A stretch of 64,000 nucleotides of DNA from Dictyostelium discoideum (GCA_000004695.1 CM000151.3:544001-608000); one strand, 5' to 3'; numbered from the stretch's first letter, positions 1-64,000 are shown. Translations and numbers: made by a program. Notes: generated by a model from the sequence alone, not told the origin.

Positions 1-3000
1 CACATCCAACATTATTATTTTATATTAAACAAATGGTACCATCAAGTTTAAATGAATCAGTTTCAGTTTATTCAGCACTTCATAAGAAAAAGAATGATGT
101 CGAAGAGTTTCAACAAACCATTTCAAATTTATATTGTCAAAATGGATATAATATTAATTTTAAATGTCAATTTAATAATAAAAAATCAAATCAATCAATA
201 AATTTACCACTTTACCAATGGGATGAAGAATTATATTTCACTCAAGCCCAAACTCTCGAACAACATAGAAAAGAAGGACCACCAATTGACCATCTTGGTA
301 CATCAAACTCTTATAATTCACCATTTAATAATTCATATAGAACATCAATCGATATAAAGAATAAACCATTTCTATATCTTAAAGGCCATATGGTTAAAGG
401 TAAATACTACTTCCCAGGTTGTGGTTATATTGATAATATTATTCAACTTTATAAAAATCAAGATATTTTTATTAGTTTTATTGAATTTAAAACACCATTA
501 ATTTTAATTGAAGGTATCAATCAATATTTACAAACAAACATTCAACAAACTGGTAAAAGTGAATATCGTGCACAATTTCATTTCAAAGATCAAAAATCAA
601 ATGAATGGATTCAATCATCAAATGCAAATTTCCAATTATTAGATCATGGTAATGATATACCACCAAAGTATAATATTAAAGAAATTATTGAAAACAAATG
701 TAATTTAAGCAAATTAACAAAGAATGAACTTTATACACATATAAAATCAAAAACTGGTTTAAATTATACTGGAGTTTTTCAAGGTGTTACTGAATGTTAT
801 ATAGGTGGTGATTGTACATTATCAGTTGTATCTTTAGAATCTCAAACAAACTCATTTTTAAATATACCAATATTAGATACTTGTTTACATGGAATGATAG
901 GATTGTCAAATGATCAATGTCAAATTGTATTTGATAAAGCTATTGGATTTAAATATTATTCATCAAACATACCAGCAAATTTAAAAGATTATAAAGATAG
1001 TGTTTATGTTTATTCCCATTTAAAATCAAAAAGTGTTGATTCATTCTTTGGATCTATAATAGTAATGTTATCAGATGGTTCAGTTTTATATGAAATTGAA
1101 GAAGTTGTTTGTAAATCATTAATTCCAATCAAAGATTCACTTAAAATTGAGTATCCTAATGATGAATTATACAAAGTTCATTTACAATCAAAAGATTCTC
1201 CAATTCCAACACCATCATCATTCAAATCAATTATTTATGAAAATGATTTCTTCCATTCTGCACTTAATATTCCAGAAGATTTATTCAAATATATTTCAAC
1301 ATTATTTTATAAAGATATTATAAAAAGATGTCCAGAAATTAATATCAATAAAATTAATTCTCATAGTGTTAATGAAATTATTTCAAGTTTCAGTAAAATT
1401 TCAAAACACGAAAGATTATTTAGATTTGTATTTGAAACAATAAAAGAGAATGGTATTCTTAATAGTTTGGAAGAAAATGATGATGCTTATTTCGAATTTA
1501 ATGAAGTAATTATCAAATCGTCAAGAATTATTTCAAAATTATTATTCCCACTAGAAAGTGATAATGATAATGAAGATTTACCTCAATCATTATTTCAAAA
1601 TGGTTTAATGGATAAAATTTATAAATGCAGATATTTAAGAAAGAAGAATCAAATGATTTCACATGTTATTAAACATTCAATTAAAGAGATTATTAATAAT
1701 AATATTATAATTAGAATTTTAGAATTTGGAGGAGGTACTGCATCATTATCAGTTGAAGTTATTGAAGAAATAATTGCATTACTTCAAGAGAATCCAAATT
1801 ATCAAGTTGAAATCGAATATACATGGAGTGATATTTCACCTGCATTCATAGCAGATGCAAAGAATAAAATCAATAAAATCATTAATGATGCTGCTATAAC
1901 AAATGGATTTAATGTTATTTATCGTCCATTAAAAATTGATGAATCATTGATAGAAACTCAATCAATTAATCCATCATATTATGATTTCGTTATAATGTCA
2001 AATGTTCTTCATGTTGTTAAAAATATTAAACAAGCTGTAGAACAAATGTATCAATTGTTGACTCCAAATGGTCAATTACTATTTTTAGAGCCACCTTATA
2101 AATCAGTTCTAAATGATTCAATAGTTGGTTCATTTGAACAATGGTGGTCATTCACTGATACTGATATTAGAAAAGATAGATGTAGTATGTCTCAACAAAG
2201 TTGGTGTCAATTATTAAAGACATGTAATTTTAAAGACATTGCAATGTCTAAAGAATGCATCTTTGTTGGTATTGTAATACATGCACAAAAACCACCAATT
2301 TCTTTATTGAATTCTCAACCAAAACGTGATAATATAATTATATATGGTGGTGGTAATCCAATTTTTGTAGAAAACATCAAATTATATTCAAATTCAAAAA
2401 GTTTAATTCAAATTGAAACTATTCAAGAATTTAATCAATTATTAAGTCAATCAACAATAACAAACGATTCAATCATTTATTTCATAAAAACATTAGAAAC
2501 ATTATCATTGGATAATTTTAAACAAATAACTCTTGAATATATTGAAATCAATCGAAAATTATTACAAATCAATAGTTTATGTAAACATGTATTAATTGTT
2601 AGTGATTCAAGAAAAACTAACTATTTAGCATCATCAGTTGTTGGTGCAGCAAGATACTTTGATGAATTCCAACAATTGAAACTAAATACTTTAGATTTTG
2701 ATTATGATTCAACTCAAAATTATATAAATTCAAATAATAAAGATATGGTTCAATTCATTAATATCTTGACAGATTCCAAAACAAATGTTCATAAAGAAAT
2801 GATTATAATTAATAATAAAGTATATTATGAAATAGTTCAAAAAGAGAAAAATCTAAAATTAAAATACAATTCAGAATCTTTTGAAAATCAAAATAATTTA
2901 ATGTGTTCATTATCACCAAATTTAGAATATCAATTACAATCAAAACAAATTAAATTAAGAGATAATCAAGTTGAAGTTAAAACAATTGCAACTGGTATCA

Positions 3001-6000
3001 ATTATAAAGATTATTTAAATTTTAGTGGTTCAAATAGCAACGGTGATGACAATACAGGTTTACCACAATTTGGATATGAATTTTCAGGTATTATAACAAG
3101 AGTTGGTAATAATGTAAAAGATTATAAAGTTGGTGATAATGTATTTGGTTTATCAAATTCTTGTACATCATCTCACATTGTTACAAATTATAAAAAAATT
3201 CAAATAAAACCTTCAAACCTAAGTCATAACGAAGCATCATCAATTCCAATTGATTATTTAACATCATTTATGAGTTTATTTAATATTGGTAGTTTAAATA
3301 TTGAAGATAATGAATCAATTTTAATTCATTTAGGTAGTGATGGTTTTGGATTATCAACATTTGAAATATTAAAATGGAAAGGTTTTAATTCAAATTTATT
3401 CGTTACAGTAAATTCATATGAAACTAAACGATATCTTCAAGATAATTACGGTGATTTTATTACTGGAATTTATTCAAACACAGATAAAAGTTATGTTACA
3501 GAAATAAATAAAAAATTAATTAAATTAGGTTCAAAAAAGAAAGGAGTAGATTTAATATTAAATACATTACCAAGTGATTTTATGGATTCAAATTTCAAGC
3601 TATTAGCAAAGTATGGTAGAATAATTGATTTAACGTCAAATCATTTAAATCAAAGTGAATTTTTAAAAAATATCAATTTTAAATATAATCATGGTTACCA
3701 TAACTTTGAGTTATCATTAATTCAAAAAAATAAAATTCACAAATGTTTATATGAAATTTCAAATGCTTTTGAAAATGGAGAATTAAAAACCATTCCAATT
3801 AAAGAATTTACAAATTTAAATATTAAAGATGCCATCAAATACATTACCAACAATAAAATTGAAAAAATTACAGTTAGTCATGATCATGAAATTTATAGTG
3901 ATATTATTTATAGATCTTTAGATGAAAAAGAGTTTTCAATATTAAAATCAAATTATCAAATTAATTCAAATAATTTAGGTAAAAACATATTAGTCACAGG
4001 TCAATCAGGTATTATTTTAGAAATATTAAAATGGATCATTAAATATTCAAATATTAATACAATTGAAAATGTTATTATTCTTTCAAGATCATCATTAAAA
4101 TGGGAATTAGAATTATTAATTAACGAAACTAAACTATCAAATAATAATATTAAATTTCATTTCAAGAGTGTTGATATCGGTGATAGTGAACAAGTTGATA
4201 ATGCAATCAATGAAATATTAAATGAAAACCAACAAATTACAAATATTGATTCAATATACCATTTTGCATTTCAACAAATTACATGTAAAGTTCAAGAAAT
4301 CAATATGAAACATTTAGATATTTCACATGGAGCAAAATCAATGGGAGCAATTAATTTACATAATCAATCAATTAAACGTAATTGGAAATTAATTAATTTT
4401 GTTATGGCTTCATCTGCAATTTCATTAATAGGTTCAACTGATTTATGTACATATGTTTGTGCAAATGCATTATTAGATTCATTTTCAAAATACAGAGAAT
4501 CACTTGGATTACCATCAACTTGCATTTGCCTTGGTGCAATTGAATCAACTGGTTTCGTTTCAAAGAATGAATCAGTTTCAGTATTTTTAGACGGTGGTGG
4601 TTTCCATCCAACACCAATCAATCAAGTTTTAGGCCTTTTAGATTTACAAATTCAAAATGCTGGTAAATTCACAAATTCAATGCTTTCAAATTTCAAACCC
4701 TCAAAATTTAAAAATAATCAACAAACATCATTATTTTTAAAATTTGATTACTTGATGAATTTAAAAAACAATAGCGAAGAAACCAAAATAGAGAATACTG
4801 GAAATAAGAACATTGATGAATTATTCATTGAGAAAGTTTCAGAATTATTTTCAATGGATGAATCAAAGATAAATAAAAATCTTAGATTAATCGATTATGG
4901 TGCAGATTCACTAATAATAGTTCAATTAAAAAATTGGATAGATAAAGAAATTGGTATAAATTTAATAACAATTCAACAACTTCAAAACAATACAATTAGC
5001 ACTTCAATGAAAATGATATTAAATTCATTAATGAAAAATAATCAAAATATAGATGACAATAATAAAGACCTACCTTCAAATAGAATCGATTATTGGAAGA
5101 ATGAAATGAAATTTGAAGAGTCTATTAAACCAATATCAAATGAAATACAATCAAGGAATAATTCAGAAAAAATTATTTTATTAACCGGTACAACTGGTTT
5201 TTTAGGTGGTTTCTTATTATTCAATATGGTAAGATTAGATTCATGTAAATTAATTTATTGTTTAATTAGAAATAAAAGTAAATCAAATAATCCATTAGAT
5301 GAAATTATAAATAATTTAAAATATCATCAACTTTATGAAAAATTAAATCAATCACAAATTTCAAAGATTATACCAATTATTGGTGATTTATCAATGAATA
5401 AACTTGGTCTTTCAAATGATGATTATGAAACAATTTCAAAAAATGTAAATTTAATAATCAATCCAGGTGCAGATATTAATCAAAAATCAAGTTACCAAGA
5501 TTGTAAATTAGTAAATGTAAATGGAGTAAAAGAAATTATTAAATTATCATTATCATCATTAAAACAAAGGATACCAATTGTAAACTTTTCATCATTTTCA
5601 GTATTTTTCAATCAATCACTTGATAAGAATTTTGATGAATCAGTTTTACCATCAATTGATAATATTGATAATTTACCAACAGAATATATGAAGAGTAAAG
5701 TTGTTGGTGAATATATTTTATTGGAAGCTTCTAAAAAATATAATATACCATCAATTTTAATTAGACCACCAAGTATATTTTTAAATCCAGAAACAGGTAT
5801 TGGTCATATTAGTGACTTCTCTTTATTATCAATCCAATCATGTTATGAATTAGGTTATTATCCAAATCAATTTGAAAATGATTTTATTTTAATTAATACA
5901 ATTACATGGTTATCAAATAATATTACAAATATTATAATGAATGATAATTGTTGGACAGATTCAAAAATGAATATTTATAATGTACATGGTAAACAAATTC

Positions 6001-6308
6001 AATCAAGTTTAATAATTAAACCACTTGAAAAACATTTCAATTGTAAACATATCAATACTAATGATTGGATTGATATGGTAAATAATTCAAATAAAAAATC
6101 ATGTATTAAATTAAAATCATTCCATTCTTTGGATATAATTTTAAAAAGTGAAAACAATAGATATAAACCCAATGAAAATCAAAGCATATCATTATCAACC
6201 AAATCATTACTAGAATCAATGGGCTCATACAACACTGATCTTGAAATCACTGATAAAATGATTATTTCTCATATTAATCAAATTTTTAATTTAAATGAAA
6301 CAATTTAA
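1..6308 (+). CDS. Type I modular polyketide synthase, C-terminal portion (5' end lies outside the window). Domains seen: dehydratase, C-methyltransferase, enoyl reductase, ketoreductase, acyl carrier protein, C-terminal NAD(P)-binding reductase-like domain.
   Basis: The reading frame is open from the window edge; the first Met of the ORF track is at 33. Motifs read directly from the translation: DH 'HMVKGKYYFPG' (HxxxGxxxxP); SAM-methyltransferase 'LEFGGGTASLS'; ER 'LRDNQVEVKTIATGINYKDYL'; KR Rossmann 'ILVTGQSGIILEIL'; ACP 'DYGADSLIIVQL' (DSL phosphopantetheine site); C-terminal 'ILLTGTTGFLGGFLL' reductase/epimerase-type NAD-binding fold. Stop at 6308. Confidence 0.85.
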   Translation, partial: HPTLLFYIKQMVPSSLNESVSVYSALHKKKNDVEEFQQTISNLYCQNGYNINFKCQFNNKKSNQSINLPLYQWDEELYFTQAQTLEQHRKEGPPIDHLGTSNSYNSPFNNSYRTSIDIKNKPFLYLKGHMVKGKYYFPGCGYIDNIIQLYKNQDIFISFIEFKTPLILIEGINQYLQTNIQQTGKSEYRAQFHFKDQKSNEWIQSSNANFQLLDHGNDIPPKYNIKEIIENKCNLSKLTKNELYTHIKSKTGLNYTGVFQGVTECYIGGDCTLSVVSLESQTNSFLNIPILDTCLHGMIGLSNDQCQIVFDKAIGFKYYSSNIPANLKDYKDSVYVYSHLKSKSVDSFFGSIIVMLSDGSVLYEIEEVVCKSLIPIKDSLKIEYPNDELYKVHLQSKDSPIPTPSSFKSIIYENDFFHSALNIPEDLFKYISTLFYKDIIKRCPEININKINSHSVNEIISSFSKISKHERLFRFVFETIKENGILNSLEENDDAYFEFNEVIIKSSRIISKLLFPLESDNDNEDLPQSLFQNGLMDKIYKCRYLRKKNQMISHVIKHSIKEIINNNIIIRILEFGGGTASLSVEVIEEIIALLQENPNYQVEIEYTWSDISPAFIADAKNKINKIINDAAITNGFNVIYRPLKIDESLIETQSINPSYYDFVIMSNVLHVVKNIKQAVEQMYQLLTPNGQLLFLEPPYKSVLNDSIVGSFEQWWSFTDTDIRKDRCSMSQQSWCQLLKTCNFKDIAMSKECIFVGIVIHAQKPPISLLNSQPKRDNIIIYGGGNPIFVENIKLYSNSKSLIQIETIQEFNQLLSQSTITNDSIIYFIKTLETLSLDNFKQITLEYIEINRKLLQINSLCKHVLIVSDSRKTNYLASSVVGAARYFDEFQQLKLNTLDFDYDSTQNYINSNNKDMVQFINILTDSKTNVHKEMIIINNKVYYEIVQKEKNLKLKYNSESFENQNNLMCSLSPNLEYQLQSKQIKLRDNQVEVKTIATGINYKDYLNFSGSNSNGDDNTGLPQFGYEFSGIITRVGNNVKDYKVGDNVFGLSNSCTSSHIVTNYKKIQIKPSNLSHNEASSIPIDYLTSFMSLFNIGSLNIEDNESILIHLGSDGFGLSTFEILKWKGFNSNLFVTVNSYETKRYLQDNYGDFITGIYSNTDKSYVTEINKKLIKLGSKKKGVDLILNTLPSDFMDSNFKLLAKYGRIIDLTSNHLNQSEFLKNINFKYNHGYHNFELSLIQKNKIHKCLYEISNAFENGELKTIPIKEFTNLNIKDAIKYITNNKIEKITVSHDHEIYSDIIYRSLDEKEFSILKSNYQINSNNLGKNILVTGQSGIILEILKWIIKYSNINTIENVIILSRSSLKWELELLINETKLSNNNIKFHFKSVDIGDSEQVDNAINEILNENQQITNIDSIYHFAFQQITCKVQEINMKHLDISHGAKSMGAINLHNQSIKRNWKLINFVMASSAISLIGSTDLCTYVCANALLDSFSKYRESLGLPSTCICLGAIESTGFVSKNESVSVFLDGGGFHPTPINQVLGLLDLQIQNAGKFTNSMLSNFKPSKFKNNQQTSLFLKFDYLMNLKNNSEETKIENTGNKNIDELFIEKVSELFSMDESKINKNLRLIDYGADSLIIVQLKNWIDKEIGINLITIQQLQNNTISTSMKMILNSLMKNNQNIDDNNKDLPSNRIDYWKNEMKFEESIKPISNEIQSRNNSEKIILLTGTTGFLGGFLLFNMVRLDSCKLIYCLIRNKSKSNNPLDEIINNLKYHQLYEKLNQSQISKIIPIIGDLSMNKLGLSNDDYETISKNVNLIINPGADINQKSSYQDCKLVNVNGVKEIIKLSLSSLKQRIPIVNFSSFSVFFNQSLDKNFDESVLPSIDNIDNLPTEYMKSKVVGEYILLEASKKYNIPSILIRPPSIFLNPETGIGHISDFSLLSIQSCYELGYYPNQFENDFILINTITWLSNNITNIIMNDNCWTDSKMNIYNVHGKQIQSSLIIKPLEKHFNCKHINTNDWIDMVNNSNKKSCIKLKSFHSLDIILKSENNRYKPNENQSISLSTKSLLESMGSYNTDLEITDKMIISHINQIFNLNETI

Positions 6309-6426
6309 TTAAAAAATAAAATTTTAAAATTTTAATAAATATAAATATAATTTTTAATTTATTTATTTTTTTTTATTATTACTATTATTATTATTATTAT
6401 TATTATTATTTTTTAATTAATTAATT

Positions 6427-7398
6427 TTAACCTCTTGAAATATCTCTACCGAAAACACTACTCTTTAACCAATCGAAAGAGACTAAAGCACGATTTCTAA
6501 CACTTAAAAGTTTAGTGAAATATACACTTCTCCAGAGGTAATAAGTGATATAACCTTCAGAGACAGTTGTTGAATGATCACCTTTGAATTCAGCTACAGC
6601 TTGATGATCACCAACATAAGCTAAAGTACCCATATGTTTATATTTAAATAATGGTTTCTCTTTGACGGCTTCCTCAAAGCTTTTATTTGAACCAGTGATT
6701 GAATTGAAAAGGTTTAATTTCTCTTGTTGTTTTTCTTTTTCCTCTTTATGTGCATCTGGATTCTCTCTCTTTTTAATGAGATCATTATTCATTTCCTCTG
6801 CCAATTGATTGAATAATCTGCCTAAATAACGACCTTGTTGAGAAGCAACTTGAGCAGTTTGAGCCAATGGTTTTGATGGATTAATTGAAGCATCACCAAT
6901 TGACCAAATTCCATCAGTACCAGCCACTCTGAAATAATCATCAACAACCAAACCTCTTCTATTGTTTTGAATATTTGGTCCGATCGATTGCATAATTTGA
7001 GTGGTAATCTTTCTTGGTGTATTACCGGTTGCCCATACTAATAAACCGTATGGATGAATTGATTCCTCTTTGGTTGTAGTATTCTTTACTGTAATCTCTT
7101 TCTCTCTAACTCCAACAACTGCTGTCTTTGTCCAAATCTTTGTATTGTTTGAACTTTGAAGACGTTTTTCAACATGATCAATAATCTTCTTATCAAAAAT
7201 TGTTAAAATATGTGGAAGTGCTTCAACTAATGTAACATTAATTCTCTTTGCTAATGGATATGTTTTTAATAAATCTGATTGAAGGAAATCATTTAATTCT
7301 GCTGTAAATTCAACACCAGATGGACCTAAAATAAAAATAAAAAAATAAAAAATAAAAAATAAAAAAATTTGAAAATTAAAAATGATTAGGACAGCGAG

Positions 7399-7429
<31 letters not shown>

Positions 7430-8387
7430 GGGAAAAATATATAAATAAACTTACCACCACCAACTACAACGAAATTTAATAAACGATCAATTTCTTTTTC
7501 AGGTTGACCAGGATAAGAAGCAGTTTCAAGACAATCAATAATTTTATCTCTAATGTTACGAGTATCATTAATTTCTTTTAAGAAACAAGCATTCTCTTTT
7601 ACACCTGGAATACCAAAGGTTTGATTATCGGCACCGACACCAACGATCAAATGATCATACTCTAATTCGAATTCTGAAACTTCACCTTTTACAGCACTAT
7701 TATCATAACATTTAACCTTTTTAGAAACTGGATCAACTGATAAACATTCTGCTTCATAAAAAGTTGCATCCTCTGCATCTGCTCTCTTACAATACTTTCT
7801 AATTGGTTCCATAATTGATCTAACTTCAACTGTACCTGTTGTACCACCAACTAATAATGGTGTAAATAAAAAGTAATTTCTTTTTTTTTTTTTTTAAATT
7901 TAAAATAAATTAGTAAATAAGATTAAAATAAAAATAAAATTAAATAATTTAATTACCTTGGTGAAATGATTGTAACATCAAATAAATCAGTATGTAATTT
8001 TCTTAAGAAACATAATGAACCCCAACCAGTACCAAGAATGACAACTTTTGGTCTTTTCTTTCTTTCACTTTCTGGTAATCTAGTTCTAAATTTATCAGTG
8101 ACTGAATCGAAATCATCATTAACCACCATATCAATTATCCAAAAACCACCTAAACCTGCTACTGCTAATCCACCCCAAAATGCAAATTTATTCATTTTCT
8201 TTTTTGGTTCTTGTTCTTTTTGTTGTTGTTGTTGTTGATTTTGTTCATTATTATTACTATTATCAGTTGATGTCGAAAATCTTTGTATAAATTGTGTTTG
8301 ATTATTTTTACATGCGACAATACGATTTGTTGACACTGTTTTAATTAATTGATTTTTATTAACTTTTGAAAATGCTCTTGAAATCAT
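6427..8387 (-). CDS. Type II (alternative, rotenone-insensitive) NADH dehydrogenase NDH-2, mitochondrial. Three exons: 8387..7957, 7879..7455, 7325..6427.
   Basis: Exon 1 gives the first dinucleotide-binding motif 'KVVILGTGWGS' and 'ISPR'. Splicing the 79-nt AT-rich intron gives 'ISPR|NYFLFTPLL', the conserved NDH-2 motif. Exon 2 ends 'VVVGGG' with donor g|GTAAGT, and exon 3 begins 'PSGVEFTAEL', completing the second GxGxxG motif. The N-terminus has a presequence-like region followed by a hydrophobic anchor. Phases are consistent (2, 1) and the total is about 584 aa. Confidence 0.85.
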
Positions 8388-9199
8388 TTTTTAATTTATT
8401 TATTTTATTAATTTATTTATTTTATTAATTTGTTTATTTTTTATTTATTTATTTATTTTTGGAAAAAAAAAAAAAAATTAAAAGGTTTTAATTTTTATAA
8501 ATCTTTGAAAAAAAAAAAAAAAAAATTGAAAAATAAAAATAGAAAAATAAAAAAAAAGTTATTATTATAACTTTATAATTAGTTGTAGTTTGTGAAGTGA
8601 GAAAAAAAAATGAAGAAAAAAAAAAAAAAAAAAATTCAAAAAAAAAATAAAAAAAATATAATACCACAAAAAAAAAAAAAAAAACAGTAGGACCTGCATA
8701 GGTCGGGGCAAATTTTACGTATTTGCCACCATACTGTTAGATTTTTATTTTTTTTTTTTTATTTTTTTTTTTTTTTTTTCGGAAATGAAATGGCTTTCGT
8801 TTTTGATCACCTGGTATGAAAAAAATAAAAATTATGCACCCAACCCAAAAACAAAAAAAAAAAAAAAAAAAATTAAAAAAAATATTAAAAAAAAAATTTT
8901 TGAAATCAAATATGATATTTTCCCATATTAATTAATTTGGGAAATAATATTTTTTTTATTTATCAATTTTATTATATTTTTATTTTATTTTATTTTATAT
9001 TTTATATTATATTATTTACAAAAATAGAATTTTTATTTTTTATTTTTTATTTTTTTTAATTCTGCAATTATTTTCTAATTAAAAAAAAATGAAAGGGTGA
9101 TTACTATATAAATAAAAACAAAACAAAAAATAAAAGGGCTCTACTTTTTTTGTTAATTTAATTTAATTTTTTTATTTTATTTTTTTTTTTTTTTTTTTT

Positions 9200-9238
<39 letters not shown>

Positions 9239-9299
9239 AAAACGAATTTTTTTTTTTTTATTTTAATTTTTATTTTTCTGAAATAATTGTAATAATAAT

Positions 9300-9863
9300 A
9301 TGTTAAAGTTTTGTAGTAAGACTAAAATACTATTTGGTAGTTTGAATGGTGGAATCATTTCAACATCCATTTTTAAAAGAGATTTTTCAAAAATTCCAAT
9401 TAGAACTTCAATTTTTAATAATCAAACCAGCATTCCAAAAAGAATGATGATGATAAAAATTGAAGGTGAAGGAACTGTAAAAAAAGAATTAACAAATGAA
9501 GAGAAACAAAAGATTAAAGAGAAAAAGAAAAAAGAACAAATTGAAAGAAATGCATTAAAAAAACAGAATCGTGCTGCAATGATTGAAAGATCAAAAGAAC
9601 TTAAAAAGACTAAAAAGGAAAAAGATATTCAATCAAATGAAAAGAAATCTCAAAATACCAAAAATAAAGATAAAGATGATGACGATGATTACTATGATGA
9701 AGATGACGAAGATGATGAAGATGAACATGAAAAAAAAGGCGAAAGTGATGAAATTATAGATTTTGCTGAAGGTGATGGAGAAACATACTTTCCAAAAAAA
9801 GAAAAAGTTAAAGTAAAACCAAATAAAAAGAAACCAAACAATGATAAAGGTTTTCGTAGATGA
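9300..9863 (+). CDS. Hypothetical K/E/D-rich low-complexity protein (187 aa)
   Basis: An isolated ORF inside an otherwise A/T homopolymer-rich intergenic stretch. The basic N-terminus is followed by a KEKK-rich region and an acidic DDDDDYYDEDDEDDEDE patch. No recognisable domain; coding status is uncertain. Confidence 0.3.
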   Translation: MLKFCSKTKILFGSLNGGIISTSIFKRDFSKIPIRTSIFNNQTSIPKRMMMIKIEGEGTVKKELTNEEKQKIKEKKKKEQIERNALKKQNRAAMIERSKELKKTKKEKDIQSNEKKSQNTKNKDKDDDDDYYDEDDEDDEDEHEKKGESDEIIDFAEGDGETYFPKKEKVKVKPNKKKPNNDKGFRR

Positions 9864-10118
9864 TTTTAATATACAAATGTAAAAAAAAATAAAAAATAAA
9901 AAATAAAAAATAAAAAATAAAAAATAAAAAATAAAATAATAATAAAAAAAAAAAAGATATTATAATTTAAATTATTATTTATTTTTTTATTTTTTTAAAT
10001 CTGATCAATTTGTTTGGGTTGAAAAAAATAAAAAAAATTAATTTAAAAAAAAAAAAATGGAAAAAATTGAAAAAAAATAAAATCTAAAAAAAAAAGATAC
10101 AGACAAAATGGTATCAGT

Positions 10119-10155
10119 TTTTTTTTTTTGTTTTGTTTTGTTTTGTTTTGTTTTG

Positions 10156-10186
<31 letters not shown>

Positions 10187-10190
10187 TTTA
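10119..10190. repeat. (TTTTG)n microsatellite, about 13 units
   Basis: Direct read: 'ttttgttttgttttg...' in an intergenic region. Confidence 0.9.
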
Positions 10191-10532
10191 TTTTATTTTG
10201 TTTTTTTTTTTTTATATTTTTATATTTTTATATTTTTATTTATATATTTTATTATAATAAAATTCTCTCCAACCAAATAAATATCTTTGAGTGGGTGGGG
10301 GTGTTAATCAAAACTCCACGTTTCTTTGGTGATTTAAAAATCATAGCATCCTTTTTGGAGGAGTGGTTAAATATAAACTGTATTTTAAAAAAAAAAAAAA
10401 AGAAATGAAAATAATATAAATATTTAAAAAGTGCTATATTAAACCTTGGTTATAATAATAAGATTTTTGTGTATTCACAATTTTGTGAAACTTTTTTTTT
10501 AATTTTTTTTTTTTCCTTTTTTTTTTTCTTTT

Positions 10533-10564
<32 letters not shown>

Positions 10565-10756
10565 TATTTTATTTTTTTATTTTTTTTTCAGTCCCAAAAA
10601 ATCAAAAAAAAAAAAAAAAAAATAAAAAAAAAAAGAGTGTTTTTTAATTTATTTTATTTATTTTTATTTATTTCATTATTTTTGTATTGTAGAGTTTATA
10701 TCTAAACAATAAAATAATTTTGTAAAATTTATATATCTTTACTTTGTTCGAAAATC

Positions 10757-10798
<42 letters not shown>

Positions 10799-11495
10799 CC
10801 ACACTAATGCAAATAGATTTTAACAATACATTTACATACACACATATATAAATAAATATATATATTTTTTTATTTTTTTTTTATTCTCAACTTTCAAATT
10901 TAACAATTTGTTGAATCATCAAATTAGGAGAACTTGTGTTAACACTCTTCACCACACTCACACACTTAAATATAAATATACAAATATCTTTTTTTATTTT
11001 TTTTTATTTTTTTTATTATTTTTATTATTTTTATTCTATTTTCTAATTTATATAAATAAATATATATTACTTTCACAATTAAAATTTAACACCATCGAAA
11101 TAAATACAATAAAAAAAAATAAAAAAATAAAAAATAAAATAAAATAAAAATAAAATTAAAATAAAACAATTTATTAATACATTCACACACAAAAAATAAA
11201 ACAAACAAAAAACGGTACACCCACCCTCACATTTTTTTTTTTTTTTATTTTCTTTTTTTGGATTGTTTTTTTTTTTAATTTTTTTTTTTTTTATTTAAAT
11301 AAAAAAATTTAATTACTCTTTTGGTTTAATTTTTTATAAAAAAAAAAAAAAAAAAAAAAAAAACTTTTTTTAGACAAAATAAAAAATAAAAAAATAAAAA
11401 AATAAAAAATAAAATAAAAAATAAAATAAAACATAAAATAAAACTTAAAATCCAAAAAACAAACAAACAAATAAATAAAAAAATAAATAAAAGAA

Positions 11496-12920
<1,425 letters not shown>

Positions 12921-13799
12921 TTATCAATCCCTTAATAATATTACAAAAATTACAATTATCATCCAAACGAACAAAAAGGGATTATTCTTTTATTTTTATA
13001 AATACTCAAGTACTCTCTGTCTCTATCTCTCTCCATTGTCAATCTTTTTTTTTATTTTTTTTTTATTTTTATTTTTTTATTTAATTAAATCCACAAAGAA
13101 ATAAAAAAAAAAAAAAAAAACATTAATTGTATATTAAAAATAAATTTAAACATTTTTATATTTTTTTTGTACTATATATTTTTATTTTCTTTATTATTTT
13201 TTATTTTTTCCTGACTACTATCTTTTTCTTTTTCCTCTTCTTCTTCTTCTTCTTCTTCCATCCTTGGCCAAACTTTTGGTAATTTAATATTACTTAATGC
13301 TTAATCTTCAAATAAATTTGAAACAAATTAATTTTTTTTTTTTTTTTTTCTAAGTTGGATGGATTTGTTTCATAGCATGGCTTTCTAGGTTAAATTATTT
13401 ATTATCATTATCTTTTTTTTTTTTTTCTTTTAATAATGATTTCATATTTTCTGTTAACAAAAAAAAAAAAAAAAAAAAACTAGAGATGCCTGACATTTAA
13501 CTTAATTTAAATTAACCTGTATTTAGATTTGCTGTTAGTTTAACTTTGCATGCACAACTAAAAATAAACCTTTTTAAATATTTGTAATAACAAAAAAAAA
13601 AAAATTGAAAATTATGGGTTTGTTGTTTTTTTTATTTTTTTTTTTAGAAATAAAAAAGAAAAGTGGATGACTCTTGATTAAAAAAAAAATTCAATGTACT
13701 TCCATTAATATTTCAAATTAATTATTTTATTTTTTTACCTTTTTTTTTCTTATTTTAATAATTTTTAAAAAAACTATTAATAAATAATTGTTTTTAACT

Positions 13800-16700
13800 T
13801 TATTTTTCAAATCTTTTCATTTTGGCTAATCTTTTACTTAATTGTTTTTCCAAATTTCTTTTATATAATAAAAATGAGACAGCGCCAATAACTGAAAGAA
13901 ATACTACACCACCAACTACAGAGCCAGCAATAATGGCTGTTTTTGATGAATATTCCTCTTGATTTCCACAATTTGTTGGATTAAATTTAACCAAAACTTG
14001 AAAGTCAGGATCTATCAAACACTCCTTTGTGCAATGGGGTAATTGTAAAGCAGTGATTATTGAGTCCTTTGTTTTATTTATTACTAATGTATTTAAGAAT
14101 GTACTTCTACCATCTGATAATGCACGTGATATAATTCTACCAATTAATTGTTTTCCATTTTTTTGAATTTTAATATAATTTGAATATTGATCTTCTTGAT
14201 TATCAATATCAATTTTATTCTTATCAATTATATTACAATTATTATCATATTGAATTTCATCATTATCATCATCACCATCATAACCATTGTTATTATCTGA
14301 AACTGATGATTCAAATGTTAATTGAAGTGAATTTAATGATGTTTGATAATGATAGTTTTTAATTGAAATTGAAATTTTAATTGAATTTTCATCCAATGTA
14401 AAATTAATTCCTGCAAAATTTGAATTTCTTTTAATTTTAACTTCTTCTAATGTTGCAGTTATTAAACAATCTTTATTATTATCTGATAATATGGTTTGAG
14501 TGAAAATTAGAGCTGGATTACCTAGAGTTGATTTTTTTGTTAAATTCCAATTACCTTTTAATAAATGATTTTTAATAATAAGATTATTTTGATCAATTTC
14601 TAATAATGATAAAATATTAATTTGATAATTTGTATCTTGATTAATAATTGTTGTATCACCATTATCAGAGATTGTATTATTTGATTTTGAAGGTGGTAAA
14701 ATACTACTACAATCATATCCTTGGAATCCATTTTTACAAATACAAATTGAATTTATACAATCACCATTATTTATTGATGTGCATCTATTTATACAATTAT
14801 TATTATTATTGTTATTGTTGTTGTTGTTATTTGAAATTGGTAAATATTTATAAATATTTGTAAAATTGTATGTAGTACCATCAATGATTATTGAAATTGA
14901 TACAATTCCTTTACCAGATTGAGCTATACAATTAATCATTTCAAATGAAGTTGAATGTAATGAACATTGTTTACCACCAATATAAACTTCAAATTTTGAA
15001 GAAGAGTAACCAAAAAACCCATACAATGTTGTGTTTCCACCATTTTCAGTTGTTTCACCAATTGCTGATATTGAAATGTTGGCATATTCACATTGTACTC
15101 CATAATAGTTGTCAGAGCAAATACAACTATCAATAAAACAATATCCATTTAAACCACAATCAATAGGACAATCAGTTGGTGTTATTTCACTACAGTCATT
15201 ATTTGAATTTGGATTATTACAATCACAAATACCAGTATTATAATCACATTCACCTTCTGGGTAATTACATTCATTTGGACATTGAGGAATATTTGTAATT
15301 TTATCAATACTTAATTCATCAACATCAAATATTACTACCCTATCATCAATTATCATATATATATGATATGGACCTCCACCGCTACCACCACTACCACCAC
15401 CACTACCACCAGAAATTGCAAACCGACCAATAATTGAATGGAATGTAGTACTAATAATATCAATTTTATAATTATTGATATATATAAAAACTAGTGATGA
15501 ATTGTATGTAAAGTATTGTCCTTTAATTTCAATTTGATCTTTTGAAGTTAAAATTGAAATTGGGTTTGGTTTTGCTAATTGATACCAAGTTGATAAATAA
15601 AATAAATTATTTACTAAACTTTTTGTAAAATTAAATTCTAAAATTTTCTTTGAATAACCAAATGAATAATCTATTTCATAAATTAAATATTTTTCATTTA
15701 CAATATTATATTCTGAATCTCTAGTATAAAATTCAATATCATTAGTTTGAATTGATTCCCATTCAAACCCCAAATCACTTCCAACCAAAAATAATTTATT
15801 TGATTCAAATATAATATTTGGAATTAAAGTTTCTATTATTATTATTATTACAAGTGTTAGTTTTTATAAATAAATAAATAATTAAATTATTAATAATAGT
15901 AAGTAAAATTTACTGCAAGTATTATAAATGATCGGAACATCAGATACAGTAGAGCCAATAATATTGTTTTTAAAGCTGATATCCTTGAAATAACCTAAAA
16001 TTATATTATTTTTATTTTTAATTATTTTATTTTATTATTTTTATTTTATTTATTGATTAAAAAATAAACTTACATGTAAAACAAGAGGGTAATGATGTTT
16101 TATCTATTAGAGTACTATACATAATAAGATATCTTAAATTGCAATATGATTTATCTAGAGTACCTGTTATTGGATTGTTTGAAACATCTCTAAAATTTTT
16201 CATTAATTGTTTTTTTTTAATTAATTATATTTTCAATTTAAAAGATTGGTATTTTTTATTAATTTGAAATTTTTAGTTTTATAAAATGGAATATTTACAG
16301 TTTTTTAATATGAGAATATCTTTTACTCCACAACGGTAATGGGGATTCAATTCCATTATCTGGAAAATATCTTTTTTATTTTTAAAAAAACAAAAAAAAA
16401 AAAAAAACAAAGGGTTTGGTAAGATTATATTCAATGGTATAAAAATAATAGTAACCTTTTTTTAAATTTACTTACATAGATTCATAAAAAATTTGTGAAA
16501 AATCTGGTAAATTTAGAAAATGGCTCGATATTTTCCTTAATAATTGTAATAATAAAAAATAAAATATAAAAAAAAAAAATAAAAAAAACAAAAAAGAAAA
16601 TTTAGATTAAAATTTTGTATATATACTTATATGTATATATATAGTATAAATCAATTATTACATTATAGAATTTGAAGTATTTGATAAAATTGGATATGGT

Positions 16701-17080
16701 TTAAATGGTATAGTATTATTAAAATTGAAAAAAGGGTTATCTCCAATATTTAAATAATTCAATTTATTCAAGTGAGAAATGTTAACTATACTATTTGCAG
16801 TTAATTGGTAAAGGCTAAATTCTAAATTTTCTAGTGAATCGGATGGGAAAATAGGGAAAAAAAAATCTTTGGCACTTTTTCCAGTCACCACACTTTTTTT
16901 TTGTTTTTTTTTTTTAATGTTAGAAACTAAATTAAAATTGATTTAGATAATGTTACATTATAATTTACTTACATTTTTTTAATTTTATTGTGTGTTGAAA
17001 AGTTTAAAAAAGAATTTAAATCTGGAGAATTTAATTCGTAGGTTCTAAAACATAGTAGTTTTTTTTTTTTGAATGAATAA

Positions 17081-17113
<33 letters not shown>

Positions 17114-17688
17114 TGTTCAAAAATTGTATTAGTAATTTTAAAATTATTCAAGTTTTTTATTTTCAAATTAATACCTACATTGAAGGAATTGATACATTGG
17201 TAAGATCTGGTATTTTCTGAATATTAATCAATGTTCTTTTATATAAAAGATTTAAATCTGTTTAGTTAATATAAATAAAAATAAAATATAATAAAAACAA
17301 TTAAAATAAAAACGACGAAAACTATTAATAGTTACAAAATACCATTATCTGTATTGGGATTTAAATAATAATTATTTAAAATTTCCAAACTTTCACATTC
17401 AATTTTTCTGACTTTTAAGCATAATAAAAAAAAAAGATTTGTTTGTAATATTATTATTATAAAGATTATTACCATATAAGTCTTTTATTATAAATATAAA
17501 TAATTACACAGATGAAAAGTTTGCAAGAGAAGTGATCTTAAAAGTGAAACCACAACTATAATAATCTATAATAAGAGAAATTTTACTTGAAACACTTGGT
17601 AAAATTAAATTATTTATGTTATCAACATTGAATAAAGTACTTTGAAATTTTTTTTTTTTTTTTTAAATTAAATTGATTAGTAAACAAT

Positions 17689-17723
<35 letters not shown>

Positions 17724-18135
17724 ACTCACATTTCTGTATTATTTTTTCCTTTAAAAGATGTTATATCTGGATCAACAGAAGAGTTATCGATTTTTATTTT
17801 TTTTAGATTATAAAAACAACTGATGTGATTTGAAGTAAGTGGTGGTGAGAGACTTGGACTCTGAAAATTTCTGATTTATTTTATTTTTTTAATTTTGATA
17901 TAATCAGGATTAGATTTAATTAAATTAAATTTTTTTTTTTTTTTATTACTTACAGAGATATTAAAAAACCCCCATCACATTTAATAGAGGTCGAATTACA
18001 AAATAAAAAACTCGAGTTACCATCATTTGATACTACACTTGACATTAAATTAAAGGTTTCATACAAACTATGAATACAATCATCTTGAAATATATGAAAG
18101 ATTTATTTTTTTTTTTTTTTTTTTAGTTATTACCA

Positions 18136-18166
<31 letters not shown>

Positions 18167-18261
18167 ACATTCAGTTTCTATTAATCCATTAATTTGAATT
18201 GAATTTCCAAATCTTTGATTTAAAATTGATAAAAATAATATAATAAAATATAATTGAAATG
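13800..18261 (-). CDS. Type I transmembrane cell-surface protein with N-terminal signal peptide, plant-type LRRs, cysteine-rich/EGF-like modules, an IPT/TIG-like domain, a single TM segment and a short basic tail. It is a multi-exon gene (at least 10 small 5' exons plus a large 3' exon 15833..13800) and a divergent paralogue of the 39-53 kb cluster.
   Basis: Exon 1 (about 18261..18176) encodes the signal peptide 'MKKSFQLYFIILFLSILNQ' with donor GTAAGT. Small exons at 16200-16080 encode 'NPITGTLDKSYCNLRYL...LPSCFTC|gtaag', which matches 'ITGTIDQSWC...IPSCFSCYF' of the paralogues. ORF 16658..16891 contains LRR text. The large 3' exon holds EGF-like 'CPIDCGLNGYCFIDSCICSDNYYGVQCEY', the IPT-like block, 'LSDGRSTF', 'LPHCTKECLIDPDF', the TM segment 'IIAGSVVGGVVFLSVIGAVSFLLY' and the tail 'KRNLEKQLSKRLAKMKRFEK'. 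Confidence 0.7.
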
Positions 18262-18909
18262 ACTTTTTCATTTTCATTTTTTTTTTTTGCATTAATTCAA
18301 AAAAATTAAAAAAAGATTGATTTTGAATAAAATAAAAAAAAATATTTTATTCAAAACCAATCATTTTTTTAATTTTTTTAATTTTTTTTTTTTTTTTCAA
18401 AATCATCTTTGGATATTTTCAAATTTTATTATTTTCAAATAAAATTGATCAGAATAAATATCTGAAAAAAAAATTTTTTTTTAATTTTAATTTTAATTTT
18501 TTTAGATTTGAAATAATTAGATTTCAGAATTTAATAATATTTTTTTTTTTTAATTCGGGATTGAATTTAAAAATAAACATTATTTTGGTAATATTTTTTT
18601 TTAATTTTAAAGGAAATATTTTAATTTTTATTTTTATTTTTTTTTTAATAATTTATTTTTATTAAACGAATGTTGAAGGTTTCCACAATTCCTTCAACAA
18701 TAAATTTATTATTTTTTTTGGAAATTTTTAAAAATTTGTTTTTTTTTTATTTTTTTTTTTATTTTTTTTTTTTTTTTTTTACTTTGGATGTTTTAGAGGT
18801 TTTGAAATTGGAGATAAAGTCTTTCTTTTTTTTCTTCTCCTTTTAATTTTTTATTATATTTTTTTTTTTTTTTTGAAAAAACAAATAAAAAAAAATAAAC
18901 AAATAAAAA

Positions 18910-18944
<35 letters not shown>

Positions 18945-19063
18945 AATTTTCAGTTTTTTTTTTTTTTTTTTTTTTTTTTTTCTTCGATAACAATAGTAAC
19001 AATAATAATATTAAAATAGTTCTAATCTATTGAAGAGAAGAGATATATTGGTGTGATAAACCA

Positions 19064-19777
19064 ATGAGTACAAACTCGACACCAAGAAAGCAAAAGCTTT
19101 CCAATTCAAAATCATTACAAAATTCACCAATCTCTCCAACTGTTAAAAAAACAAATTCCTTCCCTTTAGGAAACAATATACCTACAAATATTAATAGAAG
19201 TAAAAAAGATAAAAATAATAACAGTAATAATAATATTAATAATAATAATAGTAATGGTATAGGCTCAAACACTATTATAAATTCGACACCAATTGCAACA
19301 ACACCAGTCCCACCACTTCCATTCATCCATTCATCTTCATCTTCATCTTCATCTCCATCTCCATCTTCATCTTCGTCATCACCATTTCCAAAAGCAAAAA
19401 AATCACCATCACTTTCAATTAACCAACAACAACAACAACAACCACAACAACCACAACAATCACCACAATCACAACAATCACCACAATCACAACAATCACA
19501 ACAATCACAACAACAACAACCTCAACAACCACAAGAACAACAAGAACCTTTGCCAAATTTATCGTTTTTACGAAACCAAGAACCTGATAAAAATGTTTTG
19601 CCTACATCTAGAAAACGACCACCATCTGTAATGCCTAGTACACCAAATCAATCATCAAATTCTTCATCACTGAATTCTTCATTAAATTTTTCATCATCAA
19701 ATTCTTCACCATCACCAACATCAACACAATCTAATAACAGTAGATTTGAAACAAGGAGCCAAAATGATCAATATGAA

Positions 19778-19853
<76 letters not shown>

Positions 19854-20419
19854 TAGAATGTATAGTTATTGATGATGATGATGATGATGATGATGATGAG
19901 GGTAATTCCATTAAATCAACACATACATCAACACAATCTACTCCTATACGAGATAGAAGACAAAGGGATAATAAATGGACAATAAACCCTCTCCCACAAT
20001 TTCAAAGAGAAATTATTGATGTTGATACACCTTCTCCACCAAATGAATCATTATCAATAGTTTCACAAACTACAACTAATACTATTACTGATACCACTTC
20101 AATTCAAACACCAACATTAATTCGACAATCATCATCATTATTATCATCGTCATCATCATTATCACCATCAACTACTTCAACACCATTAACTCAAAATAAT
20201 ATTAATTTACAAAACGCTCAAGTAATTGCAACAATGACAGCGCCAATGGAAATTGAACTACCAACAATTGTCCAACTTGAACCATTATTTTCTTCTGAAT
20301 TCACAACATCAACTCAAAATTTATTTATTCAAACACCACCATTTACTTCAACTTTAACTCTACCTACAACTACAGCTCAAACATCACAAACTCTTTTTAC
20401 AATCCAAACTTCACATGAT

Positions 20420-20457
<38 letters not shown>

Positions 20458-21310
20458 TAAAAATAAAAATAAAAAAGAAATTGAAAAAGAAAAAGAAAAA
20501 CTACGAGAAGCTTTAAAACAAAAATTAAAAGAATATGAGAATGAAAATGAAAAAGAAAGAGAAAAAGAGAGAAAAAGGGAAAGAGAAATAGAGATAGAAA
20601 GAGAGAGAAAAGAAAGAGAAAGAAAAGAAAGAGAAAAAGAGAGAAAAAAAGAAAAAGAGAGGGAAAGAGAAAGAGAAGAAAGAGAGAGAAAAGAAATAGA
20701 AAGAAAAGAAAGAGAAAGAGAAGAAAGAGAAGAAAGAGAAAGAAAAGAAATAGAAAGAAAAGAAACAGAAAGAAAAGAAATAGAGAGAAAAGAAATAGAG
20801 AGAAAAGAAATAGAGAGAAAAGAAAGAGAAAGAAAAGAAAGAAAAGAAAGAGAAGAAAGAGAAGAAAGAGAAAGAGAAGAAAGAGAAAGAAAGGAAAGAG
20901 AAGAAAGAGAAAAAGAAATAGAAATGGAAAGGGAAAAAAAGAAAGAAAAGGAAAAGGAAAAGGAAAAGGAAAAGGAAAAGGAAAAGGAAAAGGAAAAGGA
21001 AAAGGAAAAGGAAAAGGAAAAGGAAAAGGAAAAGGAAAAGAAAAGAAAAGAAAATGAAGTAGAAAATGAAATAGAAAAAGAAAGAAGAGAGAAAAATGAC
21101 TCATATATGGTTTTAAATTATCACCATAGTATAGATGATCATCATTCAGAATCAGAATCAGAGTCTGACTCTGACCAAGACTCAATTTATTCAATTTCAA
21201 CACAAGAATTATCTTCTGTTATTAGTGATAATGATTTTTGCGATAGTGATAATGAAAAGGTGGCAAATAATAATAGGACCGTTGGTGAAACATTTTTAAA
21301 TGATAGTAGG

Positions 21311-21342
<32 letters not shown>

Positions 21343-21554
21343 TAATAATAATAAAAAAATTGAGAATGATAAAAATCAATTAATAGAAAGAGAAAGATTA
21401 ATTAGTGCATTTAACGATAAAGCATTTCTTTATGCACTCGATACAATTCGTGAAGTATTAGGTGGTATTGATTTTAAATTAAAGGTATCAAAAGAACAAA
21501 TCATCGAAATTAGCACGAATGCTAAAAAACCTTTAAATATATTATCTGAACCAG

Positions 21555-21597
<43 letters not shown>

Positions 21598-21599
21598 CC

Positions 21600-21649
<50 letters not shown>

Positions 21650-22153
21650 ACAACAAAAACAACTACCACAACAAATAATACCACTACCACTACAGCTGAA
21701 ACTGAAAAACCAAAAGAAGTATTTTTATTAAAGAAACCAATTAAAATACCATATGGTAGGGATTGTAAAAAAAGATTGATTAGAAGATTTCATGGAACAT
21801 CACGTAATCCATTATTTCATAAAAATTTAGAATCAACTCTTAAATTATTAAAGAGAGCGAAATTCGATTGGGCAAGTATAGAATTTGATACTAAATCTTA
21901 TTTAATGAATTGTAATTGTAAAACAGTCTGTCATAAATCTGAAAGAATGAAAGATAATCCTACAAATAAACTTCAAAATAATAATAGAAATAATAATAAC
22001 AATAATAATAATATTATTAATAATAATAATAATAATAATAATAAAAATAATAATAATAAAAATAATAATAACAAAAATAATAATAGAAATAATAATTCAA
22101 TTGCAAAGAAAATTGGAACTAATAATAATAATAATAATACTACTATTATTAAA

Positions 22154-22214
<61 letters not shown>

Positions 22215-22227
22215 AAAATAATAATAA

Positions 22228-22258
<31 letters not shown>

Positions 22259-24504
22259 ACAATTGTTAAGAAAATTGAAACTATAAAAAAAGATATTAAT
22301 AAAAAACCAACCAAAACAACAACAACAACATCATCATCATCATCATCAACATCATCATCAAATAGTTTAACAGTTATAAAGAAACCAGTTAAAAAAATCA
22401 ATGGTAGTCAACGTATTTGTTTATTTGAAGATGATTTTGATGTTGGTATTGGAGTTCCAGTAACAACAGGAACATCAGAAACAACTACAACAAGAGCATC
22501 ATCAATTAGAAGGAAAATGAATATTTCAAATATTTTTGATGATTTTACAAAGAAACCAAGACAGAATAAATATAATGAAATTGAAATGCCAGATTTATTC
22601 GCATCAAAAGAGTGCAACTATACATTGGAACAACAAGCACCATTCATTAGAGCACAAAAACTATTGTTGACACAACAACATGAAAATAATTTATATAATG
22701 GTAAAAGATTTATGAAATATGATGAATGGTTAGATTTATATCATGGTGAAATGAGATCATCAATACAGAATCCAAAAGTGTTGAAACACTATATAAGTTT
22801 CTCTCAAGAGGTTTATGGCGAAGCCGAACCAACACTATTAAGACACTGGATTCATCTTGGTTTAATTAAACCAACCGATGTATTTTGTGATATTGGTTGT
22901 GGTATTGGCAATGTCTTGTTTCAATTGGCTGCTCAAGTCGGTTGTAGAGTAATAGGTGTGGAGATCAGAAAAGACCTTTATGATATCTCTCAAAGTATGT
23001 TGGAAATTTATAAAAAGCGCTCATTGGAATTAGGTTTACATCCAAGTACTCAACAAATTAAAATCTACAATTGTGATGTCAAAGGTTCACTAGAGTTTGA
23101 TTTCTCTGAACCCAATGTATTCTTTATGCACAATACTTGCTTTGGTCCGGAATTAGAGATTTCAATTATGGAATTATTTAAAAAATATTCGAAACCAGGT
23201 ACAAAAGTTATAACAATGAAAACACTTTGTCCACGTTTTAAACCTTCCGATAAAAAAACTAAACCATGGGGTATCTTTAAGTATCCCTATGAAAGTTATG
23301 AAATGGAAGAAGGTTCTTTATCTTGGAGATCCGCTACAAATTGTAGTTTTTACTCTTTTACAATCGATGATAAAGATTCTGATATTGTTACTGACCAAAC
23401 TCATTTAAATAGAGTTATATTATCAACTCCAAAGAAAAAACATTCAAAATTACAATTATTTTCATCTTCTTCATTACCATCATCACCACCGTCATCATCA
23501 TCATCATCATCACCACCAAATATTGCTACTAATACTACTACAACTACAACAACTACTACTACGACTTCCCCTTCATCAATTTCATTACCATCACCATATT
23601 TATCACCATCTAAAAAAACACCAAATAGTAATAAGAGAGACAGAAGTGATATTGATAATAGTAACTCTGATGATGGTGATGAAAATAATAATAATATTAA
23701 TATAAATAATAATAATAATAACAGTAATAATAAACCAATTAAATTGAAATTATCAATGGATCATTCAATTGATAATCAAAGTAATAGTGAAAGTAGTGAT
23801 ACTGATGTTGAATATATGCCATGGTCTAAAAGAAATAATAGAAAAAAGAGAAAATCACTTTCATATTCTTTGGATTCATATTTATCTTCTAGAATATCTC
23901 CATCATTATCTTTAAGTACCTCTTCTTCTTCCTCTTCCTCTTTAGATTCTTCTCCATATTCATCACCACCATCCTCTTCTTCTTCTGATAATGAAAATGA
24001 TGATGATAATGGTGATGATGAAGATGATTCCTCTTCATCAAATGATACTAAATTAAAAGAAAAATTACTTTTAATGAAAAATAATGAAAAGATTGGTGGT
24101 GCACCACCATTAACTAGAAGAAATGCTAATAGTGATACAAATAAATTGGTACAAGGTTGTTATCAAAGTTTATCATCTTATGCTCTTCCAAAAGAAGAGA
24201 GTCAAATTCATAAATTACAATTACAAGCTAAACTATTAGAACATAAAAACAGTTTAGTATTAAAACATCAAAAATCAATTCATGACCAACAAAAGAGATT
24301 ATCAAGAAAACAAAAAAAACTGGCAAAGAAAAACAAAAAGAAAGAACAGCAATTACAAGCTCAAGCTAAAACTATAAATTATAATAATAATAATAATAAT
24401 AATAACCAAAATGATAACCAAGTTAATCATAATAATTTGAACGAAAATGAAATTAATACTGATTTAATTAATGGTTATAATAATAATAATAATAATAATA
24501 TAAT

Positions 24505-24535
<31 letters not shown>

Positions 24536-24601
24536 GATAAGGATGATGATAAGGACAGCAACAATAAGGATTATAATAATATTAACGATAATAATAAATA
24601 A
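19064..24601 (+). CDS. dotA: DOT1-family histone H3 lysine-79 methyltransferase (1845 aa, single exon) with very long low-complexity flanks
   Basis: The catalytic core (nt about 22600-23330) reads 'FSQEVYGEAEPTLLRHWIHLGLIKPTDVFCDIGCGIGNVLFQLAAQVGCRVIGVEI' (DOT1 motif I / SAM-binding) and 'VFFMHNTCFGPELEISIMELFKKYSKPGTKVITMK' (the FxNNFxFGPE-type motif). The flanks are poly-N, poly-Q, poly-S and a roughly 200-aa E/R/K-rich block. The symbol is inferred from family plus organism, not from a database hit. Confidence 0.8.
20946..21040 (+). repeat. (GAAAAG)n hexanucleotide repeat of about 16 units, encoding (KE)n inside dotA
   Basis: Direct read. It translates to KEKEKE... at the end of the E/R/K-rich block. 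Confidence 0.9.
21553..21650 (+). repeat. (CAA)n repeat encoding a polyglutamine tract of about 33 Q inside dotA
   Basis: Direct read. Confidence 0.9.
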
Positions 24602-24652
24602 AAAAAATTTTCAAACAGAATTATTATTTATTAAAAACACAAATTTATTTAT

Positions 24653-25831
24653 TTATAACTTCTTCTTCTTTTTCTTATTTTTATTATTTGGCTTTTTTTT
24701 TGGTTGCATTGGAGGAATACCACCTAAAACGGTTGCACAAGCGGATTGGGATAATGGTTTTGGTGGATCTTGATCTAAAGCGGTTGCATAATTTAAATTT
24801 GGAGTTGAAATGGTTGCTGCAAATGATTTTGGATTTGAATATCTAATATCATTAACAGTTAATGATGTTAATAATTCAGATGGCACATCATCTTCATCCT
24901 CATCTTCATCTTCATCAACGGCGGATGATTGCTTTAAATCCATCATTGATTTTGAGTTTGGTGGTGGTGTAAAAAATGAAGGATTGAATATATTATTTTG
25001 TCTTTTATTTTGACCACCATAATCAATGTTTGGTAAAGGTTGTGCAACTGCATGTTCTTTATATACTACTGAATTAAATGATTCTTCTTCATCTGTTTTT
25101 ATTATTACTGATGATCCTGAAATATCACCACCACTTCCATTTTTATTCTTTTTATTATTATTTTCATTACTATTATTATTATTTTCATTATTATTTTCAT
25201 TATTTTCATTACTATTGTCATTATTATTATTATTATTTTCACTATTATTATTATTATTACTGTCATCATTTGGGTCAATGAATGAATCCTCATCAGGATC
25301 AATATATGGTTTTGATTTACCTTTAACTGGTAAATCTTTTAATTGTTGATTTGTTAAAACTTTTAAACCTTCAACAACGATTTTAAATGTTGGTCTATCT
25401 TTTGGATTATAAGAACAACACCATTTTGCTAAATCCATGAAAGCTCTTGGACAAGATTCTGGTGCTAAATGTTCAGCTTTCTCAAGATTCATATCGAAAG
25501 CATTCATTGGAGTTCTCTTTAATTGAGTTTTGACGACACGTGATCCACAAATTAATTCCAACAATAAAACACCATAAGAGTAAACATCACAACTGTCATT
25601 ATATGATGAACCAACGATTACTTCTGGTGACATTGTATTCTCTGATCCACAAATGGTTAAATTATTGGTATCTTTTCCATCGAAAATACGTGCAAATCCA
25701 AAATCAATAACTTTGGCTCTATATAATCCATCTCCAATCTCATCAACTAAAATATTCTTTGCTTTTAAATCTCTAAATATAACTTTTTTTGAATGTAAAT
25801 ATGAAACTAAAAATATATTTAAAAAATAGAG

Positions 25832-25863
<32 letters not shown>

Positions 25864-26406
25864 TTTAAATAATTATTAAATTAAAATTATTAATAAACTT
25901 ACATGCTGATGCAATATCTAATGCTAATTTCATTCTTAATGTCCATGAAATATTTGATACACCACGTGCTTTAATAAATTGATGTAAATCTCCACCTTTA
26001 ATATATTCTGTTACAATCATATATCTTCCTTCATGACAACATGCACCAATATATTGAACAATATTTGGATGTCTCATACCCCTATAAAATAAAATAAAAT
26101 ATTAAGATATTAGAATAAAAATTAAAAATGAAAGAAAAAAAAAAAAAAAACTTACTTTAAAATTTTAATTTCTCTTAACATAAATTTAAAATAATCAGGA
26201 TCAATTGATACTAAAGTACTTAATTGTTTAACTGCAACATCTGTACCAAAATAACTAGCTTTTTGAACTTGTCCAAATGAGCCTCTACCAATTTCTACAT
26301 CCATAAAGAGATCACTATAATCTAAACTTGAGAAATCATTTTCATCCTCTTCTTTGGTTGATTTTGGTAATCCTGTAATATCATCTTTTGAAAAATTGAT
26401 ATTCAT
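24653..26406 (-). CDS. Protein kinase of the TKL/tyrosine-kinase-like group with an N-rich C-terminal tail. Three exons: 26406..26156, 26081..25903, 25806..24653.
   Basis: Exon 1 has the glycine loop 'IGRGSFGQV' and 'VAVK', with donor aa|GTAAGT. Exon 2 reads 'GMRHPNIVQYIGAC...MIVTEYIKGGDL' with donor t|GTAAGT. Exon 3 has the catalytic loop 'VIFRDLKAKNILV', 'IDFGFAR' (DFG) and 'SPEV...DVYSYGVLLLEL'. Phases are consistent (2, 1) and the total is 527 aa. Confidence 0.8.
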
Positions 26407-26710
26407 TTTCTTTTCTTTTTTTTTTTTTTTTTTTTTTTTTTCTTTTTTTTTTATTTGTTCTTAATATCAATTGATTTATTTAAGATACTGAATGATGATA
26501 ATAATAATAAAATAAATAAAAAAATGATAATAATTATTTAGAAAAAAAAAAAAATAATAAATATTTTTTTTTTTTTATTGAATGTTTTAAAAATTTTGAA
26601 AAAAAGTAATTAGTAATTTTTTAATATAAAATAAATAAAAAAGGTGAATTTGTTTTATAAAAATTTTTTTATTATTTATAAAATAAATCAAAATATAATT
26701 ATAATTTTAT

Positions 26711-27090
26711 AATCTATTGAATATATATATGTGAGGGTGAGTAATTTAATAAATTTTTTGTTTATAAGGTGATATGTAAGTGGGATGTGTGTGTGAGTGT
26801 TGTAATGTGTGTGTTGTTTTTAATAGAAAGCATTATAATAATAATAACAGGAATTAAATTTATAAATAAAAAAAGTTTTTTTTTTTTTTTTTTTTTTAAG
26901 AATGAGTGTAGAGGGGGAAGATGATTTTTATAAAATAATAATTATTTTATTTTTTATTTTTTTTATTTTGGGTGATATTTTATTAAGAATAATGCCAGCC
27001 AAAATTGCCAATTTGGTGTTGTGTGAATGTGGTGGTGATTTTTGTTGTATGTTATTAAAAAAATGATGTTGGTGTAAGTTTGTAAGGGAT
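26711..27090. promoter_or_regulatory. C-poor, G/T-rich islands (GTGTG-type G-box-like repeats) in the divergent intergenic region between the kinase and the dynamin-like gene
   Basis: The sequences 'atgtgagggtgagt...gggatgtgtgtgtgagtgttgtaatgtgtgtgttg' and 'ggtgttgtgtgaatgtggtggtgatttttgttg' stand out against poly(A/T) surroundings. They resemble Dictyostelium G-box / GBF-type GT-rich elements. This is inference only. Confidence 0.3.
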
Positions 27091-27186
27091 ATATACAAAA
27101 ATTTTAATTTGTAGAGTTTAAAAATAAATAAAATAAAAATTAAGAAAATAAAAAAAAATCTTTATTTTGTTTTAAAAATAAATTTG

Positions 27187-27229
<43 letters not shown>

Positions 27230-27233
27230 AAAA

Positions 27234-27269
<36 letters not shown>

Positions 27270-28265
27270 ATAAACGTTTATTTTCAGTCAAATTGTTTTT
27301 GGTTATAACGTGTTTCCTCAAAAGAAATCTTTAAAAAAAAATAAATTAAAAGAAATTGAATAAAATAAATAATTTTTTAGTTTAGCTAATAAATAACAAT
27401 TAAACAAATAATTTTAAAATAAATAATCCAAAAAAAAAAAAAATTTATTATTTTAACTTTATTTTTTTATTTTTTTTTCTCTTTTTTCTTTTATTTATTT
27501 ATTGCTGTTTTCAAATAAATGATTGGAATTAATTTCAGATAATTTTGATAACATCCAATCAAAAAAATTTTTCATGAATTTTTATTTTCAAATAAAAAAA
27601 TAAAAAAAAAATAAAAAAAAAAAAAAATGTAAAACATAAAAAATGAAAATAACTATTTTAGTAAATTTCACCTTTTAAACTCTTTAGCCAATATTTTTAA
27701 TAAATTGTGTTTGTTGGCTAATTAAAATTTAATAATAAAACTCCATTTCAAAAAAAAAAAAAAAAAAAAATGATTATGGTCATTTTTTTATATTTTATAT
27801 CATTTTGTGTAATTGAGTTCTCTATTTTTATATGCTATATTCAAATAAAATTAAATAAAAATAAAAATAAAAATAAAAATAAAAATAAAATATAAAGGAA
27901 AAAAAAAAAGAAAATGTTGTAAATTTTATTCATAACTTTCATTCTTACAAATATTTGATTAATTCGAAGATATTCTTAAAAAAAAAAATAAAAAATTAAA
28001 ATTAATTTAAAAAAAAAAATAGAAAAAAAAAAATAAAAAATAAATAAAAATTTTTTAAAAAAAAAATTTGGCGCTAATTTCTTTTTTTAGAAGAAATAAT
28101 CTTTTTCTAAGTATCTTATTCTCAATTTTTATATTTTTTTTTTTTTTTTAAAAATGTTTAATTTTTTATTTTTTATTTTTTTTTTAATTTTTTATTTTTT
28201 ATTATCCACCATTAAAATATATTTGTAAATAAAATTAAATAAAATTAAATTAAATAAAATAAAGA

Positions 28266-31098
28266 ATGTCACATCAACAACAACAAGCACATTTTGATAT
28301 CTCTAGTAATAGTACTTTAACAACAAATACAATAGCAACAACTACAAATGCTTCAGTTTCTTCATCACCACAATTAAACAAAGCACAAATGGCAATTGCT
28401 GAAGCTATGGCACTAAAGATGCATGAAGAAGAGAAAAAGAAAAGAGAAGAAAAAAAAAGAAAAAGAGATAATGAAGAGTTATTATCAAAACAAGTTAGAA
28501 CAAAATTAGAAAATGAAAGAAAGAAATTAGATGATTCTGAATCTATTAATGCATCAACAAATCAAGAGTTATATTCATTATTTAATGATTTACAAATGAT
28601 ATCACATGAGTAAGATTATTTTAATTTTAAAAAAAAATAAATAAATAAATAAAAAAAAAAAAAATAAAAAAAAAACTAATATATATATATTATTTTTTTT
28701 TTTAATATATTATATTTATATAATTAGTCATAATATATCATTTGATACACCAGAATTAGTTGTAGTTGGTATGCAATCTGATGGCAAATCATCATTTATT
28801 GAATCATTATTAGGATTTCAATTTAATATTGTAGAGACAAATATTGGTACAAGAAGACCATTGATCATTCAAATGATTAATAATCCTTCAAAACAACAAC
28901 CATCTTGTAGATTTAAAAAAGAAGATTATTCAAACTCATATGGTGGTTCTAGTTCTTCAACATCAACAACAAGTGGTAATAGTAATCATAATACTGATAA
29001 ACAACAAAATGTAAGTAGTAGCCAAGGTGGTGGTGGCGGTTCAAATAATTTAAATGAAGATAAATGGGAAGAATATGAAACACCAGTAAATGAATTAACT
29101 GAAGAGATTATTAGAAGAACTAATGAAAGAACTGGTAGAGCTGGTGATAGAGTATCATCTATACCAATCTTTTTACGTGTTGAATTTGCTCATTGTTCAA
29201 ATTTAAACATTTATGATACACCAGGATTTAGAAAGGGTGGTGATGAACGTTTAAAATATGAAATCTCAGAGATGGTAAAGAAATTAATTGAGCCAAAGAA
29301 TCGTATCATTGTTTGTTTGGAACAATCAAATGTTGAATGGGCAAATACAATCTCAAGACCATTGGTAAAGAAAATTGATCCAGATTTCTCTCGTACGATT
29401 CTAGTGAATACAAAATTTGATAATCGTGTAAAAGAGTTGAGAAATCGTGAATCTGCTCATAAATATTTAGAAGGTGAGGGAATAATAGCACAAAAGAAAC
29501 CATTTTTCATTTCCCTTCCATTGAAGAGAAATTTAGAGACTCATAGATTCAAAGATGCAATGAAGGAAACATTCCTTGATGATTATAGAAAACTTTTAGA
29601 GATTGGATTCGATGAGAATAGATTTGGTGGACAAATTGGTATTTACAAGGTTAGACAATATGTAGAGAATTTACTTCATGAAAAGTATCAACAGAATCTA
29701 TTGCCAAGTATGTTGCAATTAGAGTCGATTTGCAAGAAAACCGAAGCGGATATCGTTCGTGTTAAAAAGGAATTATCAGATAATAACATTGTAACTTTGA
29801 AAGAGAAAGTGATGAGATTCGTCTCTAATTTCAATGGTCAAATCGAGAGATTGTTAGAAGGTAGTGTTGTTGGTGATCCTGATGAGTTTGGTCAAACTTT
29901 ACTTCAAGAGAAAGAGAATTGCTCCGTTCAACCATGGCCTGGTTATAATTTTGATTTTGATATTCAAAATTCAAATTATAGTTTGTATGGTGGTGCACAA
30001 TATGAAAGATTGTTAAATGAATTCGAGTTTGTAATTCATTCTAAAGAGTTTCCAGAGACCTCCATCAATGAGGTAGCCTCTGCCATTGGTGTATCGAAAT
30101 CTCATAATTCACCAATTTATGAATTGGCTGCAACTAATATCTTTCAAACAAAATCAAAAAAAGTGTTACTACCATTGATCGATATTGTGTTACAACGTTC
30201 ATCTTATATTATGAAGAGACTATTCGATATTAGTGTATCGATTTTAGGAAAGGATGAGAATGAATCATCTCATACCGTATCATTGTATGAACATTTCCTA
30301 AAGGAATTACAATCTCAATATGAAAAATTCATTCAAACCATTGAATCGGAGTGTAAATCACGTTTAAAGGATGACTTTGAAATGTTTACAAAGATTGTTG
30401 ATTGGAATTTACTATCTGGTTTAACTGAAATTAAACCTTACAACTATCTTAAAGTGTCACCAGAAGAGACCAAACAAAGAGTAATCTCAATAATGGATTG
30501 TAAAAAATTGGAAGATGAACCACTATCCAGATCAAGAAATATCGATGATGATACCTATCAAAAGGTTTGCATGATCGCTGGTCGTCTATTCTCTGGTATT
30601 CGTTTCTTTTTCTCAAAACTCATTAGAAACAAATTGAATGCTTTCTTTTTAGATCCAATGTTTCAAAAGTTGGGTAGTTTTGTCACTGATTATTTCTCAA
30701 AATTAAATGATCAAAAATATGAAGAAATGTTTCAATTAGGTTTAAAAGAATTGGAAAATAAATTACATAAATTAGAATTTCAATTAATTGATTGTAAAAA
30801 GAATAGAGATAAATTTAAAGATGTTTATAATAGAATGAAACAATCATTAAATCAAAATCAAAATCAAAATTCTTCATCTTCTTCTAATAGTGCAAGCAGT
30901 AGTAATAATAATGTAATAATAAAACACCAACAATCTTTAAATGGAAAATTTTCAACACCTGATAAAAACTCTTTAACAATGTCCCCTTTCACTTCACCAT
31001 TTACACAATCAAATTATCACCAACATAATAATAATAATTATCAAATTAATCAACAACCATTAGATATCAATAATGATCATTATTTTGATCAAAATTAA
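28266..31098 (+). CDS. Dynamin-like protein of the ARC5/DRP5 (plastid-division-type) subfamily. Two exons: 28266..28609 and 28728..31098.
   Basis: Exon 2 opens with the GTPase P-loop 'VVGMQSDGKSSFIESLLGFQFN...GTRRPL', the GxQSxGKSS variant typical of ARC5/DRP5-like Dlp proteins. G2-G4 follow: 'DTPG' and 'TKFD'. Exon 1 is a charged N-terminal extension ending ga|GTAAGA. The acceptor 'aattag|T' at 28727 restores the frame in phase 2. The gene is probably one of dlpA, dlpB or dlpC, but I cannot tell which. Confidence 0.75.
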
Positions 31099-31485
31099 TA
31101 TAAAATAAAAAAAATTGGTAATAATTTTATTTTTATAAAAATAAAGTATAAATTGATTTCTTTTTAGATTTTTTTTTTTTTTTTTTTTCATTCCCACAAT
31201 CATTGTTATATTTTTTAATTTAAAAAAAAAAAATAAAAAAATAAAAAAATAAAATAAAAAGATTGATTTGTGTTTTGTTGTTAAAATAAACTGATACTCC
31301 CACACTCTCGTTGCTTTAAAACAAAATTCGAATTTTTATTTTTTTATTTTTTTTTTATTTTTTTTTAATTTTTCTTTTTTTTTTTTTTTTTGTTTTTTTT
31401 TTTTTTTTTTGAATTTTTTTTTTTTGAATTTTTAATTAAATTAAATAGTATTGTATTATTAATAATTAAATAATAATATTATAAA

Positions 31486-33231
31486 ATGAATATTGAATTA
31501 ATTAATACAAATGAAAGATTTATATTAATAAATAATGGTAATAAAGATAAATCATTAAATATTGATAAACATTCAGTTAAAGCTAGTATTAGTGTTGGTG
31601 TACCAAAAAATAATGAAAAGGTTTTAACAAGAATTGAAAATGTTAAAGGTATAATCGGTTGTATTCAATTGGTATCAGGTCATTATTTAATGATATTCAA
31701 AGAACATAATCATGTTGCAACTGTGACAGGTAAGAAAATCTATCAAATGAAAGATGTCGAATTGATTCCATTCTTTCCAAATCAGCAATCACTAGTATCA
31801 ATCCCCGATCAAGATGCCGAGGAACAACATTTATCGATGATTAGATGGTTATTGTCGTCAGAGAATTTCTATTTCTCATATGACTATGATTTCACTCTTA
31901 CACTTCAAAGACAGTATTCAACCACCACCACCACCACAAGCGGATCGTCATTAGGCGAGCGTTGTGATTCACGTTTCTTTTGGAACGAAAAGTATGTTAC
32001 AATTTTAAGTAAAGAGCATGGTTTGGGTGACTGGATTCTACCAATTACAATGGGCTTTGTGGAGTCAAAGACATTGGGTGGTACTTGCCAATTCACTTTA
32101 ATTTCACGTAGAAATTTAAATCGTTCTGGTACACGTTATAATGTACGTGGTATTGATAAGAAGGGTAATGTCGCTAATAATGTAGAGACTGAGCAGATTA
32201 TTGAGATCAAGGAGAACACTTTCACATCATTCGTGCAAGTTAGAGGCTCGATCCCATTGCTATGGTCACAATTCCCAACTTTGAAATACAAACCATCGGT
32301 TAAATTCTACGGTGATGAGAAGGAGAACTCCCAAGCATTGGAGCAACACTTTAAACAACTTCACCAACTCTATGGCTCCACCACCGTGGTCAACCTTATC
32401 GATCGTAAAGGTGCCGAATTAAAATTAGGTGAGGCCTATGAAGAACGTGTTAAATCTTTGAAAGATGTTCATTATGTTTGGTTTGATTTCCATTCAATTT
32501 GTAAAGGTATGCGTTATGACAAGTTGTCCATACTCATGGACCAGTTAAAGGACGATTTGAAGCAGTATGGCTTCTTTTTCGTTGAGGATGGTAAAATCGT
32601 TCAAAAACAACAAGGTGTTTTCCGTACGAATTGTATCGATAATTTAGACAGAACCAATGTAGTGCAATCTTTAATCACTCGTCACTCCTTGGAGAACCAA
32701 ATGGCAAGTGTATTGAATAAACAAATCCCATCAACCACTTTCAAAGGCGACCAGTTTGAGTATGTATTTAAGAATATCTGGGCCGACCATGGTGATGCTA
32801 TCTCCACTCAATACTCTGGCACTGGCGCATTAAAGAATGATTTCACTCGTACTGGTAAAAGAAATTTCCAAGGTGTACTTAGAGATGGTGAAAATTCAGT
32901 TAAAAGATATTATTTAAATAACTTTAAAGATGGTTTCCGTCAAGATAGTTACTTTTTATTCACAAATCCATCAGTTGATTTAACCACTGCTAAACAACAT
33001 GAATCAAAACCACCCTCACCTCTAATTTGGATCTTTTCATTTGTATTTGCTGCTATCTTTTTAGCAAATTTATATCTCCCTTCTGCTACTTCATCAATTG
33101 GTGGTTTCATTTCTCAAACTACCGTTTTAGTTGGTTCAGTTTTCTTTGCTCTTAAATTAGCTATGAAATATCAAGCTTCAATAGTTGATAAACCAACTTT
33201 ATTTAAATTAGATTCAATTTATAAAAACTAA
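31486..33231 (+). CDS. sac1: SAC-domain phosphoinositide phosphatase (Sac1-type, PI4P phosphatase) with C-terminal transmembrane segments
   Basis: Catalytic CX5R(T/S) motif 'RTNCIDNLDRTNVVQS'. Two hydrophobic C-terminal helices ('LIWIFSFVFAAIFLANLYL', 'TVLVGSVFFALKLAM') are typical of ER Sac1. Single 581-aa ORF. Confidence 0.85.
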   Translation: MNIELINTNERFILINNGNKDKSLNIDKHSVKASISVGVPKNNEKVLTRIENVKGIIGCIQLVSGHYLMIFKEHNHVATVTGKKIYQMKDVELIPFFPNQQSLVSIPDQDAEEQHLSMIRWLLSSENFYFSYDYDFTLTLQRQYSTTTTTTSGSSLGERCDSRFFWNEKYVTILSKEHGLGDWILPITMGFVESKTLGGTCQFTLISRRNLNRSGTRYNVRGIDKKGNVANNVETEQIIEIKENTFTSFVQVRGSIPLLWSQFPTLKYKPSVKFYGDEKENSQALEQHFKQLHQLYGSTTVVNLIDRKGAELKLGEAYEERVKSLKDVHYVWFDFHSICKGMRYDKLSILMDQLKDDLKQYGFFFVEDGKIVQKQQGVFRTNCIDNLDRTNVVQSLITRHSLENQMASVLNKQIPSTTFKGDQFEYVFKNIWADHGDAISTQYSGTGALKNDFTRTGKRNFQGVLRDGENSVKRYYLNNFKDGFRQDSYFLFTNPSVDLTTAKQHESKPPSPLIWIFSFVFAAIFLANLYLPSATSSIGGFISQTTVLVGSVFFALKLAMKYQASIVDKPTLFKLDSIYKN

Positions 33232-33331
33232 ATATAAAAATAAATAATAAATAAATAAATAAATAAATAATTGATTTGTGTGTGTGTGTGTAATTAAATG
33301 TTTTTATTTATTTATTTATTTATTAATTTTT

Positions 33332-34317
33332 TTATAAATTTGAAGAATTTAAAAAATTTAAAGAAATTGAAGCAACATTTTCTAAAGCATTCTCTTCAGG
33401 GAATAAATGAGTTGCATTTAAAATTACAGCTAATTTCTTTTCTAATTTATTATTATTAATTTTATTTAAAAATATTTTATTGTGTTCCAATGTTTCTTTA
33501 TCATCACCACCACAAAGCAATAAAATTCTTGTACTAATTGATTTAATTGAATTTTCATTACATAATGATAATCTACCACTTCTTGATATAATTGAATTAA
33601 TTTTAATACCTAATGATAATACTTTTTTTTCACATTCTATTATACCAGCACTACCTGTTGAACTACCAAAATAAATTAAATCTAAATCTATTATTAATTT
33701 AAAAAATATATAAATATGTTAATAATACAAATAAATAAATAAATTAAAAAATTAATAAATTTATAAAATAATTAAAAATATAATACGTTTTAATTTTTGA
33801 TTTAAAATTATGAATTGAGTTGCATTTAAAATTCTATTTGAAATGAAATTTAAATTATATTTAAATTCACCAGTAATGTTATTTAATCTTTCTTCTTGTG
33901 GTGTTAATATATCAAATAGTAATGTTGAGTAACCCATATTTTGAAAATATTTTGATAGATAAAGATTACGTGGTGAAAATCTACTACTTCCAATACCATG
34001 AACAAATATAATTATACCTTTTGATTTTTCATTAAAATTAACAATACCTTCTAAATAAATATCTTCTGATTTAATAGTTACATATTCTTTTATAAATTGT
34101 AATTCACAATTATTATTATTTAAATTATTTAAACTATTATTATTATTATTATTTAAATTAATTCCATCACCCTTATTAATATATGAAAAGCAGTTTTTTT
34201 CAGTATCATAAAAGGTATTACTATTATTTATAGGTGGTGCACATCCTGTTTCATTACCAGAGCTACTTCCTACTCCTCCTCCACTACTACAATAACTACT
34301 AATATTATTATTGTTAA

Positions 34318-34385
<68 letters not shown>

Positions 34386-34489
34386 GTACTGCTTCCACAT
34401 AATATATCGTTTATATTATTTATAATTTCATTTGAAATAAAATTATTATTATTGTAATTTGAATCCATTTTTAACTTTTTTTTGATCAT
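33332..34489 (-). CDS. Alpha/beta-hydrolase fold protein (dienelactone-hydrolase-like), two exons: 34489..33787 and about 33687..33332. It has a poly-N N-terminal region.
   Basis: Exon 1 reads 'GIIIFVHGIGSSRFSPRN' (oxyanion/HG region). Exon 2 reads 'LIYFGSSTGSAG' (GxSxG nucleophile elbow), 'LLLCGGDD' (acid) and 'NATHLF' (His), giving an S-D-H triad. The donor c|GTATTA and an acceptor at 33688 (or 33682) keep the frame in phase 1. Confidence 0.65.
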
Positions 34490-34705
34490 ATGTGGTAATT
34501 GTGAAAAAATACACTTTTATTTTTTTTTTATTTTTTTTTTTTTTTATATATATTTGTTAATATTTGTATTGGTATTTTAAAATTATTAAATAATATAATT
34601 ACTATGTTTTTTTTTTTTTTTTTTTTTTTTACCTTTATACTGCTTTTTAAATTTTTTGTATTTTATTTATCTTTTAATTTATTTTTTTGTATTTTATATA
34701 TCTTT

Positions 34706-34740
<35 letters not shown>

Positions 34741-34992
34741 TAAAAACTTTTTATTTTGGATGGTAGTACTATAATAATTAAACTACAATAAATCCATATT
34801 TGAAAATTGAATCTTTAAAATTAGATTTATTAAATTTGGTTTTTACAACTTGCTACTTTTTTTTTTTTTTTTTTTTTTAAATTATTTTATATTTATTTTA
34901 TTTCACTTTTATTTTTTTAATTTTATTTTATTGTTAAATAATTACTTTAAAAAAAAAAAAAACCACCACCACCAATGTATACATTATAATTT

Positions 34993-35034
<42 letters not shown>

Positions 35035-35170
35035 AAAGGGGTGTTTTTACGTCATTTTTCTATAAATGGTGTTTTATATAAGTTATAGTGTGTATTAACA
35101 TAAAGTATATGAATTTATAAAATTGATTTAGAAAATTTAAATGAGAAAAATATTTAATGATATATGGTAT

Positions 35171-35219
<49 letters not shown>

Positions 35220-35562
35220 AATTAAGTTATTTTTATTTTCTTTGAGTTAAAAAAAAACTAAAGATTAAAAATATAGTTATCTAAATTATTTTTTATAATA
35301 ATATCAATTAATATATTTGAGAGAATTAATTTTTAAAATAAAAAAAAAAAAAAAAAAAAAATTAAAAAAACCATTTTCTTTTAATTAATATTTCTGATTT
35401 TTTTATTATGGAGATAATCATAAAATTAAAAATTAGGTTTATAAAATTAATTAAATCATTGATCAACTATTTTTAAACTACACAAGATTCAAGTAACCAC
35501 AAATAATATTATTACCTTTGAAAAGAAATATAAAAGCAATTGAATTCATAAATTATATTTTG

Positions 35563-35593
<31 letters not shown>

Positions 35594-35650
35594 CCTTTGA
35601 AATTTAAAAGTCAAGGCAACTGAAAATTTCTTGTAGGTAGGTTTCTGATT

Positions 35651-35683
<33 letters not shown>

Positions 35684-35869
35684 GTGAAATAAAATATAAA
35701 ATTTTTTTTTTTTTTTAACTTTATCTGATTCTGTCTTTCAAAAAAAAAAAATTGAAAAAAAAAAAAAAATTGACAAAAAAAAAAATTATGAAAAATAAAA
35801 ATAAAAAAATCCCATAATTTGAATTAATCATATAAAAATATTTAAATGTTGTTTGTTGAATTATAAAAA

Positions 35870-36030
35870 TCATTCCAAATTCAACGATGTTTAGAGTCAC
35901 TTGGATCTTGTGTCTCAGATAAGATAAAAGTGCTAAATCGATTGATATACCGAAAGTAACAGAAGATTATCTGTCAGTTTGTTATATAATGACATTATTG
36001 CTAGTAGGTCTTCTGATATCACCCTTTATT
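35870..36030. other. About 160-nt compositionally distinct island (roughly 35% GC) in a poly(A/T) intergenic region. Candidate small non-coding RNA or conserved regulatory block.
   Basis: The sequence 'cattccaaattcaacgatgtttagagtcacttggatcttgtgtctcagataagataaaagtgctaaatcgattgatataccgaaagtaacagaagattatctgtcagtttgttatataatgacattattgctagtaggtcttctgatatcaccc' has no ORF longer than 20 codons on either strand. It contains CUGA / AUGA-like boxes and an 'AUUAUUGCUA' element. Confidence 0.25.
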
Positions 36031-36365
36031 TTAAATAAAAAAAACATATAATTTTTAAATTTAATTTTTTAAAAATAAAAAATATTCTTAACAATACATT
36101 TTATTTTAAAAAAAATGGTATTAATTTGTAATATAAAAGATGAATTTGATTTGTTTATTAGATTAATAATTAAATCAAATTCATCTTTTATATTATAAAT
36201 TAGTACTATTTTTTTTTTAAAAAAAAAAGTACAAGTTACAATATTCGATCAAAAAATTACAACATTAAATAAAATACAAGAATTATATTTTTTTAAAAGA
36301 ATTATAATTGTATGTTTTTTCTTTTAAAATTTTATTTTATTTTATTTTATTTTATTTTATTACGA

Positions 36366-36405
<40 letters not shown>

Positions 36406-36600
36406 TTAATTGATTGATGAGTTAGGGAATTCACATTCTTCGTTTTTTTAAAATAAAAATAAAAATAAAAAAAAAAATAAAAAAAATTTTATTCGTTTTT
36501 TTTTTTTTTTTTTTTTTATATAAATTAAAATTTTTTTTATTTTTCATTTATTTTTAAAAAAAAAACTTGTAAAAATAACATTATTTCTAGTATAATAATA

Positions 36601-38875
36601 ATGGAAAATGAAACATCAATTGTAAAAGAAGAAGAAACTACTGTTGTGCCAACACCAACAAATGATATTGAAAAAACAGATTCAGTAACAACTGCAACTA
36701 CAACTACTGCAACTACTACTGAAACATCAGCAACTACAACATCAACACCAAATACACAACCAATAGATAATGTAAATACAAATACAAATTCTTCATCTTC
36801 TTCTTCATTCCCACATAAAGTTGATAGAACTGAAGAAAGTTTAGGTATTAAATTATTTTTAGGTAAATCAGGATCATGGAGTGGACTTTTAAAACAAAGA
36901 TTTTCAGATTTTATTGTTAATGAAATTGATGAACAAGGAAATGTAATTCATTTAAAAAATGTGGATTATAAAGCAGATGAACAACAACAATCAACTGAAT
37001 CAACTGAATCAACAACAACCAAAGAAGAAGATTTACAAAAATTAGTTGGTGAAGAGAAAACTAAAGAATTTACACAATTCTTTGATGGTCCAAATAAAAC
37101 TGATCCAAAAGCATTCTTTTTATTTGATGTAAATGAAAATAAAGAACAAAGAACTGAATTACATAAAGTTATAAAATTAAGATATAATTTAGTTTCTGAA
37201 ACTGATAATGGTAAAGTTAAAGTTTGGGCTGAGGCGTATGTATTTTAAAATAATAATAATAAATAATAAATAATAAATAATAATAAATAATAATAAATAA
37301 TTAAAATATATTTTATTTAGTAATCCAAAAAAGAAATCAATTAATGATAGACAACAATGGCCAATTGGTAAACCAAAATATGTTGAATTTAAATTATGTA
37401 AAGAGAATAGAGATACGATGGATACATTGAGTATGATGTCAAGAATATTAAGAAATAGTGAAAAGAATTTCTCATTTGCAGGTACAAAAGATAAGAGAGG
37501 TATAACTACACAAAGGGTTACCGTTTGGAAAGTTACACCAGAGAAATTGGTTGAATTGAATAATAGGATCTCAACACTTTCACCACCAGTTCGTATTGGT
37601 GAGTATAGATTCGTAGAGAATCATTTAAGGTTGGGTGATTTATCAGGTAACAGATTCTCTATTGTAATTAGAGAGATTCAAGGCGCCGATGACCAATTGA
37701 TAACAGAATCCATTGAAACTTTCAAGAAAACTGGATTCATTAATTATTTTGGTATGCAAAGATTTGGTACTGGTGCAATTCCAACCTATGAGATTGGCAT
37801 TGCAATGATTCAAGGTAATTGGGAGAAAGCTGCAAAGTTAATACTAGATCCACGTGATGGTGAACGTGATGACGCAACCAAAGCCAGACTCTATTATAAA
37901 GAAACTGGCGATATTAAAAAAACACTCACAATGTTGCCACGTGGTTTAAACGCAGAGAGAAAGCTATTACTCGGTTTAAAGAATGGTCAGTCCTCTTATC
38001 AAGATGCTTTCTACAGTATACCACGTACACTTCGTATGCTCTATACTCATAGTTATCAATCTTTAATTTGGAATTTAATGGCAACAAAAAGAATTGAATT
38101 ATTTGGTTTTAATAAACCAATCGTTGGTGATTTAGTTATAATTTCTGAAGAATCAATTGATAATAAAAAAAATGAAGAAGAATCAAAAGATAATAACAAT
38201 AATAGTAATGATGGTGAAGAAGAAATTGGTGGTGATGAAACTGAAATTGAAGAGAAAAAAGTTATAAAAGTTGATTATGTTACAGAAGATGATGTAAAGA
38301 ATGATCGTTATACAATTCAACAAGTTGTTTTACCATTAATTGGTGGTAGTACAATTTTACCAAAGAATATTATTGGTGAATTGTATGTTGAAGAATTAGC
38401 AAAGAGTAATATTCAACCATCACAATTTATTAGTAAAAATCGTGCAATCGATCTTAGAGGTGGTTATCGTAAATTATTGGAAACTGCCAAAGATACCACC
38501 TATAAGATTTTCAATTACGATGATTTCACAATTCCATTAGCATTATCTGATATTGAAATTCTTAAAGGCTCTCAAGAACCAGTCGATGTTCCTAATGGTA
38601 AACATAAAGCAGTTAGAGTTTGTTTCAATTTACCAAGTTCAACTTATGCAACAATGGCATATCGTGAAATTTTAAAATCATCAAGTGATATGACTTCTCA
38701 AATGAATATGATCAATAAGAATGTTAATTCAAATAATAAAAGAACTTTAGTAGATATTAATAATAATAATAATAATAATGATAAAAATGATGCAATATCA
38801 TCTGAAACTAAAGAAAAGGTTAATTCTGGTCAAATTGAAGAACAACCATTAAAAAAACAAAATACAAATCAATAA
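36601..38875 (+). CDS. pus7: tRNA/multisubstrate pseudouridine synthase Pus7 (TruD family). Two exons: 36601..37235 and 37321..38875.
   Basis: The TruD catalytic motif 'FSFAGTKDKRGITTQRVTV' (GxKD) is in exon 2. The donor gc|GTATGT at 37236 and the acceptor 'tttatttag|T' at 37321 are consistent in phase 2. The N-terminus is T/S-rich. Confidence 0.8.
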
Positions 38876-39195
38876 AAAACAAAAAAATAAAATAAAAAAT
38901 TAAAAAGATTATCATGTTTTGTGTGGTTAAATAATCGATTTGTTTTTGAACAGGCACACCCATGGAATTTTTTTGGATATTTTTTTTTGAAAAAAAAAAA
39001 AAAAAAATAATTCATTTAAAAAAAAAAATCAAAAAAAAAAAAAAATATCTTGTGAATAATTTGTTGTGGTAATCATTTTTTTTTTTTTTTAAAACGGCCA
39101 TATTTTTTTCTTCTTTAAAATACCCATGTCATATTAAAAAAATAAAATAAACTTAATACATATATATATTTATAAAAAAACTAAAAATAAAAAAA

Positions 39196-39476
39196 ATGAT
39201 TAAAATATTTTTTTTTTTCATTTCAATTTTATTTTTAATAATAAATTTCAATTTTTCAAATGGAATCGTACCACCAATTGATGAATTTAATGCATTACAA
39301 AATCTAATTTTAAAGTTTAACCTCACAACGTTGGAAAATAAACCAATTACTGAAATTTGTAGTAATGATGTATCATGTAATCAAACAACTGGGTCATTTA
39401 TTATGTAAGTTTTTAAGATTTTTTATTTTATTTATTTTATTTATTTTATTTTATTTTTTTTAAATTGTGTATTAAT

Positions 39477-39522
<46 letters not shown>

Positions 39523-42500
39523 ATGGTAATAATTGGAAATAAAGAATATACACCAATTGGAGCAGAACTTATCCCATCGGATATACTTGGTTTTCCAAAT
39601 GTTTATAGATATGATTTTAGAGATTTACCAATAAGTTTTGAGTTTTTTTATTATAAAATTCAAAATGTGGTAACAATTACTTATAGAAACTTTACAGGTA
39701 TAAATGAAATAAATCAAACTTTACCAGGTTATAGAGAGATGTGAGTTTTTTTTTTTTTTTTTTTTTTGTGTTTTATATATTTATTTTTTGAAAAAACTAA
39801 CAGAAATTAATTGTTTTTTTATTAAAAAAAAAAGGTTTATAAGTTGTGATTGTCTTGATGGTTCAAATTTTAAAATGTCATATATTAATAAAAATACATC
39901 ACTTTTTCAACTTGATAAATCATATTTAAATTTAATTAATGATTCTCCAAATTTAAATAAATTATATTCATTAACATTAGGATTAAACAATCTTCCAAAT
40001 ATGTCAAATTATTATTTTAATAGTATGATTTTTTATTTTGGACCAAATTTCGATGTTAATTCATTTGGTTTAAATTATAAAACTATAAGGTCAGAGGTTA
40101 AAGAATTTAAATCATCAGATCCGGAAATGTATTTTCCCATTGAAGCTTTAGCAGATCAGGAAGTTTCATTGGTTGGAGGTTATACAATACGTTTTGATTT
40201 AAAATTTAGTCGTCCACAAGATAATAAGCTATTGAACATTTCAAATCAAAATATTCGTTTTATTACTTTTTCCAACCCTGGGAAATTTTTTAATATTGAA
40301 AGTAATTCATTACTTCAATTCCCTCTAATTCTAAACTATAATTGTAAACTTGTTGTTGAATATGGAACGATTTCTCAAACTGAACCAATTTCACAATTTG
40401 GTAATCCAAAGATTATTTCAATGAAACATTCAATTATTTCAGGTGATTTAGGTAAATATCAATTATCAAATCCTAATCAAGAAAGAATCTATGATTTTTC
40501 AGGTAATTCTATAACTGGAACAATTGATCAATCATGGTGTCATGCTATTTTACAAATTAGAGATAATAATATGACTGGTCCAATTCCATCATGTTTTTCT
40601 TGTTATTTTAATTCTCCATTAATTGATTCATCACTTGGTTCATACATTACTTTTTATGGAGCTTTCGAGGGAAACAACTTTACAAATTTATATCCCAATT
40701 TACCTTGTACAACATTTAAACCTCAAATTGAAAGACAATCTAACACAGCTTTAATTATTTACGGTAATGATATTGGTTTCAATGGAGTCTTGTATAAAAT
40801 AAATGGAACTATTAGTTGTAAAACCTATGAACCAATTGAATATGGTAAAAAATTTCTATTTACTACCAATAATAGCATTTCATTTGCCCATGTAAATTAT
40901 TTATCAATTAATTTTTTTTATCCATTTGATAAGGATTATTATTTCCCATTAATTTTTAGATCACCAATTATTGACTCTGTTTATTTTTCAAATGGTAAAA
41001 GTTTACAAGTTGATGGGTCTTACTTTTCAAGTTATTTGGGTCATGTCACACAAACAATCACTATATCAAATTATACATTTGAAATTTTTGATTCAAGTGA
41101 TTTCTTTTCAATTCAAGCAAATTCAACAAAATTAATTCCAGCTTCTTTAACAAATAAATTCGAATTATTAACTTTAACTACAAATTCAAACATTAAAAGA
41201 GTTTATGTAGATTTGGGTTCAAGAAATGATAAATTATGTAAAAATGATTGTATTGATAATGATCATGGTATTTGTAATTTAAATTTAGGTGTTTGTATAT
41301 GTTTAGATGATTTTATTGGTGATGATTGTTCACTTCCAAACTTTTTCATTACATCAGTTCAACCATCAACAACAAATGGTGGTGAAGCTATTTTCTTTGG
41401 TTCATTTTTAGAATTAACAAATAATATTTCATTAACAATTGGCGGAATAGATTGTCAAATTACATTAAATTCAATAGATACAATTAAATGTATAGCACAA
41501 CCTGGTAATGGTATTAAAACTATAATTTTAAAACAAAATGATAAAATATTCACTGGTGTTGGTATTTATAAATATATTGAATTATCAATACCATGTCCAA
41601 ATAAATGTTCAAATAATGGTATTTGTAATTCAACAACTGGAATTTGTAAATGTAAAAATGGATATACTTTATATGATTGTAGCGCATTAATTAATTTAGA
41701 TAATGGTTTAGGCAATAGTAATAATAATACAGGCGGTGGTGGTACAAATACAACAATTGACCCAGGTACAGGTTCAACAAATATTACAGATTCTCAAACT
41801 AATTTCCAAATTTATTTAAAATCATTAATTGAAGTAGATATTAATAATAATGAAGTTAAATCTTATTCATTATTAAAGAATTGGATATTTAATAAAACTG
41901 AAAATGAAATTGAACCAAATAAATATATATTAAAACAACAATTAGTAAATAATACTACTCCAAATTCAAATGGATGTATAATTACATCAACAATTGAAGA
42001 AATTAAAGATAAAAATGGTAAAGAATTTACATTTGCGGGTACATCATTCGTTGTTTCAAGTGGTTCAATTAAATTTACAATTTCAATTGCAAATTATACA
42101 TATCAAAGTAATTTAAATACTTTAAAATTAGAATTAATATCATCAGTTGATAAAATCGATAAAATTAATAATTGTAATTCAAAAGACACAGAAATCGATA
42201 CAACCAATGTAAATGATATATCAACATTTAATTATATCAAAATTTCAAAAAATAATAAAATTTTCTCTGCTAGATTCATTAATAAAGTATTGTCCGATGG
42301 TAGATCAACATTTTTTACAACAAGCGCAAGAAATGATTCAAATTCAATTATTGTATCATTAAATTTACCTCATTGTATTAATGAATGTTTAATTGATCCA
42401 GATTTTTCAGTTTTACTTACAAATGATTTCAAATCTGAATGTGGTGATGATGATTCATCTCGAAAATGGTTTTTACCTGTTGTAGTAGTTGTACCAGTTG

Positions 42501-42607
42501 TAGGTGTTGCTTTTATGATAATCATAATGTTTTTGATTTACAAAAGAAGTACAACACTAAAAATTATGTTACATGCTACAAAATTAAAAAAATTTAATCA
42601 CAAATAA
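39196..42607 (+). CDS. LRR/IPT/EGF type-I membrane surface protein, paralogue A. Three exons: 39196..39404, 39522..39740, 39835..42607.
   Basis: Signal peptide 'MIKIFFFFISILFLIINFNFSNG'. Donors at|GTAAGT and at|GTGAGT. Exon 3 has plant-type LRR text 'ITGTIDQSWCHAILQIRDNNMTGPIPSCFSCYFN', 'FEGNNFTNL', 'FPFDKDYYFPLI', two EGF-like modules ('CKNDCIDNDHGICNLNLGVCICLDDFIGDDCS' and 'CPNKCSNNGICNSTTGICKCKNGYTLYDCS'), the IPT/TIG-like 'ITSVQPSTTNGGEAIFFG...IKCIAQPGNGIKT', 'LSDGRSTF', 'LPHCINECLIDPDF', the TM segment 'LPVVVVVPVVGVAFMIIIMFLIY' and a KR-rich tail. Confidence 0.8.
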
Positions 42608-42997
42608 AATAAAAAAAATAATATTAATAAAAAAATCTTGGGCATTTATAATATTTTTATAAAATTAGTTGGTGTTGAAAACAATATAAATAATTATAAG
42701 TATCTTAATTATTATAATAATTGAAGTTAAAAACCACGTGGTTGTTTAATTTTTTATTTTTGTTGGGTTTTTTTTTTTTTTTAAAAATAAAAAATATCCA
42801 AAAAAAAATAATTTTGGAAACAAAAGAAAAAAAAAAAATTAAAAAATAATCAGAAAAGATATTTTATTTTTTTTAATTTTTTTTTTTTTTTTTTTTGATG
42901 CCAACATAGTTTTTGGGTTTACACCAAAAAAAAAAAAATTACCATTTTTTTTTTTATTTTTTTTTTTTGCGATAAACGAAACGATAGAATCAAAAAA

Positions 42998-43418
42998 ATG
43001 AATTCAATTTTTTTAATTTTTTTTTTAATTTCTATCAATTTTGGAATTTTCTCAACACTATCACCACCACAAAATGAATTAAATGCATTATATAGCCTAA
43101 TAAACAAATTTAACATTAAAATGTTTGGTGATAATCCATCACCAGAATATTTTTGTGTTGTTTATTATTGTTCCCCAATAACAGGTTCAATAATTGGACC
43201 GTAGGTCTCTCTATTTTTTTTTTTTTTTTTTTTTTTTTATTATTTCTGGTTATTAAAATTTTTTTTTTTTTTTTTTTTTTTAAATAGGTTTAAATTAATT
43301 GGGGATCCAAGTAATCAATCTAATGAAGTGATGACTCACTCTGATTTAAAGAACTTTACAAATATATCTTCAATGTATGTAAAAATAAATTAAAAAAGTT
43401 AGGGCCAATAAACTGATT

Positions 43419-43475
<57 letters not shown>

Positions 43476-43676
43476 AAGGGAATTAGTTTATTTTAAAATT
43501 GATGAAGAATTATTATATATTAAATTAAATAATGTTGAAAAGGTTGGTTTTATTTTTGTAAATGGGGTAAAAGAAATAAATAGAACCTTGGCAGATTATA
43601 AAGAGATGTAAGTAAAATTTATTTATTTATTTATTTATTTATTTTTTTATTTTTCAAATCCTAATACTTTTATTTT

Positions 43677-43720
<44 letters not shown>

Positions 43721-46511
43721 TAATAATATTAGAGTAATTGATAGTAGAGATTTAGAAAATAGTACATTTAAACTATCATATATTAATAATGATACTGCAA
43801 AATTTCAAATAAAGAATTCATTTTTGGAATTTGAAAATGATTTACCAGATTTACCATCATTAACAAATTTATTGTTGGAAATTAGAAGTTTACCAAATAT
43901 TTCTCAAATAAATCCTTACCAAGTTTCGTTTAGATTTAGTCCAGATTTTGATATTGGATCATTAAAATTAAATTTTCAAACTTTAAAATCACAATTAATA
44001 ACTATCTTAGATTCGAATGATTCAAATTTAATATATCCATGTGATTTCATAAAAGATCAATATGTTGGACAAAATGAAAAGAGTACTATTAATTTTGGCC
44101 TTAAATTTTTACCACCAATTGATGGTCATGTTATTGATCTATCAAATAAGAATATTGAATCTATATCATATACCAATGCTGGTAATGCTTTTAATATTGT
44201 TATAAATTCAAAATCAACATTCCCTATTTTGGTTGGTTATTATGTTAATGTTGCCCTTTTAAAAGGTAATATATCACAAACTATACCACTTTCACAATTT
44301 GGTAGAGGTGAAAGTATTTCAGTAATAGATTCAAAAATCAGTGGTGATTTGGATACTAATTATAGACCAACTGATGGAGTTGTAAGAAGACTTTATGATT
44401 TTTCAAATAATTTCATTACAGGTACCATTGATCCATCATGGTGTAATGCTCAATTAATAATTAGAAATAATAAAATGAGTGGTGAAGTTCCATCATGCTA
44501 TTCATGTTATTTTAACTATCCAATGCAATTAGTTAATAATCCAGATATTAAAGTTTTTTATGATGGATTTGAAGGAAATAATTTTACAAATTTAGAACAA
44601 AATCTTAAATGTACAACATTTGCTCCACAAATTGATAAAGATTCAGAAACCAGTTTAATTATTTCTGGTACTGATATTGGTTTCTATGGTGATAAGTTTT
44701 TAATACAAGATACTATGATATGTACAACATATCAAGTAATCGAATTTGGTAAAAGTTATAAATGTGGAATTCATCCAAGTTTTTCTTTTAAAGATTTAAA
44801 CTATATTAAAATTAATTTTAAATTCCCATTTGATAAAGATTATTATTTTTCATTAATTAATAGAGTACCAATGATAACATCAGTAACTTACTCAAATAAT
44901 AATTTACAAATTAATGGATCTTACTTTTCAAGTTATTTAGGTCATGTTCCACAAACAATTAGTTTATCAACTTTTACATTTGATATCTTAAATTCAAGTG
45001 ATTTCTTTTCTATCCAAGCAATATCAACTTTTAAAGTAGTTCCAAATCCAGGCTTCAATCTATTAACATTGAAAACAAATTCAAAGATTTCAAGAGTTTT
45101 CATTAATATGGCATCATTAGCAAATGATAAGTTATGTAAAAATAATTGCACAGATGACGACCATGGTGTTTGTAATTTATATTTAGGTACTTGTGTTTGT
45201 AATAATAATTATGAAGGTGATGATTGTTCAATTCCACAATTTTATATTACATCAGTTCAACCATCAACAACAAATGGTGGTGAAGCTATTTTCTTTGGTT
45301 TATATGGATATGACCTTAGTAATATTTCATTAACTATTAGTGGAATAGATTGTCCAATTACATTCAATTCATCAGATACAATTAAATGTATAGCACCACC
45401 TGGTAATGGTATTAAAACTGTAATTTTAAAACAAAATATTAAAATATTCACTGGTATTGGCATTTATAAATATATTGAATTATCAATACCATGTCCAAAT
45501 AAATGTTCAAATAATGGTATTTGTAATTCGACAACTGGAATTTGTAAATGTAAAAATGGATATACTTTATATGATTGTAGCGCATTATTAAATACAGATA
45601 TTGGTTTAGGCAATAATAATAACAATAATAATAATAATGGTGGTACAAATACAACAATTGACCCAGGTACAGGTTCAACAAATATTACAGATTCTCAAAC
45701 TAATTTCCAAATTTATTTAAAATCATTAATTGAAGTAGATATTAATAATAATGAAGTTAAATCTTATTCATTATTAAAGAATTGGATATTTAATAAAACT
45801 GAAAATGAAATTGAACCGAATAAATACATATTAAAACAACAATTAGTAAATAATACTTCTACAACTTCAAATGGATGTATAATTACATCAACAATTGAAG
45901 AAATTAAAGATAAAAATGGTAAAGAATTTACATTTGCGGGTACATCATTCGTTGTTTCAAGTGGTTCAATTAAATTCACAATTTCAATTGCAAATTATAC
46001 ATATCAAAGTAATTTAAATACTTTAAAATTAGAATTAATATCATCAGTTGATAAAATCGATAAAATTAATAATTGTAATTCAAAAGACACAGAAATCGAT
46101 ACAACCAATGTAAATGATATATCAACATTTAATTATATCAAAATTTCCAAGAATAAAAATATTTTCTCTGGTAGATTCATAAATAAAGTATTATCTGATG
46201 GAAGATCAACATTTTTTACAACAAGCGCAAGAAATGACTCAAATTCAATTATTGTGTCATTAAATTTACCACATTGTATTAATGAATGTTTAATTGATCC
46301 AGATTTTTCAGTTTTACTTTCAAATGATTTCAAATCTGAATGTGGTGATGATGATTCATCTCGAAAATGGTTTTTACCTGTTGTAGTAGTTGTACCAGTT
46401 GTTGGTTTTGCTCTTATTTTAATTATACTTTTAATAATTTATAAAAAAAGTACAACATTTAAAATAATACTGCACGCCACAAAATTAAAAAAATTAAAAA
46501 ATAATAAATAA
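42998..46511 (+). CDS. LRR/IPT/EGF type-I membrane surface protein, paralogue B. Four exons: 42998..43198, 43288..43374, 43479..43607, 43733..46511.
   Basis: Same architecture as A, with one extra intron (A's exon 2 is split). Signal peptide 'MNSIFLIFFLISINFGIFS'. Donors cc|GTAGGT, at|GTATGT, at|GTAAGT. The last about 430 codons are nearly identical to A and C. Confidence 0.8.
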
Positions 46512-46622
46512 ATATTTCATCATTTATATTATTTTTTATTTTTATTATATTTTTTTCTTATGATTTTATTACAAAGTTTAAGAATTAAGAATCTTTTTTT
46601 TTTTAATAAAATAATAATATTA

Positions 46623-49019
46623 TCAATTAAATTTATATTTAATTAATTTTTCATTTGAAAAGAATTTAGAAATCTTGATTGCACCTCTTTGAAGTGAAAA
46701 AAGTAAAAAAGATTTTAATTCTTGGTTACTGAATATTCCACCATCTGATTTTTCCTTTAAAATGAAATGTAAATTTTGATTAATGTATTCAAAAATTTGT
46801 AATTTTGAATTTGATGTAATATACTCCATAAATGAATTAACCAAAACTTTAATTAAAAATCTTTGATCTTGGGCAGAATTGGATAATGAAGAATCACTGT
46901 GATACTTTTCGATAATTGTTAAAAACCAATTTAAAAATTTAAAATTATTAATTTCATATAAATAGGGAGTGAATTGGTTAACATCGTTTAATAAGAGTCT
47001 TAATCTTTTAATATAAACATCATAATCCTTTTCTTTACTATTATAATATTTATTAACACTGCTGTTGTTGTTGTTATTGAAATCAAATCTATCGATTGCA
47101 ATGAGTAAATGATATTGATATATTTTTGGATTCAAAGAGAATAAACCATCACCATTTTTCAATTCATCATTATAATTTGTATACACCCAATCTATAAATT
47201 TAAAAAACTCATTTGGATAAGAGGATTCCACGATGTGTACTATTTGGTCCATTGGTTGCTTCACAAAAATATTTGCATTAATTACCAAATCTCTTAATGT
47301 TTCATATCATATTAAAAGTTTATATGATAATCCTGAAGTAGTGTATAAATGGAATGACCATTCAAACCCTAATTTATCATTATCGTAGAGTTTTGGATTA
47401 GAACCAAAATGATGTACAAAATCAGCATAATTTTTATTTAAATTCCAAATAATTTATTCGATCTCCAAAGTATCCATAAACTATAAAGCTAATAAGACTA
47501 CTACCACCACCACCACTATTTCTACAACTTGACGGATTTACTGATTTTGATTTATAAAATAATGATTCAAAATGTTTTAATAATTCTAAATTTTTATAAA
47601 ATGTACTGATGTAATTATCATAAACAATATCTTTAAAGTAATTAGATTGATTGTAAAATAAAAATTCTAACACCTCTATTGATTCGATATAATAGGTTGG
47701 TGGAAGTAATAATTTGTCTAAAGTTATTTGTAGATGATTACCAACTTTATTTGAATAATATTTCACCAACTCCGTATCATTATGAATTACAAGCATACAC
47801 AAGAAATAATAACAACAACAACTCTGAAATTCAAGGTCAGGTTGTTTAATTATTCTTTTAACTATTTCATCAATGAATTTAATCTTTTTCTCTTTATTAA
47901 AACAATGTGAAAATAAAATTTTAAATTCTTCATCAGTTGTTTTACCATTATTAAATTGAATAATATTTGGTAATAAATTTTGAAAACCCTGTTTATATCC
48001 ATTTGTTTCATATGATTCTAAAATTTCATAAATTCCTAATCTAACCGTAATTTCAAGTAAATCACAAGAAGGATATATAGTTTTATAATGACCATCATTG
48101 GATTCTTCATGATAATAACAGAAATATAAAAAATTTGATATTTCATGACCAAATATTGAATGATTTAATTTTAACAGTTTCTTTATAAAATTTTTAATTT
48201 CTTCATTATTATTGAAATTTATTGGATCATTTAATAATGATTTTAAATTAACTTTATTAATTTTCTTTGTGAAATTATCAATTTCTTCAATTGTTACAAT
48301 TGGTTTTTCTTCTTCTTCTTTTGGTGGTGTTTTTAATTTTAAAATCAATATTGCAGTGTTGACTAATGCTTTTAATGTTGATTTTTCATTAATGTGATAG
48401 AATTTCGAATATTCTCCTTTTGTAGTGCAATTAATTAATAATTGATAATATTGATTTCTATCATAATTATGATCATGAGCAATGTAATTTAAATAACATA
48501 ATAACCCTTTGAAAAAATTATTTTCTTGATTTATTTGGCAACTACATCTTGAACAGAAATATTTAAAATCACTATAATTTTTATCTAATAATAAAAATGA
48601 GTTTACTGAATTTAATTCTACAACTAGATATTTAATGAATTTATTTGATCCATTAATAATTGAATGCAAAAGATCTGTTTTTGTTGGTACATAGTTGAAT
48701 TCGTTTACAAATAATTTAAAATTTTTAATTTCTTTGATTCAATTAATGCATACACTACATCTTGTGATGAATTGTAATAATCATTCTCTATATTAAAAAA
48801 GTTTCTATAGAATCTATAATCGTCATGAATAATTGTTGAAAATAGTTTCACTAAATCATCTACATCTAAAGTACAACTATTAGAAAATTGATGTGAATCG
48901 AATTGTAAATATCTACAATTTCTATAAACTTTTTCTTTTAATATACTAAATTGATTTGAATTGATAAGATCTTTAATTGACGATATTGAATCATAACTCG
49001 ATGAGAATTGCTTATCCAT
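46623..49019 (-). CDS. Hypothetical protein with no recognisable domain, apparently fragmented into three collinear ORFs (49019..48705, 48669..47434, 47288..46623) by two frameshifts and one in-frame TGA. Possible pseudogene or unresolved gene model.
   Basis: Hand translation shows ORF 1 ending '...KILNYL*'. The next ORF is open in the -1 frame straight through the junction ('IKNFKLFVNEFNYVPTKTDLLHSII...'), and the track's 'M' there is a TTG. At the second junction the 411-aa frame ends 'EFK*', while the +1 frame is open ('NLNKNYADFVHHFGSNPKLYDNDKLGFEWSF...KLLI') up to a single TGA, then continues into the 221-aa ORF (again a TTG 'start'). The junction regions are not AT-rich enough for Dictyostelium introns and lack phase-compatible GT..AG pairs. 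Confidence 0.45.
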
Positions 49020-49474
49020 AAATGAGAATATCTTTTTATAAATTACTTTATTTCTAAATAATTTCCAAAATAATTTTTCAGTTATTATTCATTGTTGTGT
49101 TATAATTCCCCAAAATAAATAAAAATTAAAAAAAAAAAAAAATTTCTAAGATATTTTAAAAAAAATTTTAACACTAAAATAAAAAAAAAAAAAATTACAT
49201 TTTAATATCCCATCATTTTCTAATCTGCAAAAATGAAAAAATAACATTAAAATATAAAAACAAAAAGAATTTTTTTTTTTTTTTTTTTTTTTTATTATTA
49301 TTTTTATTTATTAAAATTATATATTTCATATTTATCATAATCTTCACCAATCACTAGCACTCATATATACCTTCACCAATAATAATAATAATAATATTAA
49401 TAATATTATAAAGGTGGTTGGGTGTTGAAAAGTAATTTTATGCGGCGCTGGTAGTACCAAAAGATATTTCGGTT

Positions 49475-49505
<31 letters not shown>

Positions 49506-49662
49506 GTCAAAAATACGAAAATACAAAAAACCACCGTTTGAAAAGTGGTTTTTGTGACGTACAATTTTAGTTTTTTATTTTTTTGATATTTTTTTTTTTT
49601 AAAATTTGTGCTTGTATTTTTTTTATTTTCACTTTTTTTATTTTTTATTGGTAGTGGAAAAA

Positions 49663-49910
49663 ATGATACTATATTATTTATTTATCTTCTTTTCTTTTCT
49701 TTGTTTTTTTTCATTTGGGATTATTCCTCCTGAGAATGAACTTCTTGCTTTAAATAATATTGTACAAAAGTTTAATCTTTCAATTGGTAATCAACCAAAC
49801 CCTGATTATTGTTCAATTTTTATCTGTAGTCAAACAAATGGATCACTTATAGATACGTTTGTATTCAAAAATAAATTCTAATTATACATTTCTAAAAATA
49901 AAATTCTAAT

Positions 49911-49943
<33 letters not shown>

Positions 49944-50055
49944 GTCTTTATTTATTAGCTAATTCTATTGAATACACACCAATTGGTGCAAAGATCGCTG
50001 TATCAGATTTAAAACAATTTACAAGTGTTTCTTCAATGTAAAAAACAAAAATTAA

Positions 50056-50118
<63 letters not shown>

Positions 50119-53100
50119 TATAAACTTTTTACTTATTATTTTTTTATTTTTTTTATTTTTTTTTTCAGATTTTTAAATGGATTTGAAATTGAATATGAAT
50201 TTATTTATCACAAATTCGAAAATTGTCAAACCCTTTATTATATTGAAACTAGGGGAGCAATGGTGATAAATAAAACGTTACCCGATTATGCATCAATGTA
50301 AGTTTTTGATTTTATTTTTTATTTTTTGTTTTTTTTATTTTTTTATTAAATTAATAATATGTAATATATATTTTATAAATGTAAAAATTATTAGAAATAT
50401 TGATTGTAAAGGATTAGAAGGTACAGAATTTAAACTATCTTATATTAGCTCAAAAACACATAGTTTCAATATATATGGAGGGAACGTAAACTTTATAACT
50501 GATGTTCCAAAGCCAACATTTTTTCAAAATTTACGTTTAAAAACAAAAAACATACCAGATTTAAAAAAAATTGTATTTGAAAATTTAATTATAAATATTG
50601 ATAAAGATTTCAATACCAGTTCATTATCAGCGTATTATAATACAATTGGAGCGAAATCGACTTCACTATTAAATGATGATAGAAATAATGGACCAAATTT
50701 ACCAAGTGAATTTTTAGGTGATAGATGGGTTTCAAATGATAAATATAGGGACAATTTAGATGTGAATGGTTTTTTAGCTCCAATTAATAATGAGCAAATT
50801 GATTTAACAGAATTGAAGTATTCATTATTAGATTTTAGAAAAGCAGGTCAATTATTCAACATTCAACAAAATTCAAAAAATGTATTCCCAATTAAAACTG
50901 GAAACAGTACAACATACTTGAAATTCCATAATGGAAATATTTCTCAAATTTACCCACTTTCCCAATTTGGAAAAGCTTCATTTATCTCTGTAGTAAATTC
51001 AAGTATTACTGGTGATTTAGGCCCATATGAGCCAAATAATGGATTTCCTACAAGACTTTATGATTTTACTAATAATGCTATAACTGGAACAATTGATCAA
51101 TCATGGTGTAACTCTGTATTGATAGTTAAAAACAATAGGATGAATGGTACAATTCCATCCTGTTTTACATGTTATTTTGATTTTCCAATAATGCTAGTAG
51201 ATAATCCAAGTGCCAGTACTATTTATGAAGCATTTCAAGGAAATAGCTTTGATAATTTAAATACAAATATTAAATGTACAACTTTTGCTCCACAAATTGA
51301 AAAAATTCGAGATAAGGCTCTACATATTTTTGGTAATGATATTGGTTTCGATAGTACTTTCTATAAAATAGATGATATTGGAATATGTAGTTCCTATAAT
51401 ACTATCGAATTTGGTAAAAGCTATGAATGTATAAGTAATAATTATTCATTTAAAGATTTAAAATATATTAAATTTAATTTTAAATATCCATTTGATAAGG
51501 ATTATTATTTCCCATTAATTAAAAGATCACCAATTATTAGCTCTGTACATTTTTTAAATAATAACAATTTACAAGTAAATGGTTCTTATTTTTCAAGTTA
51601 TTTAGGTCATGTTTCTCAAACTATTACTATTTCAAATTTAATATTTGAAATTTTAGATTCAAGTGATTTCTTTACAATTCAAGCAACTCCAATTCAAACA
51701 ATTCCAATTGAAAAACTTGAATACCCTGAAAATACAAATACTTTTGATTTATTAACTTTAAATACAAATTCAAAGATTACAAGAGTTTACATTAATCCAT
51801 CTTCAATTAATGATAAAATATGTAAAAATGATTGTACTGATAATGATCATGGTATTTGTAATTTATATTTAGGTGTTTGTGTTTGTTTAAATGATTTTAT
51901 TGGTGATGATTGTTCGAATTCAAAATTTTTCATTACATCAGTTCAACCATCAACAACAAATGGTGGTGAAGCTATTTTCTTTGGTTCATTTTTAGAATCA
52001 ATCAATACTATTTCATTAACAATTGGTGGAATAGATTGTCCAATTACATTCAATTCATCAGATACAATTAAATGTACAGCACAACCTGGTAATGGTATTA
52101 AAACTGTAATTTTAAAACAAAATGATAAAATATTCACTGGTATTGGCATTTATAAATATATTGAATTATCAATACCATGTCCAAATAAATGTTCAAATAA
52201 TGGTATTTGTAATTCAACAACTGGAATTTGTAAATGTAATAATGGATATACTTTATATGATTGTAGCGCATTATTAAATACAGATAATGGTTCAGGTGGT
52301 AATAATAACAATGGCGGTACAAATACAACAATTGACCCAGGTACAGGTTCAACAAATATTACAGATTCTCAAACTCACTTTCAAATTTATTTAAAATCAT
52401 TAATTGAAGTAGATATTAATAATAATGAAGTTAAATCTTATTCATTATTAAAGAATTGGATATTTAATAAAACTGAAAATGAAATTGAACCAAATAAATA
52501 TATATTAAAACAACAATTAGTAAATAATACTGCTCCAAATTCAAATGGATGTATAATTACATCAACAATTGAAGAAATTAAAGATAAAAATGGTAAAGAA
52601 TTTACATTTGCGGGTACATCATTCGTTGTTTCAAGTGGTTCAATTAAATTTACAATTTCAATTGCAAATTATACATATCAAAGTAATTTAAATACTTTAA
52701 AATTAGAATTAATGTCATCAGTTGATAAAATCGATAAAATTAATAATTGTAATTCAAAAGACACAGAAATCGATACAACCAATGTAAATGATATATCAAC
52801 ATTTAATTATATCAAAATTTCAAAAAATAATAAAATTTTCTCTGGTAGATTCATAAATAAAGTATTATCTGATGGAAGATCAACATTTTTTACAACAAGC
52901 GCAAGAAACGATTCAAATTCAATTATTGTATCATTAAATTTACCACATTGTATAAACGAATGTTTAATTGATCCAGATTTTTCAGTTTTACTTTCAAATG
53001 ATTTCAAATCTGAATGTGGTGATTCATCTCGAAAATGGTTTTTACCTGTTGTTATAGTTGTACCTGTTTTGGGCGCAACTATACTTTTTATAGTTTTCTT

Positions 53101-53179
53101 TATACTCTATAAGAAAAGTACTACACTTAAAATTATGTTGCACGCTGCAAAATTAAAAAAATTAAATACCAATAAATAA
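49663..53179 (+). CDS. LRR/IPT/EGF type-I membrane surface protein, paralogue C. Four exons: 49663..49856, 49945..50037, 50169..50297, 50395..53179.
   Basis: Signal peptide 'MILYYLFIFFSFLCFFSFG'. Donors ac|GTTTGT, at|GTAAAA, at|GTAAGT. Exon 4 begins 'NIDCKGLEGTEFKLSYI', parallel to A ('FISCDCLDGSNFKMSYI') and B ('VIDSRDLENSTFKLSYI'). The C-terminal 430 codons are nearly identical to A and B. Confidence 0.8.
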
Positions 53180-53227
53180 CAAATAAAATAAAACTTTTTA
53201 TATAAATAATAAATAATTAAATTTTTA

Positions 53228-53472
53228 TTAAACTTTATTTAAAGTATAACCTGTTCTAACGACATTTGGTGTGTAAGCACGTGAACAAGTCTTACACCAC
53301 CAACGAAATTTATCATGTTTCCATGCAGGTGCCAACCCACATCTAGTACAATTTGGTATTTGTTGTAATGAGTCAGATTGATTATTTAAACAATTTTGGT
53401 TATTTTGATTTGTAATAATGGTATTTTGTGAATAATTATTATTATTAGTAGTATTATTATTAATATTATTAT

Positions 53473-53509
<37 letters not shown>

Positions 53510-53510
53510 A

Positions 53511-53595
<85 letters not shown>

Positions 53596-54494
53596 TATTA
53601 TTATTATTATGAATATTTAAAAGGGTGTGATTATTACCATTATTATTTGTTTGATTGTGGGCTCTATTTGAATTCATTTGGGCGATATTGAATTCACTAT
53701 CGGTAGCTCGTTTATATATTCTATTTTCGATTGGTATGAATGCTTTATTACAATTACGACAGTAGTAACGTTTTTTATCATGTTTCCAACTGGCAACTCT
53801 ATTACAATATGCACAATTTGGTAATTCATTTACTACATTTGATGTTTGGGAATTTGGTGACGTTGGTGTTGGAGATGTTGGTGTTGAATTATCACTATTA
53901 CTATTATTATCATTATCACTATGATTACTATTATTAACAATATTATTATTGTTATTATTAATATTGTTACTATTACTATTATGGTTTATTTTATTATTTT
54001 TATTATTATTTACAAGGTTATTAAAACCAGAAGAAGCTAATTTAATTTCACCATTTTTATTTAAAGTACTTCTGGTAATTATTGACTCTAAGACAATTTT
54101 TGCATCTTTCATTGAGATATTGGATGGTAATGTACCTCCTAATCTTCTAATTTCGGAACAAATTTCTGGAAATGTTAATTTACAAATATCTTCAACTTTA
54201 AAGTTGGAAATTTCAGGAACTGATTGATTATTATTTTTATTATTAATTGGATTTGGATTTGGATTTGGGTTTGGATTTGGTGTATTATTACTACTGTTAT
54301 TATTGTTATTATTAATGGTATTTATATTTTGATTATTTGAAAAATCATTATTAATTGTATTGTTAAAATTATTATTATTATTATTATTATTATTGTTATT
54401 AGTATTATTATTATTATTATTATTTTGGTGATTATTTTTATTAATATTTTGGTTGTAATTGGCATTCATATTTTTGAAATTACTATTAATAATT

Positions 54495-54529
<35 letters not shown>

Positions 54530-54957
54530 TAAATTATTTATTGAAATCGATTGTTGATTGTATTGAGTTTTTGGTTGAATAATATTTTGAATTTGTGGTT
54601 GATTAGATTTGGAGTGTAGTGGTGGTGAAAATTGTGAATTGTTTACAAGTTGAGGTGAACTTAATGGTTGAAGTGATTGTGGAAGAGGTAGAGGTGGTGG
54701 TGAATGTTGTTTATGATAATAAACATTCTGATAATGATATAATGGAGGACTATATGAATGTTGTAATTGATGTTGTTGTTGAATTTCTGGTGATTGAGGA
54801 ATTTGTTGTAAATTATTATTATTATTATCAATTTCATCAATATGGTGGTTATTATGATGATAATTATGATGATGATGATGATGTTGTTGATTATGATTAT
54901 GATGATGATGATTATGATGATATTGATGATGGTTATATGTATAAATTGGATGTTGAT

Positions 54958-54989
<32 letters not shown>

Positions 54990-55171
54990 CTATTAATGTT
55001 AATTTGATTACGAAGGTCGTTAGATTTATTCAAATTTTTATTATTGTTAAAAACCCAATTTGAATTATCGTCGTCATCGCCAATATCATTATTATCATTT
55101 AATAAAAAATCAATTCTTTGTTTTTTAAATGATCTATTATAACTATTAATATCACTTAAAAGCTCCTCCAT
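53228..55171 (-). CDS. H/N/Q-rich nuclear-type protein (647 aa) with two C-x2-C-x14-C-x2-C zinc-ribbon motifs sharing an unusual 'SWKHDK' core. Putative DNA/RNA-binding zinc-finger protein.
   Basis: Motif 1 is 'CAYCNRVASWKHDKKRYYCRNCNKAF'. Motif 2 is 'CTRCGLAPAWKHDKFRWWCKTCSRAY', at the extreme C-terminus. A central non-repetitive block reads 'ISNFKVEDICKLTFPEICSEIRRLGGTLPSNISMKDAKIVLESI'. The rest is poly-N, poly-H ('HHQYHHNHHHHNHNQQHHHHHHNYHH') and (NP)n. Confidence 0.6.
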
Positions 55172-55899
55172 TTTTTTTTTTTTTATTTATTTTATTTATT
55201 TGCAAAAAAATTTATTTATTTTATTTATTTTTATTTTATTTATTTATATTTTTTTTTTTTTTTTGTATTTAAATTTTATTTTTATTATTTTTATTAATCG
55301 TTTTTGATTGAGTTTAAAAATAAAACAAAATAAAAATAAAACAGAGATTGATTTATAAAAAAGGAAATTTTTATTTTATTTTTTTTTTTTTTTTTTTTTT
55401 TTGTTTACAAAATCGATTTTTAAAAATAATTATAAAAGAAGAAAGTGGGGGAAGTAAAAAAAAAAAAAAAAAATAAAAAAAAATTTGTTTAATGATTTTG
55501 AAAAAATAAAAATTATACAAAAAGGAACGGATTATAGTGTAGTTTAATATTTGTATTGGAAGACAATAATTAAAAAAAAAATATAATAATTTAATTAAAA
55601 AAAAATGATAATAATAATAATAATGATAATAACCACACAAACACAAAATTGCTCTACAATTTATTTTATATATCTGTATATTATTTTTATAAATTAATAT
55701 CTATATATAAATTTATATTATTTGTTCTATTTATTGCTATTAAATATTTATTTTAAATTTTATTTTTATTTTTAACTTTTATTTATTTATTTTTTTTTTT
55801 TTTTTTTTTTTTAATTTATAAATAAAATTTTTTTGGATAGCAAATTGTTTAAAAAAAAAATATATAAAAAAATATAAAAATAATAGTATGGCAACTATT

Positions 55900-56191
55900 A
55901 ATTTAATAAATGGTGGTGGTGGATGGTGGTAGTGTGAGTTGAAAAGGGGGGGGTGTGTGAATGTCAATAATGGAAAAAGAAATGTGATTCCAAAATTTTG
56001 TTGTTTTTATGTTGTTATTGTTGCTGTTTTGAAATGAGAGTAAAAATTTACTTTTATATTAATAGTTTATTTTTATATCAAATATATTTGGTTGAGCAAT
56101 AAAAAAAAAATAAAATAAAATAAAAATAATTAAAATAAAATATTGAAGAGAAAGAATGAGGGGTATAGTCTAGTTTTTTAATAGCATCCAA

Positions 56192-56242
<51 letters not shown>

Positions 56243-56800
56243 AAAAAAAAATAAAATATTGTATGTGAGGGTGTTGGTTTGTGTCAATAAAAAAAAAATT
56301 TGTGGTTGACATCTCACACAACAACTACATGCTAACATAAAAATATGGCACCATTTAAAATAATAATATTAAAAAAAAAAAATAAAAAAATAATAAAAAT
56401 AAAATAAAATTTGGTAAGTGCAATAGAGTGGGCTTGGAAGAAGGTGTAATTTTTTTTTTTTTTTTTTTTGAGTGGTTTCGAAATTTGGGGTTGGTTGAGT
56501 GTTGGTTATATATTAAATGGGTGTGTTTTTATTTTTTTTTTCTTTTTTTTTTTTTTTTTTTTTGTTTTTTGGTAGATATATGCTCGTTCTAAATTTTTAT
56601 AGTAATTTTCAAATGTGTGGGTTGTAGAAGGTATTATTAACACAGTTGGTATTATTAAAGATAAAAATAATTTTTATTTAACTCGACCACCCCACAATCT
56701 ACTACCATTGTGAATTGTTCTTTTCTATTATTATAAATTTTTTTTTATTAATGTGGGGTCTTAATTTTAAAATGCCTCCCCACTTTTTTTTTTTATCTCA
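55900..56800. promoter_or_regulatory. Second set of G/T-rich, C-poor islands in a roughly 2-kb intergenic region (GTGTG / GGTGG runs and 'atgtgagggtg')
   Basis: The sequences 'ggtggtggtggatggtggtagtgtgagttgaaaagggggggg', 'gtatgtgagggtgttggtttgtgtc' and 'gagtggtttcgaaatttggggttggttgagtgttgg' have the same flavour as 26711-27090. Confidence 0.25.
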
Positions 56801-57250
56801 ATTATATCTAATTTTAATTTCGATCACACCTCTCTGGGGTTAAAAAAAAAAAAAAATAGAAAAAAAAAAAAAAAAAAAAAAATCAATAAAAAAAAAAAAA
56901 AAAAAAAAAAAAATCAAAAACCAAAAATAAAAAAAAAAAAATAAAAACAAAAACACCCATTTTATGTAAAAAATTAATAAAATTGTAAAAATAGGATATT
57001 TATTCCCAAATTAATACACATTTTTTTTTTTTTAATATTTTATTTTTATTATTTAAAATTTTTTTTTTTTTTTTTTTTTTTAGATTTTGAACATTATTAA
57101 ATAATAATAATAATAATTATACTATTTTTTTTTTGTGCTTTTGAATTGGAGAAAAAAGAAAAAAAAAAAAAAAAAACCTATTAATAAAATATTCGAGATG
57201 TGATTTTTTTAAGAAAAAAAAAAAAACCAAAAATAAAAAATAAAGGAAAA

Positions 57251-58458
57251 TTAAAAATAACTAACTAATAATAAAAATTTTAATACATACAATACGAAAG
57301 TACCGGATTTAGCCTTCACTGATCCAGTTGAAGAAGATTTTTTCTTTGTTCCTTGGAAATCGGTATTGAAAAAGTTTTGTTGTTGATTTGGATTATTTGA
57401 ATTTGTTTGCTGTATAGTTGAAACTTGTGAATAATCAAATGAGACAAATTGTTGTTGTTGTTGTTGTGGTTGTTGTGGTTGTTGGGATGGTTGAATTGGT
57501 TGTTGTTGAGATGGTTGTTGTTGTAATGTTTGTTTAGATTGTTTTTTAGAAACAACGCCGCTAGTTGTTGTAGTTATAGTAGTTGATGATGATGATGATG
57601 ATGCTAATGATTGAGTTTGTTGTTGAATTTGTTGAGGTATTGATTGTATTTGAGATTTATTAGATTGAGTTGATGTATTTAATTGTGGCGATGGTTGTTG
57701 TGGTTGAGATAATGTTGATGTTGTTGTTGTTGTTGCTGTTGCTGATGATGCTGGTTGTTGTTGTAATTGTTGTGAAACTGGTTTAAAAGAATCAGCAGAT
57801 TGTTCATTATTAATCCAACCAATTTCTTTCAAGAATGAAAAAGTATCAGTGACAGAAGCATTTTCATCTTTTTTAGATTTTGGTGGATTATTAGTTGAAT
57901 CTAATAAAGATGATGGTGAAGTTGATAGTGAAGTAGTTGCAGAAATTGATGAATTTTCTTTTAACTTTTTCTTTTCTTTATTTCTTCTTCTATTCATATT
58001 TGATAATTGATAAATTTCTTGCATACTCTTTGGAACTTGATTATTATTTAAATTTGAACTACTTGTATTTGCAGTGGTGGTCGTGGTGGTTGTAGTTGTT
58101 GAATTAGAAGTTGATGTTGAATCATTTGAATGTTTAGAATCTTTTTCGTCATCACTTTCATCATCAATATCTTCATCCTCCTCATCATCTTCGTCATCAT
58201 CTTTATTATTATTATTATTGGTACTTTCATCATCGTCATCTTCTTCGTCATCATCATCATCGTCGTCGTCGTCATCACTTTCCTCATCACCATTTGAAGC
58301 CCCTGTTCCACCTCCTCCACCACCTGTATTACCTGATCTTCTTGAAGATTTTGAAGATTTTGAAGATTTATCATCATCATCATAATCCATTTCATCATTA
58401 TCATCATTTCCACTTACACCACCTGTAATTTCACTATCTTGATTATTATCACCATCGC

Positions 58459-58491
<33 letters not shown>

Positions 58492-61014
58492 CACTTTGTT
58501 GTTGTTGTTGATCAATTGATTTCAATTGTTGAGTTGGTTTAAAAACTGGAGCATAAGTTGATTGTTCAAAAGAAGAAGCAACCATTGAAGCTATTCTTTT
58601 GGATCTCTTTCTATCTGGATGATTTTCATCATCACCACTACTTGAAATATCGAATAAACTATTGGTAGAGATTGAAGTACTTGAGTGATTACTTTGATTT
58701 ACACTTGAAACACAAGTTGATTTCTTACCAATTGAAGTTAACGATTGAAAAGCTGGTTGTAAATTATTAACCATTGCAACATGAGTCGTTGCTGATTGTC
58801 CAAAATTACCATTACCCGTTGCATTATCAACATCACTTGATAACCATTTTGCTGTTTTATATAATTGATCTGTTGTTAAAACTGGACTATTTGAATTATG
58901 ATTTTTAATATTTGGTACTGGTGATAATGATCTTTCTGTTTTAATTGGTTGTTGTTGTTGTGGTTGTTGTAGTTGTTGTTGTTGTGGTGGTGGTGGTTGT
59001 ATAATTGGTTTTATAGTTGTTGCTTGTGGTACTGTTGCTGCTGTAACTTGTTGTTGTTGTTGAATTTGTTGTTGTTGAATTTGTTGTTGTTTTTGAGTAT
59101 AAAAAACATTTGATTGATTATTTAAAAGACTATGTAATTGTGGAATAAAAGATGGTTGTTTTGAAGGATCTTCAATTCTAGCTTTTAAAATCTCTTGAAT
59201 TAATTGATGAGAATGTTGTTTAATTGATGGTGGAATTGGTGAACAAAGAGTTAATAATTCTTGTACTGAAGTTGGTTGTCTTTCAACGATTGTTAACATC
59301 ATTTGATTTGGTAAGATATAACGAACACTTTCATCTTCATCACGTGCTAAACCTTCTCTCCAATGATAGAGTACTTTCAATACATTCAATTGAGTTGGAC
59401 TATATTGTAAATTCAATTTCTTTGCGAAATTAATATGGCTATTATCATCCAAAATATCCTTTTCATAACGAAGTAATGATAATTCTCTTGAACGTCTTAA
59501 AACTTCCAATAATAAATGATTATTTAATTGGGTGGTGGTACTGGTACTGGTGTTGGTACTGGTACCACTACTACCTAAATTTTTATTACCTTTTGAAATT
59601 AATTCATTACGTAAACGATCATAAATATATAATAAGTAATGAGTATCTTCACGAGCGTATTTAATCATTTCTTCAGGTAATTTTCTAATTCTCCAATCTG
59701 CTAATTGGTATTTTTTATTTGCATCGATTGCACAATAAAACTTTAAGAGGAAAGCTAGTGAAGCGGAAGGGTATTCAAGTATTCTTGAGGCTTGACCAGT
59801 GTCAAACATATTTACAATGTACACACCGAAATCCCTTTGCAACCATTTTATATCGCTATCACTACCATGTAAAACCTTGACAATCGATGGATTTGTGAAA
59901 ACCTGATTCAACATGTGAATGTGAGATCTTAATAGCAGGGTATCAATTAAGAAATCCTCTGAACGTGTTGAAATTTGCATTAAACATGTGAACCCTTGAT
60001 AAGTTCTATAACTATGATGCTCCAAATCGATGGCAATCTCTTGACAATGAATTAACTTTTCAACCAATTCCTCCAATTGTCTAACAGTTTCAACCCATGT
60101 AAATGGTGTCTCATCTAATCCTCTTGCTAAAATCTCTTTACATTGTTGAGTTTGTTGTTCTGTATATTTAAAATTATTAATTTCATATTCATATGGATGT
60201 GGAAATATTATACCCTCTTGTTCTTTACTTCTAATAATTTTACCAAATGAAATTTCTTTTGGTATTGATTTTTTAAATACTAAAAAAAAAAAAAAAAAAA
60301 AAAATTAATAAGAGGGAGAGGGGAGAGAGAGAGAAAAAAAAAAAAAATAAAATAAAAAATTAAAAACAAACATACCTTCATCTAATTCAACCATTGCATT
60401 TGGTTTTGATCTAATTTTTGGTAAAAATGGGAAATTATTATTATCAAATGGATCTTCAAATTTATGTTGTGGTCTAACTATATTATTACCATAAAACATA
60501 TTTATTTCATTTCCTGCTTTTTTACTATTTCCTGGTTGAATAGTTGATGATATAAAAATATTGGTTTGATTTTGATTATATTTTGGATCAATTGTTTTAT
60601 CCTATAAATATAAAATAAAATAAAAAATATATTAATACATTAATTTTTAAAAATAATAATAATAATAATAAAGGTACATACAACTTTATCAATCATTCCA
60701 TCAACGATATCAACAATACCACTAAAACGATCGGATAAATCATCTACATCATTTGTATCAGTTAATGATAAATCTGATTTTGGATTTTCAGATTGTACAA
60801 AATTTTGAGCTAAATTTAATAATCTCTTTCCTAATGAATTCATTTTTAATTTAAATTCTGGGAATGTTTCATAATATGAATAATCCTCTTCTGATGGTAA
60901 ATTATTTGATAATTTAGCTGCTTGAACTAAACCTCCAAATAATTGTTTTGAAAATTGTTCAACTCTATCATTTGTTGTACCATTTTCATTAAATGTATTA
61001 TTATTTGAAAACAT
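57251..61014 (-). CDS. rrp6: Exosome 3'-5' exoribonuclease Rrp6 / PM-Scl100 (DEDDy exonuclease plus HRDC) with a long Q/S/T/D-rich C-terminal extension. Three exons: 61014..60687, about 60604..60376, 60283..57251.
   Basis: Exo motifs 'IAIDLEHH' (I), 'VLHGSDSDIKWLQRDFG' (II) and 'YAREDTHYLLYIYDRL' (III, with the Tyr). The HRDC-like block reads 'LNVLKVLYHWREGLARDEDESVRYILPNQMMLTIV'. The 5' exons carry the PMC2NT-like N-terminus. Donors GTATGT at 60686 and at 60375 (gaag|GTATGT). The acceptor 'ttttttttag|TA' at 60284 restores the frame in phase 1 ('...MVELDE-V-FKKSIPKEISFGKII'). Confidence 0.8.
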
Positions 61015-61415
61015 TCTAAAATCTTTATTATTTATTATTTATTTATTATTATTTATTATTATTTTATTTTATTATTTTATTTTATTGTATTTATTTTATT
61101 TTTTTAATAATTCACCTGCTAAAATAATGAATTTAGATTCCAATTGGGGGTGGAGCTCTAAATGTGTGAATGTTACAACTGATGAGATGTAATGTTTTAA
61201 TAAAAAAAAAAAAAAAAAAAAAAAAACGAAAAAAAAAAAAAAAAAAAAAAAATTTTTTGCGGTTATAAAAATAAAAAAAATAAAAAAAAAAAAAAAATTT
61301 GAAAATTTAAAAAAAAAAATAAAAATAAAAATAAAAATAAAAATAAAAATAAAAAAAAAATAATAAAAAAAATTATTACATGTTATTTGTATGATTATAT
61401 GTTTAGAAAAGAAAT

Positions 61416-61452
<37 letters not shown>

Positions 61453-61713
61453 TAAAATTATTTGGTTATTAAAATTTTTGTTTTAAAAAAAAAATAAAAA
61501 ACGAAAATAAAAAATAAATTTATTATTTGTTTAAATAAATGGAAAAGAATATTTTTTTTTTTTTTTTTTTTAATTATTAACATTATTTGATTATTAAATT
61601 TTTTATTTAAAAAAAATTAATTTTATGGTGATCTTTGTTCATATTATTTTATTTTTTTTTTTTATAAAAATAATAATATATTTAATTTCCTACTTTTCTT
61701 GATTTTTTTTTTC

Positions 61714-61748
<35 letters not shown>

Positions 61749-61878
61749 TATTATTTTAATATATTGAATATGATTTACCACAGCCAATTTATAAATATGT
61801 TATTTTATTTTTTATTTTATTTTTTTATTTTTTATTAAAGATTTGATTATTGATTATTGATTATTGATTATTGATTAT

Positions 61879-63078
61879 TTATAATTTTTCTAAAACTAAA
61901 GCAGTACTACCACCACCACCATTACAAATAGCAGCAACACCATATTTAAGATTTTTATTTTGAAGTAAATGAGTAAGAGTAACAACAATACGACAACCTG
62001 ATGAACCAATTGGATGACCTAATGCAACGGCACCACCATTAACATTGAGTTTATTATGATCGATATCTAAGATCTTTGCATTTGCAAGACCAACAACAGC
62101 AAAGGCTTCATTGATTTCAAAGAGATCAACTTGTGACATATTGATACCTGCATTTTTAAGTGCCTTTGGAATGGCAAGAGCTGGTGCAGTTGGGAATTCG
62201 ATTGGTGCTTGTTCAGCATCGGCATAACCAATAATACGGGCTAATGGTTTGAGACCCAATTCCTTTGCATGACTTTCACTCATCAAAATGACTGAAGAAG
62301 CACCATCATTCAATTTTGAAGCGTTGGCAGGTGTGACTGTACCATTTGGGGTAAAAGCTGGTTTTAAGTTTGGAATTTTATCAAAGAGTACTTTCTTTGG
62401 CTCTTCATCCTCGACGACATAGGTGACTTTACCACCACGACCAACGATTGGAACTTGAACAATCTCGTCATTGAAGAAACCATTCTTTTGAGCTTCGAGG
62501 GCACGCAAATAACTATCTACAGCGAATTTATCTTGTTGTTCACGAGTGATCTTATATTTATCGGCACAATCATCTCCACAAACACCCATAGCACTTCCGT
62601 TGTATGCGTCGGCTAAACCATCTCTAACCAAACCATCGATGAATGTTTGGTTGCCATACTTTGCACCGAATCTCATTTTATCGGCATAGTATGGCACTTG
62701 TGACATTGATTCGAAACCACCTGCAACCACAGTTTTGCTGTGACCCAATGCGATTGATTGTGCGCCAAATACAATTGCTTTCATACCTGATGAACATACT
62801 TTATTGATGGTGGTTGTGATGGTTTTTTGTTCTAAACCAGCTCCCAATGCACATTGACGTGCTGGTGCTTGTCCTAAATTGGCTGAAATTACATTACCAA
62901 TGATTGCTTCATCAACATCTGATGGTTTAATACCTGCTCTCTTTACTGCTTCTTCAATTGTTATTGATGATAATTTTGTACCTGGTATTGTTGATAATGA
63001 ACCACCAATTGAACCAATTGGTGTTCTAACTGCTGAAACAATTACAACTGATTCAAGGTTTTTTGCTGTAGTATACAT
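61879..63078 (-). CDS. Acetyl-CoA C-acetyltransferase (acetoacetyl-CoA thiolase), main exon. A possible 36-nt 5' exon at 63385..63350 would encode a short presequence.
   Basis: Thiolase signatures: N-terminal 'VVIVSAVRTPIGS'; active-site Cys region 'NKVCSSGMKAI'; C-terminal 'NGGAVALGHPIGSSGCRIV' and 'AICNGGGGSTALVLE'. The candidate upstream exon reads 'MISNLSKVLNSN|GTAGGT', followed by an AT-rich intron of about 260 nt, then 'ag|GTAAAGAGA-ATG' in frame (V-K-R-M-Y-T-T). Confidence 0.85.
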   Translation of the reverse strand: MYTTAKNLESVVIVSAVRTPIGSIGGSLSTIPGTKLSSITIEEAVKRAGIKPSDVDEAIIGNVISANLGQAPARQCALGAGLEQKTITTTINKVCSSGMKAIVFGAQSIALGHSKTVVAGGFESMSQVPYYADKMRFGAKYGNQTFIDGLVRDGLADAYNGSAMGVCGDDCADKYKITREQQDKFAVDSYLRALEAQKNGFFNDEIVQVPIVGRGGKVTYVVEDEEPKKVLFDKIPNLKPAFTPNGTVTPANASKLNDGASSVILMSESHAKELGLKPLARIIGYADAEQAPIEFPTAPALAIPKALKNAGINMSQVDLFEINEAFAVVGLANAKILDIDHNKLNVNGGAVALGHPIGSSGCRIVVTLTHLLQNKNLKYGVAAICNGGGGSTALVLEKL

Positions 63079-63490
63079 TCTCTTTACCTAAAAAAATTCA
63101 ATTATTATTATTATTTTATTATTATTATTAATAAAAAAAAAATAAAAAAATGAAAAAAAAAAAATAAAAAAAGGAATGAAAAATTTTTAATTTTTTAAAA
63201 TTAAAAGAAATAATAATAATTAATTTAAAAAAAAAAAAAAATTATATTATTAGATAAAAGAATATTAAAATTGTCTTTTTTGAATTTATTTTTTTATTTT
63301 TTTATTAATTTTTTTTTTATTAATTTTTTTTTTTTTAACCGTTCATTATTTTTACCTACATTTGAGTTTAAAACTTTTGAAAGGTTTGAAATCATCTTTT
63401 TAAGTATATATTTTATATTTTGGTGTGTGTATGATTTTTAAACTCTTTAATAAAAAAAAAAAAAATTTTAAATTTTAAAACAAAAATTTT

Positions 63491-63536
<46 letters not shown>

Positions 63537-63766
63537 ATTTACGTAAATTTCAATTTTTTAATTTTTTTACGTTTGAAATAAAATTGATTTTTCCCGAATG
63601 AATTTATAAATCAAACAATTTTTTTTTTTTTTTTTTATATTTTTTAAAAAACTTTATTTGATTTTTTTTTTATTTTTATTTATCTATTTATTTATTTATT
63701 TTTATTTATGTATTAAATAATTAATTAAAAACTATTATAAAAATTATAAACTATTTAATTAAAAAC

Positions 63767-63797
<31 letters not shown>

Positions 63798-64000
63798 CAT
63801 ATTTTTCTGGAAAATTTGAAAAGGTGTATTAACATGACGCAATTTTTTATTTTTTTATTTTTTTTTTTTTTTTATTTATTTTTTTTTTTTTTTTTTTGTT
63901 TTTTTTTTTTTTTTTTCACTGATATTTGTGAATTTTATAAAATAGTGATCATAAATCAATTTAATGAGTTGTTAGAAAAATTGTAAATCAATTTTTAAAA

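Follow-up and report, generated by a model that had tools for sequence, protein, structure and literature searches.

An intact gene lies on the minus strand at positions 18292..13800 of the 64,000-nt window, the whole stretch of Dictyostelium discoideum DNA analyzed here. It has 13 exons, with 12 short introns through its LRR region, and encodes a ComC-type cell-surface protein of 1106 residues. We propose that this gene, here termed gene D, is an intact member of the ComC family that has kept the ancestral introns, and that the three paralogues on the opposite strand of the window, A, B, and C, are ancient linked duplicates that lost introns, which we regard as the probable history of the locus.

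Structure of gene D

The model of gene D follows a single stop-free path of 1106 codons across 12 predicted introns with consensus splice sites, all of which are GT-AG and between 79 and 134 nt in length. The first-pass annotation had set the boundary of the gene at 18261, and this must be moved upstream as the coding sequence actually begins at 18292. The first 430 codons are divided among 12 small exons (57-231 nt), and the terminal ORF comprises 662 codons. Exon 1 (18169..18292, 124 nt) contains the ATG and the signal peptide MQKKKMKMKKSFQLYFIILFLSILNQRFG... and ends at a phase-1 donor, GTAAGT; M6 and M8 are alternative in-frame starts, and the orthologue models begin at the equivalent of M6/M8. 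The cysteine-containing LRR N-cap (...YDCIHSLYETFNL...FCNSTSIKCDGGFLIS) is encoded by exon 2 (17954..18083, 130 nt). Each of the exons that follow lies in phase 2-2, namely exon 3 (17730..17870, 141 nt, two LRR units; 141-147 nt in orthologues), exon 4 (17508..17639, 132 nt, two LRR units; 132 nt in four of four lineages), exon 5 (17336..17407, 72 nt, one LRR), exon 6 (17179..17235, 57 nt, one short LRR), exon 7 (16973..17044, 72 nt, one LRR), exon 8 (16662..16892, 231 nt, three LRRs; 231-234 nt in orthologues), exon 9 (16476..16535, 60 nt, one LRR), and exon 10 (16299..16370, 72 nt, one LRR). The last canonical LRR and the start of the C-cap (LDVSNNPITGTLDKSYCNLRYL...LPSCFT) are in exon 11 (16074..16189, 116 nt), the LRR C-cap (CYFKDISFKNN...YNTC) is in exon 12 (15914..15994, 81 nt), and exon 13 (13800..15832, 2033 nt with the stop codon) encodes, in order, two predicted beta-sandwiches, an EGF domain, an IPT/TIG domain (15041-14871, a weak match), a poly-N tract, a further EGF domain, the ComC supersandwich (14684-13992, Pfam ComC_SSD), and, as read from the sequence, a TM helix (13940-13863) and a basic tail of 20 residues (13862-13803).

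For the junction between exons 5 and 6, the donor at 17335 and the acceptor at 17236 were adopted because the orthologues carry exons of 72 and 57 nt at this place, and an earlier model of 1111 aa that used the donor at 17342 and the acceptor at 17258 was dropped on the same grounds. Exon 5 sits within a 167-bp patch (17316-17482) in which 31 sites differ from a near-identical D. discoideum assembly. A gene of 1106 aa is annotated at the same place, independently, in the near-identical assembly GCA_054883475.1. The exact protein of our model had no match in a collection of 15 billion sequences; the ACTFIT annotation of gene D evidently differs slightly from it in the start or in a junction. 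No ncRNAs were found within the introns of gene D in a search of 12-20 kb using Rfam at gathering thresholds and ARAGORN. The gain for annotation is a full-length 1106-aa model for gene D.

Domain architecture of the gene D protein

The domain order that the first-pass annotation described for this protein, and every motif that it listed, are found in the gene D product. The motif ITGTLDKSYC...SCFTCYF is at aa 371-405, LSDGRSTF is at aa 1001-1008, and LPHCTKECLIDPDF is at aa 1027-1040, followed by the TM segment (aa 1061-1086) and the basic tail (aa 1087-1106). The strongest domain assignment is ComC_SSD (PF22933; E 1e-53, 182.7 bits against a cutoff of 24), which precedes the TM segment; in the earlier 1111-aa model the match takes up aa 818-1048 and reaches from position 2 to position 222 of the 222-position profile, and the same domain scores 170-183 bits in the orthologues of gene D. 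When the query is limited to the first 614 residues of the corrected model, LRR_ComC (PF24141) is matched at 46.3 bits (E 6e-12, cutoff 27) by aa 101-383 at profile positions 2-280 of 288, and the match runs as a single domain across exons 3-11. It was unreported for the full-length first model and for the full-length orthologues P0002 and P0003, and because these three queries gave no report we consider that the LRR_ComC match is real but marginal for the gene D subfamily. Pfam LRR_1 also matches aa 360-382, within exon 11.

The beta-sandwich domains PF24142 and PF24143 gave no hmmscan match in gene D or in its orthologues. Residues 431-610 of gene D align collinearly by hhalign to the region of A, B, and C that bears both of these domains, and this region is all-beta in the AlphaFold model, at a low pLDDT of 44-64. 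TIG (E 6e-8 to 2e-11) and EGF_TEN/EGF_Teneurin (1e-10 to 1e-5) are matched in the orthologues, and the TIG and EGF matches are weak in gene D itself. The structure was modelled with AlphaFold on the D. citrinum orthologue of gene D, for which the mean pLDDT of 66 represents moderate confidence, and a helix is predicted at the TM site (residues 1035-1078 of P0002). In Foldseek searches the model of the D. citrinum orthologue resembles the ectodomains of plant LRR receptors such as BRI1, MIK2, and ERL1 over 415-535 columns, with further matches to glycoside-hydrolase supersandwiches and to the luminal domain of GLMP. The product of gene D is predicted to be a type-I membrane glycoprotein of the ComC family, its LRR solenoid comprising about 15 repeats between cysteine-containing caps. 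In the tabulated entries for comC, the product appears among secreted and transmembrane proteins with EGF domains and is restricted to group 4, and the mutant is listed with an aberrant-aggregation phenotype. Judging from the architecture and the comC phenotype, gene D most likely encodes a cell-surface receptor for recognition or adhesion in aggregation and development. Literature searches with DDB_G0271634, DDB_G0271636, and DDB_G0271638, and with comC together with lagC, returned no records.

Conservation across species

The 13-exon structure of gene D is conserved in its D. citrinum and D. firmibasis orthologues, and the exon sizes 132/72/57/72/231/60/72/116 recur in both with slight variation (231-234 nt for exon 8); exon count, sizes, and phases are matched as well in a divergent lineage labelled D. 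discoideum. These orthologue gene models are themselves computational predictions, and the splicing of gene D is predicted from sequence and conservation. Nucleotide identity in the exons is 0.80 with D. citrinum and 0.72 with D. firmibasis, most of the small exons being gap-free, and in the introns it is 0.52 and 0.38, respectively, with many indels. Gene D is under purifying selection, with dN/dS values of 0.22-0.40 both in the small-exon part (0.26-0.37) and in the last exon. The best database match to gene D, in an assembly labelled D. discoideum (ACTFIW), is 89-93% identical. Hyper-polymorphism of the allorecognition type was considered for gene D and rejected, as the whole 16.5-kb locus including the flanking genes is 86-90% identical, from which it follows that the ACTFIW assembly represents a divergent lineage and that gene D is not specially variable.

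Orthologues of both gene D and A/B/C are present in D. citrinum and D. firmibasis, so the split between the two lines is older than these species. In all three species, D. discoideum included, D and A/B/C lie on one chromosome or contig, at a distance of about 20-40 kb in D. discoideum and D. firmibasis.

Relationship to paralogues A, B, and C

Gene D had been taken for a fourth member of the surface-protein family, on the minus strand, and tblastn with A, B, and C indeed finds it. All three align to 15200-13806 (35% identity, E 1e-62 to 1e-64) and to the small exon at 16066-16206 (38-51% identity), exon 11 being the sole N-terminal piece of gene D that is reached directly. The identity of 35-40% that was first estimated holds for the C-terminal half (about 35%) but not for the full length, where it is 27-31% by BLASTP and 29% by hhalign. 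When the D clade is compared by hhalign with the A/B/C clade, the probability is 100 (E 9.6e-70) and the two align collinearly, positions 8-1094 against 2-1064. Among themselves, A, B, and C are 65-68% identical, and they are about 30% identical to gene D. Gene D has the domain order of the ComC family from signal peptide to basic tail but belongs to a distinct subfamily that branches deeply, with 27-31% identity to A/B/C, and groups with P0005 and P0021/22 in the NJ tree (88% bootstrap). It differs further in predicted beta-sandwiches that are missed by Pfam, in an extra EGF-like cysteine module at about aa 613-680, and in having 12 introns, compared with 2-3 in A/B/C.

The paralogues are all on the plus strand. 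A (DDB_G0271634 in AX4; 39196..42607) consists of exons 39196-39404, 39522-39740, and 39835-42607 with two phase-2 introns, and its 1066-aa model exactly matches KAM9951495. B (DDB_G0271636; 42998..46511) consists of exons 42998-43200, 43288-43374, 43479-43607, and 43733-46511 with three phase-2 introns; residues 42-1065 are 100% identical to XP_645581, and the exon-intron structure recurs in its D. citrinum orthologue. C (DDB_G0271638; 49663..53179), with exons 49663-49856, 49945-50037, 50169-50297, and 50395-53179, also has three phase-2 introns, its 1066-aa model matches XP_645584 with 100% identity along the full length, and the exons of its D. firmibasis orthologue are identical in size (194/93/129). 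For A and B, the models presented here add signal-peptide exons that the AX4 RefSeq versions lack. The initial description of the A/B/C LRR region as lying in one exon does not survive these structures, since A has three exons and B and C have four. The phase-2 introns of A/B/C all fall within the first ~140 codons, and about 80% of the LRR domain (Pfam LRR_ComC positions 57-288) is inside the large last exon. Paralogue A and its orthologues are without the middle intron of B and C, having one exon of 219-222 nt where B and C have 93 and 129 nt, and this points to ongoing intron loss in the cluster.

Intron positions and the direction of change

The introns of five group-4 subfamilies and two Cavenderia homologues were placed on a common map, from which micro-introns of 19-35 nt (in P0004 and P0023), resembling annotation patches, were left out, so that P0004 is represented by its first intron only. 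Alignment of gene D to A/B/C with the introns mapped, as the first-pass annotation had suggested, reveals the N-cap phase-2 intron, after exon 2, to be common to D and A/B/C, and it is also shared with P0005 and the Cavenderia homologue P0039. In total, seven of the 12 gene D introns coincide by column and phase with introns of P0021/22, P0005, A/B/C, or the Cavenderia homologues. The phase-1 intron after exon 1 and the phase-1 intron after exon 12 (alignment column 559) are common to P0021/22 and P0005; the introns before exon 7 (column 288) and after exon 10 (column 478) are common to P0021/22; the intron before exon 9 (column 421) is common to P0005, and the one after exon 9 (column 444) is common to both Cavenderia homologues. 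Each of the three A/B/C introns likewise occupies a column and phase found in the intron-rich subfamilies. Introns 3, 4, 5, 7, and 11 of gene D have no counterpart among the sampled relatives and could be gains of the D lineage.

Nine consecutive introns of gene D are in phase 2, each splitting a codon for L, I, V, or M, and in the structural model each lies among the opening residues of a predicted beta-strand. Elsewhere in the family, intron-rich members carry 8-9 introns in D. firmibasis and, in Cavenderia fasciculata, 10-11 predicted ones that are mostly of phase 2, and the P0004 subfamily keeps at least one 5' intron near the N-cap position. With its relatives, gene D makes up a graded series of 12, 9, 8, 3, and 2 introns. 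As positions and phases are shared between D, two intron-rich subfamilies, A/B/C, and Cavenderia, the intron-rich state is probably ancestral, and the direction of change that these shared positions indicate here is intron loss in A/B/C. The LRR alignments between subfamilies are just 20-30% identical with introns limited to one site per repeat, and some of the column coincidences could arise from register ambiguity or from parallel insertion at a preferred site. The rooting depends on the distant Cavenderia sequences, and support for the NJ node that unites the intron-rich group with the P0004 clade is only 56%. A homologue search seeded with the Cavenderia sequence P0023 returned Cavenderia paralogues only, and no group-2 or group-3 dictyostelid.

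The opposite polarity is unlikely but is the alternative to be taken most seriously. In that case the family ancestor was intron-poor, and D, P0021/22, P0005, and the Cavenderia genes gained their LRR introns separately, either by insertion at a preferred codon site of the LRR or because an LRR exon was duplicated in tandem along with its intron. The five introns confined to the D clade in our sample would fit such gains, as would the position of all of the LRR introns at the same within-repeat site, which is what exon duplication or a strong insertion preference would give. However, the coincidence by column and phase of seven D introns with those of other subfamilies and Cavenderia would require many parallel gains at identical positions, the three A/B/C introns are themselves part of this periodic series in phase 2, and self-BLASTP of residues 1-430 of gene D is without internal similarity, indicating no recent exon duplication. 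Genome-wide, gains are also much rarer than losses in Dictyostelium, with 98 putative gains compared with 643 losses (Ma et al. 2015, PMC4683709).

A retro-processed ancestor of A/B/C had also been put forward, and in its plain form it fails on the 2-3 introns that these genes keep at family-shared positions. If the A/B/C progenitor had arisen from a D-like gene as a fully processed retrocopy, which would account for the lack of introns from some 2.7 kb of the A/B/C coding region that takes in most of the LRR domain and in relatives is split by 6-9 introns, then those 2-3 introns must have been acquired later; but they match in column and phase those of D, P0005, P0021/22, and the Cavenderia homologue P0039, and such a regain is implausible. 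The linkage of A/B/C with D in three species fits local duplication rather than dispersed retroposition, and the P0004 subfamily likewise retains its 5' intron near the N-cap. A poly(A) remnant or target-site duplication in A/B/C would by now be erased because the duplication predates the species split. We therefore consider this origin very improbable, as the shared positions of the A/B/C introns exclude a fully processed retrogene, and with the full retrocopy excluded only a partial version by cDNA gene conversion remains, which amounts to the mechanism of loss in the duplication-and-loss history. The least credible proposal is that the small ORFs at 15.9-18.3 kb belong to an unrelated gene separate from the 662-codon ORF, or that D is a decaying pseudogene, because the absence of the exact D protein from the 15-billion-sequence collection, of an AX4 RefSeq protein for D from the homologue search, and of close agreement in exon 5 (the 31-difference cluster) with a near-identical assembly is outweighed by a reading frame that continues across consensus splice sites, the recurrence of identical exon sizes in three further lineages, the small-exon dN/dS of 0.26-0.37, an LRR_ComC domain that spans exons 3-11, hhalign collinearity with A/B/C from the signal peptide onward, and the 1106-aa gene annotated here in GCA_054883475.1.

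Proposed history of the locus

We favor a history in which the genes duplicated long ago and the tandem cluster then lost introns; this reading had been raised as one possibility from the outset and is supported by the orthologues of both lines and by the shared intron positions and phases. We propose that the 12 introns of gene D are the best-preserved form of the ancestral architecture of the family and not an oddity acquired by D. The ancestral design would have placed a phase-2 intron in the codon of the first aliphatic residue in the beta-strand of many LRR units, and the phase-2 periodicity is probably a relic of an LRR array that was assembled from symmetric exons. Gene D and the A/B/C progenitor would have arisen as ancient duplicates that retained their linkage. 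The A/B/C lineage would then have shed all introns 3' of codon ~140 together with the signal-peptide intron, most likely through gene conversion with a partial cDNA, and after the tandem triplication A would have lost one further intron, precisely.

The essence of the proposed history is that the ComC-family LRR array was probably built from symmetric exons and that the shared positions record a stepwise erosion, from the 3' side, of a repeat-periodic ancestral exon structure. The family series would provide a compact example, open to testing, of how introns are lost through cDNA in Amoebozoa.

Comparison with known systems

D. discoideum has approximately 13,000 genes. With about 15,500 introns in this species (Ma et al. 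2015, PMC4683709), the average is about 1.2 introns per gene, and gene D with 12 is a strong outlier. The same study reported 441 precise intron losses in D. discoideum, in which the lost introns were farther from the 5' end than the conserved ones and neighbouring introns had disappeared jointly (Ma et al. 2015, PMC4683709). Reverse-transcriptase-mediated loss as described there is precise, removes adjacent runs, and spares the 5'-most introns, and this is the pattern of A/B/C, with precision judged to the resolution of the alignment. That study (PMC4683709) compared orthologues of D. discoideum and D. purpureum, whereas ancient paralogues are contrasted here, and in the A/B/C lineage the run that appears to have been removed comprises at least six adjacent introns. 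Within the ComC family itself, A/B/C resemble gene D in family membership and in the common N-cap phase-2 intron, and differ in lying on the opposite strand and in having lost the signal-peptide intron and all introns 3' of codon ~140, with one further intron gone in A. Gene D is an unusually intron-rich example of a known process, and represents no new kind of gene, element, or mechanism.

Introns of the same phase that are spaced by repeats are known from plant SERK-type LRR receptor kinases, animal LGR/glycoprotein-hormone receptors, and ribonuclease inhibitor. Exons 3-10 of gene D are symmetric, with sizes almost unchanged in at least four lineages, so that skipping any one of them would remove whole LRR units in frame. 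There is a slim chance that the 12 introns have been kept because alternative exon use yields receptor isoforms with different LRR arrays, and if so these arrays would provide cell-surface diversity for recognition in a social amoeba. Gene D and these LRR genes share symmetric exons with one or a few LRRs each and the same intron site and phase, and the modelled LRR domain of the D clade is structurally closest to the ectodomains of the plant LRR receptors. Compared with the SERK- and LGR-type genes, however, the resemblance is architectural alone, and gene D is without a kinase or 7TM module.

Results

The window has a G+C content of 16-32%, with coding tracts of poly-N and poly-Q, and a tblastn search of it with the proteins of A, B, and C, the plus-strand tandem ComC-family genes, matches the minus strand at 15200-13806 (~35% identity, E 1e-62 to 1e-64), bearing out the fourth family relative, gene D, that the first-pass annotation had placed there. 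The same search matches a small ORF at 16066-16206 at 38-51% identity. Short stop-free stretches in shifting frames follow one another on the minus strand 5' of the 662-codon terminal ORF, and by listing the GT...AG pairs that leave the reading frame open we obtained an exon path of 13 exons and 12 introns that runs from an ATG at 18292 to a stop codon at 13800. All donors are of consensus type (GTAAGT, GTGAGT, GTAATT, and GTAAAT), the introns are 79-134 nt long and AT-rich (G+C 5-16%; exons 15-30%), and the sole ambiguous junction, exon 5/6, was resolved by the orthologues. The introns and flanks of D gave zero Rfam families and zero tRNAs.

Full-length orthologues of D were found by homologue search in D. 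citrinum, D. firmibasis, and a divergent lineage labelled D. discoideum, and their introns were mapped by placing each annotated protein back on its own locus DNA. All have 13 exons with identical phases. The internal exons of D. citrinum and D. firmibasis measure 132, 72, 57, 72, 231/234, 60/63, 72, and 116 nt, and those of the divergent lineage agree save for differently predicted exons 9-11. Exons align to those of D almost or entirely without gaps, with nucleotide identities of 0.80 for D. citrinum and 0.72 for D. firmibasis; introns vary in length, and their identities are only 0.52 and 0.38. dN/dS is 0.22-0.40 (Nei-Gojobori), with similar values for the small exons together and for the last exon. 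At the exact site of D, a gene of 1106 aa is annotated in L011 (GCA_054883475.1), a resequenced D. discoideum assembly near-identical to the window, with 40 mismatches in 25.5 kb. From the orthologue exon structure, the identity contrast, dN/dS, and this annotation, we infer that the small ORFs are spliced exons of one conserved gene and not parts of an unrelated one, so that the claim of an LRR region split into many small exons holds, both in the 13-exon model and in the orthologues that repeat it.

D lies head-to-head with an 1845-codon ORF (19064-24601) that has long low-complexity tracts and a methyltransferase-like C-terminal part, an arrangement also present in the other D. discoideum-group loci. 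Since the start codons are only ~770 bp apart (18293-19063 between them), the two genes probably share a divergent promoter region.

Introns 2-10 of D are all in phase 2, each splitting the codon of an aliphatic residue (split-codon residues in gene order L, I, V, I, L, I, I, M, I, L). In the AlphaFold model of the D. citrinum orthologue, which shows short strands every ~20-30 residues (mean pLDDT 66, ~70-88 across much of the LRR part), these introns fall within the first residues of the LRR beta-strands: intron positions 78/79, 127/128, 171/172, 195/196, 214/215, 238/239, 315/316, 335/336, and 359/360 correspond to strands 74-81, 125-130, 170-181, 194-202, 213-218, 237-242, 314-317, 334-336, and 358-360, respectively. 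With phase-2 introns at beta-strand starts, exons 3-10 are symmetric and hold one to three repeats apiece. We consider it very improbable that such exons are skipped in-frame in a regulated manner. No similarity was detectable among the repeats of D, so any exon duplication in D must be ancient.

A, B, and C are long plus-strand genes whose spliced models correspond to proteins of D. discoideum AX4 chromosome 2. The C model equals XP_645584 (DDB_G0271638), residues 42-1065 of B equal XP_645581 (DDB_G0271636), and the A model equals KAM9951495 and clusters with XP_645580 (DDB_G0271634). Besides these exact matches, the models are backed by exons of the same size in D. firmibasis, D. citrinum, and D. 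cf. discoideum orthologues. Their LRR region had been described as lying in a single exon, which is not the case, as short coding exons precede each long ORF (three exons in total in A, four each in B and C) and the LRR domain is free of introns only beyond ~codon 140. All of their introns are in phase 2 with donors of the ...AT|GTAAGT style, as in D. A is without the middle phase-2 intron of B and C and has a single 219-nt exon (39522-39740) versus 93 + 129 nt; the plus-strand counterparts are 43288-43374 and 43479-43607 in B, and 49945-50037 and 50169-50297 in C. Because the A orthologues of D. citrinum and D. cf. discoideum (loci L009 and L010) have the same fused exon (222 nt), the sequences place this precise loss after the tandem triplication and before these lineages split.

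Two annotations in this family merit comment. The AX4 RefSeq proteins of A (XP_645580, 996 aa) and B (XP_645581, 1024 aa) appear to be N-terminally truncated, as our models have 1066 and 1065 aa and take in a signal-peptide/N-cap exon (39196-39404 in A, 42998-43200 in B); for B this is seen directly, as XP_645581 equals model residues 42-1065, and for A the newer annotation KAM9951495 equals the full-length model. D. firmibasis RB653_009883 (P0016, 1532 aa; locus L008, 1-3790), which belongs to the A/B/C cluster of that species and is annotated as FNIP repeats fused to a complete ComC-type protein, is probably two genes merged by annotation.

The idea that D is hyper-polymorphic, based on an 89-93% identical 'D. 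discoideum' match, was rejected, as the source assembly is 86-90% identical over the whole locus. This assembly (L005, GCA_054859355.1) shows that nucleotide identity to the window over 16.5 kb, in genes and intergenic DNA alike, a divergence far beyond within-species variation, and it appears to represent a cryptic species or a mislabelled one. Separately, the window and L011 differ at 40 sites over 25.5 kb, and 31 of these are packed in one 167-bp patch (17316-17482) that spans D exon 5 and the ends of the flanking introns. Six residues are changed, splice sites and reading frame are intact in both versions, and at nearly all sites L011 agrees with the divergent lineage and D. citrinum, leaving the window version as the outlier; the patch would represent either reference-sequence errors or a short gene-conversion tract.

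The protein encoded by D has the domain order of A, B, and C, as first noted, with the family motifs, the TM segment, and the basic tail all found. Pfam detects ComC_SSD (182.7 bits) and, in the corrected N-terminal 614 residues, LRR_ComC (46.3 bits versus a cutoff of 27) across exons 3-11; A, B, and C match LRR_ComC, both ComC beta-sandwich families, and ComC_SSD. In profile-profile comparison the D and A/B/C clades are collinear from signal peptide to tail (probability 100, E 9.6e-70). The 35-40% identity originally given applies only to the C-terminal half; over the full length it is ~30%. By Foldseek, the N-terminal part of the orthologue model resembles plant LRR-receptor ectodomains (BRI1, MIK2, ERL1, PSKR, and FLS2) and LRRC8, and the C-terminal supersandwich resembles the GLMP luminal domain and glycoside-hydrolase supersandwiches. 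The top two non-LRR solved-structure matches of this model (m1b90a94259a6, protein P0002) are 6nyq_C and 8r8q_B (E 1e-5 to 3e-6, target TM 0.45-0.46), which come from GLMP, a lysosomal membrane glycoprotein of vertebrates, or from the transporter complex that contains it. Judged by fold, they would fall on the ComC supersandwich (P0002 ~790-1016, window 14684-13992), and a distant structural relationship to GLMP is possible.

Discussion

We propose that D and A/B/C descend from an intron-rich ancestor. The two types are linked in D. citrinum (ACTFIV_007734 and ACTFIV_007727, one contig) and in D. firmibasis (RB653_009891, ~40 kb from RB653_009883/009886 on one chromosome), and with only ~30% identity between them, the sequences date their duplication to far before D. 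discoideum, D. citrinum, and D. firmibasis, with linkage retained. Introns were placed on a MAFFT alignment that took in five group-4 subfamilies plus two homologues from Cavenderia fasciculata, leaving out annotated 'introns' of 19-35 nt in L007 (Cavenderia DFA_05158) and L004 (ACTFIW_002653), which are too short to be real and probably patch frameshifts or assembly errors. Of the other intron-rich ComC-family members, P0021/22 (D. firmibasis) have 10 exons and P0005 has 9; Cavenderia P0039 has 11, with seven phase-2 introns within its first 272 codons, and for Cavenderia P0023 we count 8 credible introns, including six in the LRR part that are in phase 2. Introns of D recur in the same column and phase in P0021/22 and P0005 (introns 1 and 12), in A/B/C, P0005, and P0039 (intron 2), in P0021/22 (introns 6 and 10), in P0005 (intron 8), and in both Cavenderia genes (intron 9). 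The first A/B/C intron is shared with D, P0005, and P0039, and the second and third with P0021/22. In the NJ tree D, P0005, and P0021/22 group together (88% bootstrap), with the A/B/C and P0004 clades apart. In Dictyostelium, introns are gained far less often than they are lost (Ma et al., 2015; PMC4683709). Most parsimoniously, the ancestor would have been rich in introns that its descendants then lost differentially, in line with the ancient duplication and subsequent intron loss in the tandem cluster suggested at the outset; the A/B/C stem would have lost the signal-peptide intron and all introns 3' of ~codon 140.

The other origin first suggested for the A/B/C ancestor, retro-processing, does not stand, since A/B/C retain ancestral introns and a fully processed retrocopy is thereby excluded. 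Rather, their 5'-most introns are kept and adjacent introns are gone as a run, with no indels seen at the former intron sites at alignment resolution. This pattern is known genome-wide in D. discoideum, where Ma et al. (2015; PMC4683709) put it down to reverse-transcribed cDNA acting through gene conversion. The missing A/B/C introns were probably removed in this way. Loss went on after the tandem triplication, as with the middle intron of A.

As to function, comC is catalogued as a secreted and transmembrane EGF-domain protein of group 4 only, with aberrant aggregation in the mutant. From its architecture, D is most likely a cell-surface recognition or adhesion receptor, a role to which we give moderate confidence. 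The difference in intron architecture is real and well above chance. It adds no new kind of biology, its value being in annotation and as a teaching-grade example: what it offers is a well-documented case of an evolutionary process already known, here in a gene family that is annotated but unstudied.

Follow-up and report, generated by a model that had tools for sequence, protein, structure and literature searches.

In clustered protocadherin variable exons and in the tomato Cf-4/Cf-9 LRR receptor-like genes, conversion homogenises the membrane-proximal ectodomain beside a diverged, ligand-specifying distal part, and positive selection on the variable part has been documented in Cf-9-type genes. 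The three tandem paralogues described here (genes A, B and C) resemble these systems in their homogenised membrane-proximal ectodomain and diverged distal part, but they differ in fold and organism and comprise only three copies. In dictyostelids, the tgr family (Transmembrane, IPT, Ig E-set Repeat) is defined by repeated IPT/Ig E-set domains, and its paralogues are reported to undergo interlocus conversion or recombination (bioRxiv 10.1101/2025.10.22.684067). At the tgrBC locus (tgrB1/tgrC1), polymorphism is extreme, genes turn over by birth and death, and hotspots resist alignment (PMC12745789). The cell-communication gene comC, on the other hand, is found only in group 4 and encodes a protein with a signal peptide, a TM segment and EGF domains, and its mutant aggregates aberrantly (PMC4931340, PMC2873529). 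No description of segmental concerted evolution in the ComC family was found in the literature searched.

The window analysed, a stretch of 64,000 nucleotides from chromosome 2 of D. discoideum AX4, contains three same-strand (+) paralogues with the positions and exon numbers that the first-pass annotation had given. Gene A (DDB_G0271634, 39196..42607) encodes a ComC-family type I membrane protein of 1066 aa in three exons (39196-39404, 39522-39740 and 39835-42607; a hand model with GT..AG sites), without any difference from ACTFIT_002175. Gene B (DDB_G0271636, 42998..46511) has four exons set by splice sites (42998-43200, 43288-43374, 43479-43607 and 43733-46511) and encodes 1065 aa with a signal peptide; its residues 100-1024 match the AX4 protein at 100%, and the reference model begins at an internal Met. 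Gene C (DDB_G0271638, 49663..53179; 1066 aa) likewise has four exons with splice sites (49663-49856, 49945-50037, 50169-50297 and 50395-53179), its model being exactly P0033 / DDB_G0271638, and the models of A and C agree with independent annotations. The proteins are uncharacterised and annotated as 'hypothetical protein', and their gene identifiers were not found in the literature searched. An uncharacterised gene outside this family, DDB_G0271542 (46623..49019, minus strand), is inserted between B and C; it has no match in Pfam, is found in AX4, FIW, FIR and FIY and is missing from FIZ, CIT and the firmibasis locus, and exchange of A or B with C bridges an interruption here. The pairs of antisense ORFs pointed out earlier (45257/51943, 45448/52134 and 46133/52807) were found in place with matching lengths, and follow trivially from the identity of the sense strands.

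Judged by their domain matches, A, B and C belong to the ComC family and not to the tgr family that had been named as the local precedent. When the ComC family architecture in Pfam (PF24141 / PF24142 / PF24143 / PF22933) was tested, all three proteins were found to carry LRR_ComC, two ComC beta-sandwiches and ComC_SSD (E about 1e-113). The ComC supersandwich domain (PF22933) scored 374-380 bits, with the cut-off at 24, and was matched in full (positions 1-222 of 222), and LRR_ComC (85-101 bits), Beta-sand_1st (84-95) and Beta-sand_2nd (90-93), each with a cut-off of 27, followed one another in the canonical order. Like ComC, the proteins thus have all four ComC-specific domains in the same order and far above the cut-offs, and they share its type I topology, with a hydrophobic N-terminus as signal peptide and a single TM at roughly residues 1020-1047; however, they are separate paralogues, and the other family members found were only 31-54% identical. 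From the N-terminus, a signal peptide and the LRR head are followed by two beta-sandwiches, the EGF, TIG and second EGF modules, a supersandwich resembling galactose mutarotase and GLMP (SSD), one TM helix and a tail of ~22 residues. EGF_2 exceeds its gathering score of 22.1 in B (28.8 bits), C (27.2) and barely in A (22.4), and the single TIG match in each protein (16.2-20.6 bits) stays under the gathering cut-off of 20.9. Like tgr proteins, they are type I surface glycoproteins of dictyostelids, encoded in tandem clusters and with an IPT/TIG-like fold, but in place of repeated IPT domains they have this one sub-threshold match together with the LRR head, beta-sandwiches, EGF modules and supersandwich. 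The AF2 model suggests a solenoid followed by beta-sandwiches. The description of the head as a plant-type LRR region received modest structural support, the best LRR match being the BRI1 ectodomain (Foldseek E about 1e-5), although no generic LRR family of Pfam was matched.

Within AX4, the divergence between the paralogues changes strongly along the genes. The paralogue dS is 0.8-0.9 (~0.85) in the LRR, 0.4-0.6 (~0.5) in the beta-sandwiches, 0.05-0.09 in the core and 0.33-0.58 in the TM/tail. The anticipated identity step is present: in a max-chi-square analysis of third codon positions the mismatch drops from 0.42 to 0.11 (permutation p<=0.0005), and the breakpoints at the 5' and 3' edges both reach p<=0.0005. 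Near-identity from the first EGF module to the protein end, put at about 430 residues by eye, holds at 87.5-90% over about 455 residues, but the strict core is only about 345 codons (about 1.04 kb, aa identity 93.6-95.6%). This core tract lies at 41428..42463 in A (+ strand), where it spans the C-terminal part of TIG, EGF2, a poly-N/G linker, the ComC supersandwich domain and an acidic juxtamembrane stretch, and is marked by genome-specific fixed sites. By codon-alignment mapping it corresponds to 45326..46364 in B (+), with site statistics as in A, and to 52012..53032 in C (+), where the AF2 model predicts a supersandwich. It could be argued that such near-identical 1-kb segments were collapsed or copied in the AT-rich AX4 reference, whose annotation is imperfect here (the A and B models are N-terminally truncated), and Dictyostelium genomes are difficult to assemble (PMC12745789). 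We find an artefact of this kind hardly credible, given that the AX4 core copies differ at about 2% of nucleotides, in runs, that in an AX4 re-assembly (ACTFIT) the B and C proteins are identical and the A product includes the truncated reference model unchanged, and that architecture and pattern recur in six other long-read assemblies.

The orthologous arrays of AX4 and six other genomes were compared in an alignment of 20 sequences. In neighbour-joining trees of the core the copies cluster by genome, with bootstrap values of 100% for CIT, 100% for FIZ and 84% for FIY, and the firmibasis pair also groups together, whereas the N-terminal part upstream gives orthologue clades (bootstrap 100/100/100%). 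Between AX4 and D. citrinum the core has 52 genome-specific sites vs 1 orthologue-type site, and at 50-55 sites all three paralogues of one genome are alike and all three D. citrinum copies are different. Genome-type sites common to all three copies are absent upstream of about A40859 (AX4-CIT, AX4-FIZ, FIW-CIT and FIZ-CIT), where orthologue-type sites number hundreds; one lies in A40859-41146 and two to four in A41147-41266. Correspondingly, the p-distance of EGF2+SSD between paralogues of one genome is 0.012-0.027 in all six genomes vs 0.083 between AX4-CIT orthologues (dS 0.29), and for the LRR the relation is reversed (paralogues 0.42 vs orthologues 0.23). The seven genomes thus bear out the proposal of a concerted-evolution block beside an independently and fast-diverging N-terminal ectodomain.

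Without any ongoing conversion, the 3' block could be alike through strong purifying selection, a low mutation rate or one ancient partial duplication. Constraint is indeed strongest in the SSD (omega 0.1-0.25), where conservation across the ComC family also peaks and its nearly invariant columns cluster. However, when CIT orthologues are compared with those of AX4 or FIZ, four-fold sites in the core differ at 0.14-0.20, but paralogues in one genome differ there at only 0.015-0.071, and the core is not a mutational cold spot because its four-fold sites accumulate differences between species at close to the normal rate (AX4-CIT 0.196, N-terminal part 0.263). Nor can a single ancient event explain why, in every lineage, paralogues are more alike than orthologues. 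Genome clades (84-100% bootstrap) occur in several independent lineages, and the sites counted above set the three copies of one genome apart from those of D. citrinum; a wrong assignment of orthologues is opposed by the conserved synteny and the N-terminal tree. We therefore consider an explanation without conversion very improbable. Interlocus gene conversion accounts for the pattern, and it is to be preferred over crossover because the order TruD-A-B-C has been kept in all discoideum and citrinum genomes (six genomes). A signature of GC-biased conversion, which is frequent and not obligatory, is missing, GC3 being 0.06-0.09 in the core vs 0.09-0.14 upstream. In AX4, FIW and FIR, the three genomes nearest to one another, the core is still largely of orthologue type, with 3-5 genome-type vs 15-17 orthologue-type sites, and conversion is therefore infrequent and not continuous.

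The edges of the tract are less simple than the single sharp boundary at EGF1 that was expected; instead, a pair-specific staircase was observed, with steps at about A40400 and then at about A41221-41428, A and C being homogenised from EGF1 on and B only from A41428, within TIG. The mixed zone (A 41221..41427, + strand; B45116-45325, C51805-52011) takes in EGF1 and the TIG domain's N-terminal part; there, homogenisation involves A and C, and B keeps lineage-specific patches in all genomes, at A41303-41347 and A41403-41425 (A numbering). Pairwise informative sites of genome type vs orthologue type number 87 vs 5 for A and C, 24 vs 131 for A and B and 29 vs 124 for B and C. The exchange is a pair-specific mosaic, in which A and C exchange through EGF1-TIG despite the presence of B and, in some lineages, the inserted gene between them; unlike in the protocadherin and Cf-4/Cf-9 genes, it is strongest between non-adjacent copies. 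Upstream, the independent head in the last exon (A 39836..41220, + strand; B43734-45115, C50396-51804) holds LRR_ComC and the two ComC beta-sandwiches, with a paralogue dS of 0.4-0.9 and omega of 0.4-1.0, and genome-type sites are a small minority there in the pairwise counts. A few orthologue-type sites remain inside the core (A41801-41806 and A42256-42259). At the 3' edge, the genome-type sites end at A42463 and orthologue-type sites begin again at A42484, so that the end of the tract coincides exactly with the ectodomain/TM junction, which is another difference from the protocadherin and Cf-4/Cf-9 systems. The TM helix and cytoplasmic tail (A 42464..42604, + strand; about B46365-46505 and C53033-53173) had been placed within the homogenised block, but identity falls at this junction and in AX4 they lie outside it. 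Despite the high dS of the TM/tail, the protein sequence of the tail is fairly well conserved. C has a TM of its own in all genomes, and A and B have a common TM in FIZ and D. citrinum, the two lineages in which exchange between A and B reaches the TM.

Omega, close to 1.0 in the first LRR repeats, declines along the proteins to the low values of the SSD; thus, the LRR head is near-neutral (0.5-1.0) and the SSD core strongly constrained. These are Nei-Gojobori estimates from a genome of about 22% GC, and the LRR comparisons may carry synonymous saturation or bias. It was suggested earlier that such a pattern reflects self/non-self diversification, that is, an allorecognition or adhesion system in which the LRR heads, as in tgrB1/tgrC1, are polymorphic cues subject to diversifying or balancing selection and conversion keeps the signalling stalk uniform. 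The heads do evolve fast at the protein level, with single-gene omega values up to 1.3-1.4 in exons 1-3 (small counts) and a dN 5-10 times that of the housekeeping neighbours; the proteins are surface proteins of group-4 dictyostelids from the family of comC (PMC4931340, PMC2873529), and in the beta-sandwiches fixed replacements were weakly in excess in an MK-type contrast (ratio 2.13, uncorrected p=0.017). However, positive selection of the kind known from Cf-9 was not detected in the head: no omega window was significantly >1, the MK-type ratio of the LRR was 1.05 (p=0.82; 3-6 genomes only, with limited power), and other non-housekeeping neighbour genes have a similar omega (0.35-0.7). Old balanced alleles are not indicated either, because the AX4-FIW dS of A, B and C (0.07-0.105) is not above that of the flanking housekeeping genes (0.10-0.17). 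Comparison of strain alleles did not help the suggestion, as other isolates of D. discoideum, with their '93% alleles', belong to generally diverged lineages (PMC12745789) with that same flanking dS. Also, the orthologues are strictly 1:1, in conserved order and following the species tree, with background-level synonymous divergence, unlike the turnover and unalignable hotspots of tgrBC (PMC12745789), and tgr-like exceptional strain polymorphism was not seen at this locus in 3-6 genomes, which give limited power. We consider an allorecognition system of this type unlikely.

It is very likely that the locus is an old tandem triplication of a ComC-family gene in which a membrane-proximal ectodomain tract has been homogenised by interlocus gene conversion, separately from the head and the TM/tail. 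The triplication is older than the split of D. discoideum and D. citrinum, and the split of A from B/C is older than D. firmibasis. Since the triplication, each lineage has homogenised a tract of about 1.0-1.25 kb on its own and again and again. This happened by non-crossover conversion, which left the number and order of the copies intact, as well as their diverged 5' halves and distinct TM/tail ends, and it was episodic, on a timescale of roughly dS 0.05-0.1. The tract may have persisted because of the strong purifying selection on the SSD, which would keep the copies similar enough for recombination to continue, and the near-neutral LRR head would have diverged long ago past the identity needed for conversion.

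What the common tract does may be considered from its predicted fold. The AF2 model of C 51998-53038 (pLDDT 82) is supersandwich-like and resembles GLMP, the accessory subunit of the MFSD1 transporter (PDB 8r8q and 6nyq), but sequence identity is only 8-9%, GLMP is without LRR, EGF and TIG modules, homology to the A/B/C core is unproven, and the idea of a shared partner is an analogy; beyond the EGF modules the proteins have no sequence-level match to any solved structure. From fold resemblance and constraint patterns, A, B and C might present distinct ligand-binding heads on one common stalk, which, by analogy with the supersandwich and transporter of GLMP, would touch either a cis partner common to all three or the copies themselves; through its paralogue-specific TM and tail, each copy would have interactions of its own at the membrane or in the cytoplasm. 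With conversion homogenising a stalk beside a diverging head, the trio adds a clear new case to a process that is already well known.

The three same-strand tandem paralogues A (DDB_G0271634), B (DDB_G0271636) and C (DDB_G0271638) very probably descend from an old triplication of a ComC-type receptor, in which the membrane-proximal ectodomain has been kept uniform by recurrent interlocus gene conversion. Gene B matches DDB_G0271636 of D. discoideum AX4 at 100% identity, A and C were assigned by cluster look-up, and the existing annotation of all three is merely 'hypothetical / EGF-like domain-containing protein'. The gene models in this AT-rich window (GC approximately 22%) were rebuilt from GT..AG sites and homologue alignments, giving exons at 39196-39404, 39522-39740 and 39835-42607 for A (1066 aa), at 42998-43200, 43288-43374, 43479-43607 and 43733-46511 for B (1065 aa), and at 49663-49856, 49945-50037, 50169-50297 and 50395-53179 for C. 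The models of A and C agree residue for residue with independent annotations (ACTFIT_002175 and DDB_G0271638, respectively). In the AX4 reference, A (996 aa) and B (1024 aa) are each modelled from an internal methionine without the signal-peptide exon, omitting 39196-39404 and 42998-43123; the newer annotation of the AX4 re-assembly, ACTFIT, already carries the 1066-aa form of A. All introns are in phase 2 and, as the first-pass annotation had noticed, their positions differ between the copies: the second intron of B and C has no counterpart in A, whose single 219-nt exon (39522-39740) is represented by two exons flanking a phase-2 intron in B (87 and 129 nt, 43288-43607) and C (93 and 129 nt, 49945-50297), which is either intron loss in A or a gain in the ancestor of B and C. 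Intron 2 of C contains a long (AAT)n microsatellite at 50058-50118. All three proteins begin with a signal peptide and end in a basic tail of some 22 residues, which follows the one transmembrane (TM) helix (approximately residues 1020-1047).

The genes had been suggested to be tgr-like, but a Pfam search placed them elsewhere. In all three, LRR_ComC is followed by the first and second ComC beta-sandwiches, EGF, TIG, EGF and the ComC supersandwich domain (E ~1e-113), with the TIG represented by one weak match per protein under its cut-off. Judged by this domain order, A, B and C belong to the ComC family and not to tgr, whose members are by definition built of repeated IPT/Ig E-set domains (bioRxiv 10.1101/2025.10.22.684067). 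The developmental gene comC, restricted to group 4, encodes a protein with a signal peptide, EGF domains and a TM, and its mutant aggregates aberrantly (PMC4931340, PMC2873529). No mention of the three gene identifiers was found in the literature searched, and a sequence search of solved structures gave matches at the EGF level only. A fourth ComC-family gene (ComC_SSD E=4e-54, EGF, weak TIG) lies on the minus strand at 13803-15788, with upstream exons to approximately 16.2 kb, 23 kb upstream of the trio and in the opposite orientation. With only ~34% identity to C over the C-terminal half, it is too diverged to be a conversion partner.

Within AX4, BLASTN of each pair gave a single alignment of 2.1-2.3 kb at ~85% identity and, outside coding sequence, nothing beyond low-complexity matches. 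In sliding windows, nucleotide identity rises from 45-60% in the LRR to 75-90% over beta-sandwich 2, EGF1 and TIG and to 93-100% from about A41444 to A42430 (the letter before a coordinate names the gene), and falls to 70-80% at the gene end. The proteins are 44-46% identical upstream of EGF1 and 87.5-90% identical over the remainder, with 93.6-95.6% inside the strict core, so that the identities estimated in the first-pass annotation were roughly right. Synonymous divergence (dS) between paralogues follows the same course, starting at 0.8-0.9 (LRR) and dropping through 0.4-0.6 (beta-sandwiches) and 0.06-0.11 (TIG) to 0.05-0.09 (EGF2 and the supersandwich), before it climbs to 0.33-0.58 in TM and tail. 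The TM and tail, which had been included in the homogenised block, therefore lie outside it. Breakpoints were located with a maximum-chi-square test on third codon positions only, with permutation p values. The 5' step (mismatch ~0.42 to 0.11) falls at A41264 for A-B, A40838 for A-C and B45162 for B-C, the 3' step (~0.08 to 0.5) at A42494-42515 (p<=0.0005 for all of these), and a weaker additional step lies near A40400. The proposed sharp boundary is thus a real step, but the profile is a staircase with edges specific to each pair. The repeated antisense ORF pairs pointed out earlier are present, yet merely mirror the sense-strand identity.

Comparison with orthologous arrays demonstrates concerted evolution of the block. 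We drew on long-read assemblies published by Holland et al. (PMC12745789), namely ACTFIW and ACTFIR (D. discoideum strains), ACTFIY and ACTFIZ (possible cryptic species), D. citrinum and D. firmibasis, across which the synteny TruD, A, B, C is kept. In EGF2 and the supersandwich, within-genome paralogues differ by p = 0.012-0.027 in every genome, compared to 0.083 (dS 0.29) between AX4 and D. citrinum orthologues; in the LRR the relation is reversed (0.42 between paralogues, 0.23 between AX4 and D. citrinum orthologues). Sites were called genome-specific when all three copies of one genome had a state different from the other genome, and orthologue-type when a difference between paralogues was common to the orthologues of both genomes. 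Between AX4 and D. citrinum, the core (A41428-42463) has 52 genome-specific sites and 1 orthologue-type site, whereas upstream of about A40859 there are none of the former against hundreds of the latter. Neighbour-joining of the N-terminal part gave three orthologue clades with 100% bootstrap, whereas the core gave genome clades (D. citrinum 100%, ACTFIZ 100%, ACTFIY 84%). The two D. firmibasis copies pair together in the core tree and are sisters of B and C, respectively, in the N-terminal tree, which implies that A would predate the D. firmibasis split; no A-like copy was seen in the D. firmibasis locus examined. At that locus, the B-like gene RB653_009883 (1-3790) is annotated as 1532 aa with FNIP repeats fused N-terminally, probably a merged gene model.

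The same homogenisation is replayed independently in at least five lineages. At four-fold sites, AX4 and D. citrinum differ by 0.196 in the core and 0.263 in the N-terminal part, and the paralogues of one genome are only 0.015-0.071 apart in the core. This rules out a mutational cold spot or synonymous constraint, and one ancient partial duplication is unable to explain such a contrast between orthologues and within-genome paralogues. Biased gene conversion was rejected as well, since no rise in GC3 was found in the converted tract. Copy number and order are preserved and the sequence is diverged on both sides of the tract, which points to non-crossover gene conversion, not unequal crossing-over. 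Among AX4, ACTFIW and ACTFIR the core has 3-5 genome-type and 15-17 orthologue-type sites, with B and C of AX4 pairing; because the core is only partly re-homogenised among these close genomes, conversion is episodic, on a scale of dS ~0.05-0.1.

The core common to all three copies maps to A41428-42463, B45326-46364 and C52012-53032. Upstream of it, in EGF1 and the first part of TIG (A41221-41427), the A-C pair has 87 genome-type versus 5 orthologue-type sites, exemplified by a two-residue insertion common to the A and C copies of D. citrinum, and the B-specific patches 'NYEGDDCSIPQFY' and 'GLYGYDLS' are kept in every genome, D. firmibasis included. The A-C exchange bridges the intervening B and, in some lineages, also DDB_G0271542 (46623-49019, minus strand), which is uncharacterised, matches no Pfam domain and belongs to a small family confined to Dictyostelium. 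This fast-evolving gene (71-80% amino acid identity between strains) is a lineage-specific insertion: AX4, ACTFIW, ACTFIR and ACTFIY carry it between B and C, and ACTFIZ, D. citrinum and D. firmibasis lack it there. At its 3' edge the tract stops between codon R1019, where A42463 is the last genome-type site, and codon V1026, where A42484 is the first of orthologue type, coinciding with the junction of ectodomain and TM. The TM of C is distinct in all genomes, and A and B have a common TM in ACTFIZ and D. citrinum. Beyond C, the minus strand carries a 647-aa N/Q/H-rich ORF (53228-55171) with no Pfam match, in which a CxxC...WKHDK...CxxC motif, zinc-finger-like in appearance, occurs twice ('CAYCNRVASWKHDKKRYYCRNC' and 'CTRCGLAPAWKHDKFRWWCKTC'). 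Positive GC skew of 0.36-0.45 at 54001-58000 and AT skew of 0.44 at 20001-22000 probably come from strand-biased low-complexity coding sequence.

The diverged N-terminal part had been taken as a sign of self/non-self diversification, and strain comparison, dN/dS and a McDonald-Kreitman (MK)-type test did not bear this out. Orthologue omega declines from ~1.0 in the first LRR repeats of the last exon, via 0.4-0.7, to 0.1-0.25 in the supersandwich, is 0.57-0.83 in exons 1-3 pooled, and in no window of the orthologue comparisons is significantly above 1. The database holds 'alleles' from other isolates that are 85-93% identical. Hyper-polymorphism of the locus was nevertheless rejected, as the assemblies are diverged lineages or cryptic species and AX4-ACTFIW dS is at background (0.07-0.105 in A, B and C, 0.10-0.17 in flanking housekeeping genes). 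The contrast lies in dN (omega 0.25-0.55 versus 0.02-0.07), and several neighbouring non-housekeeping genes are as fast as the trio. In the MK-type contrast of three D. discoideum strains (ingroup) with D. citrinum (outgroup), the ratio was flat in the LRR (1.05, p=0.82); in the beta-sandwiches (40706-41220 and the equivalents in B and C) fixed replacements were in weak excess over polymorphic ones (2.13, uncorrected p=0.017). Positive selection in the LRR was thus significant neither by windowed omega, nor in exons 1-3, nor in the MK-type test. Because the LRR result is flat and the beta-sandwich signal weak and uncorrected, diversifying or balancing selection on the head (LRR and two beta-sandwiches) is not demonstrated, and relaxed constraint explains its evolution equally well.

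The boundaries would be accounted for most economically by a feedback loop, in which purifying selection on the supersandwich would keep the copies similar enough for further recombination, and the weakly constrained head would have diverged past the identity needed for conversion. The conserved B patches amid exchanged sequence and the exact coincidence of the edge with the ectodomain/TM junction suggest that convertants overwriting paralogue-specific determinants are also removed by selection. Based on fold and constraint, the proteins may present three different LRR heads on a common stalk touching a shared partner, with paralogue-specific TM and tail; the partner is proposed by analogy with GLMP, a lysosomal membrane protein that is an accessory subunit of the MFSD1 transporter. 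It seems rather improbable to us that the trio forms one recognition device, in which conversion would be favoured by selection since all three heads must dock, via identical GLMP-like supersandwiches, on one shared membrane partner or on each other as a heteromer, and in which lineage-specific cell-cell recognition would reside in the near-neutral LRR heads and the EGF1/TIG patches peculiar to B, as a ComC-based intercellular recognition system in group-4 dictyostelids that would not depend on tgr.

That conversion acts on segments of tandem receptor genes is well known, for example from protocadherin clusters and Cf-9-type LRR genes. The genes of the trio were already annotated; what is new is the documentation of such conversion for the ComC family and for this locus, of which no earlier account was found in the literature searched (comC with lagC, the gene identifiers, Dictyostelium gene conversion). 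As a case of concerted evolution restricted to particular domains in a surface-receptor cluster of a protist, the trio is unusually clean and fully resolved, with pair-specific tracts and edges mapped to a few codons. Phylogenies and orthology calls from the C-terminal half of A, B and C will mislead, and present evidence gives no ground for listing the locus as tgr-like or as a candidate for allorecognition. The paralogues are kept different at the EGF1/TIG patches of B and in the TM and tail, and the ComC supersandwich with its juxtamembrane module is predicted to be the part critical for function, probably through partner binding, in an uncharacterised family whose founding member acts in developmental cell-cell communication.
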